Shown here piece by piece: positions 1 to 64,000 of a DNA stretch of 64,000 nucleotides. Position numbers and translations under genes: made by a program. The DNA is from Schmidtea polychroa (lineage: Eukaryota). A model generated the notes under the pieces. It saw only the letters and a list, made by a program, of their open reading frames with translations, searched no databases and was not told the origin of the DNA. How positions within the stretch are numbered: position 1 is the stretch's first letter; every line of letters begins with the position of its first letter. The stretch is from positions 100,316,001 through 100,380,000 of the forward strand of contig CM097886.1 in the NCBI GenBank assembly GCA_044892525.1, given 5' to 3'.

Positions 1-545
1 CCCCTCAACAGTTTTTTTGATCCGGATCATTTCAACCTCTTTCGTTTATCAAATCTCTTCTAATATACAAGCTGGCCAGACTCATACATCAGAATCAATC
101 CGATAAAAGCAGCACACCTTATTATTCGCTTCTCGCTCGAATACGATTTCATCGGCGTTTTAAGCGTGCTGCTCGAAAGTACAAATGAATTCGAAAGTGA
201 ATCCGAAAGAGGTCCGAAAACAACTGAGAAATAAATGTGCACATTAAAGAATCGATCCGGGGGTGTTCGAAAGACAGGTGGCGATAATTACCGGTTCGCC
301 ACCATCACCCTTTTCAATAATTTTTTTTTCATATTTATGTTTAAAAATAAAATAATTAATAAAATAAATAAAATAAAATAAAATAAAATAAAAATAAATA
401 AAATAAAATATAAATCTAAGATACCCACACTATTATTTTCAAATTTTTAAAAAAAAAAAAACTAACCACAGTTAGGATTTGAACCGCTATCCATTTGAAC
501 CACGGTGCCGGTCTAGCCCACTGCGCTATCTAGGTTTGGATTTTT
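1..545 (+). repeat. Left TIR of Polinton 1 (1-14 plus 286-545, interrupted by a 271-bp insert at 15-285)
   Basis: 286-545 (AATTACCGGTTCGCCACCATCACCC...TCTAGGTTTGGATTTTT) is the reverse complement of the right TIR, with a few substitutions and a shorter TAAAA tract. Confidence 0.9.
449..535 (-). ncRNA. Putative Pol III tRNA-like small RNA cassette in left TIR
   Basis: On the minus strand: A-box TAGCGCAGTGG (528-518), B-box GGTTCAAATCC (485-475), then a T-run terminator (A-run 449-461). The cloverleaf is degenerate. Confidence 0.5.
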
Positions 546-638
546 GTTATTTTTTATACTGTCACATTATGAAAATAAATATAAAAACATCATAAAAAAT
601 AAAAAAACAAGGTATCCAATAAAAATTTTTTTCTAAAA

Positions 639-2159
639 ATGAATTGTAATATTTGTAATAAAGTTTTTAAAAATAAAACTGGATTAATTTCTCACTTAAA
701 ATCGAAAGCTCATTTATTAAAAGAAAACAATCTTAATGATACAAATTCAAAAGTTTGTCCTAAATGTAAAGGAAGATTTCTACATTCTGGATATAATAAA
801 CATTTTGAAAATTGTATCGGGAAAAATAGAGAAATATTTACATGTTCTCACTGTAACTTTTCAACAAAAGTAAATTTCTATTATTTAGAACATATAAAAG
901 AATGTAAAAATAAAAAACAAAATTCTGACGATGAGGAATGTCATTCAGAAGGAGAACCTGATCATGTTGAAAGAGAAAAATATAACTGGGATGATTTTAA
1001 TCATGTAGATGAATTTCAATTAGAAATCAATGGACCTATAACTCCTGGAGAATATATAAATAAAAATAAAAAAAATATTAAAAATTCTTTCACTGAAGCT
1101 TTAAAAAATTATAAACCGACAAGGTATAATGTTATAAAATATAAAATTATAATCAAAGCAAAATACTGGCGAGGAGCAGAAGAAAAGACAACACCCTTAG
1201 ATGTTGAAATTGGAATACCTTTTAAATATTTATTTTCAACTAAAGGATTTGATAAAACCATCAAAGAAATAATTCAAGCAGTAGAAGCAAAACAAGAAGA
1301 GGTTGAAAATGAATTAGGAGATTCAAACTTAGTATTCAACTCTTTCCAAACTTTAGTGATTGATTATTGGAGAGGATTACCACCTAATCCTAAATCTTAT
1401 ATTCCTACACCCTTTAAATCTAAAAATGTTATAAACATACAGAATAATGATAACAAATGTTTCATCTGGTCAATACTTGCACATTTACACCCTCAAGAAT
1501 CAAACCCTCAAAGAGTTTCAAAATACAAACAATATGAAAATGAATTAATATTTCCCAAAGGATTCAAACATCCAATGAAACTAGAAGACATTCCAAAATT
1601 TGAAAGTTTAAATAATCTTAAAATTAATATTTATGAACGTGTTAAAGGGAAACATGTTAATAGCAGAGAAATTATTCCAATTTATATTTCAGATTATGAA
1701 GTTAGAGATAATGAACCCCAGGATAACACTAGGGAGATATATCTTTTAATCTTGGAACAACAAAATAATCAACATTATGTTTTAATAAAAAACTTTCAAG
1801 CTTTTACATCACCAGAGAATCCAACTAGTGGAGGAGGAACATGTAAAAGATGTCTTCATTATTCAACAACTAAAAACTCTATGATTAAACATACAAGATT
1901 TTGTGAAAAAGATGATCCAGCTTTAATTAAAATGCCTAATAATCCCAAGATGTATTTTAAAAACTTTTCAAATTTACTACAAACAGTAGGAGTGCTTTAT
2001 GGGGACTTTGAATCTATAAATCGTAAACAAGATTTGGTTAAACAATATTTAAAAATAATAGAAAAAAATAAACTCATGGATTCCTGGAACTCCTCAGGAG
2101 AGAAGATGAAACGGAATAATCCTATTACACACTGTTTAATTAAAAACAAACTGTTTTAA
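639..2159 (+). pseudogene. polB: pPolB N-terminal part (zinc fingers, OTU-like protease region, Exo I); native sequence ends at the Merlin insertion (2112)
   Basis: CxxC..H zinc fingers; NNDNKCFIWSILAHL and HYVLIKNF motifs; Exo I YGDFES. The last ~15 codons come from the Merlin TIR. Confidence 0.88.
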
Positions 2160-3305
2160 TTAAAATACACTGTTTAAATATTTAACCAAATTATTTATTT
2201 AAAATAAAAATGCCGCGAATCCAAAATATAACAAAACTTACGGAATTAATATACAACGATGAAGAGCTAATTGCAACCAGATTTAAATCCGACAGTCTTT
2301 ATGATGACTTGAAAAAATCCAAACTTGAAGTATTAGAATTTGTGGCTAGCTTAGGACTTATTAAAAATACCATGGATTGTGAAATGTGCAATACACACAT
2401 GAAGTTAGTAAAAGCGAAAAGGCTAGTTGATGGTTATGTGTGGAGCTGCACACTCCCATGCCGAAAATCAACTTCTGTGCGATTCGACTCAATATTTTTC
2501 GATAGCAAGTTACCGCTAAAAGATTTGTTGATGACTATATTTTTTTGGTCAAAAAATCAACAACAAGATGAAATTTCTAATGATTTGACTTTAAATAAAA
2601 ATACATTGGTCGAAAAATGTAAAGATCTTCGTGAATTGTGTGCGATGGGTTTGGAGGGATTTAACGATGTATTGGGGGGTATTGATGCGGACGGAAATCC
2701 AATCGAGGTTGAGATTGACGAGTCATGTTTTTCGAAAAGGAAATATAATAGAGGCCGTCTAACAAACAGTAAGTGGGTTTTCGGCGCTTATGAAAGGGGT
2801 ACTAAGAAGTGTTTTTTGGTAATAGTGCCTAATAGGAATGCTGATACTCTATTAAGAATAATAAATACGCGTATTCTGCCAGGAACAAGAGTAATAAGCG
2901 ATGGATGGGCGGCTTATCGTCGTATAATTGAAAGCGGGCTTTTTACGCACGACGTTGTCATACATGCGGACAACTTTGTTTCACCAACAGATACAAGCGT
3001 TCATACGCAAAATATCGAATCAACATGGGCTCATGCTAAAAGAAAATTACGAAACCAATACGGATCGAAAAAATTATATTTAGCGGGTTATTTAAGTGAG
3101 TTTTTGTTTCGTCGGAAGTGTGATAAGTTTAAGGTCTTCAATGAGATTCTGCTGGTCATCCGGAAATGGTGGTAAATTATATTTAGGTTATTACTTGTGT
3201 ATTATAATTTATAATTTGTATTATAATTTGCAATAAATATTAAAACAGTTTGTTTTAAATAAAACAGTTTGTTTTTAATTAAACAGTTTATAATATGATT
3301 ATGCC
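2113..3305 (+). mobile_element. Merlin (IS1016/ISXO2-like) DNA transposon inserted in pPolB
   Basis: Imperfect ~45-bp TIRs (GGAATAATCCTATTACACACTGTTTAATTAAAAAC versus reverse complement GGCATAATCATATTATAAACTGTTTAATTAAAAAC). Perfect 8-bp TSD GATGAAAC at 2105-2112 and 3306-3313. Confidence 0.95.
2210..3175 (+). CDS. Merlin/ISXO2-like DDE transposase, intact (321 aa)
   Basis: N-terminal zinc ribbon CEMC...WSCTLPC; catalytic motifs VEIDES, VISDGWAAY and HTQNIESTW. Confidence 0.95.
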   Translation: MPRIQNITKLTELIYNDEELIATRFKSDSLYDDLKKSKLEVLEFVASLGLIKNTMDCEMCNTHMKLVKAKRLVDGYVWSCTLPCRKSTSVRFDSIFFDSKLPLKDLLMTIFFWSKNQQQDEISNDLTLNKNTLVEKCKDLRELCAMGLEGFNDVLGGIDADGNPIEVEIDESCFSKRKYNRGRLTNSKWVFGAYERGTKKCFLVIVPNRNADTLLRIINTRILPGTRVISDGWAAYRRIIESGLFTHDVVIHADNFVSPTDTSVHTQNIESTWAHAKRKLRNQYGSKKLYLAGYLSEFLFRRKCDKFKVFNEILLVIRKWW

Positions 3306-5373
3306 GATGAAACCAGAGAGGATGAAAGCCTTTCTAAGAAAAAGGAATAAACCTAATAGTGTTAAAAAAACTAAACAATTACCATCTGCTTATAAATTAT
3401 TATTTAAAAGTAATTATCCTGAACTCATAGAATCTAGAGAATATACATTTCGAGGAATTTCAGAAACAGAAGTCTTGAATCATTTTACTAAAAGTATAAA
3501 TGATCTAGAACATGAAATATTTAAAGTATTAAAAACAAACTATCCTCAAAATATTTCTAATCAACAACAACAAGAATATGAAAACACTTCCAACTGTTGG
3601 ATGTGTAAAAAACCATTTGAAGAGTCTCCGAATATAAAAGTCCTCGATCATGATCATTTAAAAAAGGAAAATAATTATCGAGGAGCAGCTCATAAAAATT
3701 GTAATCTTAATTGTCATACTCCTAAATTTGTACCTGTTATATTTCATAATCTTTTTGGTTATGACATACATCTATTTATTAAACATTTAGCAGCAAATGC
3801 TAAAAACTCTTTCAAAGTTATAGGACTTACAAAGGAAAAATATAAATCAGTTGAATATGGAAAATTAAAATTTATAGACTCGTTAAACTTTCTTCAAATG
3901 TCTCTAGATGGAATAGCTAAAACAATGAAACCAGAAGATTTTAAAATCACTCGAGAATTCTTGGAAAAAAATAATATTCCTCTAGAAGAATATCCTACAT
4001 GTTTAGCAAAAGGAATATATCCTTATGACTATGTTGACTCGTTTGAAAGATATAATGAAACAAGTCTTCCTAGCCAAGAAGATTTCTATTCACAACTTCA
4101 AAAAAATCATATTACAAATCAAGAATATTCTCGAGCAAATAAAATGTGGGAATTATTCAAGTGTAAAACTTTAGGAGAATATACAAGTATGTATTTATCC
4201 TTGGATGTTTATATTCTAGCAGATTGCTTTGAAGAATTTACAAAATCTTTTGTTCTTAAACCTTACAATTATATAACAGCACCCTCTTTAGCTTGGGATA
4301 CTTTATTATATACCATTTGGACTTCAAATATAGAAGAAGCTGATAAAATTATAGATCTTTTAACTAACCTCGATATGTTTAATCTAATTAAAACAAACAT
4401 TAGAGGAGGAGTCTCTTCAGTAATGGGGAATAGAGAAATAAAAGCTAGAAATGCAATAACTACTAGCAGAATGCTTTCAAAGACCTCTGATCCATATATA
4501 AAAATTAACAATGAGGAATTAAAAGAAATATTAGAAACAATGAAAAATCCTATATTTATACTTTATATAGATGCAACAGCTTTATATTCAGGAATTATGA
4601 CTCAATATTTACCAATGGGTGATTTCATTGAAATAGAATCATCAAAAGAACTTATAAAAGAAATACTTTCAACACCTAAAGATTCTCCAATAGGTTACTT
4701 TGTAGAATGTGACTTATTATATCCAGATGATATAAAATCAGGAACAAGATATTTCCCATTAGCTCCTGTAAGAAGAAAGATTGATATCAACGAACTTTCT
4801 GAATGGCAAATCTCACAAGATAAACCCCCAACAATGAAACTTCTTTGTGATCAAACAGATCGAAGGTTTTATCTTTGTCACTATAGACTCCTCCAATTTT
4901 ATCTTTCACGAGGTATGATATTAAAAAAAGTTCATAGTGTCATAAGATTTAAACAGAGGCCATTCATGAAAGCTTTTATCGAGGAGAACATTAGATGTCG
5001 AAACATTGCAAAAAGAGAAGGTAACCTTTTTAAAGATAATAATTATAAACTTTTAAACAATTCAGTCTTTGGGAAGACAATGGAGAATGTTGATAAATAT
5101 ACTCATATTGAACTCCTAACTAATACTGCCAAAGATATTAAGCGTTATAATCGTATGCTAGGAAAGCCTACATTTAAAAACGCACAAGTATTTTCTGAAA
5201 ATCTTACTGCAATAGAACTAAAGAATTTTGAGAAAACATACAACAAACCAATATTTATAGGATTAACAATTTTAGAACTTTACAAATGTATAAAACATAT
5301 TATAACATCTTACAACCTATATATGGTTCTAATATATCAATGCATGCAATGGATACAGATTCAATGTTTTTAA
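3295..5373 (+). pseudogene. polB: pPolB central part (HNH/EndoVII-like insert, Exo II/III, Pol motifs A and B)
   Basis: CWMC...DHDH...YRGAAHKNCNL, FHNLFGYD, KGIYPYDY, LSLDVYILAD, YIDATALY, KLLNNSVFGK. In frame with 639-2112 once Merlin is removed (EKMK-PERMK). Confidence 0.93.
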
Positions 5374-6143
5374 CAATAAGAACTCATGATTTACAAAGAG
5401 ATATAGCTGAAAATCCTATACTTTCAAATTTAATAAATTCAACTGGAGAATTATTTTCATTTAAAGATGAAAAACCTTTTACTCCTATAGAAAATGGAAT
5501 ATTTATTCGTGCTAAACAATATTCATACGAAACATTTAAAAACCCTGAATTTATAACCCGAGAAATTATATTTAAAACCCCAGAAAAAATTATTTCATTT
5601 AAATATCCTATATTCCCTAAAGGACCAGAGGGACAAGAAGAAAAACCTGTAAAGGATAACAGATGTAAAGGAATACAGAAATCCGTTGCAAAGAATCTTT
5701 CTCATCAAGATTATATAGATACATTGAATCCAAATCATAAAGATAAAATTGATGAAGTGCATCAGATTAAAAGCGAAAACCATGATATTCACTTGATAGA
5801 ATCTCAAAAAGTATCATTATCAAATTATGATGATAAGAGATTCATCCTAAGTGATTTAAAGACAACTCTTCCTATAGGAAATAATTTAATACCGATAATA
5901 AAAAATCTAGAAAAGTTGAATAAGTTATATGATACAAAAATTACTGATCTTGATATTTATAATGTTGAAATCATTTATCCCGAGAGAGAAATCGAGAAGC
6001 CTTTATATTCTCAAGTTTTTAATCCTATATGTTTAGAACTTAAATATTTTAATACTGATTCTGAATATATAAAAGGTCTAAGTGATAAAGAATTTAAAGA
6101 TCATAAATTAATGATTCATAGGTTGGCTTTCAACCATAACTGA
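5286..6143 (+). pseudogene. polB: pPolB C-terminal part (motif C), frameshifted from the central part near 5285
   Basis: MDTDSMF, IFIRAKQYSY, RCKGIQKSV, KVSLSNYDDKRFIL. Confidence 0.92.
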
Positions 6144-6237
6144 AACCAACGATATTTAATTTTTTAATAATAAAATGTCGACAATTAATTTAAGCAACTA
6201 TAGCAACCTGATCTACTTTTTTAAAAATACACCCATT

Positions 6238-6837
6238 TTATAAATAAGAATTCTTTAACCATTTCTCTCGTTTAATTTTTTTAGAATATTCATTAGTTAT
6301 AACATTAGCACTTTTTAATCTATTAATATTATTTTTAATATCTTGTATTATTTGATTTGATTTCATTATTTCATCATCAGTTAAGATTCCATCTTCCAAA
6401 GCTTTTAATTGAAATAAAAATAATTTAGAGATTCCTAATTCTATTGACAAACAAACTTCACGATATAAACTTTTCTTTTTTGAAGTATAAGATAGTGAAA
6501 CTATTTCAGTTAGGAAACCATCAGCTACTGAAATACTTCCAAGTATTACAGGTGCAATTGTTAAAACTGGTAAAGTTATAGGTAAAATAACTGTTAATAT
6601 TGCAGATGCAAATCCTAAAGAATAACCTATAACTTTTAAAACTGTATTCCCTTTATTCCATCTATTTTTAATTTTTTTATAATGCTTTAATAAATCTTGT
6701 AAATGTAAGGTTTCTGATTTAAATTCTTTTACTCTCATAATTTCAAGTTCTGTGGGAGCCGAAGGTCCCGAAGGTTTGGGGGAATAATATCCTGATGACA
6801 ATTCTGGGTAAATTTTTTCTTCTCTTACTTCTTCCAT
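6238..6837 (-). CDS. Polinton conserved membrane protein (family sometimes labelled GasderminX; name from memory)
   Basis: IYPEL N-terminus, two hydrophobic segments, SKL...KALEDGILTDDE motif. A homolog occurs in element 2 (19764-20332). Confidence 0.65.
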   Translation of the reverse strand: MEEVREEKIYPELSSGYYSPKPSGPSAPTELEIMRVKEFKSETLHLQDLLKHYKKIKNRWNKGNTVLKVIGYSLGFASAILTVILPITLPVLTIAPVILGSISVADGFLTEIVSLSYTSKKKSLYREVCLSIELGISKLFLFQLKALEDGILTDDEIMKSNQIIQDIKNNINRLKSANVITNEYSKKIKREKWLKNSYL

Positions 6838-6845
6838 TTTAATAA

Positions 6846-7823
6846 TTAAAAAAATAAGATTTTATTATCTGGTACCAATACTCGATTATCATAAGAGACT
6901 CTTGTTGAGAGAATGTCTTTATACAATTCCATCAATGCTTTACGAACTTCATCAACATCAACCTTTTTTTCATAAAATATTAAATCTATATATTGTACAA
7001 GTGTGCTTTTAAAAATAATATTCTTACTTTTAACTTTATGTGTTTTATGTGAATCAGCTTTATCATGCCAATATCCATGTGTTAAATCATAACCACTTAT
7101 TATAACATCACCCTTTTCAAACTTACTATTATAATCACATTTCACAAACCATTTCATTCTTTCATTATCATCATCAAACAAAAAGAAATAAGGATCAATA
7201 ATCTTTACAACCATAAAAACACTCCATTCTTTACTATTTGTTGTTATTAAACTTGGTTCTATAAAATGTTTATATGTATGGGGTAATAATGTTTTATTCT
7301 GTTCTAATTCAGCAGCTCTTTTTCTAATACTATGTGTGGTGTTAATGTGTGTTGTATGAGATTCTAAATTTGAAAGTCTTTTATTAAATGATGTAATCAT
7401 CTCATTTATTATATTATATATTGCATTAAATTTAGTATTCATAATTTGTTTATCTTTAGAATTTAATATGCTAGTATTTAACTTTACAACTTGTTGAGTT
7501 AACAGACTTTGTAACTTGTCAAATTTATCATTAAATCGTTGTTCGATATTATTAAGCTTTGATTCCATTGAATCAATTTTTGTTGTTAATGAACTTTCAA
7601 TTCTTTTTGTTGTCAAATCAGTATAATTTTTATTAGCAGCATCACCTTCATCAATTGGTAAAGATATATCTTTTATCTTGTGTCCATTTAAATTTAAATC
7701 TCCCTTCATTGAATCACCTCTTTCATTAATATATTTATTTTCTGTTAAAGTTAATATTTTTTCTGTATTAAACCCTGTTTTTATTGTTCCACCACCTCTA
7801 TTACAAGGAATATAAGAACTCAT
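6846..7823 (-). CDS. Putative fibre/spike-like virion protein
   Basis: GDSMKGDLNLNGHKI..ISLP..EGDAANKNY motif typical of fibre proteins, followed by a coiled coil. Homolog at 18829-19717. Confidence 0.55.
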   Translation of the reverse strand: MSSYIPCNRGGGTIKTGFNTEKILTLTENKYINERGDSMKGDLNLNGHKIKDISLPIDEGDAANKNYTDLTTKRIESSLTTKIDSMESKLNNIEQRFNDKFDKLQSLLTQQVVKLNTSILNSKDKQIMNTKFNAIYNIINEMITSFNKRLSNLESHTTHINTTHSIRKRAAELEQNKTLLPHTYKHFIEPSLITTNSKEWSVFMVVKIIDPYFFLFDDDNERMKWFVKCDYNSKFEKGDVIISGYDLTHGYWHDKADSHKTHKVKSKNIIFKSTLVQYIDLIFYEKKVDVDEVRKALMELYKDILSTRVSYDNRVLVPDNKILFF

Positions 7824-7847
7824 TTATTAATAATTTAAAATGAATCT

Positions 7848-8564
7848 TCAAACATGTTTCAAATGTAAATACATTGAAATCTCTTCTCCATTAAAATCAA
7901 TCAATTCTCCTTCTAGATTAAGAATTTTAAAATTAATATCCATTATATATTTTCTACATAAAGGTAAATAATTTGGAGGATTCATTCTTTAAACTATTTT
8001 ATATCCCATAGGAACTGTGTTTGAGGGAAAGGAATATAAAATATTACTTTGTTTACCATTATTATAAGAACCTGTTATACAATCGCAATGAATATTTATT
8101 GTGTTTGTATTTATTATTTTTATAATATTTTCTGATGTAACTTCAGGTGTGGTATAATGGTTTTGTGTAAATCCTAAAATTGTTCTAAAGAAACTATTAT
8201 TTTGAAACCTAAGTCCTATATTCTTTAAAGTCATTATACATTTTGAAGTTGGTAAATCTATTTTAATTTCAATAGCTCCATTTGTTTTTTAGAAAGTATA
8301 TTATTTAAATCTTTTATCTCATAAGCCCCGGGTTCTATTATTATTATGTTATACTCCGTTTTTGGGGGGCTTACATAACTAAATGTGTTAATATCTTTAG
8401 TTATATTAAAAATAGTATTATAAGCACAAAACCATAATAGACCTAATTCATAATTTAAATTTTGATCTAATTTTATTGAATCTTCAAAATTTATAGTAAA
8501 GTCTGATTCTTTTGAATTTATAGATAAAGTTCTCTGAATATTTATCTGACATTATGTTTACCAT
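7848..8564 (-). pseudogene. Minor capsid (penton-like) protein, disrupted
   Basis: NYELGLLWFCAYNTIFNI; FFRTILGF; INIHCDCITGSY.NG..SNILYSFP; IDFNGEEISMYLHLK. Several frameshifts or stops; the track shows only 7989-8234. Confidence 0.8.
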
Positions 8565-8588
8565 TTTTTTAAAATTATCTTCCATTTC

Positions 8589-9076
8589 TTATAGTAGAGA
8601 TTTTAAATCATTATAAATTTCTTGGATTAAGGAAGTGAAACAGTAGTCCCCTTTGGACAGAGTCCCTTGAGATTTATTCAATCTATACAAAACATATAAG
8701 CTTAAAATACCACATATTTTAGTATTATTAGGTTGAACTTGTAAAGAATTAAAAGTATAGTCTCTCTTCGAGCTTACTCCGGACAGATAGTCTTCAGCTT
8801 CTTTAGTGGGTTTAATCCCAAAAGAATCAAAGTAGATTGGGACTTCGTCCATATATATATACAAACCCAATAAGATCCTTTTTCATTTGAATTTTGATAA
8901 TTGATTATTATATTCTTTGGAGTGACCCTTTGACCTTTGACCTTCGGACCTTTCAATTCATTATTCATTAATATTTTTATTTTTAAATTTAAATAATCTG
9001 CATAATCTTTTAAATCAAAATTTGTTTTTGCATTTATTCCAAATGTTTTTAAAAAATCTAATATTGAAGGAGTCAT
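8589..9076 (-). pseudogene. Adenain-like cysteine protease, frameshifted, catalytic His replaced by Tyr
   Basis: IIINYQNSNEKGSYWV (element 2 keeps GSHWV), YFDSFG, QVQPNNTKICG; split over two ORFs. Confidence 0.87.
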
Positions 9077-9918
9077 TTTATATACTTATTAAATTTATCT
9101 TTTGAAATTATTCCTTGTTTTAACAAATCTTTAGAAATCTTTAAAATATCAGAATCTAAATTATTATGTCCTGCTTTTTTAGCTGCTAATAGTTTTCTTA
9201 ATTCAATAAAAAGATTGATTGGGTTTGCAGCCACAGGCATCCCCTTACCCTCTGTAACAACATAACCCCTTTCATTTTTATTTAAATAATTCTTTAAATC
9301 TTGAATATGTTTTGCTTTAGAACTACCATGTATTAATTTTATTAAGTTTAAATATTTATCAATTTCTTCTTTCTTAACATCATCTGGAAGATATCCAGAA
9401 ATTAATCCATGAAAACCATCTGAAAGTTCAATGTCTACACGCTCTCTATTCATAAAAGAATTTGTTGAAATAATCGCTGGATTATTTTTTGAATTTAAAT
9501 ATATATAAAATTTTTGATTATTAATTGTTATTGTTTGAAAACCTCTAGGATCATAACCTATAGTAGGTATAATTGATTTAGCTAGTGATGTATTAATTTT
9601 AAAATTAACTGGAGTCTTAAGAGGTGTTAAGCTTGAAAGAAATTCATCTTCTTCTAAATCAATAGTATTTCTACGTTTTCTTAAACCCATTAATCTTGAT
9701 AATTCCTTTTTAGAAGGTTCTATAGCTTTAAGTTCAGGGGTTAGAGGAGCTTCTATAGTTTTAAGTCCCTCTATAGCTTTAATTGTTGGCCCCTGTTGTT
9801 GTGTTATTACCTCATTTAATATTATAGATTCAGCATGTTGAGTTGTATCTTTTTTATTATATTTATCTTGTTCAGATTGTAATTTTTTTAAAAGTGCTAA
9901 TCTTTCTTCATATACCAT
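9073..9918 (-). CDS. Polinton conserved protein (C-terminal L..L.A.KKAGHNN...I...L...GII motif)
   Basis: C-terminal motif typical of a conserved Polinton ORF; homolog at 16638-17461. Confidence 0.7.
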   Translation of the reverse strand: MVYEERLALLKKLQSEQDKYNKKDTTQHAESIILNEVITQQQGPTIKAIEGLKTIEAPLTPELKAIEPSKKELSRLMGLRKRRNTIDLEEDEFLSSLTPLKTPVNFKINTSLAKSIIPTIGYDPRGFQTITINNQKFYIYLNSKNNPAIISTNSFMNRERVDIELSDGFHGLISGYLPDDVKKEEIDKYLNLIKLIHGSSKAKHIQDLKNYLNKNERGYVVTEGKGMPVAANPINLFIELRKLLAAKKAGHNNLDSDILKISKDLLKQGIISKDKFNKYIK

Positions 9919-9940
9919 TTTTATGGTATTAAAAATGGTA

Positions 9941-10546
9941 TCAATGGGGTTCGAAGGGCTTCAAGTATAAACCTTTATCATTTTTAGTTTTACAAAGGCA
10001 TCCATTCTTTAAAGATTTACATATTTTTTTTAAATCATCTTTATCTTTTGAAGATAAAGATTCAGATGTAGAAATTTGATTTTTTAAAAAATCATTTAAA
10101 CCTCTACCTTTATAAGGATCAAGATAGAGACCCTTTCCCTTGGACAGAGTCCCCTGAGACTTTTGACCTTCAGACAGAGTTCCCTCATATGGATTAAGAT
10201 AGAGGCCTTTTCGCTTAGCTTGCCCTACCTTCTTCATTGAATCGATTTCAGTTTGTAGTTTTTCTTTTTCTAGGTCTGTCTTTTGAGATTCTTTAGCTTT
10301 TTGAACTGTAGTTGCTATTCCTCCAGCTATTCCAGCAGCACCTGATAAACCAGCAATGATTGCAGGTATTAAAGCAGCTAATGGAAGAATACCACCTTCT
10401 TTAGCTTCGTGGAGCTTTGCTCTAACTTGTTCTTTTACATGTTTTCCAATAAAATATTTTTTACCATCAATTACTACTGATTTATTTTTATTTGAATTTA
10501 TTAATTCTTGCAAAGATTCTTCAGTAGAGGAACTCTTCGAGGTCAT
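9941..10546 (-). CDS. Putative core protein with adenovirus pX-like segment and GxGL protease-site repeats
   Basis: GGILPLAALIPAIIAGLSGAAGIAGGIA resembles the adenovirus pX C-terminus. Repeated KGLYL(N/D/K)P motifs. Confidence 0.6.
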   Translation of the reverse strand: MTSKSSSTEESLQELINSNKNKSVVIDGKKYFIGKHVKEQVRAKLHEAKEGGILPLAALIPAIIAGLSGAAGIAGGIATTVQKAKESQKTDLEKEKLQTEIDSMKKVGQAKRKGLYLNPYEGTLSEGQKSQGTLSKGKGLYLDPYKGRGLNDFLKNQISTSESLSSKDKDDLKKICKSLKNGCLCKTKNDKGLYLKPFEPH

Positions 10547-11359
10547 TTTATAATAAATAAAATGGATGTACGAAGTCCAATAATTTGGAAACCAATTTTA
10601 AATAGACATAAATCTAAATTTAATAATAAAGTATTTCCTGATAATTTTAGATTATTAATTGTTGGATCTTCTGGATGTGGAAAGAATGTACTTGTTTTGA
10701 AAATGTTGCTTGAAGATGATTTTTTAGATTATAATAATTTAATCTTTTATTCTACAACTATAAACCAACCAGAATTACAACTTTTGAAATGTGGATTTGA
10801 AAATAAATTAACTAAAAAAGCAATAATTGATATTTTTAAAAATCAACATAGATGTCCTGAAGAAGTTTTTCACCCTTGTGATATGGTTGATTGGTATAAG
10901 GAAATGATTTTAGAATCAGATATTAGTAATAAAAATGATTACATCTGTGAAGAGGCGATTCAAGTTTTATTCTCTAATAAACCTGAAGATGTTTTACATT
11001 GTGATTTACTTCCTAAAGATAAAAAGAATCTAGTTATATTTGATGATGTTGTCAACATGAAAAATCAAGAGATCCAAAAGAGTTACTTTACAAGAAGAAG
11101 ACATAATAATTGTAATGTTATTTATATATCTCAAACTTATTATGCTTTAGATAAAAACTCTATAAGAAATAATTCTAATTGTTTTATATTTTTTAAATTA
11201 GATCGCCGTGATAAGAATATGATTTATAATGATTTATTTTCAAATGTTGAACCTGATAAGAATATGTTTGATATGTTTGTTGATAATCATTGGAGAGAAA
11301 AATATAATTATATTTATTTGGATAGAGAAGAAGCTGAAATATGGAAAAGTTTGTTTTAG
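10508..11359 (+). CDS. A32/FtsK-like packaging ATPase (probable start Met at 10562)
   Basis: Walker A GSSGCGKN, Walker B LVIFDD, TRRRHNNCNVIYISQ (RGRH in element 2), IRNNSN. Confidence 0.92.
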   Translation: MQRFFSRGTLRGHFIINKMDVRSPIIWKPILNRHKSKFNNKVFPDNFRLLIVGSSGCGKNVLVLKMLLEDDFLDYNNLIFYSTTINQPELQLLKCGFENKLTKKAIIDIFKNQHRCPEEVFHPCDMVDWYKEMILESDISNKNDYICEEAIQVLFSNKPEDVLHCDLLPKDKKNLVIFDDVVNMKNQEIQKSYFTRRRHNNCNVIYISQTYYALDKNSIRNNSNCFIFFKLDRRDKNMIYNDLFSNVEPDKNMFDMFVDNHWREKYNYIYLDREEAEIWKSLF

Positions 11360-12294
11360 AAATCTGTTTTCTGTAACTCATTATTATAAAATCTACCTAA
11401 TATTTTTTCATTATTTAAATCAATGATGCTATATGTTATTGGAGTTGTATAATTTATTTTATTTATAATAAAAATTTCATTTGTCCATTTTGCTGTGAAT
11501 CCTTTTTCAAATTTATTTTTATATTTAAATATTCTTACTCGGTCACCAATTTTAAACTTTGGTTTTTCAATAACATCATTTTCAATATTTACCACTTTAA
11601 TGGTTTCAGGATTTATGGAAGCATTTAAAGGTGTTGATTTTATAGAACTATGTACATCATTATTATATTCATTTACAATCTTTTGTAACAATTCATTGTT
11701 CCATTTTTGTTTTCCAATAGCCGTAAAATATTTCCACATTTTATTTTTTAATGTTCTATTTAATCTTTCAACCACAACTGCTTTTCCTTCGTTTTCTGTT
11801 GAATATAATTTAATATCATTTTCATTTAAAAACTTTGTAAAAACTTTGTTATAAAATTCTGTTCCTTTATCACTCCATAAATATTTTGGAATTCTTTGAT
11901 GTTCTTCAAATATATTTTCAAATGCTTCTGTAATGGAATATCCTGTTTTATTTTCTAAACATCTTGCAAAGGCAAATCTTGTATATAAATCTATTACAGT
12001 TAAAATTATTTTATATTTTTCAGGGTCTGATGATTTGGTTGGCATAAAGACTAAATCTGCAGACCATGTTTGATCTTTTTCATGTACTTGAACTTTTAAA
12101 TATTTTTTATTTTTTCTAAATTCATGGTGTAATTCGTTGGCATATTTTATTTGTGATTCTGTTGGGGTTAATAAACTAGTCTTGGATATATTCTCGAGGG
12201 ATCTTTCAGCATCTGCTTGTTCAATAATCTTTTTATTAGCAACATTTTTTGCCATCCTTGGTAAACTAGCACCTATGAAAATCTTACCTTTCAT
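11356..12294 (-). CDS. int: Polinton retroviral-like (rve) integrase
   Basis: DDE triad in WSADLVFM, WSDKGTEF and VVERLNRTLK; C-terminal KFKIGDRVRI...FEKGFTAKWT. Confidence 0.95.
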   Translation of the reverse strand: MKGKIFIGASLPRMAKNVANKKIIEQADAERSLENISKTSLLTPTESQIKYANELHHEFRKNKKYLKVQVHEKDQTWSADLVFMPTKSSDPEKYKIILTVIDLYTRFAFARCLENKTGYSITEAFENIFEEHQRIPKYLWSDKGTEFYNKVFTKFLNENDIKLYSTENEGKAVVVERLNRTLKNKMWKYFTAIGKQKWNNELLQKIVNEYNNDVHSSIKSTPLNASINPETIKVVNIENDVIEKPKFKIGDRVRIFKYKNKFEKGFTAKWTNEIFIINKINYTTPITYSIIDLNNEKILGRFYNNELQKTDF

Positions 12295-12555
12295 TGCTAA
12301 TTTAACTAGAGCTCTTTGAATCTTTTCTTGGGTTGATGGATTTTGGATACTATTTAAATCATGTATTAAATTAACATCTGCAACATGTCTATTTTATTAG
12401 CAACATCTTTTGCTTTCCTAGGAGGAAGTCCTAAGCCTATGAAAATCTTACCTTTCATTGCTAATTTAACTAGAGCTCTTTGAATCTTTTCTTGGGTTGA
12501 TGGATTTTGGATACTATTTAAATCATGTATTAAATTCACATCTGCAACATGTCTA
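12233..12555. repeat. ~160-bp tandem duplication separating PLA2 from integrase
   Basis: TTATTAGCAACAT recurs at 12234 and 12394. About 120 bp are near-identical and a ~30-bp segment differs. Confidence 0.85.
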
Positions 12556-12899
12556 TCTCTAAGATCTTCTGAATTGTAAGCAATATCATGTTTTAAAGCT
12601 GCTTGGTCGATTCTATTTATTGGTTCTTCTCCTTGTTTGGGATTATTATTTTCATCTAATCTAATATCTAATCTTGTTCCTGGTCCGGTATAGTTGTGTT
12701 TAAATAAATGTCTTTCACCTGGATATTTTTCTGTAGTAAAAGGTTTTAATATTGAAGATGTCACTTTTGAAGATTGTAGGTCGCCTCCGGCTCGTGGAAT
12801 CATGTCGCCTCCTATATGTTTTTTAGTTTTTAGATGACTTGCTTTATGATGTCTTGTAACTTGACAATTACAACTTTCACATCTCCAATAGAGAGACAT
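12366..12899 (-). CDS. Zinc finger plus parvovirus-type phospholipase A2 (PLA2X-like); probably once fused to integrase
   Basis: HNYTGPGT Ca-binding loop, INRIDQAALKHDIAY catalytic HD; N-terminal CESC...HLKTKKH. Confidence 0.9.
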   Translation of the reverse strand: MSLYWRCESCNCQVTRHHKASHLKTKKHIGGDMIPRAGGDLQSSKVTSSILKPFTTEKYPGERHLFKHNYTGPGTRLDIRLDENNNPKQGEEPINRIDQAALKHDIAYNSEDLRDRHVADVNLIHDLNSIQNPSTQEKIQRALVKLAMKGKIFIGLGLPPRKAKDVANKIDMLQMLI

Positions 12900-12916
12900 T
12901 TTAAAATGTTAAAATA

Positions 12917-14146
12917 TTAAGAATCTCCCCTAACATTTTCAATAATTGAAATCTTTCCACCATATAATTTCATTTCTATTTTCTTTTCTTCTAATATTAA
13001 TGTATATACTTTAGCTTTGAAATTAGAATCCTTTGTTACATGAAGTGTAACATCAACATTATTTATGGCTAGGCGATCATCTTGGTCTGAAACATTTATA
13101 CAAAATATAGAATATAAATTTTTGAAATCTTCTAAACTTAATTGCGGTTCAACTTTGAAATCATAACATGTTTCAATATAATTTAGATATGGGAATATGT
13201 TTTCATTATTTTCAATATTAAATTCCATTCTATTTATTGGATAATAAGAACTATTTAATTGAATTTGGATTGTTTTTAAATTATCAACTCCAATCTTTTG
13301 AATAAACAAGTTGTTATTTTTTTGGAAAGATGAATCTACTTCTTTGAATCCAATCAAGATATATCTTGGTCGGTATGCTAAATTTGCTACCTTTATAGAA
13401 TATGTTGAACCCTCTGTCATACTAAATTCACTACAGATTCTATTTAAATAATTTACATTTATAGACTTGTTGGAATTTAATCTTTCTAGGAGTTTGATTT
13501 CAGAATGTGGATTTAATGTCCATTCAGGTATATGCAATTCAAGTGTTGATAATTTTAATTTAGCTTTTGTATCTACAGCTCCATAGAGCAATCTTTTATC
13601 ATCTTCTACTCTATTACAGATGAATTCTATAAAAACATTATGAAGTATACGATTATAGTTTTGAAGGAATTCAAACAAGTGTTTTAATTCAAAATAACGT
13701 TCAAATTTTTTAGATTTATAAAGTTCAGCTCTTTTATAATAACCATGGTTTACATCTAAACCATCTTTATCTAAATCCCCTTTATTAGTGTCAGGAATCC
13801 AGCCTGTTAATTCACCATATTCGTTTTTATAATCACAACCAGTTAAAATAAAATTTAGCATTGTAGAATATACTCCCGGATGTAAAACAGTTTCAATTTC
13901 TGATGATCCTAGTTTTAATCTCATGTTGGAGAATAAATTTGGAAAGAAATTATTTTCTATGGTTATATCTTTGTTTGCTTCAATTTCTAATTCGATTTTA
14001 TAATATAATTTGGCATTACAAATATCTATAGGGTTTGATGTTTGAAGAGATTGAAAAACTATATCACCCCTACGATTTAAGTTTGCAATGGATCCTGAAG
14101 TTGGGGAGATTTTAAGTACATCGTTTTTCTTGATTTCATGGGTTCA
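12917..14146 (-). pseudogene. Major capsid protein (double jelly-roll type), 5' end disrupted
   Basis: The frame stays open upstream of the track ORF (KISPTSGSIANLNRRGDIVF...ENNFFPNLFSNMRLKLG). Also RPRYILIGF, IQLNSSYYP and LYSIFCINVSDQ. No in-frame ATG before the stop near 14147. Confidence 0.8.
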
Positions 14147-14326
14147 AATCCCATTTCGGTCATTTTTTTTCAAATTATTTTTAACGAAATATTGATCAGC
14201 ATACTCGATTTAGTACTTGTACAAATTTTTAAGGTGATTAGTCAACGGCAACTCTTGGAAATTTAAGATCAAAAACGTTTTAACTACCAAAAATTAATAT
14301 ATCCAATAAAAAAAATATTTATAAAA

Positions 14327-14596
14327 ATGGATGAGTTAAAAGAAAGAATAAGAAATGAATTGAATGAAGTTAAACATAAGAGAATGAAAAGAAGAGAAGA
14401 AGAACCATTAGAATACATCAAAGAGTTGATGGTAGATAATGAAAAGTATCGACATTTTTACATGAAAGCTGTAGAAGTTGCTGAGATAAGATTGAAGAAA
14501 ATGAAACAATTACAGGAAAGAGTTAAAGAACTTGAATCGATTATTTATAGTCTAAAAAATGAGAAAAATCCAAACCTAGATAGCGCAGTGGGCTAG
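14327..14596 (+). CDS. Small coiled-coil ORF of Polinton 1, unknown function
   Basis: 89-aa charged helical ORF with ATG in an AAAAATG context like the other element genes; ends inside the TIR. Confidence 0.45.
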   Translation: MDELKERIRNELNEVKHKRMKRREEEPLEYIKELMVDNEKYRHFYMKAVEVAEIRLKKMKQLQERVKELESIIYSLKNEKNPNLDSAVG

Positions 14597-14864
14597 ACTG
14601 GCACAGTGGTTCAAATGGATAGCGGTTCAAATCCTAACTGTGGTTAGTTTTTTTTTTTTAAAAATTTGAAAATAATAGTGTGGGTATCTTAGATTTATAT
14701 TTTATTTTATTTATTTTTATTTTATTTTATTTTATTTTATTTATTTTATTTATTTTATTTATTTTATTAATTATTTTATTTTTAAACATAAATATGAAAA
14801 AAAAATTATTGAAACGGGTGATGGTGGCGAACCGGTAATTAATTAAACTGTTGAGGGGACAGTG
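14565..14864 (-). repeat. Right TIR of Polinton 1
   Basis: Reverse complement of 1-14 plus 286-545; terminus CACTGTCCCCTC when read inward. Confidence 0.92.
14574..14659 (+). ncRNA. Putative Pol III tRNA-like small RNA cassette in right TIR
   Basis: A-box TAGCGCAGTGG 14581-14591, B-box GGTTCAAATCC 14624-14634, T12 terminator 14648-14659. Confidence 0.5.
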
Positions 14865-15150
14865 AAAAAAAAAAAAAAAAATACCACTGTCCCCTCATAG
14901 CAGTTTTACTATTTTTCATTTATTTTTTAATTTATATAATTTAAAATCAATAATCTGATAAAGATCAACTACGGAGTTTGATTGATCCCAAATAGCCCTC
15001 TAACCTTTTCATAATGCCATTTTCTTTTCTATTCTCTTTTTAGTTTGAAGCTTTTGAGTTTGAGGCTTTAAAGATTAAGCGTGGTTGTTGTTTAAAATAT
15101 GGGGTTAAAATACTATAAAAGCATAGGTTTTATGTTGTTTTTCTAATGGT

Positions 15151-15982
15151 TTAAGCGTAATGGAGGTATGTTTTTGTTGGGAGGGCTGTTTGGGTTAGGG
15201 CTATATACACACTACTTCTGCATCTCATCCCTTTTTCTATCCAAATAAATATAATTGTATTTTTTTTCCAATGATTAGCAACAAACACATCAAACATGTA
15301 CTTGTCAGGTTCAACATTTGAAAATAAATCACTATAAATCATATTCTTGTCACGCTTATCTAATTTAAAAAAGATGAAACAATTGGAGTTGTTTCTAATT
15401 GAATTTTTATCCAAGGCATAATAAGTTTGAGAGATGTAAATCACATTACAATTATTATGACGTCCTCGAGTAAAATAACTCTTTTGAATTTCTTGATTTT
15501 TCATATTTACAACATCATCAAATATAACTAGATTCTTTACATATTTGGAAAGAAAATCACAATGTACTACATCTTCGAGTTTTTTGAAAAATAAAACTTG
15601 TATTGATTCATCACTAATATAATCATTTTTATTAACAAGGTTTGATTCTAAAATATTTTCCTTATACCATTCAACCATATCACATGGATGATATACTTCT
15701 TTAGGACATCTGTATTGATTTTTAAAAATATCAATGATTGCTTTTTTAGTTAATTTATTTTCAAATCCACATTTCAAAAGTTGTAATTCTGGTTGGTTTA
15801 TAGTTGTAGAATAAAATATTAAATTATTATAATCTAAAAACCCTCCTCGAGTAACATTCTCAAAAGAAGTACATTCTTTCCACAACCCGAAGATCCAACA
15901 ATTAATAATCTAAATTATCAGGAAAAATTTTATGATTAAATTTACTTTTGTGTCGTGTTAAAATTGGATTCCAATTATCCAT
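15151..15982 (-). pseudogene. Packaging ATPase of element 2, frameshifted
   Basis: VGSSGCGKNVLL in a shifted frame, LVIFDD, TRGRHNNCNVIYISQ; highly similar to 10562-11359. Confidence 0.9.
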
Positions 15983-16034
15983 TTTATTTATAAAATTGCC
16001 AATTTTTGGAATTTTTATAATTTTTATTTATAAA

Positions 16035-16570
16035 ATGACGACTAAAGAATCTCAATTTAAATTAACCAATCCAACGGAAGAATCTCTAAAAGAATTAATC
16101 AATTCAAACAAAAATAAATCAGTAGTAATTGATGGCAAGAAATATTTTGTTACAAAAGACATCAAGGAGAAAGTTCAAGAGAAAATTAGTCAAGGTGGTA
16201 TTTTACCTTTGGCTGCTTTAATACCAGTAATCATTGCAGGTTTATCTGGTGCTGCTGGAATAGCTGAAGGAATTGCAACTACAGTTCAAAAATCTAAAGA
16301 CGCTCAAAAAACCGAATTAGAAAAACAAAAATTACAAAATGAAATTGATTCAATTCAAAAAAAGAAAGGAACATATACCTTAATCCTTACAAAGGTAGAG
16401 GTTTAAATGATTTTCTCAAAAATCAAGTTTCATCATCTGATTTATCCTCATAAGAAAAGGATAAATTAAAACAAGTGTGCAATTCTTTGAAAAATGGTTG
16501 TATTTGTAAATCGAAAGATGGACAAGGTTTATATTTGAATCCTTTTTTCAATCATAAACTTGAAACATAA
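16035..16570 (+). pseudogene. pX-like core protein of element 2, frameshifted
   Basis: GGILPLAALIPVIIAGLSGAAGIA; homolog of 9941-10546. Confidence 0.75.
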
Positions 16571-16637
16571 AATGGTACATACCATAAGATGGTATATAAA
16601 ATGGTTTTATTCATATACCATTTTTATAGTATATAAA

Positions 16638-17461
16638 ATGGTTAAGGAAGAAAGATTAGCTTTGTTAAAAAAATTATATGTTGAACAAAACAAGTATAAT
16701 AAAAAAGATTTGGCTCAACATAGTGAATCTATAATATTAAATGAATTAATGACAGAACAACAACAACCAATTCTTGATGCTTTGAAAGAATTAAAACCCA
16801 AAGAATTAGAATCTGGACATTTAAAACCCAAAGAATTAGAATCCGGAGATTTAGAAGAATTGAAGCAATTAGAGCAATTGAAATCTTAGGATTTGGAACC
16901 TGAAGATTTAGAAATAAATTCAAAACCATACAAAGTTGATACAACAATTAATAATAATTTACCTGCAACAATTAAACCAACTTCTATATTGATAAAGGAT
17001 ATCAAATTATAAGAATTAATAATCAAAGATTTGTATTGTATGAAAATAATAATGGTGAACCATATATTCATTCTGAAAATAGTTTCAACAGTCAACGTAT
17101 AAATATAGAATACACACAAGATTTGGATAAATTAATTAAAGGATATTCTTCAGATGATAAAAATGAAATTAAAAAATATTTAGGTTTAATAAAATTAGTG
17201 GGAGGTAGTCCTAAAGCAAAATATATAAAGAGCTTAAAAGATTGTTGTACTGTCAAAGAAGGAAAAGGAATGGGTTTTGTAACAAAACAGGATTCTATTA
17301 AAGGAAAGGATTTTATTAATCTTTTTATACAACTAAGAAAATTATTAGCAATAAAGAAAGCAGGTCATAATAATTTGAATGGTGATATTTTAAACATGTC
17401 TAAAAAATTATTAAAACATGGAATAATTTCACAAGATAAATTTAATAAATATACTCGTTAA
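16638..17461 (+). pseudogene. Conserved Polinton protein of element 2, with internal stops
   Basis: MVKEERLALLKKL...LRKLLAIKKAGHNNLNGDI; homolog of 9073-9918. Confidence 0.75.
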
Positions 17462-17527
17462 TAAATGATTATATTTAATAAATATACACTTTAAGTTTTA
17501 AAAATTTTCCAAAATTTTAAAAACAAA

Positions 17528-17979
17528 ATGAGCGAGTATTCAATATTGGATTTTTTAAAAACATTTGGAATTGATACAAAAACAAATTTTGATTTAAAAG
17601 ACTATGCAAATTATTTAAATTTACCAATTAAAATTTTGATGAATGATGAATTGCACAAGATTGGAAAAACTAAGAAAAATAATATAATAATCAATTATCA
17701 AAACTTGGATAAAAAGGATCTCATTGGGTTGGAGTTTATAATAAAACTCTATATTTTGATTCATATGGAATTAAACCTACAAAAGAAGTTGAAGAATATT
17801 TGAGACAAGAATACACTTGGAATACTCTACAGGTTCAACCTGACAACACTAAAATATGTGGAGTTTTGTGTTTATATGTTTTGTATAAATTAAATGTTGT
17901 TGATATAACGCTCATAAAACAAGAGTTTACAAATATAATCCAAGAAATCTATAATAATCTGGAAACTTTGTTATAATAA
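17528..17979 (+). pseudogene. Adenain-like protease of element 2, frameshifted
   Basis: GGATCTCATTGGGTT (GSHWV), YFDSYG, QVQPDNTKICGVL. Confidence 0.85.
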
Positions 17980-17995
17980 AATTTTACTAATAGAA

Positions 17996-18781
17996 ATGGA
18001 GTCAAGTTTGAAAAAAATGGAGAATATAATGTCTACAAAATATTCCATAACTTTATCAGTTAATTCCACCAATTCTAATTTTACTATATATTTTGAAAAC
18101 CCTATAAATTTAAAATCTGATTTAAATTATGAATTGGGCTTATTATGGTTTAGTTGTTACAACACAATTTTCAATATAAATAACAACAATAATAATTTAA
18201 TAATTTTAATAATTCACCACAAAAAAAGAAACAGGGCAAGAAAAAAATGTAACAATTGAACCAGGAGCATATGAATTAAAAGAATTAAATGCAATCGTTT
18301 AAAAAGAAACAAATGGAAATGTTGAAATCAAAATAGATTTACCAACTTCAAAATGTATATTGATGATAAAGAATATTCAAATTACTTTTGATTCTGCTAG
18401 TTTCTTTCATAATATTTTAGGTTTTGAAGTAAAGACATATGGATTATTTGAAGCAGGTGTACCTATAGAATTTAGAAAATCAAAACAAGAAACATCTAAA
18501 GAAATTATAAAAATAATAAATACAACTTCAATAAATATAGAGTGTGATTGTATTTCTGGTTCATATTGTAATGGACAAGAAACAAAAATCTTGTATTCTT
18601 TTCCCTCAAATACTGTAGGAATGGGATATAAAATTATTGAAAGAATGAACCCTCAAATTATTTACCCTTGTGTAGAAAATATTTAAGTAGTATTACTTTT
18701 AAAATTGTTGGTAGTGATGGTAAATTAATTGATTTTAATGGTGAAGAGATCTCAATGTATTTACATTTGAAAGAAGTCTAG
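17996..18781 (+). pseudogene. Minor capsid (penton-like) protein of element 2
   Basis: YELGLLWFSCYNTIFNI; INIECDCISGSYCNG..TKILYSFP; IDFNGEEISMYLHLK. Confidence 0.8.
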
Positions 18782-18828
18782 AGGTCTAAAAAAAGTTTGG
18801 AAAAATAAACAAGTTTAGACTATTAAAA

Positions 18829-19717
18829 ATGAGTTTTTATAATCCTTGTAATAAAACTGGTGGTACAATTGAAGGTGGATTGGATGTTGAACAAGTATTA
18901 TCTATTACAGAAAATAAATATATTAATGAAAAAGGTGATGGTATGAAGGGTGATTTAGACATGAATGGACACAAGATAAAAGAATTATCTTGGATAATTA
19001 ATGAAGGTGATGCAGTTAATAAAAAAACTGATGAAGGCGATGTAGTTGTTAAAAAATATATTGATTTAACAACAACAAGAATTGAAAGTTCATTAACAAC
19101 AAAATTTGATTCAACGGGAACTACGGTTAATGCCTTGATAGAATCCAAAGTTAATTCCTTGATGGAATCCAAGCTTAATAATATCGAACAGCGATTTAAT
19201 GATAAATTTAACAGATTACAAAGTCAGTTAACAGAACAAGTTGTAAAGTTAAATGCTGCCATATTAAATTCTACAGATAAAAAAATTATGGATACTAAAT
19301 CTAATGCAATATATAACACAATAAATGAGATAATTAGATCATTTAATAAAAGACTTTCAAATTTAGAGTCTCACTCAACACATATTAACCCTAGACACAT
19401 CATTAGAAAAGGGCTGCTGAATTACAAGAGAATCATGGAGCATTACCTGATACATATAAATATATAAATATATAACATACCCAATTTCAATAACAACAAA
19501 TAGTAAAGAATGGCCTGGTTTTATGATTGTAAAGATTATTGATCCATATTTCTTTTTATTTACTAATTTTAATAGTTCACTCGTACATTATATAGATTTA
19601 ATATTTTATGATGCTAACGAGGTTCGTAAAGCGTTGTCTGAGTTGTATAAAGATGTGCTCACATCAAGACCATGTGATATACGAGTGTTGATACCACACA
19701 GTAAAGTCTTGATTTAA
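18829..19717 (+). pseudogene. Fibre-like protein of element 2, frameshifted
   Basis: GDGMKGDLDMNGHKIKE; homolog of 6846-7823. Confidence 0.7.
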
Positions 19718-19763
19718 ATCTTGTTTTATTAATAAAAGTTTTTATATTATTAAAAGATATAAA

Positions 19764-20332
19764 ATGGAGGAGGTCAAAGAAGATAAAATTTATCCAGAAT
19801 TGAAATTTTTAAATCAAAATAAACATCCACCAGAACCTTCTGAATTAGAAGTTCTAAGAGTAAAAGAATTCAAATCTGAAAAATTTCATTTAGAAGATTT
19901 ATTAAAACATTATAAAAAAATTAAACATAAATGGAATAGAGCTGTTGGTTGTTCTTAAGGTCTTGCAACAACAATATTAACAATTATATTACCTGCAACT
20001 TTACCAGTACTAACACTTGTACCAATAATTCATGGGAGTATTTTAGTAGGAGATTTATTCTTGACTGAAGTTGTGTCTATATCATACACTTCAAAAAAGA
20101 AAAGTTTATATCGTGAAGTATGTTCAACAATAGATATTGGAACTGCAAAATTATTTTTATTTCAATTAAAAGCCATGGAAGATGGAGTCTTGACGAATGA
20201 TGAAATTTAAAATCCAATCAAATAATTCAAGAGATAAAAGATCAAGTTAACAAGTTAAAAAATGCAAATGTAATAACCCAAGGATATTCAAAATAAGATG
20301 CACGAGAGAAATGGTTAAAGAATGCTTTATAA
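19764..20332 (+). pseudogene. Membrane protein (GasderminX-like) of element 2, disrupted
   Basis: MEEVKEDKIYPEL...KHYKKIK..W; homolog of 6238-6837. Confidence 0.7.
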
Positions 20333-21500
20333 TTGAAGAAAATTGAAAAATTAAAATATAAAATGGGAGAAAATAAAATTGATGATTTTTTAAATAAAAT
20401 GAACAAAGTAAGTTTGGTTGATACTGATAAATTAAATTTATTTTTATTAAAAGATAAAGTTGTGCAATTCACAAAAATTAAAAGTGAAAATCCTAGCCTA
20501 AGACAACCTCAAATTTGTAAAAATGACTGGTACTTCATCTTCGACTAGGGGAAGAATACGAAATGATTTAGAAATGCCTTTACCTTATAGACATAAAGTT
20601 AGAGCAAAGAGACCTAGAAAATCAAGGGGAATTATAAATAGTAATAATACATTGAATAATCCAAGTAATAATATAAGGAAAATTAAATTAATTAATACTA
20701 TTCCTGGTAAAACATCTTTATGTAATCATTGTACTCGATATTTTAAATTCTGGTTTGGATAACATCAAGAATAATATTAAAGAGAAGTTAAAGAATCCTG
20801 GTAAACTTGGTATTCCTGAGAGTTTTTATTCTCCACCTAATAAAGTAAATGAAGGAATTGAAGAAGAAGAAGAAGAAGAAGATGGAAATATTGAAGAAAA
20901 GATTGATGTAGAATATTTGAAAAAACTATTAAAAAATAAAAAAAAACTATAAAAAATGGAAACAAATGTTATGGATTTGATAATTAATAATTCAACTGTT
21001 CAACAAGAAACAATAAAAAAAAACTTGTAGCCATCAATTGTGAGCAGGGACAATTACTTACAATATTCTATGATGAACTTATTGATAATAGTGAAACTAT
21101 TGATGTTTTAATAACTGAGAATAGTTTATTAAAACAAAAAGTGACGGAGATTGATAAAGAATTTAACAGAAATTTTAACAGAATTAAACAGAATTTAACA
21201 GAATTTATGCAGAAATTTGAAATTATACCAAAAATTAAGTTGACAAATGAAAGAAGTTATAGTGTTTTGAGAAAAAATATACAAAGCAAAATAGACTCAA
21301 TAAACAAACTAATATGAATATTATCTAGTTTCTCCAGAATCTTCTATTCTTTAATTATTTTTCTCAAATAATCCTTTCTTGGCATTTGATAAGGCATTTA
21401 TAATTGCATCTTCAGCATAATTCAATGATTGACATTTTAAATATTAAAAAATAAAGTTTTCATTATTTAATCCAAAAAAATTTATCACATGTATCATTAT

Positions 21501-22287
21501 ATTTATTTGGATTTAATTGGATTTAATTGGATTTAATTGGATTTATTTGGATTTAATTGGATTTAATTGGATTTAATTGGATTTATTTGGATTTAATTGG
21601 ATTTATTTGGATTTAATTGGATTTAATTGGATTTATTTGGATTTATTTGGATTTATTTGGATTTAATTGGATTTAATTGAATTTATTTGGATTTAATTGG
21701 ATTTAATTGGATTTATTTGGATTTAATTGGATTTATTTGGATTTAATTGGATTTAATTGGATTTATTTGGATTTAATTGGATTTATTTGGATTTAATTGG
21801 ATTTAATTGGATTTAATTGGATTTATTTGGATTTAATTGGATTTAATTGGATTTATTTGGATTTAATTGGATTTATTTGGATTTAATTGGATTTATTTGG
21901 ATTTAATTGGATTTAATTGAATTTATTTGGATTTAATTGGATTTAATTGGATTTAATTGGATTTAATTGGATTTAATTGAATTTATTTGGATTTAATTGG
22001 ATTTAATTGGATTTAATTGGATTTAATTGGATTTAATTGGATTTATTTGGATTTAATTGGATTTAATTGGATTTAATTGGATTTAATTGGATTTAATTGG
22101 ATTTAATTGGATTTAATTGGATTTAATTGGATTTAATTGGATTTAATTGGATTTAATTGGATTTAATTGGATTTAATTGGATTTAATTGGATTTAATTGG
22201 ATTTAATTGGATTTAATTGGATTTAATTGGATTTAATTGGATTTAATTGGATTTAATTGGATTTAATTGGATTTAATTGGATTTAAT
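21501..22287. repeat. 10-bp satellite (GGATTTAATT / GGATTTATTT), roughly 78 units
   Basis: Direct reading: the two variants are interspersed on the left, and the array is homogeneous on the right. Confidence 0.97.
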
Positions 22288-22427
22288 TTTATATACATTG
22301 GATTTCATCATGATGAAATATGATGGAATATCTTGGAATATCTTGGAATCTAATCTAATCTACTTGAAAAGAATTAAATAATATGGAATCTACCGGAATC
22401 TAATCAGAATCAGCTGGATCAGAAACA

Positions 22428-24914
22428 TTATTGAGAATTATTATTATCTGAATCATAATCATCATAATCATCTTCTTCATTATCAAGATTATCAAGATTA
22501 TCAAGATTATCAAGATTAGCATCAACGGAATTAATATTTTCATAGTAGGAATTATTATAAACAATCCAATCATCAGAATCATTTTCAGGATTATCAAATT
22601 CCAAATCACTTTCAATGGATTCTGGATTATTAGGATTAGGATTATTAATATTGGGATTATTATTAGAATTCTTTAATTCTGATTCTTGGATAAATTCTTG
22701 GATAAATTCTTGGATAAAATCTTGATATTCTTCAGGTGACATTTTAATAACATCAACATCTGTATAATTTGTTGCTAATGTTTTGTTAATTTTTCTCAAC
22801 TTGTTTATAATAGGAATCCTATCATTTCCAAATGTAAGTGTATAAATTCCATCTGAAGAAATCCATCTTTTTGTATCATTATTATCTAGAGAAACTTTTT
22901 GTGATTCTTGTACAAATATTGCATGTTTTTTAATATAATTTGATGAATTGTTACTATTTGTTTTTTTAGAATCTAATCCTAAACAAATTAGATAATCTTG
23001 AAATGTAATATTTCTAGTAACACATCTTTGAATTCCTTTATTTCTTTTTTCTTCAATCATATTAACAACCTCATTATAAATCCTAGCCATTAAAAGAGCA
23101 TATTGTAAATCTATAGTAAATAGTAAATAGTAAATCCCAAGATAGAGATGGTGAAGTTATATAATTATAAGGTTTTAAAGGAAAATGTTTAAAGGAAAAT
23201 GTTTTTACAAACTTTTCAAAACAATCTGCGAGAATTTAAACATCGAGACTTAGATATACATCAGTATAATCTCCCATGGTTTGACAATTAAATAATTGCC
23301 ATATTTTTCTAGTTCGAGCATGTTCTTGTTCAGTTATCTTTGACTGGGATAGGATTGAATAAAACTTTTCATGTATTGGTAATTCTATTTCTTGATATCT
23401 ATCAAATGAATCAATATAATCATATGGATATATTCCTTTTGCTAAACATGTAGCATATTCTTCAATTGGAATATTATATTTTTGTAAAACATGTTGTATT
23501 GTATATTTAAAATCATTCTCTCCAGAGATTTCATTTGGCATTGTTTTCATTGTTTTTGATATTGCATTTAAACTCATTGCAAAGAAATTTAGAGAATCTA
23601 TAAATCTTAGACAACCATATTCTATGCATTTATATATTTCTTTTGTTAAAGCAGTAACTTTAAATGCATCTGTTGCATTAATTGCCAAATGTTTTATGAA
23701 TAGATGAATATCATATCCAAATAAATTATGAAGCAAGACTGGTATGAATTTTAGTTTTCTACAATTTAAGTTACAATCTTTATGAGCTGCCCCTTGGTAA
23801 TTATTTGTTGATTTAAAATGATAATGATCTATAACTTTTGGATTATTAATATTTTCATAACCTTGTAATGATTGTTTACAAATCCAACAAATTGTAGAAT
23901 TTGTATATTCTGTATATTGTTCTGGTGAAATTTTCATTTCAAAATCAATTTCTATTTTTTTCTTGAGAACATCTTTTATAGAATTGAAATCTTGAACAAA
24001 ATGATTTAAAGTATCCTCTGCTGAAATTCCTCGATATGATAATTCTTGAGAATCAAAAATTTCTGGATAATTAATATTGCCCATTGAAAACATTTATTAT
24101 CTTTATTTTGAACATTTATTATATATTTTGAGTTTTTTAAAAAATTTGGTGTGGGAATCCAAGATTTTGGAACTGGGGGATTTCCTTTCCAATAATCTAT
24201 TTCTATATTTTCAAAAGATTGGAAAAGTAAATTTGATTCTCCTAATTCTTGTTCAGATTGTTCTTGACTTTCTTGAAATTCTATTATAATTTCTTTGAGT
24301 GTTTTTTATAATACTTTCATTGAATACAAATATCTATATGGAATTTGAATTTTAAATTCTAGAAAATTTGGATCTATATTTGGTTCAACATTTCGATCAA
24401 TATCTCTCCCATATTTTGCTTTTATGGAAATTTTATATTTTATAATATTTTACCTTGGTCCTTTGAATTTTTTTATAGCTTTTTCCATTGATTCTTTATT
24501 TGATCTTGATTTTTTTTAATATATGAAGAAATTGATGTTGCTCCAGTTTCCAAATCCACAATTTCATCTGTATGATTAAATTCATCCCATTCATGATCCC
24601 ATCTTAATCTTGACATTTTTGAGCATGTTCTTTTAATTCTAATTTGCTTTCAAATCTTTCATGACATTTAAAACATGGAAATGTTTCTCTAATTTTTTGA
24701 ATTCCAATACAATTTATAAAATGTTTTTCATACCCAATAAATATCTTTGTTGACATTTTGGACAAACTTTGGAATTATTATCATTTAATAAATTTGCCTT
24801 TTTTAAATGTAATTTTGATTTTTTATGAGATATTAATGCTGTTCTCGATTTGAAATATTTATTACAAATATTACAAAATAAATCTTGAGAACCCAAATTT
24901 CTTAAAGTTGCCAT
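22428..24914 (-). pseudogene. polB: pPolB of element 2 with two large internal deletions (polymerase motifs A-C absent)
   Basis: Zinc fingers, NKCFQWAIL joined directly to INYPE, HNH-like CWIC..DHYH..GAAH, KGIYPYDY, YLSLDV, then a jump to the C-terminal KGIQRCV...QKVSLDNNDTKR. Confidence 0.88.
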
Positions 24915-25186
24915 TTTTAAAAATTTGTGGTTTATTTTTATAATATAGAATTTAGCAAGTTTATAATAATTTATAAATATAATGATTTGTTGAATCAAAG
25001 ATTTATTTAATTTAATGATTTTTAATATTCTTGGATAGTTGGGTACCCAAAGAAAAAGACGAAGAATAAAATATTAAAATATTAAAATATGGGAATGTAT
25101 ATATTTCTAGAATTTATTATTAAATAATCTTGGGTACTCAAGAATAAAAAATATTAAAATATGAGAATCGTAAAATAATTTCTCCG

Positions 25187-25326
25187 AGTAGAAGCTATAA
25201 TGGGAATCCTAACGAGCGCCATTTACCCGGAGATGAGCGAGGATAAAAAACAAAAACCTGTTTTTGTTTTTTTTACGAGCGAAATCGGAGGGTGGGCGAG
25301 TTAGGATTCCCATTATAGCTTCTACT
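25187..25326. repeat. 140-bp palindrome with perfect 27-bp arms and AGTAG termini
   Basis: AGTAGAAGCTATAATGGGAATCCTAAC (25187-25213) versus its exact reverse complement (25300-25326); central AAAAAACAAAAAC/GTTTTTGTTTTTT hairpin. Confidence 0.9.
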
Positions 25327-25329
25327 GAG

Positions 25330-26492
25330 TACATAAAGCAATGTAAAAATCAAAATTCTGCTTGGTTTCATTGTTTGAGAGGATCATAAAAACTAACAGC
25401 AAAATGTAAACTATGTAATGAGATAGTAAAAACCAATGGTTCAACAAACACTACTCAGCACACGTATTTAAGAACAATACACAGTATTAAGTGATGATTT
25501 CTTGGTAGCAGCATTTATTATTTAAAACAATAAAGTGATAATTTAAGCCTTTTGCTGCAAATAATGTATTTAATGAAAAACTTTTCGACTATAAGATAGT
25601 CCTTGTCAATCTCCTCAGTTAAATACACAATATTAATGTGTTAAAACTGGATGTCCTCCAAGAAGTTCCAGAAAGCAGCTCATCAAAAATGACGATTGCA
25701 CATTATTTAATTAACAAATGAGATGAATAATTTTCTGCAGTCGTATCAATATTATGTGCCTTGGGTAATATGCCATTCAGAGTTTTTTCTACGTCTATTG
25801 ATTTGAGAAATTGCATTTTGGCTAAAGGTGCTCGAGAGAATGTGTTACCAAAATCACCAAACTCCATTAGAAAAATGATTTTAACATACGCACAAAAGAT
25901 GCGTTTTAAAATGTTGCATGATTTTATTTCCATGCAGAGAAATGTATTGCGGCCCTGGAAACCACATTGCAAAACAACGATCGAAATTTCCGTAAAGATA
26001 TTACGTCTATATCAACTGATGGAGCAGCGATTATGCAAAAAGTAGTACGCCTTTTACCATGTAATCAGGAGTTGTGCTTTGCACCAGCGACGATCCACTT
26101 AGCTGTAAATAATATTTTCTATAATAAATCGAATAGCACTGAATTGAAGGATATAACTACAGAAAATGTTAGTGTGGAAGAACCAGGGAGGAATACGTAG
26201 ACTTCGATTGTCTGTACTAAGTAAATAATAGTAGGTAGTTAGGAGCTTACTGCAGCAGCAGGGGGGAAGGGGGTTGCTGCAGTAAGCTCCTAACTACCCA
26301 CTAATAATGTATTTTTAATACAAGAAATAACTATGAATTTCAATTTGGTATTTTAAATAAGTTTTTTTAGTATTGGTATTGATAAAAAAAATTTTTTAAA
26401 TATTTCGAAATTCGACCGAATTTTAAAAAATCCTTAAATGCGAATTTCGAATTCCGTTTTTTTTTCATTTTCATCAAAATTTGCAATGCCTA
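25330..26492 (+). mobile_element. Degraded hAT transposon remnant (BED finger plus first catalytic Asp region, right TIR)
   Basis: SAWFH..AKCKLCNEIVKTNGST BED-like motif; ISTDGAAIMQKV...LC...IHLAV; end TTGCAATGCCTA resembles hAT TAGG termini. Confidence 0.7.
26230..26302. mobile_element. 73-bp hairpin mini-element with AGT...ACT termini and 6-bp TSD
   Basis: Arms 26234-26259 and 26273-26298 pair with one G-T mismatch. AATAAT at both 26224-26229 and 26303-26308. Confidence 0.7.
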
Positions 26493-27097
26493 GTTCTGAC
26501 ACATTTCCTCGCGTTGCTTATGCCTAGGCCTAATGTCAGTTTTTGCTCAACACAAGTATAAGTAGCTTTCCATCGCTGATAATGGAGTCCAATTAAAATT
26601 ACCCCAATGACAGAGAGACAAAAATATCCCAATTTAGAGGCGGATTAATGTGCGAATTTCATTATAAATTTAAAATGTCTCCGTAGAAATTCTGCATAAG
26701 TTGTAATTGGACAAATAAGACCAATCTTGAAATCATTTCAATTTGTATTTTCCATTCGATTTTAAAGAGCAAGCTCAAAAATGTTTAGATGGTCGCGAAT
26801 TCCACTAAACCAAAAGATCAAATATCTTTCGGTATTTTTAGTTTACCTGTAACTTTCCAGACTTCCGATCACATAAATACAAAAATCTCCTTGATCGACA
26901 CCGGTTAATGCCTATCAATTTTACCGAAGACCTTTGGGTTGTCTACTGTTACTTTCTGTAAATTGAGAGCTGACAATGGCTCCGATAAGTTAGCACTGAA
27001 ACTGGACAAATCGATCAAGGTGAATCAACAGATATCAACATAGATGTCATAAATAAAAGTTATATTTTAATAGAGTTATACAGGGTTTTTCATCATA

Positions 27098-27174
27098 TTT
27101 TGACATTTTGTCAATCAATTTTGACATTTTGTCAATCAATTTTGACATTTTGTCAATCAATTTTGACATTTTGT
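27098..27174. repeat. 21-bp tandem repeat TTTTGACATTTTGTCAATCAA x3.6
   Basis: Direct reading; each unit contains the dyad TTGACA-TTT-TGTCAA. Confidence 0.92.
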
Positions 27175-27550
27175 TAATTAAAAAGGTGCGTCTGTACTAC
27201 TATTATTTTTTATTATAGACTTCTTTGACTTCTTTGGGCGCAAACAAGTGCGTTTGGTAAGTATTTTTATATCACCTATACTACACTAATAAAGGTTGTC
27301 GTGTTTGATATGCACAATTATATTTACATTCCTTACTTATATCGCAACGGCACCACCCTTCCATGGCCCGCATTCCACACCCGCACTACGCGTGCCGTAA
27401 CCACAGAACGTTAAATTCTAAAGTGATTACCAGTCAATGTCTTGGTGGATCTTTATGATTGTCGACCGGTGTATTTATCTCAAATTAAAATATCCCATTT
27501 TCAAATATTTATTATTCAATAAATAGCCAATAATAAATAAACATTTAAAA

Positions 27551-29047
27551 ATGCTCAAATTATTCAAACGAAATAGGTTGATGCGAAAACACCGAAGAAT
27601 TCGTGATCACCATTTTCAAAGATCTCAGGATCCTAAAATTGAATTTGAGAATTCCTTTTCTTCAGAAACCTTTGAAATCAAAACATCGAAAACCGAAATA
27701 CAAACTGAAAACTCCTATTTCCAAAGATGCCTGAATAATATTACAAATATTTTAGGAAACAACTCAAAAGCGCCATCAAGGAAGTCAATGAAAATAAAAC
27801 CTGAAGAATTGAAACTAGGAAAGAATTTTGAGGAATCCTCTCAATCGACAACATCGGATATTTCCACAATCAAATCCTTTGCAAATGAGAAGAAACCCTC
27901 TAACAAGAGATTATTCAGTCTACGAAGGCTTCCAAAGTACCCTAATGAGAAATCTTTGGTATCAATTGGAAATTACAAGGAATTCAAGCCAAAGATTTCT
28001 GGAAGAAACAATTGTACTCTCAGGAGCTCAATATATTGCACCGATGGGAAAAATATTGTCTACAATATCTCATTTTATGCAACAGAATGCCGATTATATC
28101 CATTGCACTTAGAGAAACGCAAAGGAGCCGATTTCAAGAATGACAAACAGATCCAATCGGAGAACCATTTCTTCTATAAAACGAAATTCTTCATCAACAG
28201 TACAAAATTTATCATTTTGAAGAAGTTCTACTTTATTCCATCGAAATATAAAAAGAAATTCGACCGACTTAAAGGAATTACTCCTCCGGTGAAAGTCTAT
28301 TTCAAAACGGATTCCTATAAAGGAAATTCGAAAAAGGTCATCCGAAACAAATTCAACGGTCAAATAAATTATCCCACAACATCGGGAGAATTCTTTCTTC
28401 TATGGGATAATATTAATATCAAGGTGAAAGCGGAAATGTTTAAACTCGATTCTGTAAAACAGAACTGGATGATGAATGTGAAGAATAATGGTAAATGCAG
28501 AAGTTCAGCTCAGATTATAACAAGATATAAGAATGACATCATCGAATTCAAATTCAATATGGCCCAAGTTCAAATACAAGAAATTACGCCACATACAACC
28601 AGGGGTTGCCAAGTCAGGGACTCGCAAGCGTACATTCCTTACATAAGCGATATTAATAATCGCAGGGTCATATTAGCTTTACCTTTCACCCAATACTTTT
28701 ACAAGAATCCAATGACGGATATAATCAGATGCAACTGGATAAATGCTTTGAATAAAAGGGAGCCGAGATGGGTGACAGAATTGCGGCATCTTCGACAAAA
28801 CAAAACAGTCAAAGAAGATTTCGACGCATTGCTAAATAAGATTCTGGAGCAACATCATTCCACTGAAATCCAAATTAATTTAGTAGGAACCGTTTATAAA
28901 ATTAAAGGAAATATTCTTCCTGTCGTGAAAATATCGTCTGACACAACATATGAAATGTTTGCTCAAGAACGCCAGCAACAAATGTTAATGCAAGAAACTG
29001 GGAAACTAGACTCCTCACGTGTGAGTTATTATTCTTTTATCATTTAA
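27551..29047 (+). CDS. Uninterrupted 498-aa ORF, no recognisable domain
   Basis: Long open frame in AT-rich DNA, AAAAATG start, AATAAA-rich 3' flank, upstream donor-like TG/GTAAGT near 27257. Confidence 0.6.
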   Translation: MLKLFKRNRLMRKHRRIRDHHFQRSQDPKIEFENSFSSETFEIKTSKTEIQTENSYFQRCLNNITNILGNNSKAPSRKSMKIKPEELKLGKNFEESSQSTTSDISTIKSFANEKKPSNKRLFSLRRLPKYPNEKSLVSIGNYKEFKPKISGRNNCTLRSSIYCTDGKNIVYNISFYATECRLYPLHLEKRKGADFKNDKQIQSENHFFYKTKFFINSTKFIILKKFYFIPSKYKKKFDRLKGITPPVKVYFKTDSYKGNSKKVIRNKFNGQINYPTTSGEFFLLWDNINIKVKAEMFKLDSVKQNWMMNVKNNGKCRSSAQIITRYKNDIIEFKFNMAQVQIQEITPHTTRGCQVRDSQAYIPYISDINNRRVILALPFTQYFYKNPMTDIIRCNWINALNKREPRWVTELRHLRQNKTVKEDFDALLNKILEQHHSTEIQINLVGTVYKIKGNILPVVKISSDTTYEMFAQERQQQMLMQETGKLDSSRVSYYSFII

Positions 29048-29335
29048 TCTCTTATATTTTTATTCATTCCCTTTCTGGTTCATTAACTATAACAATTAAA
29101 ATAAATTAAAATATAAAATTGAATTGTCATCATAAGAAACTAAACAAATTTATTTATTATTTAATAATTGCTTTATGATGAATAAATATTTTCAGCTCAT
29201 GGCGAATTTGATTCCGGATTGGGACTTGGAAGCAAATACTATTTAAATGCTCAAGTATCTGTTCATATTCTTATTGTACCCTACAGTATGAATTTTTATT
29301 AATAAATCCTCTGAAATTATATTTTATGGTTTCTA

Positions 29336-29745
29336 TAGGGTTGCCAACTCCCACAACCTCGAACCCGGGAGATTATAAAATTGCGAATAGTATAACGCTT
29401 AAGAAAAAATATAACAGGTGTTTTTACACTTTTATGGTTTACACATGTTAATGATTTTAACTATATGACTAATACCATAAAGATTTAAGCAAAACAACTA
29501 TTTTTACATATTACATAGTACAGTTTACAAATCATGCTATTTATGTTTGTTTTTAAAATTGTATTTTTCTTGTCGTCGGGCTGACTCCAATAGGTTTGGT
29601 GATTTTAGAGAAATCAAATTAAAGTTAAAACTTTAAAAACTACACTTTTCTTGAAAAATTGTAAAATATTGTAAAAACTGAAAGACGGGAGATTTACATC
29701 TCCCGTGTTATATTTAACCGGGAGACGGGAGAGTTGGCAAGCCTA
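29336..29745. mobile_element. hAT-type MITE
   Basis: TIRs TAGGGTTGCCAACTC and reverse complement TAGGCTTGCCAACTC; degenerate 8-bp flanks GGTTTCTA / GGGTTATA. Confidence 0.7.
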
Positions 29746-30557
29746 GGGTTATATCGAGAAAATGAGGCTTATTAACTGGTGAACTCATGAAATGCATTTC
29801 TAGATGCTTTTAGATGAGCCAATCTCCGCCCCTGCATACTTACCAATGTGTTGGGCTACAACTGATTACTAGACCCAAAAAACTAAGTTCTGGACTGAAA
29901 TGTGTCAGTACACACCTCCAAAAATCAAAACATATAAAACACCAATTAAACAATAATAATAAAGAAAACAACACACAAAAATTAAAACCTTTAAATAAAA
30001 ATAAAATGAAACCCATTGTGTTATTGCAAAAAATCTTACTCAGATATAAGAGAAAAACATACAAACAACCAAAAACAAATCCGAATAATGGCGATTTAAA
30101 AATTCAAAGAAAAAAATTAAATTAAAAATTTCATAAGAAATTCATTTAAAGAAAAGTACAGCGAATTTCAGTTAGAAAACCCAGAAATCTTCATAAAAAT
30201 CCGAAATCCATCATGGCCGCCGAACGACCTACTAAAAGTTATAAAAATAAATATTTTAATTAAAATATAAAAATGTTTATGAAAAATTTACAAAAAACAA
30301 TATCAAAATTAAGAATTAAATTAAGTTAGATATGGAATGTTCTGGAAATGACCAAAATCCATCATGGAGGCCAATTTAGCAAAAAATAATTAAAAAATAA
30401 AATTTTGAAAAATAAAATAAAAATTATTGCGAAAAAATAGCCAAGAAAATCAATAAAAATCAAAAATAGAAAATTCTAGAATTAAAATAATTCCGATTTG
30501 TTTTACTGCACTAATAAATGTACACAAACTCGCACACCAAAAATAAGGTATATATAT

Positions 30558-33500
30558 TAGGGTGGGTCGAATGTTAATAAATTTTGAGTTCAAGAAAGGA
30601 AACATGGTTAAAAAGTTGTATTTTGGTATAGAAAAATCGAATCAAACCATTTTACTTAGATTTATGGACATTTACTGCTCCCAACTTTTCTCCGAAAATG
30701 CAGTTCAACATAAGTGTGAAAACAATGTAATTTGGCTAGTGTCGGAATATGTTTTGCGCCTTTGTCCATATTTAGATGTAGCTTTCTTAAGAGCTTATAA
30801 GTATATTATTTACTCTCTTGGGCTGAGATAGTATATTCTGTGTCCTCATCCCGCATTGAAATATATCCTGACAACGTCAGTGATTAGGAAGGGCCAAATT
30901 TGAATTATCCTTTTCAAATACAAAAATCAACTTTCGAAATTATTTTTTATTAAAAACATCCAGCCAAAAGTTTAGAAATGTATTAGCGAGGGCATAAAAA
31001 GAAGTCACATGAAATCAGCTTTGCTTTGCACCTTGGGCAATTCCTTCCTTGATTTTTTACACAGTAGTACCATACCATGTCTGGACTTGTGACCAAACAC
31101 TTTGCAACTGGCAGAAGAAACATCTTTGATGGCTCTTTCAACGGCTTGAGAATGACAGGGAAATTGTTCTAATGTAATTTTCTTATTCATCTTCAATTCA
31201 TGATCCAATATATGAGATAAAAGAGGGGGAGGCGTCAAATTACATTTTGTCCAGTCAATCATGTCAACGTATGATGTAGCAGACGACTGAAGAAAGACAG
31301 TATTCTTGTCCATAGTGCGAATCACTTCGGAAGGGAGAAAATTTTGTCTTGCAGTTATGATTTTTTCTGTTGCAAACTTTCTGATTTCTTCATCATCATC
31401 ACCAACAGCAGCTAGGAGTATATTTTCTGGATGTGAGAAGTAATTGTTGTTCTGAATGACAGGAAAGATGATTTCTTGGTCTGATGGATCCAAATCCTGC
31501 AGAAGTTGGAGCATATAAAAAATATTTCTTGCACCATCTTGGCATGACGAGTGAGTCTTTATATAAAACCATGACGGTCCATAGAAATTGACAATAAATT
31601 TCACTATTCGCATGAGAGGTTCAGATGGAGCAGTTTCGGACATATATAGTCGCAGAATTCTATTAGCTTTCGTTAGCCAGCGACTGTGATTCAAATTTCC
31701 TGGTTGTGCCATTTGTAGAAAAGGGACATCCTTGTTGTTGTGGTACCCTTTCTGGACTGCCAAGCATACTCTGAGGAAATACAATTGATCAGTGTTCAAT
31801 TCTTTCTTGACATTTTCACTAATATCTACGACCTTTCCAGGAAGGGACATAAAGGCTACTACGGGCTTGTCTTTTGGATCAAAATCAAGAACGCTTCCTA
31901 TTTCACCACATGACGTTTTTGGACCTTTTGTTTCTCCATCATCGACGACTGAAAAATACTTCCTGGATGGCAATTCATTTGCATGCAACAAGCATATCAG
32001 CCATTGTAGAGGTCGCCCTAGGCTTTTTTCGAGTCTTCTGATTATTCCATTATTTTTTCCGGTGTTTGTATTGGTTCCATCGCACACAATTGCTTGAAGG
32101 GTCAGTGAGGACTGCGTGCTAACGATGATTGACATGATTTCTTTGCCAATATCCACAGCTTTACTACTTTGAGGTACAACATGATCGATATATGTATCCC
32201 CTGGAAAGGCGACAATCACATAATGCTCCTCTTTTAGGATCCTTCTATGAAGTAAGGTGGAATCTTGTTTCCCGTCGAAACCGAGGCAAATCAAGTTTTT
32301 CGCTTCTGCTGAATGCTGTTCAATTTCTCTCTCCCTCCAGTACTTTCTCTGACGCCGTAATTTTGCGGGATCGATGATTGTTTGAGAGGATAACAGTTCC
32401 ATATCTTTCAGAAAAGTGTTTACTAGCAAACACGTGTCTCTGTTGCTCACACCACATCTGTCAACAGCTTTACTTAATTCAGGATAATGTCTTCTATTTT
32501 GAAATTCATCACATTCTTCTACGCTTGACTCTGAGCTTTCTGTTGAATTGTCTAACTTATCTTTACTTTCATCACTAGCGGCTTCACTCTCCGTGTCACT
32601 TCTTGAGGTCGGATGTAGATCGTTAACTTCAGTGTCCATTATTTCATATTTCATTTGTTTTCCTTTTCCTGTAGGGCTGCTTTTTGTTTGTTTTCTCTTC
32701 AATTTTGAGGTTTCCTGTCTGTCCGTATTTCCGATTTTCATGTTTCTGGTAGTTTGTTGGTCAATCCAGAACTCCCACTCTAAGGTAGGAATTTTCAAGG
32801 CCAATCGGCATGTACACTGACTTCTTCCACGAGCACCATCATTAAAACATTTGCAGCAACATATGTCAAACAATTTGGAAAACGAGCTTAACTTATCTTG
32901 AAATTTGGCAGATGACCTCTTGCATTCTGGATACTTCTCTAATTCACGCACTTTTGATATTAGTCGCTTGACACGAACCACAATACTACTGAACTCAACA
33001 GTTGGGATACTTGCCTTCATATAAATTTCCTTCACCTTATTTGCGAGAAGAGTTGCTTGTTCGTTAAAGCCAGTATGAAATTGCGTACATTTCTCATTGT
33101 AACAGTAATCACGAAACACATCTTCACAAGTAGGTAATTGGTTTCTGGGTAGTTCACAAGTTTGACCAAACAGACAATGACGTGATTTACTTCTTGTTTT
33201 GCGAAATTGCTTATTTCTCTGTCCCTTCATAACTGCTCTTCTGTACTCAGCTCTGGCAAAATAAAAGTGAATCATCAAGTTAACTTTTTTAATTAGGTCC
33301 AGCAAACACTTGACATCCAATCGAAACAAATTAAATTATCTGAGTTTAGACTGACTAGTAGTATCCATGTGGATTATGTGTTGACTTTAGTGTGTGTGTT
33401 AGTATTGTTCAGAAGAAATTGTCTTTGTGAGTGCTTGTGTGAAGGTGCTTCCGTGAATTAACCTCTCTATACATGCACGCGTTAGCTTGGACTTGTGAAT

Positions 33501-33729
33501 AGAGCATGTCAAAAATGGTCTTTCTGCAAGCGTGTGACTGCTTGCAGGATGAATTTACAATGGCACGTGTGCGAGCATTTTTACTGGGATAGTACTAATA
33601 CATACAAACAAAAGTTGGGACCTGTAAACCCTTTTAAACAGCAGTCTTTTGCAGGGATATTTCATTTTCTAGCATAAGCACAACTTTTTAGGCATGTTTG
33701 TAGAAAAAAAAAATTTTCGACCCACCCTA
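30558..33729 (-). mobile_element. Full-length hAT-superfamily transposon (hATm-like, tentative)
   Basis: Perfect 14-bp TIR TAGGGTGGGTCGAA; 8-bp TSD ATATATAT at 30550-30557 and 33730-33737. Confidence 0.9.
31005..33329 (-). CDS. DDE transposase, intact (774 aa)
   Basis: LGFDGKQD, IVCDGTNTNTG, LQWLICLLH (CxxH), CHSQAVERAIK. Confidence 0.9.
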   Translation of the reverse strand: MFRLDVKCLLDLIKKVNLMIHFYFARAEYRRAVMKGQRNKQFRKTRSKSRHCLFGQTCELPRNQLPTCEDVFRDYCYNEKCTQFHTGFNEQATLLANKVKEIYMKASIPTVEFSSIVVRVKRLISKVRELEKYPECKRSSAKFQDKLSSFSKLFDICCCKCFNDGARGRSQCTCRLALKIPTLEWEFWIDQQTTRNMKIGNTDRQETSKLKRKQTKSSPTGKGKQMKYEIMDTEVNDLHPTSRSDTESEAASDESKDKLDNSTESSESSVEECDEFQNRRHYPELSKAVDRCGVSNRDTCLLVNTFLKDMELLSSQTIIDPAKLRRQRKYWREREIEQHSAEAKNLICLGFDGKQDSTLLHRRILKEEHYVIVAFPGDTYIDHVVPQSSKAVDIGKEIMSIIVSTQSSLTLQAIVCDGTNTNTGKNNGIIRRLEKSLGRPLQWLICLLHANELPSRKYFSVVDDGETKGPKTSCGEIGSVLDFDPKDKPVVAFMSLPGKVVDISENVKKELNTDQLYFLRVCLAVQKGYHNNKDVPFLQMAQPGNLNHSRWLTKANRILRLYMSETAPSEPLMRIVKFIVNFYGPSWFYIKTHSSCQDGARNIFYMLQLLQDLDPSDQEIIFPVIQNNNYFSHPENILLAAVGDDDEEIRKFATEKIITARQNFLPSEVIRTMDKNTVFLQSSATSYVDMIDWTKCNLTPPPLLSHILDHELKMNKKITLEQFPCHSQAVERAIKDVSSASCKVFGHKSRHGMVLLCKKSRKELPKVQSKADFM

Positions 33730-34084
33730 ATATATATACCGATGCATTTCAGTCGCAAAAACACTCTTTTTTGCCAAAAGCGAAATACTCCTTTTGCCAA
33801 GAGACACTCACAGTGGCTTCTCTTGGGAAATTTTTTAAATTATTCATAATTTTTTTTAATATCATAAATTATATTTGAAAGTGCAAATTTTATCAAATCT
33901 ATGGCTTTTATAAAATTTACGGCGCCCCCTGTGCTTAGCACAGTTAACACAATGGAAGAGACGGCGCTGCTCTCACCTTTTGTCAAAAGTGAAACACTCT
34001 TTTATCAGGATCACGCTATTGTGTTAAATCTATTTTGTGAAAAGTGTTGAAAGAAGTAAGGATTTTTACATTAATATATGATTT

Positions 34085-34187
34085 ATTTACATCTCCCGTG
34101 TCATATTTAACCGGGAGACGGGAGAGTTGGCAAGCCTAGGGTTATATCGAGAAAATGAGGCTTATTAACTGGTGAACTCATGAAATG
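34085..34187 (+). repeat. 103-bp direct repeat of 29692-29794
   Basis: Near-identical ATTTACATCTCCCGTG...CATGAAATG; includes the MITE right end plus ~50 bp of flank. Confidence 0.9.
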
Positions 34188-34755
34188 AATACGTATGAAT
34201 TTCTTTTTAATTTTATCTTCAAATATTTATAAATGATTTAGAGTGATTGATTGAGATCCACGTTGTTCACGATTTCAACACGAGATCCCAACCAATCCAG
34301 CATCTATGTTAGTGTATGATGTCCACGACCTGCAAACGCAAGAAGTAAAATGATTTACCAACTCGGAGTGGCGGTTGACTGCACTTTGTATACGGTGTAG
34401 TGTATCTGGTTAAAAATACTTCGTGGTGTTGGGCTGAGTCGAAAATTTAATCGTCAAAAAATAGGGAAGTAGAACATTAAGAAAAATAAAAATAAAATAA
34501 ATAAAATCAGAAATAAAATAGAATAAGATATAAGGAAAATAACAATTAAGACATAAGAATTAAAACAAAAAAATAAAACTAAGAAAAGATTAAAATAGAA
34601 CAACAAGTGACAAACAAATAAAGAGGAATTCAAGAAATAATAAGGAAATTAAGGAAATAAATGGAAAACATATTAAAAATAAAGAAAAATATGGAAAAAA
34701 TAACTCAAAAACAAGAAAAATAAATTAAAATAATAAAATAAGGCGGTACTCAATT

Positions 34756-34845
34756 CTGATTGGTCCGCGTAAATAAAAAATCACTATATAAACCAGTACA
34801 AAATCATTAAGATTACCATTCATTCAACAACTGTTATAGGTAAAC
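34756..34845 (+). promoter_or_regulatory. Pol II promoter-like module: inverted CCAAT, TATA, Inr-like sequence, splice donor
   Basis: CTGATTGGTCC 34756-34766, ACTATATAA 34783-34791, AG/GTAAAC at 34840. Same layout as 60499-60576. Confidence 0.55.
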
Positions 34846-35248
34846 ATATTCAAGAGCCAGAACACTTCAGCAAATTAATTCAACTATTCGAGGACACAGC
34901 AAAACAAGGATAACTAAATTTCACAACCAATTTAGACGGACTAGTTTGAAAGCTAAAATCAACGCAATTTTGACTCAGCCTCAACCTCGATCACAAGAGT
35001 AAGGAGTTCTCTATTTTTATTATATCTATTTTTAAGTTAAAAGAAAATTAGAAATGAATTATATTAATTAACAACCTGAATATGATTTTTACTCTCTTCA
35101 TTTGATTGCCGTATTAATATTTAGTAACTTTGATGGTAATTTTAATGGCAGAAATAAACGAATTTATTTAGAAGTTTTTATGTTTTTCTTTATTATGAAC
35201 AAATATTTTATGAGCGATGATGTTATGAATCTAAATATTTTCGAGAAA

Positions 35249-35328
35249 CGTGGAGTTGAGATACTCCATGTCATGGTCTGAGGTGCTTTCGGGAGCTCAG
35301 CCGGTGGACATGGAGTATTTCAATCACG
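35249..35328 (+). ncRNA. pre-miRNA-like long hairpin (candidate)
   Basis: ATACTCCATGTC/GACATGGAGTAT core stem, extended inward by CTGAG/CTCAG and outward by CGTG..TTGA/TCAA.CACG. Confidence 0.35.
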
Positions 35329-37181
35329 CAGCTAGATTGGGCCGAAATGTGAAGGCTTCTTCACGGGTCCAATCGCTGAAGGTGCGACTAAATTCTATGG
35401 AAAAATTGCTCTAGGAAAACCGTAGTCAGACAGTGATTGAAAGGACAGATGTATAAATGAATGCAGTTTTGACAATTCGCACAGTGATTGAGGATGTCAC
35501 CCTATTAGCTCATCGGCTCATTTTCTTGAACCTTATAACATCTTAGTTATTAGAAAAACGTCACCCATTTATTCAGTAAATTCGTCAAAAAATTGGTGTC
35601 ATTTTATAACCTACATTCCCTGAATGCATGGGTTATGGAAAATGGGTCCTGCGACTTTCAACTTCTAGAATTCTATGAATGTAGTCTATCGTATTTTTTC
35701 GCACACAATTAATTTCGATAAATCGGTCGAGAGTATATATGGTAGTGAATCCCAAGAATTAAATAATTCCAAAAAATTACAAAATTACGAAGTATTTCTA
35801 AATTCAATTCAACAAAAATTTATTTATTACAAACAGAAAACTAGTTCAAGGCCATACCTTTCCCATAGATCGAGCAGACGATGTCTAAGACCTAATTGCG
35901 AAATTCACGAATCCAATGAGTAAAGTCCAAATTTCCAGGGTAGTACCGAGAGGGGTCGAATGTAGTTTTCTCCATTACCTTTTTTATTGATCATCGAAAA
36001 TTCCAGCAAGAGTACAAATTTGGATTCTAACTGCATATTGAGAAACATCAGCAGTAGCTAGAGAAATTCTACAAAATCCACTGCACAATGAGAATCGGAT
36101 AACATATGAGTAGCGGGATGATGATGAAATTAGCAGCAAACGCGATAAAATCCAAAATTCATTTCAAGTGATAAACGACCACACGCAAATTCACATTGAT
36201 ACAGCAAACATACGAGGAATCACATAACGCATACATATAACACCCCGGCATGGAGAACATTCACATGAGAGGCATGAGTAAATCCTCAGGTAAATATCTT
36301 CAGCGACATACTCGACAATATGCCATATTGATAATAATCTTTCCTCTCTATGAGATAATGACGAATGGATAGCAACTGGTCTGAGACGATTGTACTCAGG
36401 CTATCGCTTCACATATATCACTAGATAACGATGTGACCTAGATTAATTATCAGATAATCACGGACAATTATAACCATTTCCGATCACCAATAGGAATTTT
36501 CAATTAATTATAAAGTATTGATGTTTGAATGTTAGAATAATTCAAATTAGATTTTTAGGTAATATTGATAAGTTCACTTTTAATCACCAATAGGAATTTT
36601 AAATTAATTATAAATTATTTAGATTTTAGATATTTAAAATTAGACGTTAGGTAATATTAATAATCTCATCTAGCAGACCACATAAATAATCATATAAAAT
36701 TTTAACAAAGCGCGATAAGTAATGTATCGAAGTTTTTATTAGACAACATAATATCACCATTATTTCTAATAATTTTCCAAATATCGTCAATCTTTAAACT
36801 ATCACATATAAGGTTGTGCGAGTAGGTGACAGGGTCACGAGCATTGGAAAGGTTGTTAGTGTCGAGGTCTCGTAAATTTTGATCATAAATGAAATTCTAG
36901 GTCAATAGGAAAATTTTAGGGTTTGTAAAGGTACCCCTGAACCTGTATTAATCGAATTGCATTCGTCAAATCAGTATAGTTCGATTAGGTAAAGAATTGT
37001 ATTCCGTCAACCTAGTGTTATTTAAGGGGATTAAGTAATTTTGCGCACCATCTAAATCGACGAATAAGGTCATCCATTGTGGTTTAGCGGCCGAATATCC
37101 ACGGGCAGTCGACTATTCGTATCTCACTTATTTCTTCAACTATGTATATATTACTTCTTGACCTCATTCTTTATAGCGAGC

Positions 37182-37649
37182 ATGATATCAACCACCAAAC
37201 CTGCGTTACGCCCGTGCTTCTCTTGTGCGGATAAAAACGCGATAATAAAGGACCTACAAGCCCAGATAGGACGTTACAAGAGGAAGATAGACGAGCTGGA
37301 AGGGACATGGTTTAGTCCCGCTCGGATGAAGGAGATCCAAAAGAAGCTCGATCGCAGCGAGCATTGCCGGGACGCGCTGATATCCGAGAGCCGTGCCCAA
37401 AGAAGTCTCATCAAAGACCAGTCCGAGGCACTGCATAAGGTTTACGTGCAGGCGGCTACAACCCGAAAAATAGTGCAGGTTCCTATTCAAGAGGCCGATA
37501 ATATCTTCCCGCCTCATCACAACCCTTCATTGAATTCATCTCCACCATTCAAGAGACCGTGCCGAGACTGTGTGGAAACCGAACTTTCACCTAAGCGGCC
37601 GGACGTAATCCTAACCCAACTTAGTTTGATGATAAATGTTTCAAATTGA
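37182..37649 (+). CDS. Unknown coiled-coil ORF with CxxC motifs (track ORF starts at 37077)
   Basis: Higher GC than flanks; heptad-rich centre flanked by CFSC and CRDC. Confidence 0.4.
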   Translation: MISTTKPALRPCFSCADKNAIIKDLQAQIGRYKRKIDELEGTWFSPARMKEIQKKLDRSEHCRDALISESRAQRSLIKDQSEALHKVYVQAATTRKIVQVPIQEADNIFPPHHNPSLNSSPPFKRPCRDCVETELSPKRPDVILTQLSLMINVSN

Positions 37650-38707
37650 TTTATTTGCGGTTACAACGGACTTCTTGGTTCGGCTGTAGCTGCATTACTT
37701 ACATAACAATAGGGCTTATCGTAATGAGCACAGTGTGGCCACGAAAGTAAGCAAAAATATTTTGTTAATTTGATCTTTTACATGCAGTAATAATATATCT
37801 AAACGTACATTCAAAGTCATTTACTACGACACAACACTAGGACATTAAACGGGCAGGACCACAGACTCAATATGATCACACTACAAAGCTTGTTATCGAT
37901 AATCCTAATTAGCTCTAAACTATCAGTAATATCGGATAAAGAGATCCCCCTTAAATATGTTAAAAATCAAAATGCCCACGGAACTAATTTCAATAGGCGT
38001 AATTTTATGATCGTTAAAATGGGTGCTATCATCAATTCCAATGCCTCGACTTTTGAAAATATGCTACTATTCATTAATAAATTGCTACCTTTAGTTCTAA
38101 TCTTCATGATCTTGCATTTATATTAATACATTTAATTTAATGTGGATATGTTATCTAAATAATTGGTGTGAATTATTCAACTACTGATAACTGAAAATTG
38201 CTAATTATACATTAAAAAGTACAAATTTTATAATGCTATTCTCCCAGTGTTTATCAATCCACACTCAAAGCTCACAGGAAAAATGTACATATGTAGGTGA
38301 AGGTGACACTTCTTGTCCACCACTGGAGAACGACAACTCTCAGATAGTTGACTTGAGGAACAAAGTAGGGGGTTTCGTGGACTTATCTGGGGTAGATATT
38401 GTAGAACTAGCAGTTGATCAAGATGATATAGTTAACATGGTTATTGATTCAAATAATCCAAATAGGTGTTACGTTGGACGTCACATAGAAAAACTAAATA
38501 CAAATAATTAAAAACATCACAATACCGAAATAAAGTAAATGACTAAGTTCTACATAATATGAAATAAAAGTCAAAAGGTAAATAACATGTCAACATAAAT
38601 TTTTTGAATATGATGATTAGCTCGTTTATTACATAATGAGATAAAGACAAATTTTATTTACTAATATAAAACCCTGTCAAATTTCGATACTTCACTGCGG
38701 ATAAAAT

Positions 38708-39718
38708 TTACTGTAGGATTTGGAATATGGTAGAGGCTGAATGACTCCAGATGAGGCTGAAACTGCACTTGCCATACCGGTTACAATGGCGGCATGGCAT
38801 TGGTAAATATAGCAAAGTTCTCTGTACCCAATTACATTCAATCATATCGTCATTTATGTTATATCCAGGTCGCTGACTGATAGCTCTTGCAGCTGCTTCA
38901 TGAGAAGCGAAATTAATAAATACATGGCCTTTCTCTGGATCCACTTTAACACTATCAATTCTGCCGAAGTCTTGAAAATGGCAAATTTAGTAATTCTTCC
39001 GTTAGATTTTCTCCAGCTACATCGACATTCGTATTGGTTCATTTTTAAATTCATAATAACACATAATCAATTTATTTCTGAATAATAACAGTTTTTCCGT
39101 GTCCATACCAGGAGATAATGTCATCATTGAACAACTTAATGGTCGCATCTCGGTTGATTGGGTAGAAAACTGCTTAATATCCGCAACAGAACGACTTATT
39201 ATGTCGCAAGGCATTTCATATCCATGTTTATATCTAAATCGAGCTGCTTCCATTTGTGCACGGATCATACCGGTCATAACACTTCCAGTACTTTCAGTAA
39301 TATTAAACAATCTTGTAGCTGAACTCTTCTCAATCATTTTATCTGGAACCTGTCTTTGTGTAGCTACACATAAATTTGATCTCATATTATTCCTTTCTGA
39401 ACACAAAACAATATCGATTCGGCCATTTTGATCAGGTACAGATTGAACTAATTGCCGGTCTCGAGAAAATGTGATTAGAGAGAATCCATTACCCAGAATT
39501 TTAATAGATTTGATAGATCTGATAACATCGTCTTTACAAATAGTTTCTATTTCCATTTTGCTGCGGGTTCTATTCAACCTTGCCACTAAATCATCGAGAA
39601 CCATCAATACCCTGTTATATTTAGATGTTGCCATCTTTAATCGGAAGCTCATAATACAAAACGAAAAACCAAATCCATAAGAATTCAACAACTCGAGTTC
39701 CATTGCCATCTTTAACAA
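38708..39718 (-). pseudogene. Diverged TIA-1/TIAR-like multi-RRM gene, frameshifted
   Basis: Reconstructed RRM3 NTNVDVAGENLTEELL..HFQDFGRIDSVKVDPEKGHVFINFASHEAAARAI...IECNW parallels TIA-1 RRM3 ([21 protein letters not shown]...VKCYW). Weaker RRM1-like GFSLITF...NGR lies upstream. Confidence 0.6.
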
Positions 39719-40022
39719 CTCTCTTTATTGCAATAGTCACATGTATTCAAATTAATCATCATTCATTCCAAACGTCGATAAAATTCCAACTCTAATTAAC
39801 AAATTCAAAATCGATAAAAAATCTAAAATCTAAAAGATTAACAACTTACCTCTTGCTCGCGTCTGTGTGTGCACACAGCCAAACACAAAGAAAAGAAAAG
39901 CGCACACAGACACAAGGATCGGATTAAAAATTTCTACATTTTAATTTTACGCGTCTGTGTGCGCACACAACCAAAACAAAGAAAAAAGCTCACACAGACG
40001 CGAGACAACTAATAATTTACCG
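39036..40022 (-). repeat. 3' LTR of BEL element (termini altered to CG...CC)
   Basis: Near-identical to 43025-44035 apart from a 24-bp in-frame deletion and scattered substitutions. Confidence 0.85.
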
Positions 40023-40034
40023 TCCTCCTCCCTT
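40023..40034 (-). other. Polypurine tract AAGGGAGGAGGA
   Basis: Purine run abutting the 3' LTR on the minus strand. Confidence 0.75.
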
Positions 40035-40118
40035 GACACCTTAGTGTCAATCTCAAATCCCCATCAGCTTCTCCTTCTTCTTTTATACTCCAACATAATT
40101 TGAATTCCAGTGTCAGTT

Positions 40119-40272
40119 TATCCCTTTTCCCCTTCATTTCTTGCACTTCCCTCGCCATTTTATCCCTTTTCCCCTTCATTTTCTGCATTGCCCTCGCCAT
40201 TTTATCCCTTCTCCCCTCCATTTTCTGCATTTCCCTTGCCATTTTATCCCTTTCCCCCTTCATTTCCTGCAT
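40119..40272 (-). repeat. 42-bp tandem repeat (MQ.MKG.RDKMAR. peptide) in the BEL 3' internal region
   Basis: About 3.7 copies with 14-aa periodicity in ORF 40009-40272. Confidence 0.8.
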
Positions 40273-40783
40273 TATGGCTCAATCTCCAATAACCCTCACA
40301 CACCCATCTTTGTATTATATAAGCAGCCGCCCCACGCACCTTTTTTGAAAGATCATTGTGGATTCTGCACCCACCAATGCCATACTCGGCCAAGCAGCTG
40401 TCCATGTTCAGGTTGTTTAGGTGTAATCTCTCCATTATTCTCTCTCCGTTTTTCGCCAATTCAATATTCCACCCTTTTCCTTGTTGCATTTCATTTAGTG
40501 ACCAGTTTTCACTTAATGTTTTTATATGCATTCTACAAAGTCGTTCTTTGATTGCTTCGTGTTTCGATTCCCCAATCAACCCCTTGTCTTTCATGTACAT
40601 CTTTAGAGGCGTGCAAGCGAGTTCCAGTGATCCTTGTTGTTTTAAACTGTTCGATGATTCGTTCAATTTCTCCAAAACTTCTTTGGCCCCTTGATCATTA
40701 TCACGTACAGTTTCCCATGATTTCCCATATACCATACTGGTCTCCTTGTTTTGCCTCTCCCCTTTGGAGTCTTCTGCCCCTTT

Positions 40784-42510
40784 TCAATTATCACGTTCTT
40801 CTTTTAATCGATTAACTTCCCCTTCGTCGCCCTGCATATCATTAACCGCCGCCTCGGGCGTTAAATCCTCTGATTCTGGTTTGTCTTTTTCCCAATTACT
40901 CATCACTTCCGTTGTCTTCGGTTCCACAATTTTATCGTCGGATAATTTTATGATCTCACCAGCCCGGCAAGCCTCATTTTGCTTTTCCCCTGTATTCATT
41001 TTTCCTTGAACATTTTGTGTGATTGTCATAACGTTAACTAATTCCTTAGTTCTTCCAGAATTGAATATTTGCCCATCTAAATGACTCTGAGCTCCTTGCT
41101 CTTCATTAGATGCCTTACTCCTGTCGAGTGGCGTGTCCTCAATTCCTCGAGATGCCCGTAACTCGTCATTGAACATTTCAGTTACCGCAAAATAACTCTG
41201 AACCGTCCTCATTGATGCGTTTTCATTTAATAATTCGTTGTGTCTTTGCTTACATCCGGTAACCTTGCAGAAAGATTCTTTACGACATTCCTTGGCCATG
41301 TGATTTCTTTTGAAGCAATTCCTGCACAGTTTCTTTTCTTCGATGACTCTCTTCCTTTCTGAAATTGTGAGTTGCTTAAACTTGTCACATTGGTCTAGGT
41401 AATGTTGACCACTACATTGTACACACTCTGATCTATAGCCGTTGGAGTTATTCACCTGTATAACCGTTCCACTTTTAACTCTGCCATCTGGTTGCCCCGT
41501 AAAATGCGTCCAACCTCCTGGATTGAAGCTTTCTCTTTCTCTAGACACACATTCTACTCTTGGCCCATCATAAGCCCTGGTGCATGGTTGAGTCCCATAC
41601 ACGACCTCGTTAGTGGACCTTAGGATCTCCGCTTCTTGTTGTATCCATCTTCTCAAATCCTCTATCGTCTCCCGCAATTCCTTTTCTATTTTCTCTTTCT
41701 TCCATTTATACACAAGATCCGTTGTTAACTTGCCCAAACACTTTTGAAACAGATATCCAGTCTTTAACTCGGATTCTTTCCCAGTGGATTTAAATCGCAC
41801 GGTGACGGTTTCTAATAATCCAACAAATAAGTCTAGATCCTTCAAATCTCCTTCTCGAATTGGCCTGAACTGGTCCATCTCCTCTAACATTGATAAATAT
41901 ATCCTTTCATCCCCACCATATCGCCTATCCAACTTCTCTTTTGCCATTTGATAAGCCTCTGCCGAATATCCTAGATTTTCAATTAACTTTAATGGCTCTC
42001 CGTGAAGGTACTTGTGCAGGTGAAACATCTTTTCAACCTCATCACCTTCCGCTTCGTCAATACACGCCGTAAAAGCTGCTTTCCATGATTCGTACTCTTT
42101 CATCTTGCCTTCAAAGACAGATATTGTAATTTTCTGTAAACTTTCCAGTTTCTTTTATGCACGGAATTATTCTTCTTGATTGTATCATCATTCTCATTTT
42201 CCTTCTTTTCCATAATAGATTGATTTGCTTTTCTTTCCATCAATGCCCCAATTATTTGATGTTTTTCCTCGATCTCCTGCAGGTCTTTATCTAAGATTGC
42301 AGTGATCTCCAATCTATGCAATTTTTCACTGATCGTTCTCAGATCCTTTAATTCTTCATCTAGACTCTCCTTTTGATCTTCATATTCCTCCAACCATTTG
42401 CTAACTTCCTTCCCCTTTATATCATTGATAATCTTGTTTCTCAATCTCGTTAATTTTCCTTATTTCATTCTCTTTTTCCACAATTCTTCTTCTAAAATCT
42501 CTTCGTCATT
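40784..42510 (-). pseudogene. gag: BEL/Pao Gag with stop and frameshift
   Basis: LQKITISVFEG..EYESWKAAF (DUF1759-type); triple Cys-His cluster CVQC..QHYLDQC...LCRNCF..NH.A.EC....CKV.GC...HNELL. Confidence 0.88.
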
Positions 42511-42735
42511 GCCACCGCACAGCCTGAGTGACAAATGAAGTGTCGACCCTACTTGTTTCCTATAATCGTTCAATCTTCTTTTATTTTCTAACTGCTTTCC
42601 TGCGTATACTAACATTTGATAATTTACCGGAATTCCTTCTTTGTCCTGGATTTTTCATTTTACCTTTTCAATTGAGTCGTTCCATTCAACGTTAAGAGAA
42701 ATTGTCTTACCAGTAAGAGCTTTGACAAATATTTG
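42511..42735 (-). pseudogene. Ubiquitin-like domain in frame upstream of BEL Gag (one internal TGA); missed by the ORF track
   Basis: [74 protein letters not shown] aligns gap-free to ubiquitin residues 2-76. Confidence 0.9.
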
Positions 42736-43006
42736 ACTTTCCCATCGCTACTCAAAACCCATTACCCCACTCGCCCTCACCCTTGACTCAGCTCTGTTCT
42801 TTACCCTGTTCCCCTGGCTTCCCCCTTTAAAAGAGTGCTGGGGCCCATAGCAGCACTTTCCCACGCTCGGTAGGGAAGGGAGGATGATTAATTTTACAAA
42901 AATATTATTAAACATATAATACGCATAATATACACATAATATACATGAACACAAAAAAGACATTTTATAAGACATATTAATTACCTTGTTCCGGCTGGCT
43001 AGCCGG

Positions 43007-43024
43007 AACCACGCTCTGCTACAA
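43007..43024 (-). other. Primer-binding site, tRNA-iMet type
   Basis: TTGTAGCAGAGCGTGGTT directly after the LTR end ...TGAACA; one mismatch to TGGTAGCAGAG. Confidence 0.75.
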
Positions 43025-44035
43025 TGTTCATTTTTAAATTCATAATAACACATAATCAATTTATTTCTGAATAATAACAGTTTTTCCGTGTCCATACCAG
43101 GAGATAATGTCATCATTGAACAACTTAATGGTCGCATCTCGGTTGATTGGGTAGAAAACTGCTTAATATCCGCAACAGAACGACTTATTATGTCGCAAGG
43201 CATTTCATATCCATGTTTATATCTAAATCGAGCTGCTTCCATTTGTGCACGACATACTTGAGATCGATAATCAGGGATCATACCGGTCATAACACTTCCA
43301 GTACTTTCAGTAATATTAAACAATCTTGTAGCTGAACTCTTCTCAATCATTTTATCTGGAACCTGTCTTTGTATAGCTACACATAAATTTGATCTCATAT
43401 TATTCCTTTCTGAACACAAAACAATATCGATTCGGTCATTTTGATCAGGTACAGATTGAACTAATTGCCGGTCTCGAGAAAATGTGATTAGAGAGAATCC
43501 ATTACCCAGAATTTTAATAGATTTGATAGATCTGATAACATCGTCTTTACAAATAGTTTCTATTTCCATTTTGCTGCGGGTTCTATTCAACCTTGCCACT
43601 AAATCATCGAGAACCATCAATCCCCTGTTATATTTAGATGTTGCCATCTTTAATCGGAAGCTCATAATACAAAACGAAAAACCAAATCCATAAGAATTCA
43701 ACAACTCGAGTTCCATTGCCATCTTTAACAACTCTCTTTATTGCAATAGTCACATGTATTCAAATTAATCATCATTCATTCCAAACGTCGATAAAATTCC
43801 AACTCTAATTAACAAATTCAAAATCGATAAAAAATCTAAAATCTAAAAGATTAACAACTTACCTCTTGCTCGCGTCTGTGTGTGCACACAGCCAAACACA
43901 AAGAAAAGAAAAGCGCACACAAACGCGAGGATTGGATTAAAAATTTCTACATTTTAATTTTACGCGTCTGTGTGCGCACACAACCAAAACAAAGAAAAAA
44001 GCGCACACAGATGCGAGACAACTAATAATTTACCA
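43025..44035 (-). repeat. 5' LTR of BEL element (TG...CA)
   Basis: On the minus strand it begins TGGTAAATT and ends TGAACA; it carries the RRM-like ORF that reads on to 42748. Confidence 0.85.
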
Positions 44036-44522
44036 GAGTTTCTTTGTAAACTAGTTCATATGGTTGTGGAGTACATTTCATGAACAGTTCACCGTCAAGA
44101 CCATTTCTCGTTGCCCAATTCCATTTACATTGTACGATCATGAAACCAAGACCACCTAGTCAAAATACTGCAACAACTGCAAAATAACAATACACACAAA
44201 TTTCTAGTTATCTGAAACTCGTAGAAATCGATTTGACTGGAGAAGTAAATAATGAAATTAAACATCATGAAAATCCCAAGCATCTAACTTCGATGCTTGA
44301 GGCTCCCATGATAGGTTATCATGACCGCCTGCAGCGCTGGCGTAACCAGCGGATATGATAATTTTGGGTATATTAAATGCCTAGAGTTAGTGGTGAATCA
44401 AATATATGGGGAAAATAAGAATAGAATAAAATACAAAACAAAAAAAATATATTTTCTCATTAAAACAGAGTATTACATATTGGTGGTATCATTATAATTA
44501 TTATGGGAAAATAAAATAAAAT

Positions 44523-45250
44523 TGTTGAGTTTTTATTTGTAAGTCGGTCCTTTCTCTGACTCCTCGTGTTCTTATTTTTACCAAATTAATGAAAACTCAA
44601 CACGAAATAACTTTATTTGATTTTTATCACAATTACAATTTGTCACTATTTGCACCTTTCTCTCAATTCGAATTTATTTCGTTAAGGTAAGAAACCCAAG
44701 GGGCAATTACCTTTTCTTGTACGAGTCTAGCTTCTTTATAATTCACAAATTTCCTCTTTTGACTTGTCCTTGCTGGATTTTCTGTTTAGCTTTTCCTTTT
44801 TCTCTTCAACCAAATGGCGGCTTTCTCATTTCTAAGCTCTCCTTTTATACTGTGTCTAAGAGGCCAATTATCTAGCAAATTCAAATTAATTGTTTCCCCG
44901 AGCACCCTAAGTAAATTTTGAAAGGTTCGACAATTATTTTAATTTGTTTACCCTGAAATTATAAATCGAATTATTATTACCTTATCTGGTGTCTCGGGTC
45001 TCACTGCGCATCGGGTTTTCTTCAGTGCTCGGGTTTCCCATGGGCTCGGGCTTTTTCTATGATCACCCTATTACATTTTTATTATGCTTTCTAACCTCGT
45101 CTAACAATTTGGCATTCAACCATACCCGATACCCGATTTTTAATTTTCATTAAATTTTAATTAATTTTGTACTTATATTGATTTTACCGATTTTTGTTCT
45201 GCTTTCTGGTACCATGTGAAATTTATTTTGTTTTTGCTCTAACCCCAACA
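44523..45250 (-). repeat. 3' LTR of Gypsy element
   Basis: TGTTGAGTTTTT...ACCCCAACA; matches 57005-57811. Confidence 0.95.
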
Positions 45251-45264
45251 TATCTCCCCCCTTT
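45251..45264 (-). other. Polypurine tract AAAGGGGGGAGATA
   Basis: Abuts the 3' LTR on the minus strand. Confidence 0.85.
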
Positions 45265-45435
45265 AATTAAGATTCGTCCTTGAATCTATTCAATTATTAA
45301 TTATTTATTAAGATGGTAGAGTATTCTCAATACCATAATGATACTTTACAGTAATTTTATAATAATAGTATCACTAAGGAACTGCAATCACTAAATCATA
45401 ACCGAAAATCCATTCAAGTTACAGTTAATTCAAGT

Positions 45436-45753
45436 ATGAAGACAGAAGAATTAATGAGCGCCATCAGAAATAAAATACCGTTCAATTTAGAATGGGCCTA
45501 TCTAACTCATCACGGTCAACAACTTCGTTCTGGGGTTAGTTTAAGAGATCAAAATGTCAAAAATACTGACGGGTGTTTTGTGATTATTTATCCCCAGCTT
45601 TCAGGTTGTTTTATCCAAATCCAATCTACACAGTCGGAAATAGATAAAAGTTTCAAAGAAGAGATCTCATGTCAGTCGACAGGGAACAGTTCATGTAAAA
45701 AAAATGATTCGATAGTAATCGGAAAAAAAAACATGGAAAAATATCTCCAATAA
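45436..45753 (+). CDS. Antisense ORF with a diverged ubiquitin-like domain (domain starts upstream, near 45376)
   Basis: RKSIQVTVNSSMKTEELMSAIRNK...YLTHHGQQLRSGVSLRDQNV follows the ubiquitin-fold pattern. Confidence 0.55.
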   Translation: MKTEELMSAIRNKIPFNLEWAYLTHHGQQLRSGVSLRDQNVKNTDGCFVIIYPQLSGCFIQIQSTQSEIDKSFKEEISCQSTGNSSCKKNDSIVIGKKNMEKYLQ

Positions 45754-46142
45754 TCTTCAACATCTCAATAAAAATGTGGGGATCATTTAAAAAAAATTGA
45801 GAACATTTCCAATAGTAAATATTATGGAAATTCGGTGATGGATGAAGATTTATCTTGGGACCAGAAAATATCTTTCAATAATTCTATAGATACAAATATT
45901 GAAAACGTGATTGTAACAGTATTCGAAGCGGAAAAAGACGGCTGGATTCACATCAAGGGTCACAATAACACAGAGAAAGATTCCGGAAAAATTTTGTGGC
46001 TTTTGGTGGTTTAATTCTATATTGTATAACTATTATAACAACAGTTGGTTAGATAATTTAGATTTGCATAATTAGAATTATACCTACAATTTAGGATATT
46101 TTAAAAATTGACAAATTAAATTCCTTTTATTATATTTAAAAA

Positions 46143-46321
46143 NNNNNNNNNNNNNNNNNNNNNNNNNNNNNNNNNNNNNNNNNNNNNNNNNNNNNNNNNN
46201 NNNNNNNNNNNNNNNNNNNNNNNNNNNNNNNNNNNNNNNNNNNNNNNNNNNNNNNNNNNNNNNNNNNNNNNNNNNNNNNNNNNNNNNNNNNNNNNNNNNN
46301 NNNNNNNNNNNNNNNNNNNNN
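46143..46321. other. Assembly gap (179 N)
   Basis: Run of N. Confidence 1.
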
Positions 46322-46463
46322 TTATTTGATTATTTTATTTATTTGTTCATTTATTCGCTTTGATTATTTTATTTATTTAATTCAATATTCAATTATGGGA
46401 TGGGATGCCAAAATATATATAAGACGAGGGAAAGTTTTTATTACATGATATATATAACAATAA

Positions 46464-47906
46464 TCAGTCAATCTTCAATTCTATTTCTCCCGCCTCACTC
46501 TTGTAGCGGATATATGTTTTCTCCCGATAATAGACTATTCCATTCACCATGATGGACTCGCTGGCTTCGATTTTTGTTGTTGATTTTCTTTTTCTATTCT
46601 CTAAATGAAGAATAGGCCCATGTTCAAATGATGCCGGAATTCTGTGAATCGATAAACTTATTATCATTTCGAGGCTTTCCTTGATCGGATCCAAATATTC
46701 TTCAGTTGCCCATTTCAACGGTGCTTCGTCAATTTCCATTTGTTCTTCAATTGTTAGATCGACTTGTTCAACTATCTCGAAGGATGTTCCACTCGTTGTT
46801 GGTACTTTGTCCACCGCATAAAGTTTTTGATATTCGGCCAAAGAATATTTCTTTGATGGGACTATTTTCTGGATTTTTACATCATCTTCCCATAAATTCT
46901 CAATTTTCCTGTACACTCTCCGTACATTTTTGACATCTTCCAATGCTGAGTGAATGCCAGTTTGTGTTTGTTCTCCGAATAATTCTTCAACCACTGTTTT
47001 GAGTTTAAAGAATTCTCCTATCCTTGTTATTCCTTTCAGTTGGAGTGCCTGTGATGTTGCTAGATCCCTAATTCCGTACAATTGATTTGTCCAGATTTTC
47101 AAATGTTCCAATTCTGCATGAAGATCATGTCTCACTAAATTTTTTCCAACAGTTGGTTTTTGAACTTCTCGCATCTCCGTATACTGGTCGCATTGGTTTC
47201 TACTGGCAATCTCTGTGATACCATGAATGCTGGAATTGAAATGACGCAATCTTCCTCTTGGTGTCAAATATGAATTTTTAATTATTTTTCCTTCGTAACT
47301 CATCATCGCTATTGACAATGGAATCATTTTATTATTTTCTGATGTTCCATATTCTGCATCCATAAACACGATTCGGTTCCGTATCTCCTCCAGACTCATT
47401 TCCTTTCGAATAAATGACAATCTTCTTTTCAGCATTTCTGTAGTAATTGGAAGCATTGTTGGATCATCTGGCGATTTTGAAGTGGTTTGTGGAATTTCAT
47501 TTTCCTCGTTCGGGCTTCGTGTTTCCACAACAACTCTTGAATCTTCATTGGATGCTCTCAACTTTTTCCTCAAGGTTTCTTTCTGCAGTTTCCACGATGA
47601 TCCTTGGTGTAATTCCCAATAGACTTTTTGTCGTTCGTCTATCACCTCCACTTTCCCTTTGATCACGTGTAGCGTGTACTCATTCCAATCCTTGATTTCA
47701 TCTTCTTCTATTATTTTCACCGATTTCCGGCTCACTTTAAAAATTCGGGGTTTCATTTTTCTGTCATCAACCCTCAAGTAGTTTGGTATCTTCCGGTTGT
47801 CATTGATGGTGATGGCATCTTGTCCCACGTGGTTGCGGTGTATCTTCAAATATCCGTCATAAATTGCTCTTGTCCTTTGGATTTGTTCCATTACTGAAAT
47901 ATTCAC
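46464..47906 (-). CDS. Cupin-like plus DEDDh 3'-5' exonuclease (REX4/ISG20-like) cargo gene, intact ORF
   Basis: Exo I VFMDAEYG, FNSSIHGITE, Exo III HSALEDV; N-terminal YTLHVIKGKVEV...LHQGSSWKL cupin-like motif. Confidence 0.8.
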   Translation of the reverse strand: MNISVMEQIQRTRAIYDGYLKIHRNHVGQDAITINDNRKIPNYLRVDDRKMKPRIFKVSRKSVKIIEEDEIKDWNEYTLHVIKGKVEVIDERQKVYWELHQGSSWKLQKETLRKKLRASNEDSRVVVETRSPNEENEIPQTTSKSPDDPTMLPITTEMLKRRLSFIRKEMSLEEIRNRIVFMDAEYGTSENNKMIPLSIAMMSYEGKIIKNSYLTPRGRLRHFNSSIHGITEIASRNQCDQYTEMREVQKPTVGKNLVRHDLHAELEHLKIWTNQLYGIRDLATSQALQLKGITRIGEFFKLKTVVEELFGEQTQTGIHSALEDVKNVRRVYRKIENLWEDDVKIQKIVPSKKYSLAEYQKLYAVDKVPTTSGTSFEIVEQVDLTIEEQMEIDEAPLKWATEEYLDPIKESLEMIISLSIHRIPASFEHGPILHLENRKRKSTTKIEASESIMVNGIVYYREKTYIRYKSEAGEIELKID

Positions 47907-48275
47907 TATTAAATTTGTTAGGTTTTAAGATTGAAGTGATCAACACGGTAGAGTACCTCAGGGGCACTGCCTTGGTGATCACTGTATAAATAATAAATAT
48001 TAATAAAAATTTACCTATTTAATTTTGAAGGATCTTATTTTCTTTGATTTAATTAATTAAACTGATTTTAATTATTTTTACGACCCCTTATGTACAGTTG
48101 TTAAATTTTCTTTCCCATAAAATTTTGTGTTCATAATTTTTTTTCTATTCCTCTTAGCCAATCATATTTCTCTTTGATTGAAAGGTGCAAATTTTACAAC
48201 TATCATAAAATAAAAGTTACTACTAATACAGTACTATTATAATATCATAATTGCATGCAAAATAAATGTATCTCA

Positions 48276-49490
48276 CTAGACCCATGTTTCCTCGTAGACA
48301 ATCCAAGGTTTTGAGGTCTTGGATTGACATTCATATTGTCTGTTAAGTCTTTGAAAGTAAATCAGTAGAGTGAGAAGAATGATAATGGAAAATGGTGTCA
48401 CACTGATGATGATAGATCACAAAATAACATAAGTATTTTCAAAATCATTTGATAATGAGAATGTAGTTTTGTTTCTTGGAATTTGTGTTCCATTAATAAG
48501 AGAAAAATTAATGTCATTTATGAGTTGATGAATCACATTGGTTGATGAATTGTGCATGTATTTTGAGCTTTCTGCCTCAGTTGTATCAAATTGTACTCGA
48601 ATAGATTTACTTTCCACTAGAACAATTTTCCAATGATCAGGATGAAAAGCACGTTGATAATATTTTATTTTTACAATCACAATTTTTGAAGTTGACTTTG
48701 AACGTATTTGCTGAAATATTAATATTTTAGATGTAATATTACCTTGCAATATAGCTTGCAGTTTTCCGCAATAGTAAATTTCCACTTTTTTATTGGTTAT
48801 CGCTTGTCGTGTGGCTATCCATTTTTGATTATTATATCGTAAAATAATACGATTTGGTTCATTTTCCAATTTTATGGATTGTCGAATAGACTCAATTTTT
48901 ACCCACTGGTTATCGATTTCGGTACCATTTTCACGCAAAAGCTTTTCATAATATTGCACAATGATATCATACGTTTGATTTAAATTTAAATTGTTGTAAT
49001 GGACAAAGGGTTTTCTGATGTTTAATGTATCGATAATATTATTTTGGAAGATTAATTTCACTTTTTGGGATTCGTGGGGTTCCCAATATACGTCGATTCC
49101 ATTCACTACTGGTTCTATTAAAACCAGACTGTTTAAATTTTTTGTTAATATTTCAATTTGGATTACATTACGTATTTTTGTATTATTATTTTGAAATAGT
49201 AACTCTGTTATTTGCCAAGGGTATTCATAATTGACTGTTAATTGACGAGCCACGAAAATATTTTTATTGAAATTCAACTTTACAGGTGGGTCAAAGTGAT
49301 TTAATAAATTACTTATTTCTATTTATTCCGTTGACCCACACAGATAAAACCATACTATTTGGGTACATGTTGAATATATATGAATTTTCTCCAATAATGG
49401 GACCCTTTTTATTGCATACTTTGGAAAAGATCGACCTGCATTTGTTCCCAAAACATTTAGTAGCATTATTGTTGTTATTAATAAGACTTT
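48276..49490 (-). pseudogene. Env-position type I membrane protein with FN3-like repeats, in frame with integrase (two in-frame stops)
   Basis: Signal-like VLLITTIMLLNVLGTNA, many N-x-S/T sequons, FN3-like IDVYW...NLNLNQTYDIIVQY. TM SIIISVTPFSIIILLTLLIYF follows the TGA at 48417. Confidence 0.6.
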
Positions 49491-50645
49491 AGTGGTATAT
49501 CCTAAGGGTACTGGGTTTTTAATAACTTTTTGTTTGACCACTTTTTCTTCTACTGATTTGTTCTTTTTCGATCTTAACGGATATCTATCACTCTCCATTG
49601 CCGGCACTTTCTTACAACGATTAGCATGAACTATAATTGTCCCAGCCTTTTTATTATTTTGTGGACGTAATTTCAGGTTGGTTTCTGTTGTATCACATAC
49701 AATATACAGTCCTTTATACGGTCGTTGTAACTTTGGTGACAAGCCCTTTTCTGGTTCTGGTTTATTCACATAGACTAAATCTCCTATATTAATATTATGA
49801 GCATGTGCTTTTCTGTCGTAGGATTCTTTATACGTTTCCTGGCTATGTCTTATTTTTAAACCAGCTTGAGCCCACACTGACTGTAATCTCTCATGCATAA
49901 TTACTTTATAATCGGATGTATCCATATACTGCGATATAGGTGTTTGAAATTTCAAATCAATTGGCATATTATTTCGCCGTAGATACATAAGATAAAAGGG
50001 TGTTTCACCAGTGCTTTCATTAACTGCATTTCGATATGCGAATAAACATGGTTTGATAAATAAATCCCAATCTCTTTGTTTTCGATTCACATAAGATGAT
50101 ATCATATTAATTAATGTTCCGTTAAACCTTTCTACTAGGCCATCTGTTTGTGGATGATATGGTGATGTACTAAGTTTTAATATACCAAATAGCTCCGATA
50201 TCGAACTAAATAATTCACTTTGAAAATTCGTTCCTTGATCTGTAAGTAATTTGTTTGGTGCTCCATATCGGAAAATAATGTTTTCTACTAATATTTTTGC
50301 AACTGTTTCTGCCTTTTGATTTTGCATGGCATATGCTTCTGGCCATTTAGTTAGATAGTCGCAAAATACAACGATATATTTATTGCCATTTATTGTTTCC
50401 GGCAATGGACCGACAATGTCCATTGCTGTCATTTCCATTGGCGCTGCTGGCACCGGCATAGGTCTTAGTGGAACTTTTATTTTCCTTCCTCTATTTCGTC
50501 TTGTCAAGCATACTCTACAAGTATGGCACCATTGTTTGACATCTTGTTCCATATAATACTCCCAATAATACTTCAATTTCAATTTTGATAATGTTTTTCG
50601 AGCTGATAAATGCCCTCCTAGTGCTCCATCGTGGTAAATCAACAA
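49323..50645 (-). pseudogene. pol: Gypsy integrase (frameshifted from RNase H)
   Basis: HHCC (H..GH....T...C..C), MDIVGP, LTDQGTNF, GLVERFNGTL. Confidence 0.93.
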
Positions 50646-50704
50646 TAATGCTTCTCACTGTTTTGCTGGCACTATAATTAGTAAATTTTCATTTTTTACA
50701 CATT

Positions 50705-51277
50705 TTAATAAACCCTCGTGATAATATATTTATGTTTTTCCTCAACAATATGTTTCCAATCACTCTCCTTTTTAATTGTTACTGCATTTTTTCGTAATTG
50801 ATTTAGTTCCTCATCATTTTCTTGATCATATTGTAATTCCTTTATATTATTTGCTGATTTAATTACCATAAATATTGTATAATTATAGTTCGTTTTTTCA
50901 TTATTATTATTATTTTCCTCAGGGATTCTCGACAGTGTGTCTGCATTTGCATTTGATTTACCCGTACGGTATTTAATTTCAAAATCATATTCCTGTAGTG
51001 CGATTGACCATCTAATCAACTTACTTGTTGAATCTCTATGCTTCATGAGCCATTGTAAAGGGTTATGGTCCGTAAAGACAACAAATCTTCTCCCAACTAA
51101 ATACTGTCGAAATGTAGTTATTCCATAAACTAATGCCAACGTTTCTTTTTCAATCGTAGAATAATTCTTTTCATGCGGTTTCAAAGTTCTACTCGCATAT
51201 GCGATGACGTGATCTCTTTCTCCTTCAACCTGTTGTCCTAGCACTGCGCCCAACGCAAAATTGCTCGCATCTGTCAT
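50705..51277 (-). pseudogene. pol: Gypsy RNase H (frameshifted from RT)
   Basis: TDASNFALGAVL, IAYASRTL, YSTIEKETLA, FTDHNPL. Confidence 0.93.
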
Positions 51278-51309
51278 TAGGATAAATGGTATTTTAAAAT
51301 TTGGACATC

Positions 51310-53388
51310 TTAATATTGGTTTTTAATCAGACTTTCTTTCAGCGATTCGAACGCTTCCTGTTGTGTTTTTGTCCATTTAAATTGAGCCTGCTTTTTTAAT
51401 AATATGTTCAGGGGTTGTGCTACATGCGCAAAATTTTTAATGAATTTTCTATAATAACTGGCTAATCCGAGAAATTGTCTAACATGATCTACATTTTTTG
51501 GAATTGGATAATTTTTAATTTTTTCTACATTTTCGGGGTTTGGCTGTAATCCACTTCGGGATATATTATGACCAACATAGACTACCTCTGACTTCCCCCA
51601 CTCACATTTTGAGGGTTTTATTTTTAAATTCGCCTTTAACAATCTTTGGAATACTGTTTCTACATCTTCCAAATGTTCCTGAAAGTTATTCGAAAATATT
51701 ATTATATCATCATTATAAACTAGTGCGTGTGGGATGTCTCTTAACACAAATTTCATACCTCGCTGGAACGTGGCTGGCGCTCCCGTTAAGCCAAATGGTA
51801 ACACATTGAATTCGTACAAACCTTTACCGTCTGAAAATGCCGTTTTCCTTCTATCTTCTTCTTTTGCTTTAAATTGATTATATCCCTTATTCAAATCGAT
51901 TACTGTGAAGAATTGTACTTCTCCCATTTGATCAAACATTTCCTGTGGAACTGGAATAGGGTAGGTGTCTTTTCTTGTAGCCTGATTCAATTTTCGATAA
52001 TCCACACAAAACCGTAAATCACCGTCTTTCTTTTTGACTACTACTATTGAGGATGAGAATGGTGATGAACTGTCTCTTATTATGTCAAACTCTTTCATCG
52101 CTTTTATCTCTCTATCACTTTCCTCTTGATCTATATAAGGGATTCTATACGGTCGTAATTTAATAGGAGTTTCATCGAGTAGTGGTATCTCATGTTCGAT
52201 CACCTGGGTAAGTCCCAAATCATACTCGTGCTTTGTAAACACTCTTTTGTACTTTTTTAATAATGCCATAAACTGTTGTTTTTGTGCTTCTGTCAAATCG
52301 TTGCTCGTCACTTGTGGTTTTCTATAAATTTTAACGTTTCTCGGTAATTTTTGGGCTTCTTCTGTTTTAAATTTCATTAACTTTCCTAACTTCGTGTTAG
52401 GTTTCATTTGGATAGATTTTGTGCTAAGATTAGCCATTCTCACTGGTACTGCCTGATCTTTTACTTGTACTATCTCGTCGCACATTGGCAATTCGTATTT
52501 CTCTACTAGTTTTCGACTGGGTTCGAAAACACATTCGTCATCTGACGTGTTTGCTACACTAGCATAACATATTATTTCGCTTCTTGCTGGTATTTCCAAC
52601 GTTGGATTTAAAACAACTTCTCTTGGTTTATTTGCAACTGTATCTAATTGTCCCTTTATTAATTTTCCTGTTGTCAGATCCAGCGCAATTCCTCGCAGTT
52701 GCTCCATAACATCCATACCAATTAGACATTCAACAGAGCTTTTACTCATTACTGACACATAATGTGTTATTTCTTGATTATCAATAATTAATTTGACTTC
52801 TAGCTTCCCGATTATATTCAGTACATTGTGAGACATTGATTTAATAATTTTATTCGTCGGTTTCATCTTTGCTCTCTCTTCCCTTGTCAACAGTTTATCT
52901 GACACTATAGTATGACTGGAACCGGAATCTAACAAGGCTTTGACCTTTCTCTCGTTAAATAGTATATTTGTTCGAGGTTGTTTGCCTCTATTTCCTATTG
53001 TCATCAACGCATAACTACATGGTAATCCGAGCATGTTTTTCCGTTCTATTTCAGCACTTGTTGGTTCAATCCTTTCGGCTTCTAGTTTAATATGTTCTAC
53101 TGGTTTCATTTCTTTTAGCCTTTCACTTGGATATGCTGGTGCTGTTGGAAGGAATGCCGGTGTATACCATTTTGAGAGAGTGTCGATTCCTTTAACTTTT
53201 GGCCTCTGTTCTAGTAGGCACCGTGACTCTGGTTTTACCTCGCTTTTCATTATTTCTTTTCTAAAATACATTTGCTCGTTTCTGCCATTGTCATTGTTGT
53301 TGTTATTGCCACTATTTCTGGGTATGCATCCGAGCATTCTGACACATCTACTACCGAATAAATTTTTCCCATTTCCTTTTGTGAACAA
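51310..53388 (-). pseudogene. pol: Gypsy aspartic protease plus reverse transcriptase
   Basis: LLDSGS, LRFCVDYRKLN, FNVLPFGL.GAPATFQ, YNDDII. Confidence 0.95.
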
Positions 53389-54002
53389 TCATATGCAGTC
53401 ATACAGGTTGTCTGGGTAATTATTGCGCACAAAACAATTATCATAAACATTACCCATGGAAATACCATCGTTTTTCTCAATATTGGGCTAACTCTCCCGT
53501 TTAGCGATTTATGAGGTATATTAATTTCGTTATTTTCATTTTTCGTAAGCACTTTTACCAGTTTGATCCAACCTCCATTCCTTTTTATCCAATTCATTAA
53601 ATATTCATTTAAAACTCGAGCAGCTGCGTCTATCAAATTCTCTAATTCATCTGATTCCATTATCTTATGAGCACCTATCTCTAAAACTGCATATGTTAAG
53701 CTTGTTAGTACTACTTCTTTATCAATTCCATTTTCCGTCAAAGTTTTCATGATCCCTCTATTACAAAAGTCATCATTTTCACCAAATCTCTGCATAACAC
53801 CAGGAAGTTTCTTTTCCATTCCCTTTACTGTGTCTCCCAATTCGCACTTTGTATCCACTTTTATTTCGAACATTGGATATACTATTTTAACTAAATTCTT
53901 TAATAACTCTTTTGTCTCATCCACTTCTAATTCTGACTTCACCAGGCTCTTTTTTATTTCATACAAAGTTCTAGGCTTTTTTGTCTTAATATCACTATTC
54001 AT
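53250..54002 (-). CDS. Bcl-2-like domain plus hydrophobic anchor plus glycoprotein-like stub (3' part of ORF1)
   Basis: BH2-like LMNWIKRNGGWIKLV, degenerate BH1 NGIDKEVVLTSLTY, BH3-like ELGDTV; then WVMFMIIVLCAII and AYDC..GKIYSVVDVSEC. Confidence 0.7.
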   Translation of the reverse strand: MNSDIKTKKPRTLYEIKKSLVKSELEVDETKELLKNLVKIVYPMFEIKVDTKCELGDTVKGMEKKLPGVMQRFGENDDFCNRGIMKTLTENGIDKEVVLTSLTYAVLEIGAHKIMESDELENLIDAAARVLNEYLMNWIKRNGGWIKLVKVLTKNENNEINIPHKSLNGRVSPILRKTMVFPWVMFMIIVLCAIITQTTCMTAYDCSQKEMGKIYSVVDVSECSDAYPEIVAITTTMTMAETSKCILEKK

Positions 54003-54179
54003 TTCACTTTTGGTTACTTGCCCTTCCTTTAATACTTCTGTTATTATACTTTTATCTTTATCATTAGTTCATATGTCCTTGTTTTCTAGTACACCTTCAT
54101 TTTCAACTCTTCTTTCATTTTCATCATCCCTTTCTATCTCATTATTTGACCTGTCGGACTCATATACTTTATTTGATAT

Positions 54180-55688
54180 CTAATTTTTGATTACTATTAC
54201 ATAATTTATTGAATATCCTGTATCTGAACATAAATATCCGTCTACATCTAATTCTTGAGGTATAAACTCACAATCGTATAAATATTCATCGTCATCTAAT
54301 TCTTCACTTTTAAATATCAATTGAATAATTCCATCCTTTCCCATTCTTTCAGCGGCTCTCTTTCGTAATTTACCTACCTTGGTACACCAATGTTCTTCTA
54401 TATACTCTATTTTTCCTTCATTTTTATAATCTAATGCTATTACAAATGGTTTCAATTCTATCCTGGTCTCTCTAATCTCTTTTCCAAATTTTCGTAATAA
54501 ACCTTTTAATATTTCTTTATATTTCGAGTTTTTATATATGTATGGACGTACTACATTTACAATTTCTAATTTACTATTTTCGTCAAATTCCGTTTCCTCT
54601 ACTAATTTCAACTTTTCATCAATTGCATTTTTATTCCACTCATCAAAAGCTTCTCTCAGCTCATTTACAATTTTCTGTGGATCACTTTTTACATTTTCAT
54701 AACATCTTGTCATTTTTGCTATCACTTTATTTTTATTTCCTGGTATAAAACCACAATCAATTAAAAACTCATCATTGCGTAAGCATCGATTTTTAAACTT
54801 CAATTCTATTATCTGTTTCCCATTATTTTCTTCTAATCTATTCTTTAAATCATCTACACAATCTCCTGCTTCACACCGAATGCAAGCTACTGCTTTCTCC
54901 TTTTCATCTAAAACATTAATTAACATAAAATCTAACCTTGTACTTTCTCGATATGTTTTTCCAAATATTTTCATCACATTTTCAATTTCCTTTTCGTCTT
55001 TTAAATTGGTATCATAATAATCGGCACATAACTCAATTACATTTTTCAATTTTCGTATGCCCAGTGTCATTTGACTCAATTCCTTTAGCGATGAGATTAC
55101 TTTAGATGTTTCTGTTGCTCTCTCTTCAATAAATTTGTTGATCCTCAGTATAATCATTGTTACTTTTTCTCTTTCTATGTCTTCTTTATTCAATTTCTCT
55201 TTAGAATCTGTCTCTGATCCTTCTGATTGCGACTCATACATCATGTGGTTACTCAATTCTTCGTCCGATTCGAATTTGCACATTAATCGATCCAAGCGTC
55301 TACTCATCTGCTTCATCTCATTTTCAATCCTCTCGTTAAAATCATCTGTTTGCGCAAAAGCTATATTATCAGATTGCGATTTGTCTTTCTGAAATCTCGT
55401 CTTCTTTAATATCGGCCTTTGAAATATATTATTACTCTTTGGACAAGATCTAGCCATATGTCCATAGCCTCTACAGGAATGACATTGGATTTGGCCTTGT
55501 AGGTTAACTCTGTCTCTTTGCGGTGAGGGTGATGTTGATGGAGATCTGGATCTTGCAAAACAATTTCGAGTGACATGCCCTTTCCTTCCACAATTATAGC
55601 ATTGTATGTTATCATTAGTTCTCTGGTTACTGATATTCGTTCTGTTAAAACTTTTCTCATCATTACTTTTCAGCCATTCTGACCGCAT
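54180..55688 (-). CDS. gag: Gag extension: two CCHC knuckles plus two (helical + ubiquitin-like) repeats
   Basis: CYNCGRKGHVTRNC, CHSCRGYGHMARSC; Ubl1 ~54711-54930 (ELKFKNRCLRNDEFLIDCGF), Ubl2 ~54183-54453 (QLIFKSEELDDDEYLYDCEF). Confidence 0.75.
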   Translation of the reverse strand: MRSEWLKSNDEKSFNRTNISNQRTNDNIQCYNCGRKGHVTRNCFARSRSPSTSPSPQRDRVNLQGQIQCHSCRGYGHMARSCPKSNNIFQRPILKKTRFQKDKSQSDNIAFAQTDDFNERIENEMKQMSRRLDRLMCKFESDEELSNHMMYESQSEGSETDSKEKLNKEDIEREKVTMIILRINKFIEERATETSKVISSLKELSQMTLGIRKLKNVIELCADYYDTNLKDEKEIENVMKIFGKTYRESTRLDFMLINVLDEKEKAVACIRCEAGDCVDDLKNRLEENNGKQIIELKFKNRCLRNDEFLIDCGFIPGNKNKVIAKMTRCYENVKSDPQKIVNELREAFDEWNKNAIDEKLKLVEETEFDENSKLEIVNVVRPYIYKNSKYKEILKGLLRKFGKEIRETRIELKPFVIALDYKNEGKIEYIEEHWCTKVGKLRKRAAERMGKDGIIQLIFKSEELDDDEYLYDCEFIPQELDVDGYLCSDTGYSINYVIVIKN

Positions 55689-55766
55689 CCCCTTTGGACT
55701 ATGTTGTTCGTTATTTTTGAACCAACATTGGCTATTGCTATGTCCTTTTCTTTGACAGTAATCACA

Positions 55767-56633
55767 CTAAACCGGACTAGGGCTTCTTCGAATGTTATTT
55801 TTAAACCAGCATTGATTTATGTGATGACCCATTCTCTGGCAATGACTGCATTGAAGAGTTCTTTCTCTTTCCTCATTTGGACTGTCTGTTGACTTTCTTG
55901 GTTCAAATTTCACTCTGAACTTGGGAGATGGACTGGTTGATCTTTGAAGCAAGTTATCGCTGACTGGGGTTATATATCTATCTCTAGGCTCATTGATAAT
56001 CGCAAATGATTCCGCCTTTGACTGAGTCGTTTTAAGATTCATTTTAATTCTCATGGCTTTTCTAATCAAGTCATCAAAATTTGTAAAATCAACAAAACAC
56101 AAAGCCTTTTTGATTTCTTTCTTGACTCCCGTCAAAACTTGGTCCTGAAGTAATTCTTTGACTTGCTTTGCCACTTCTTCTTGATCTGGCTTTACTTCGA
56201 ACGCTTTCTCTGCAAGAGTAGTTAAATGATAAGCAAACTCACTTATAGATTCATCGGGCTTTTGCACTCGACTGTAAAACTTTTGACGCATCATTCTCTT
56301 TATATCTCCTCCAATCAACTTGGCTGCCAACGCATCTTTCAATCTTGTCCAATCATTTGCTATAGGTCGTTTATCAATCTGTTGCCAAGCCTCTCGTGCA
56401 GCTCCTTTTAAATATAATGGTAGACGTTGTACCATAGTTGCTTGGCTCCATCCATAAGCTGTAGCATACATGTAATAATCTGCCATAAAGTCAACAAATT
56501 CGACTGGATCTCCTCCATATTGCTCAACTGGTAATTTTTGACAACTAGCATAATCATTTCCATTGTTCGCTTGAGTAGTAGACACTGAAATTTGTTCATT
56601 GATATTTGAGTTGCTCGTCGCCATAATTTCCAA
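55767..56633 (-). CDS. gag: Gypsy Gag capsid domain plus first CCHC knuckle
   Basis: YGGDP..F..F...Y...GW...LPLYLKGAA..AW, RVQKPDESISEFA, CSHCQRMGHHINQC. Confidence 0.92.
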   Translation of the reverse strand: MEIMATSNSNINEQISVSTTQANNGNDYASCQKLPVEQYGGDPVEFVDFMADYYMYATAYGWSQATMVQRLPLYLKGAAREAWQQIDKRPIANDWTRLKDALAAKLIGGDIKRMMRQKFYSRVQKPDESISEFAYHLTTLAEKAFEVKPDQEEVAKQVKELLQDQVLTGVKKEIKKALCFVDFTNFDDLIRKAMRIKMNLKTTQSKAESFAIINEPRDRYITPVSDNLLQRSTSPSPKFRVKFEPRKSTDSPNEERERTLQCSHCQRMGHHINQCWFKNNIRRSPSPV

Positions 56634-56983
56634 GTGTTTTTTACTTCTCAGATTGTATAATTTCTCTTGGACAACTGTTTCTCATCTAAATTTTAAAAAA
56701 TTACAATTTTTAACTTTACCTTTTGTTTTAATTTTAAAATAATTTCCAATAATAGTTTTTATAAATTTTTGTAACTTTTCCACAACTTTATTTCAATATC
56801 TTTTAAATTTTTTTAACTTTCACTCTTTTATTTCAACTGCACAATTGGTTCAATTTCTCTTTTTTTAATTTAATTTCTCTTTAACAAATTCAATTTCAAC
56901 TTTAAATCTCAACAATTATATTCAACTTTCAATTATATTTAATTTTCTCTTTTCACTTTTCCACAATATTCACTGCCGACTTG

Positions 56984-57001
56984 ATCACGTCGGGCTCACC
57001 A
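56984..57001 (-). other. Primer-binding site, tRNA-Trp type
   Basis: TGGTGAGCCCGACGTGAT, 3 nt from the 5' LTR; one mismatch to the canonical Trp PBS TGGTGACCCCGACGTGAT. Confidence 0.85.
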
Positions 57002-57004
57002 AAA

Positions 57005-57811
57005 TGTTGAGTTTTTATTTGTAAGTCGGTCCTTTCTCTGACTCCTCGTGTTCTTATTTTTACCAAATTAATGAAAACTCAACACGAAATAACTTTATTT
57101 GATTTTTATCACAATTACAATTTGTCACTATTTGCACCTTTCTCTCAATTCGAATTTATTTCGTTAAGGTAAGAAACCCAAGGGGCAATTACCTTTTCTT
57201 GTACGAGTCTAGCTTCTTTATAATTCACAAATTTCCTCTTTTGACTTGTCCTTGCTGGATTTTCTGTTTAGCTTTTCCTTTTTCTCTTCAACCAAATGGC
57301 GGCTTTCTCATTTCTAAGCTCTCCTTTTATACTGTGTCTAAGAGGCCAATTATCTAGCAAATCCAAATGAATTGTTTCCCCGAGCACCCTAAGTAAATTT
57401 TGAAAGGTTCGACAATTATTTTAATTTGTTTACCCTGAAATTATAAATCGAATTATTATTACCTTATCTGGTGTCTCGGGTCTCACTGCGCATCGGGTTT
57501 TCTTCAGTGCTCGGGTTTCCCATGGGCTCGGGCTTTCCATTGGCTCGGGCTTTCCATTACAGATTAATTAATTTTAATTAATTTGTTTTTCCTTATTAAC
57601 TTTTTCTATGATCACCTTATTACATTTTTATTATGCTTTCTAACCTCGTCTAACAATTTGGCATTCAACCATACCCGATACCCCCGTTCAATATTGATTT
57701 TTAATTTTCATTAAATTTTAATTAATTTTGTACTTATATTGATTTTACCAATTTTTGTTCTGCTTTCTGGTACCATGTGAAATTTATTTTGTTTTTGCCT
57801 TTACCCCAACA
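57005..57811 (-). repeat. 5' LTR of Gypsy element
   Basis: Matches 44523-45250, with extra internal segments near 57536-57600 and 57680-57697. Confidence 0.95.
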
Positions 57812-58695
57812 AAATGTTATCACATTGAGAATCACTATTATTATTATGCATAATTATCATTACTATCTTGTCATTGTTATTATAAGTATTAGTGTTGTTA
57901 TTGTGATAATTATTATCGTAGTAATTATTTTTATCATTATCATTATTATTATGATTATTATTATTATTATTATTGTTATTATTACTAGGATCTCTTCCCT
58001 GTTCGCTTCGCTTCACCAACCCCGTTAGAACATGGGGTTAATGTTAAAGTTAATATTCAGGGTATTCTTGGACAGGAGTAAGAATCAGTTTATTAATATG
58101 TTTACATAACTATGATAAAAGATAATAGCATAAACCATTTCTAAGTAATATAGAACGATAATTAATAAATCTAGGAATGCAAATTCTACTGTTGGATTAT
58201 TAATTATAAAATCTGATTTATAGGTGAATGAAATAATCCGTCATAACTATTTAAAACAAATCTGTGTTTAACCCGTTTGCACTAAATAGACGCATCTATA
58301 ATATGGGTTGGTAATACAACTTGGTATGTACAACCCACATTACAGATGCGTCATTCTTTGTGATTGAATTTTTTGGAATGTGGTTAGACATAATTATGTG
58401 GTAAATACTTATTTAGCTACTTTAGCTATTTGTATTTAGCCATTTTAGAAATGGCTTTCAAGTAATTTTTTTTATTTAAAGTAAACTTTAAGGTTTGAAT
58501 TTTGATCCATATAGATATGAAATCATTATTCAAGCTCTCAAATGATACTTTTTATCAATATTTTTTATTATAGATTATTTTTAATTAATTTTTCAGGATT
58601 TTTTTGGATTTTTATGAAATTTTATGAAGTTATTTGGAATTATTTCGATATAGTGTAAGCCAGATATATTTTAAAATATAAATAAGCATTTTTAA

Positions 58696-60402
58696 CCTCT
58701 TGGCGGTTTAACTCGTATATATACGGGCAAACTGAATATGGATTTTTGGATTATCCCGTTATATACGGGCAGGCTTCATATTAAATTTAAATGGAATTCA
58801 ACGCTTCTGTTTCGTTTTAGATTATCCCGTATGGATTTGTACGCTGTTTGTACAAGCCCAGTATAAATTTCAGCCAATTAAAGTGCCACATTTTTGAGAC
58901 AGTACACGCCCAGCGCAAATTTCAGCTGTTCAGAGTGCCAATCAGAATTGCCGAATTGTACACGCTCAGAACAAAGTTTAGCTTATCAGAATGCCGCATT
59001 TTACATTCTATACATGCCCAGAATAAATAACAACGAATCAGAATGTGGAATTTTTATTTTGATTTCATATTATTTCGCATTTTTTTTATATTTGTTGAAT
59101 CTGAAACGCTATTTGGCTGTATGAGACGCAATTCTGCTGTATTTTCGTTTCGAAACATGCTCTACTTTATGCATGTATCTTTTCCATTCATGCAGTCTGA
59201 ACCAAATATAAATGTTGAATAATATTCGAATAAATTTCAAAGAAAATGTGTTTTTATTTGTTTTATTTTGTTTTATATATTCCGATGAAAGTTGCAATAT
59301 TTATTATCAAAATTTTGCAAAAATATATATATTTTTTACCAATAAAGATTTTGATAAAATTCTCTTATCAATTACATTGTTATAACATAGTTGTAATGTA
59401 TTGTTATATTTTATTTTATTTGTTGGTTATCTTAGTTCAATGTAAGTAATAATTCTGCACGTTGCACGTGGAGAAGACTTTTTTATCTTTTTTTTAAAAA
59501 AAATAAACTATATAGCGATAATTTATCATAGTAAATTATCGTTATAGAAAATTGAACACAAATAAAAAGATCAATAAAAAAATTTTAAAAACTATAAGAA
59601 ATTGAAATTATTCAAAGATGTATTTGAGAAGTAAATATTATTATAAACAATCAAAACTTCTTAATAAGATCCATTGTAATTATTCGAAGATATACCCGAA
59701 AAGAAAATACTATTATTCACTACCAAACCTTCTTAAAAAGATCCATTGAAACTATTCATAGATATACCTTAAAAGAAAATATTATTATATACGATCAAAT
59801 ATTCTTAAGAAGATCCATTGAAACTATTCAAAGATATACTCGAATAGCAAAATTATTAATTATTATATATTAGAAAGAAGGCGATCAAAGATCTAATTTT
59901 CCGTTTTCACAAAAACAAGGTTGATTAATTATTTTCATTTTAATAAAAGTTGGAGTTATTGTTTGCGTTCATTTACCTTTTGTATTATAATTGATATTTA
60001 GCTGTATAACATACACGCACGCCAACTGTCCCAAACAGTTATTTTTGCGGAGACTCTGTTGGCCTCTACAATTTCCCTCTAATCAACATCACCTCTACTC
60101 AATATCTCCACGTTATTTTCCTTTTACTGCATAATTAAACTAACAAGTCTTTCAACGAGAACAATAAAAATACGAACTTTTTGTTTATAAAGGGTTAGGC
60201 CAAGTCGCAATATTATTTCACGTATGTATACGGGTTAAATTTTTAGGTCGCCAAATAAAATTTATATTTTTTTATCCATATAAGATTTTGATGAAATTTT
60301 CTAATAGATAACATCCTTATAACTTAGTCTTTCATTATTGACAATAAAAAAATACGACCTTTTTTGAAACATTTTTCCCGGAGAAATGGGACCGTTAAGA
60401 GG
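58696..60402. mobile_element. piggyBac-like non-autonomous element (outer) with TTAA TSD
   Basis: TTAA/CCTCTTGGCGGT...ACCGTTAAGAGG/TTAA. Confidence 0.7.
58712..60234. mobile_element. piggyBac-like non-autonomous element (inner, nested) with TTAA TSD
   Basis: TTAA/CTCGTATATATACG...CGTATGTATACGGG/TTAA; internal degenerate tandem repeats; no coding capacity. Confidence 0.7.
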
Positions 60403-60498
60403 TTAATTAATTAGTAAAATTAATAAATAAGTAACTTGGAAAAACGATTAAAAACACAAAAAACAAGAGAAAACATTACATTACATGCTAGCTAAGTC

Positions 60499-60576
60499 CT
60501 GATTGGACCAAATTTACTATATAAGAATAACACTTGGTTGATTCCCTCAATTCTACCAACTTCGATACAGGTAAAA
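60499..60576 (+). promoter_or_regulatory. Promoter of the MIF4G gene: inverted CCAAT, TATA, 5'UTR splice donor
   Basis: CTGATTGGACC 60499-60509, ACTATATAA 60516-60524, CAG/GTAAAA at 60571; candidate acceptor TTTCAAAG near 60648. Confidence 0.6.
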
Positions 60577-60651
60577 GATTCAGAATTAGCTCAACGACAC
60601 TCCCGGAATATCAGTATATAATCTATATTACAACTAACTATTTCAAAGGAT

Positions 60652-61560
60652 TTGCCATTAATGAGCTCCTGGCTACAAGATATATACACCATCAAAATAA
60701 ATAAATTGGACTACATAAAAATGTCATGTGAAGTGGAAAGTGAAATGAATTGGAATCGTGGATCAAAAATCCAAAAACTCCTCCATCATGAAAATGGGTA
60801 TCTACCCCCTCAAATGAGACAGGACAAGATCGACGATAAAGTCAATTTGAAAAGAAATATTAAAGCAATATTTAACAAAATGACTCCAGAGAATTTTGAT
60901 TCATGTTTTAATGAAATCTCTGGCTACTCAATCACGTCAAAAGAAGATATGACGATTCTAATAGATACGATATTTGACAAGGCTATACAAGAAGAATCGT
61001 ATTCAAAAATATATTCGAAATTCTCTGCTAAAATGGTGAAGCCAGGTGAAAAAACTAGTGAATACAAATCCATGTTGTTGCAAAAATGCAAGGTAATGTT
61101 CGATAAACCTCTGAAAACCCAGATGGATGAAGCAAGAGTGAAATGGACGAAAAGAATTGACAATGAAACCGATGAAAGAATGAAGATTCTTTATGCTTCA
61201 GATATAGAAGAGCAAGTTTGCAAAGCAAAAGATAAATACTTTGGAAATATCAAATTTATTTCTGAATTGTTTTTGCAAAACGTTTTAATGGGAAGAATCG
61301 TATTGCATTGCGTAAATGGGTTATTGAATCAGTCAGACGATCCAAATGCATTAGAGGGTACATGTAAAATACTACAAGTAACGGGTAAGAAATTAGAGGA
61401 ACAACATAATGCCGACGTACAGAAGACACTTAATACAATTTTAAATCTATCGAAATCGGAAAAATTGGACATTAAAACAAAGTTCAAGTTGAAAGATATT
61501 TTGGATATGAAAAATCGGAATTGGGAAATGAGACAAGTCCAAATTGCTAGGATTCATTGA
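60652..61560 (+). CDS. Stand-alone eIF4G-type MIF4G domain protein, uninterrupted ORF (ATG at 60661 or 60721)
   Basis: IKAIFNKMTPENFD, IFDKAIQE..YSKIYSKF, MLLQKC, GNIKFISELF, LEGTCKILQVTGKKLE, KFKLKDILDMKNRNW. Confidence 0.88.
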   Translation: MPLMSSWLQDIYTIKINKLDYIKMSCEVESEMNWNRGSKIQKLLHHENGYLPPQMRQDKIDDKVNLKRNIKAIFNKMTPENFDSCFNEISGYSITSKEDMTILIDTIFDKAIQEESYSKIYSKFSAKMVKPGEKTSEYKSMLLQKCKVMFDKPLKTQMDEARVKWTKRIDNETDERMKILYASDIEEQVCKAKDKYFGNIKFISELFLQNVLMGRIVLHCVNGLLNQSDDPNALEGTCKILQVTGKKLEEQHNADVQKTLNTILNLSKSEKLDIKTKFKLKDILDMKNRNWEMRQVQIARIH

Positions 61561-62171
61561 ACTCTCGAAAGGAAAATAACGAAAATTTTTATTTCTTATT
61601 TTGGATTTAGTTGAAAAAGTTTATGTATATGATAAACAGTAAATAAATTTATTAAACGACAAAATTGCTTTTCTCTTCACGTTAATGATTACTTTGGTTT
61701 TATGAACTACTTGATTTGCCATGGAGCTTCAGTGATGGTATTGTCCCAGGATCAGGACCATGAGGAATATGTCAATATGCCAAGAAATTTATGATCATGA
61801 TAGTAGAATGATGCGACATGATTCACTCAGATTGCACGGGGAATGTGAATACATTTGGAAAGTCGGAATAGTTCGGAGAAAGGTTGATGGAACACCGAGA
61901 GTTATAATAATCTTTCTTTGGGAAAGTTCCATAAGGATGGGATGAGTTGAACGAGAACCACAGGTAATGCGAGCATCAGGTAATAGTACCAGGGGAGGAA
62001 GTGAGACTGAGGTTGCGATGGTAGAATGAGGAATGTTAGGCATTAGGTGAAAAATTGATGACATTTGAGTGAGAGTGTATGTAGTGTGATTCTCGGGAGA
62101 ATACAATCACTGAATGCTGGTAGCAAATTTATAATTATAGTATGATATCACTGAATCGTATTAGCATAGAC

Positions 62172-64000
62172 CATGGGTGGGCAAGTGCGGCCTAAAAAAA
62201 CAAAATTGCGGCCTTCAGAACGATTAGAAATGTATAATGTTTGCGGCCTTCAAATCCTTTATAAGGGATTTTGTATATTATCGTTAATTAAAATCGTTCA
62301 TTAAACTTTTATCAGTTGGTCATCTCATTCATTTCAAAGTTATCACCATTCAATAGTAGCCTACACGCCTTCAAATATAATATATTCTTTGCTATCATAA
62401 CGAATTGGTCTCTGTAACACTCATAAGAAATTGTGGGTATAAATTACATTACATTCGTGAGCAAGAAGAATTAGTTGTTTGGCATATAAAGAGTAATTGA
62501 CAAAAGCAGTTGGGCTAGTCAATAAGGAAAGGCAATACCCGTACACACATATACTAGTGTGGTTAAATATCTATACGTGGGTGTGAAAACAGGAGAGTGT
62601 GAAGTATTGTTATTCGTTGTCAAATTGCGTGGTAGCTTATCTATTATTGGTTAACACTCAGTCGGGTGATAACAGCTGCCATTTTTCATTTCAAATCATT
62701 ATTTGTTGAGTGAAGCTGCCGAGCATACGTAAGTTCTATTGAGACGTATTGTCTTGTCTATTGGGATTACAGCGTTCTATCATAATGACAGGCAGATCAT
62801 GCTTGCTATTGACTTCTCATGTACTCTTATTCAGTATAATCAATTGATTAACAAATAATTAATTGAGTATTGACAATTTGTTATATTCCTTCTTTGCAGC
62901 TCATCATCCTTTGTTCTTTCCATGCCGAAACCACATTTATGTAAGAAATCCAGAACATTGGAAAGTGAGAATCGACAATTCAGTGAAGAATGGAAGTTGG
63001 ATTTCTACATGTCTAACAATGACAGCACAATGATGTGTCTGAGATGCAAACAACAAATAAAAACATTGAAACGATCTAATGCGAAACAACATTATGAGAG
63101 CTGCAAGTCGTATATGAAGTACATGACACTAGAAGGTGAGGCAGTGGTTGCTATTGTATGGACATAAATAACTTGTAAATGTTTTATATTTTTCCGCACA
63201 AAGGTGAAGCAAGGAAGCAAGCCTACGATGCACTGAATAGTAATCATGCAAAAGAAGCGGGATTGTTTTCCACGTTCAAGTCAAGTGGTCACAATCCAGC
63301 GGTGGAGGCAACTTACCGTGTTGCATTCCAACTTGGTGCTGCAGGGAAGCCTTATTCTGATGTGGAATTATTTAAAACATGTCTTCTGGAAGTGGTGCAG
63401 TGCCTTGAACCATCACAAATTCAAAAGTACAAGGAATTGCCTTTGTCTCGACGGACGATAGTAAGACGTCAAGAAGAGCTAGCAGTTGATGTACTGTTCT
63501 CTATGGCACTCGACAAATCGTGTGATGCTTCCGACACCTCACAATTACTTATCTATATCCGTGCTACAACGTCGTCATTCCAAGTCCATGAAAAATTATT
63601 GGCTGTGATTAGTATGAAGTCAACCACACGTGCACCTGACATTCTTGCCCAATTGAATAAAGTATGCGAAGAAAAACAATTGGACCTGGCCAAGCTGGTT
63701 TCCGTGTGCACTGATGGCGCACCCGCAATGATTGGCAGCACTGGAGGATTTGTCGCACTTCTGACAAAGCAGCTACGATCTCAATGGCCACATTTACCAA
63801 CCTTAATGTCACTACATTGCATCATTCATCAAGAGGCGCTGTGTGCAAAGTCTGTAACATTAGACAATATTATGGAGGAAACAATCTCTATTGTGAATTT
63901 CATACGTTCCCGTGCACTTAACCACAGACAATTCCGGCAGCTACTTGTGGATGATAATTCTACTGATAAGGAAGATGTTCTCTACTATTCGAATGTTCGT
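62172..64000 (+). mobile_element. Charlie/SPIN/Buster-type hAT transposon, 5' part
   Basis: Terminus CATGGGTGGGCAAGTGCGGCC followed by a GTF2IRD2/SPIN-like transposase. Confidence 0.8.
62922..64000 (+). CDS. hAT transposase (two exons, intron 63136-63203), runs off the window; possibly decayed
   Basis: NRQFSEEW...CLRC zinc finger, LPLSRRTI, FSMALDKSCD (E replaced by K, short deletion upstream), VCTDGAPAMIG, HCIIHQEALC. Confidence 0.85.

Follow-up and report, generated by a model that had tools for sequence, protein, structure and literature searches.

What is a cassette of the type transcribed by RNA polymerase III (Pol III) doing in both terminal inverted repeats (TIRs) of a Polinton? Polintons are relatives of adenoviruses, whose abundant VA RNAs inhibit dsRNA sensors or Dicer, and a sequence-only reading of a 64,000-nt stretch of Schmidtea polychroa DNA (the window) had noticed such a cassette and proposed that it gives a VA-RNA-like noncoding RNA or acts as a terminal insulator. 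Here, we find that this cassette, unit A, is a real feature of the sequence with a predicted function, and that Pol III units, already known from the terminal repeats of viruses and mobile elements, occur here in a Polinton.

The window element is a Polinton/Maverick with a virion module of the alpha-adintovirus type, identified with Pfam by its protein-primed type B DNA polymerase (pPolB), rve integrase, ATPase, double jelly-roll capsid protein and PLA2 protein. Its ends and genes are as follows.

1..560, no strand: left TIR, inner part; its outer 355 nt, up to the AGTAGT terminus, precede the window
639..2159, plus strand: ORF1, C2H2 zinc fingers; ATG ∼110 nt from the A box of unit A, back to back with it
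3295..6143, plus strand: pPolB, split over two ORFs in the window copy; PF03175 on the first ORF
10562..11359, plus strand: A32-like packaging ATPase (PF04665)
11356..12294, minus strand: rve integrase (PF00665)
12366..12899, minus strand: PLA2-domain virion protein (PF08398)
12917..13924, minus strand: double jelly-roll major capsid protein (PF21738); 5' end missing in the window copy
14327..14593, plus strand: small ORF X, 88 aa; enters unit A, with its stop just past the A box in the window copy
14549..15216, no strand: right TIR; internal deletion after 14841, ACTACT end, then the target site duplication (TSD) TCTGCA at 15217-15222

Both ends of the element were located, with AGTAGT/ACTACT termini and the 6-bp TSD on each side. 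AGT-repeat ends and a 6-bp TSD are a Polinton/Maverick feature, and the window element has both. The earlier identification of a Polinton with two TIRs stands, while its extent is corrected to a start 355 nt before the window and an end at 15216. Because the TIR is ∼915 bp long in an element of 15.6 kb, unit A lies at the inner edge of the TIR, ∼25 bp from its inner limit and ∼890 bp from the terminus. PMC8502044 describes PLA2 as characteristic of Alpha virion modules. No Pfam match to an adenain-like maturation protease was found among 13 scanned ORFs of the window element, nor did any of them match TBP, a component of TFIIIB. The window copy is damaged, i.e., in addition to the split polymerase, it has a transposon at 2112-3306 and deletions at 14138/14143 and after 14841. 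This transposon is of the ISXO2/Merlin type (PF12762, short TIRs) and is missing from loci L134, L138 and L141-L143. Both TIRs contain a perfect 12-bp inverted repeat flanking a long A/T run (14853-14895 and about −25..8), located just inside the terminal segment and not present in the sister elements described below. In addition, each TIR has an inverted copy of its terminal AGTAGT motif that brackets the outer 220-300 bp (L225-L232; L136, L137, L140), and this bracketing occurs in cassette-bearing and cassette-less families alike.

The two copies of unit A are the following.

449..535, minus strand: unit A, left TIR; predicted +1 at ∼535, A box 528-518, B-like repeat 501-491, B box 485-475, T13 461-449; facing outward
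14574..14659, plus strand: unit A, right TIR; A box TAGCGCAGTGG at 14581-14591, B box GGTTCAAATCC at 14624-14634, T12 14648-14659; facing outward

Thus, the arrangement that had been described, i.e., an A box, a B box 43 nt on (start to start), and a T-run, facing outward in both TIRs, is borne out. An inner B-like repeat lies 16 nt upstream of the B box in both copies (14608-14618 on the right, where there is also an extra A-like 11-mer at 14599-14609). With A and B boxes at tRNA spacing followed by a T-run, unit A has the make-up of a type-2 Pol III unit; for recognition, we used the A- and B-box consensus motifs. The strict A-box/B-box/T-run pattern has 2 matches in the window compared to 0 in 100 dinucleotide-model resamples, and a pattern of this kind has 2,093 forward matches across the genome compared to 0 for the reversed control. 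A proper cloverleaf is lacking, as had also been noted: ARAGORN finds zero tRNAs in the window, and the Rfam tRNA model has no match in 1-1000 (E≤10), which rules out unit A as a functional tRNA gene. A role as promoter of the element's own genes is excluded because unit A faces outward and terminates at once. Unit A is likely a worn-down tRNA-type promoter that recruits Pol III, and its RNA is predicted to be short and unfolded.

The genome-wide distribution of unit A speaks to the objection that it is a tRNA-derived SINE. Genome-wide, there are 3,219 unit-A heads (1,153 when only heads with a two-base gap are counted), and in 2,929 of these an exact TIR 10-mer follows 78-108 nt downstream. 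The best-matching 30 unit-A loci, the window included, all lie in Polinton ends; of 28 loci examined from position-ordered pattern matches, 27 align to Polinton ends and one (L038) is rDNA spacer without unit A. Hence, no dispersed solo unit A was present among these 30 + 28 aligned loci. Because 2,929/3,219 heads are followed by TIR sequence, unit A is TIR-bound, and a SINE is rejected on this linkage, with the proviso that strongly diverged solo copies are invisible to exact patterns. These findings uphold the reading that both TIRs of the family carry unit A as a fixed type-2 Pol III cassette and that it is not a SINE; the VA-RNA-like product that was read into it fares worse, as described below. 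In some TIRs, unit A is tandemly duplicated with periods of 377 and 232 nt (L025, L133, L144, L145). The numbers of capsid candidates (2,937), unit-A heads (3,219) and matches to another TIR motif (2,891) suggest that the family with unit A comprises ∼1,500 elements.

Among 51 loci selected by their capsid gene, 42 contain unit A and 30 contain two further cassettes, units C and B. Four of the nine A-less loci were fetched further for a comparison with sister elements. Three of them are Polintons that are complete, with two TIRs of 337-455 bp; they share the gene order, including ORF X, their capsids are 80-83% identical, and in these three no unit A, B or C, GC-rich stretch or hairpin was found; at the fourth, the right end is cassette-less and the left end was not found. 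For one sister (L166), 40 matches to the inner side of the capsid gene were scored and a single further one, at 85%, is full-length, hinting that its family is small. Absence from sister Polintons had been named beforehand as evidence against the cassette reading, and the three complete sisters provide part of that evidence: unit A is a derived feature of one family and no general Polinton trait, and it is dispensable for Polinton integration. Viral contigs yielded no match to the capsid protein or its alignment, and none to the unit A pattern. The 49 metagenome loci with capsid relatives (168 kb) contain 0 cassettes compared to 1, 0 and 0 in shuffles, a zero that is uninformative because these loci are mostly short and without ends; ARAGORN at a lowered threshold made 18 weak, uncontrolled calls in them.

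Conservation of unit A was assessed in 37 distinct copies (48 copies, 42 loci) picked by capsid gene instead of by their boxes. Among box columns, 2/22 vary in at least two rows compared to 45/150 of the other columns (Fisher p 0.042, with copies that are not independent), and the variable box positions are A-box position 2 (A/G, tolerated by the consensus) and the final B-box base. The mean variant fraction is 0.037 and 0.049 in the boxes, 0.069 between them and 0.073 after the T-run, and 6/7 columns vary at positions +1..7. Thus, in the comparison of boxes with surrounding TIR that had been proposed, the boxes are the steadier, yet the rest of the TIR is conserved nearly as well, so that selection on the boxes is weakly shown. 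In a partly box-selected set of 96 copies, the spacing is 42-44 nt in 94 and the T-run is at least 7 nt long in 95. The middle of unit A consists of a 15-16-nt repeat of the B-box sequence in 1-3 copies, with two in 93/96.

The inventory of cassettes in the sequence-only reading was incomplete. It lacked a remnant of unit B, listed further below, and a second outward cassette in the TIR, unit E.

20..308, minus strand: unit E, left TIR; outward type-2 cassette with A box 301-291, B box 258-249, spacing 43, and T4 at 220 and 108
45..107, minus strand: pre-miRNA-like hairpin in the body of unit E; 25-26 pairs, 7-nt loop, 8-9 G-U pairs
14818..14841, plus strand: unit E remnant, right TIR; A box 14825-14835, remainder deleted

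A general type-2 pattern has exactly three matches in the window, i.e., both A units and the site at 301 (minus strand), all with 43-nt spacing; this pattern was loosened after the unit E site had been seen, and 0.017 matches to it are expected in a window and 0.00015 in a stretch of 306 nt. Unit E heads a GC-rich folded stretch, and the T4/T5 that follows lies 42-50 nt upstream of the window start. In the right TIR, the alignment skips from the match of window position 285 to that of position 14. On the outward strand, 325-20 has a fold z of −5.22 (0/100 shuffles) and on the opposite strand of −2.21, while the hairpin at 107-45 has z −5.26 outward versus +0.62 inward, i.e., it folds only on the outward strand. 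In 24 copies of unit E, the A box is kept in 24/24 (two with tolerated C/T) and the B box in 23/24, with a spacing of 43-44 nt. The 25 pairs of the hairpin are 99.8% paired over these copies; seven vary one-sided and none two-sided. For the whole structure, double changes occur in 3/75 pairs (2/500 shuffles), a control that kinship can beat and a structure that was predicted from the same alignment. A T4 near +89 lies between head and hairpin in 24/24 rows (shifted by indels in some), and the next T4/T5 is at ∼+350 in most; therefore, the hairpin would need read-through, and the T4 near +89 may give a short form of the RNA. Neither ARAGORN nor Rfam calls a tRNA in the unit-E head. Units A and E are in tandem and in the same sense, ∼230 nt apart, and the sister elements have neither. 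A transcript running on from A into E is rejected because T7-T16 plus many T4 runs intervene. Because unit E combines a second cassette with a strongly folded, strand-specific hairpin, the VA-like idea is better placed on it: its layout, a type-2 head and then a pre-miRNA-like hairpin on the same strand, matches that of the TMERs discussed below, and on these structure predictions unit E is the likelier candidate, compared with unit A, for a TMER/VA-like small-RNA gene.

Assembled contigs cover both units but carry no weight for expression. Among four runs that we guessed to be RNA, although their RNA nature is not on record, contigs of X1, X2 and X7 cover unit A and the E stretch within L080:1990-3880; X10 has no contigs over units A/E of this interval, and the unit B bins 3014-3141 are uncovered in all four. 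Summed contig depth is highest over the E stretch, a measure that cannot rank parts or show strand or ends. One X7 contig spans the T-run of unit A, which shows only that longer molecules exist, RNA or DNA. Reads on units B and C could stem from rDNA.

We favor, tentatively and with somewhat less than even confidence, a model in which unit A, at the inner border of the TIR, is a cis-acting module for TFIIIC and Pol III and does not work via its short RNA, with binding, transcription and barrier function all being predictions. In this model, one Polinton lineage would have gained a block of ∼650 bp (unit A, an AT-rich repeat, unit E and its hairpin), which would have spread to both ends by TIR homogenisation. 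TFIIIC would bind the boxes and TFIIIB would be loaded, and Pol III would then produce a U-tailed RNA of ∼72-80 nt. As a barrier or nucleosome gap, the bound complex would separate flanking host chromatin from the first Pol II promoter of each end, i.e., that of ORF1 at the left and of the capsid gene or ORF X at the right. The unit-A RNA would be a short by-product, and any trans-acting small RNA would more likely come from the downstream unit E. The evidence for this model is as follows. First, the boxes are kept while the tRNA fold is lost, and spacing and T-run are stable. Second, the A box lies close to start codons: the ORF1 ATG is 92-106 nt from it in 14 of 96 copies, and in 6 copies a distance of 44 nt separates it from the capsid ATG (in L080, the capsid ATG is 64 nt from unit C). 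Third, there are precedents: in fission yeast, heterochromatin is halted by tRNA genes and by inverted repeats of B boxes (PMC2040200; PMC4502379), and Helenus retains tRNA boxes but no tRNA structure in its two LTRs (PMC10886601). The insulator that had been proposed is compatible with these data. The model is weakened by the long T-run, which is needless for a pure barrier and fits a real transcript, by the three sisters without unit A, by the similarly conserved rest of the TIR, and by captures of spacer DNA elsewhere, which can be accidental and to which we turn now.

Doubtful, but the best surviving alternative, is that unit A is a functionless passenger, i.e., a fragment of a tRNA pseudogene that may stem from an older array in the rDNA spacer. 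It would have been caught in the TIR of a lineage whose expansion had other causes, and would stay intact through TIR homogenisation and youth. Part of the evidence comes from units B and C, which lie between capsid start and ORF X in intact right ends. The block containing them (L080:2802-3281) shares 91-96% identity with the intergenic spacer of the host rDNA, which was recognised by its rRNA genes. In 12/12 fetched rDNA repeats (C1:12243-13300; L234, L038, L239-L250), units D, C and two to three copies of B lie ∼240 nt apart and antisense to rRNA. Unit D has 697 exact matches, which among the matches listed mostly follow a ∼13-kb period. Because elements that lack the C/B block have contiguous flanks at the insertion site and unit D stays in the spacer, the simplest direction is a capture of the block from the host rDNA spacer into the Polinton, as read from the alignments. 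The window copy lacks ∼410 nt, in which the capsid gene would start and unit C and the 5' half of B would lie; the deletion leaves the following remnant.

14138..14285, plus strand: captured rDNA-spacer remnant; B box of unit B 14141-14151, T8 14163-14170; 144/151 nt identical to the spacer

In itself, the host rDNA intergenic spacer holds an array of degenerate tRNA-type cassettes. By shuffle tests, units B and C are paralogs (C-B 0/1000); C-Lys scores 1/1000 and A-C 49/1000, and A-D is not significant. Unit B is similar to host tRNA-Cys up to the anticodon (2/1000 box-fixed shuffles score as high) and more weakly to tRNA-Lys (17 of 1000 shuffles). It scores 26.7 bits on the Rfam tRNA model, under the cut-off of 29, with broken acceptor and anticodon stems and a fold z of −2.7; the unit B of the spacer is tRNA-Cys-like with a rebuilt 5-bp T-stem. 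Because B and C are spacer DNA, their box conservation and the T-stem of B reflect host history and are no evidence of viral function. Host tRNA genes lie in long tandem arrays (Lys-TTT with period 424, Arg-TCG 278 and Cys-GCA 281; L098, L121, L128), and the Cys tRNA pattern has 977 matches.

Unit A was not found in 12/12 rDNA spacers, nor in the C1 spacer stretches scanned, and it has no match beyond the boxes to the three host tRNAs obtained (Lys-TTT, Arg-TCG, Cys-GCA). Nonetheless, some A variants resemble C or B beyond the boxes (11/54 each at p≤0.01; none with Cys), and an older capture of unit A from the same source is therefore possible. Of 8 dispersed unit-D copies, 2, which are longer spacer pieces of 0.7 and 1.7 kb (L253, L255), lie within polymerase-region genes of other, diverged Polintons, suggesting that such captures can be accidental. 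Other dispersed unit-D copies (L251, L254, L256, L257, L258) are fragments of 110-240 nt with similar 3' ends at ∼12337-12362 of the spacer. Polinton copies are present beside and within the rDNA array (C1:33514-60000), giving physical opportunity for spacer capture, and a diverged B-like unit lies at C1:32550-32630. The passenger explanation thus draws on the spacer identity of B and C, by which their box conservation and T-stem arose in the host, on the A variants that resemble them, on the lack of unit A in sister elements, on spacer fragments in other Polintons' genes, and on the absence of B + C from 12/42 A-bearing capsid loci and their near-complete deletion in the window copy. It is at odds with the presence, per TIR, of two distinct cassettes (A and E) with equal 43-nt spacing and the same sense, with changes in the unit-A boxes that fall at tolerated positions, with the 99.8% pairing in the E hairpin, and with the 1,390 exact matches to the Polinton-spacer junction compared to ∼1,450 right ends inferred from the 2,891 TIR-motif matches.

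The same origin would also fit a functional history that we regard as unlikely: host tRNA-like spacer DNA would have given one Polinton lineage the material for a small-RNA locus of the Pol III type in its TIRs, with unit A for boundary or loading and unit E as a TMER/VA-like gene that weakens silencing. Under this reading, and with the same reserve, the unit-E hairpin would yield a small RNA or a Dicer decoy. If true, Polintons would have their first gene of this kind, and it could account for the spread of this family to ∼1,500 elements, in contrast to its cassette-less sisters.

A trans-acting viral RNA from unit A itself, comparable to VA RNA or BocaSR, is quite improbable. The 75-nt RNA would titrate a host factor, with La, Dicer/Argonaute or a tRNA-modifying enzyme as candidates, or aid in replicating DNA at the nearby terminus. 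A full promoter with a strong terminator in ∼3,200 copies, a fairly conserved between-box region (24/32 columns without a shared variant), and a 5-bp hairpin before the U-run that is intact in most copies and has a UACG or UGCG loop in some would all suit such an RNA, as would the precedent of BocaSR, a product of Pol III that a small DNA virus encodes in its end region (PMC11194592). However, the fold is neither stable nor covarying: its z is −0.03 to +0.10 in the window copies and +0.93 in L080, the consensus fold of −6.3 kcal/mol has a double-sided change in 1/14 pairs, and no covariation was found across aligned copies. The 5-bp hairpin has zero double changes and is broken in 4/14 distinct rows and 28/96 copies. 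At ∼75 nt, the RNA is also half as long as a VA RNA (∼160 nt) and lacks a long duplex, and unit A has no match in Rfam, VA RNA included. The suggestion of a VA-RNA-like product of unit A is therefore not supported.

Least probable is that unit A is a helper for unit E, holding TFIIIC/TFIIIB and Pol III and halting upstream transcription in a single A+E small-RNA locus akin to tandem viral Pol III clusters: the two units are in tandem and the same sense, ∼230 nt apart, absent together from sisters and present in similar numbers (3,219 for A versus 2,891 for the other TIR motif), and ORF X heads toward the TIR and terminates inside unit A in the window copy, but unit A is duplicated in tandem independently of E (L025, L133) and type-2 promoters are normally self-sufficient.

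How, then, does the arrangement compare with known systems? Helenus/Cassandra (TRIMp3) resemble unit A in having tRNA-derived sequence in both terminal repeats, with A and B boxes kept and tRNA structure lost; they differ in being short non-autonomous LTR retrotransposons in which the promoter transcribes the element (PMC10886601). By contrast, the Polinton is an autonomous DNA-replicating element with an outward cassette that terminates 13 nt past the B box. The window element is itself no Helenus/TRIMp3, which are short and non-autonomous and have LTRs, a primer-binding site and a polypurine tract: it is 15.6 kb long, bears inverted repeats and encodes a polymerase and an integrase.

The MHV68 TMERs and the Pol III miRNA genes of BLV and foamy viruses are likewise clustered viral type-2 units, and those of foamy viruses lie in terminal repeats; unit E in particular resembles the TMERs in having a tRNA-type head and then a pre-miRNA-like hairpin (PMC4378190). 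Compared to TMERs, which have a cloverleaf head that RNase Z cuts and which give a mature miRNA, unit A has no hairpin cargo and no tRNA cloverleaf is called in the head of unit E, and both units are predictions from sequence. Adenovirus VA RNA I/II share the intragenic box A/box B, the U-run terminator, and a virus with protein-primed polymerase and jelly-roll capsid (PMC7589676, PMC4378190). They are ∼160 nt long, consist of apical stem, central domain and terminal stem, and have an internal genome position (PMC7589676, PMC4378190), whereas the RNA of unit A would be ∼75 nt and unstructured and its gene is located in TIRs. As ancestors of VA RNAs, tRNA genes have been proposed (PMC7589676). 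BocaSR of human bocavirus is similarly a Pol III A/B-box gene in the noncoding 3' end region of a small DNA virus; it is 140 nt long, structured, single copy and shown to aid replication (PMC11194592), while unit A is a sequence prediction.

The IR-L/IR-R B-box repeats and centromeric tRNA barriers of fission yeast are alike in placing TFIIIC sites in inverted repeats around a domain (PMC4502379; PMC2040200). These are host barriers that fence heterochromatin in, whereas the putative barrier at unit A would fence heterochromatin out of a mobile element. Finally, tRNAs and other ncRNAs have been reported in Polinton-like viruses (PMC12220804), and the tRNAs of Polinton-like and MELD viruses are alike as tRNA-related sequence in Polinton relatives; these are detectable by ARAGORN/Rfam and discussed as codon compensation (PMC12220804, PMC8502044), whereas the units of this Polinton are no tRNAs, with no ARAGORN call, and unit A lies in TIRs.

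In searches of open-access article text, we found no Pol III small-RNA gene or TIR Pol III cassette of Polintons and no text pairing "Polinton" with "VA RNA". What is new is the presence of unit E in the TIR of this family and the origin of C/B in the host rDNA spacer. Together, these may catch a possible route midway, i.e., from pseudo-tRNA units in the spacer, via a recent capture of two of them, to older TIR-fixed units, one with hairpin cargo. The sister elements without any cassette provide a natural with/without comparison for silencing escape and high copy number of Polintons.

Other repeats surround the element. It is nested in an older inverted Polinton, at the integrase/ATPase junction of the latter (15233-24876; L031:5517-7600; 64-88% identity), of which no recognisable end remains within the stretches scanned. 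A 60-bp tandem array occupies 21501-22308 of the window. Judged by its sequence, an LTR-retrotransposon-like element lies at 44519-57811, with gag/pol-like ORFs between direct repeats of ∼800 bp.
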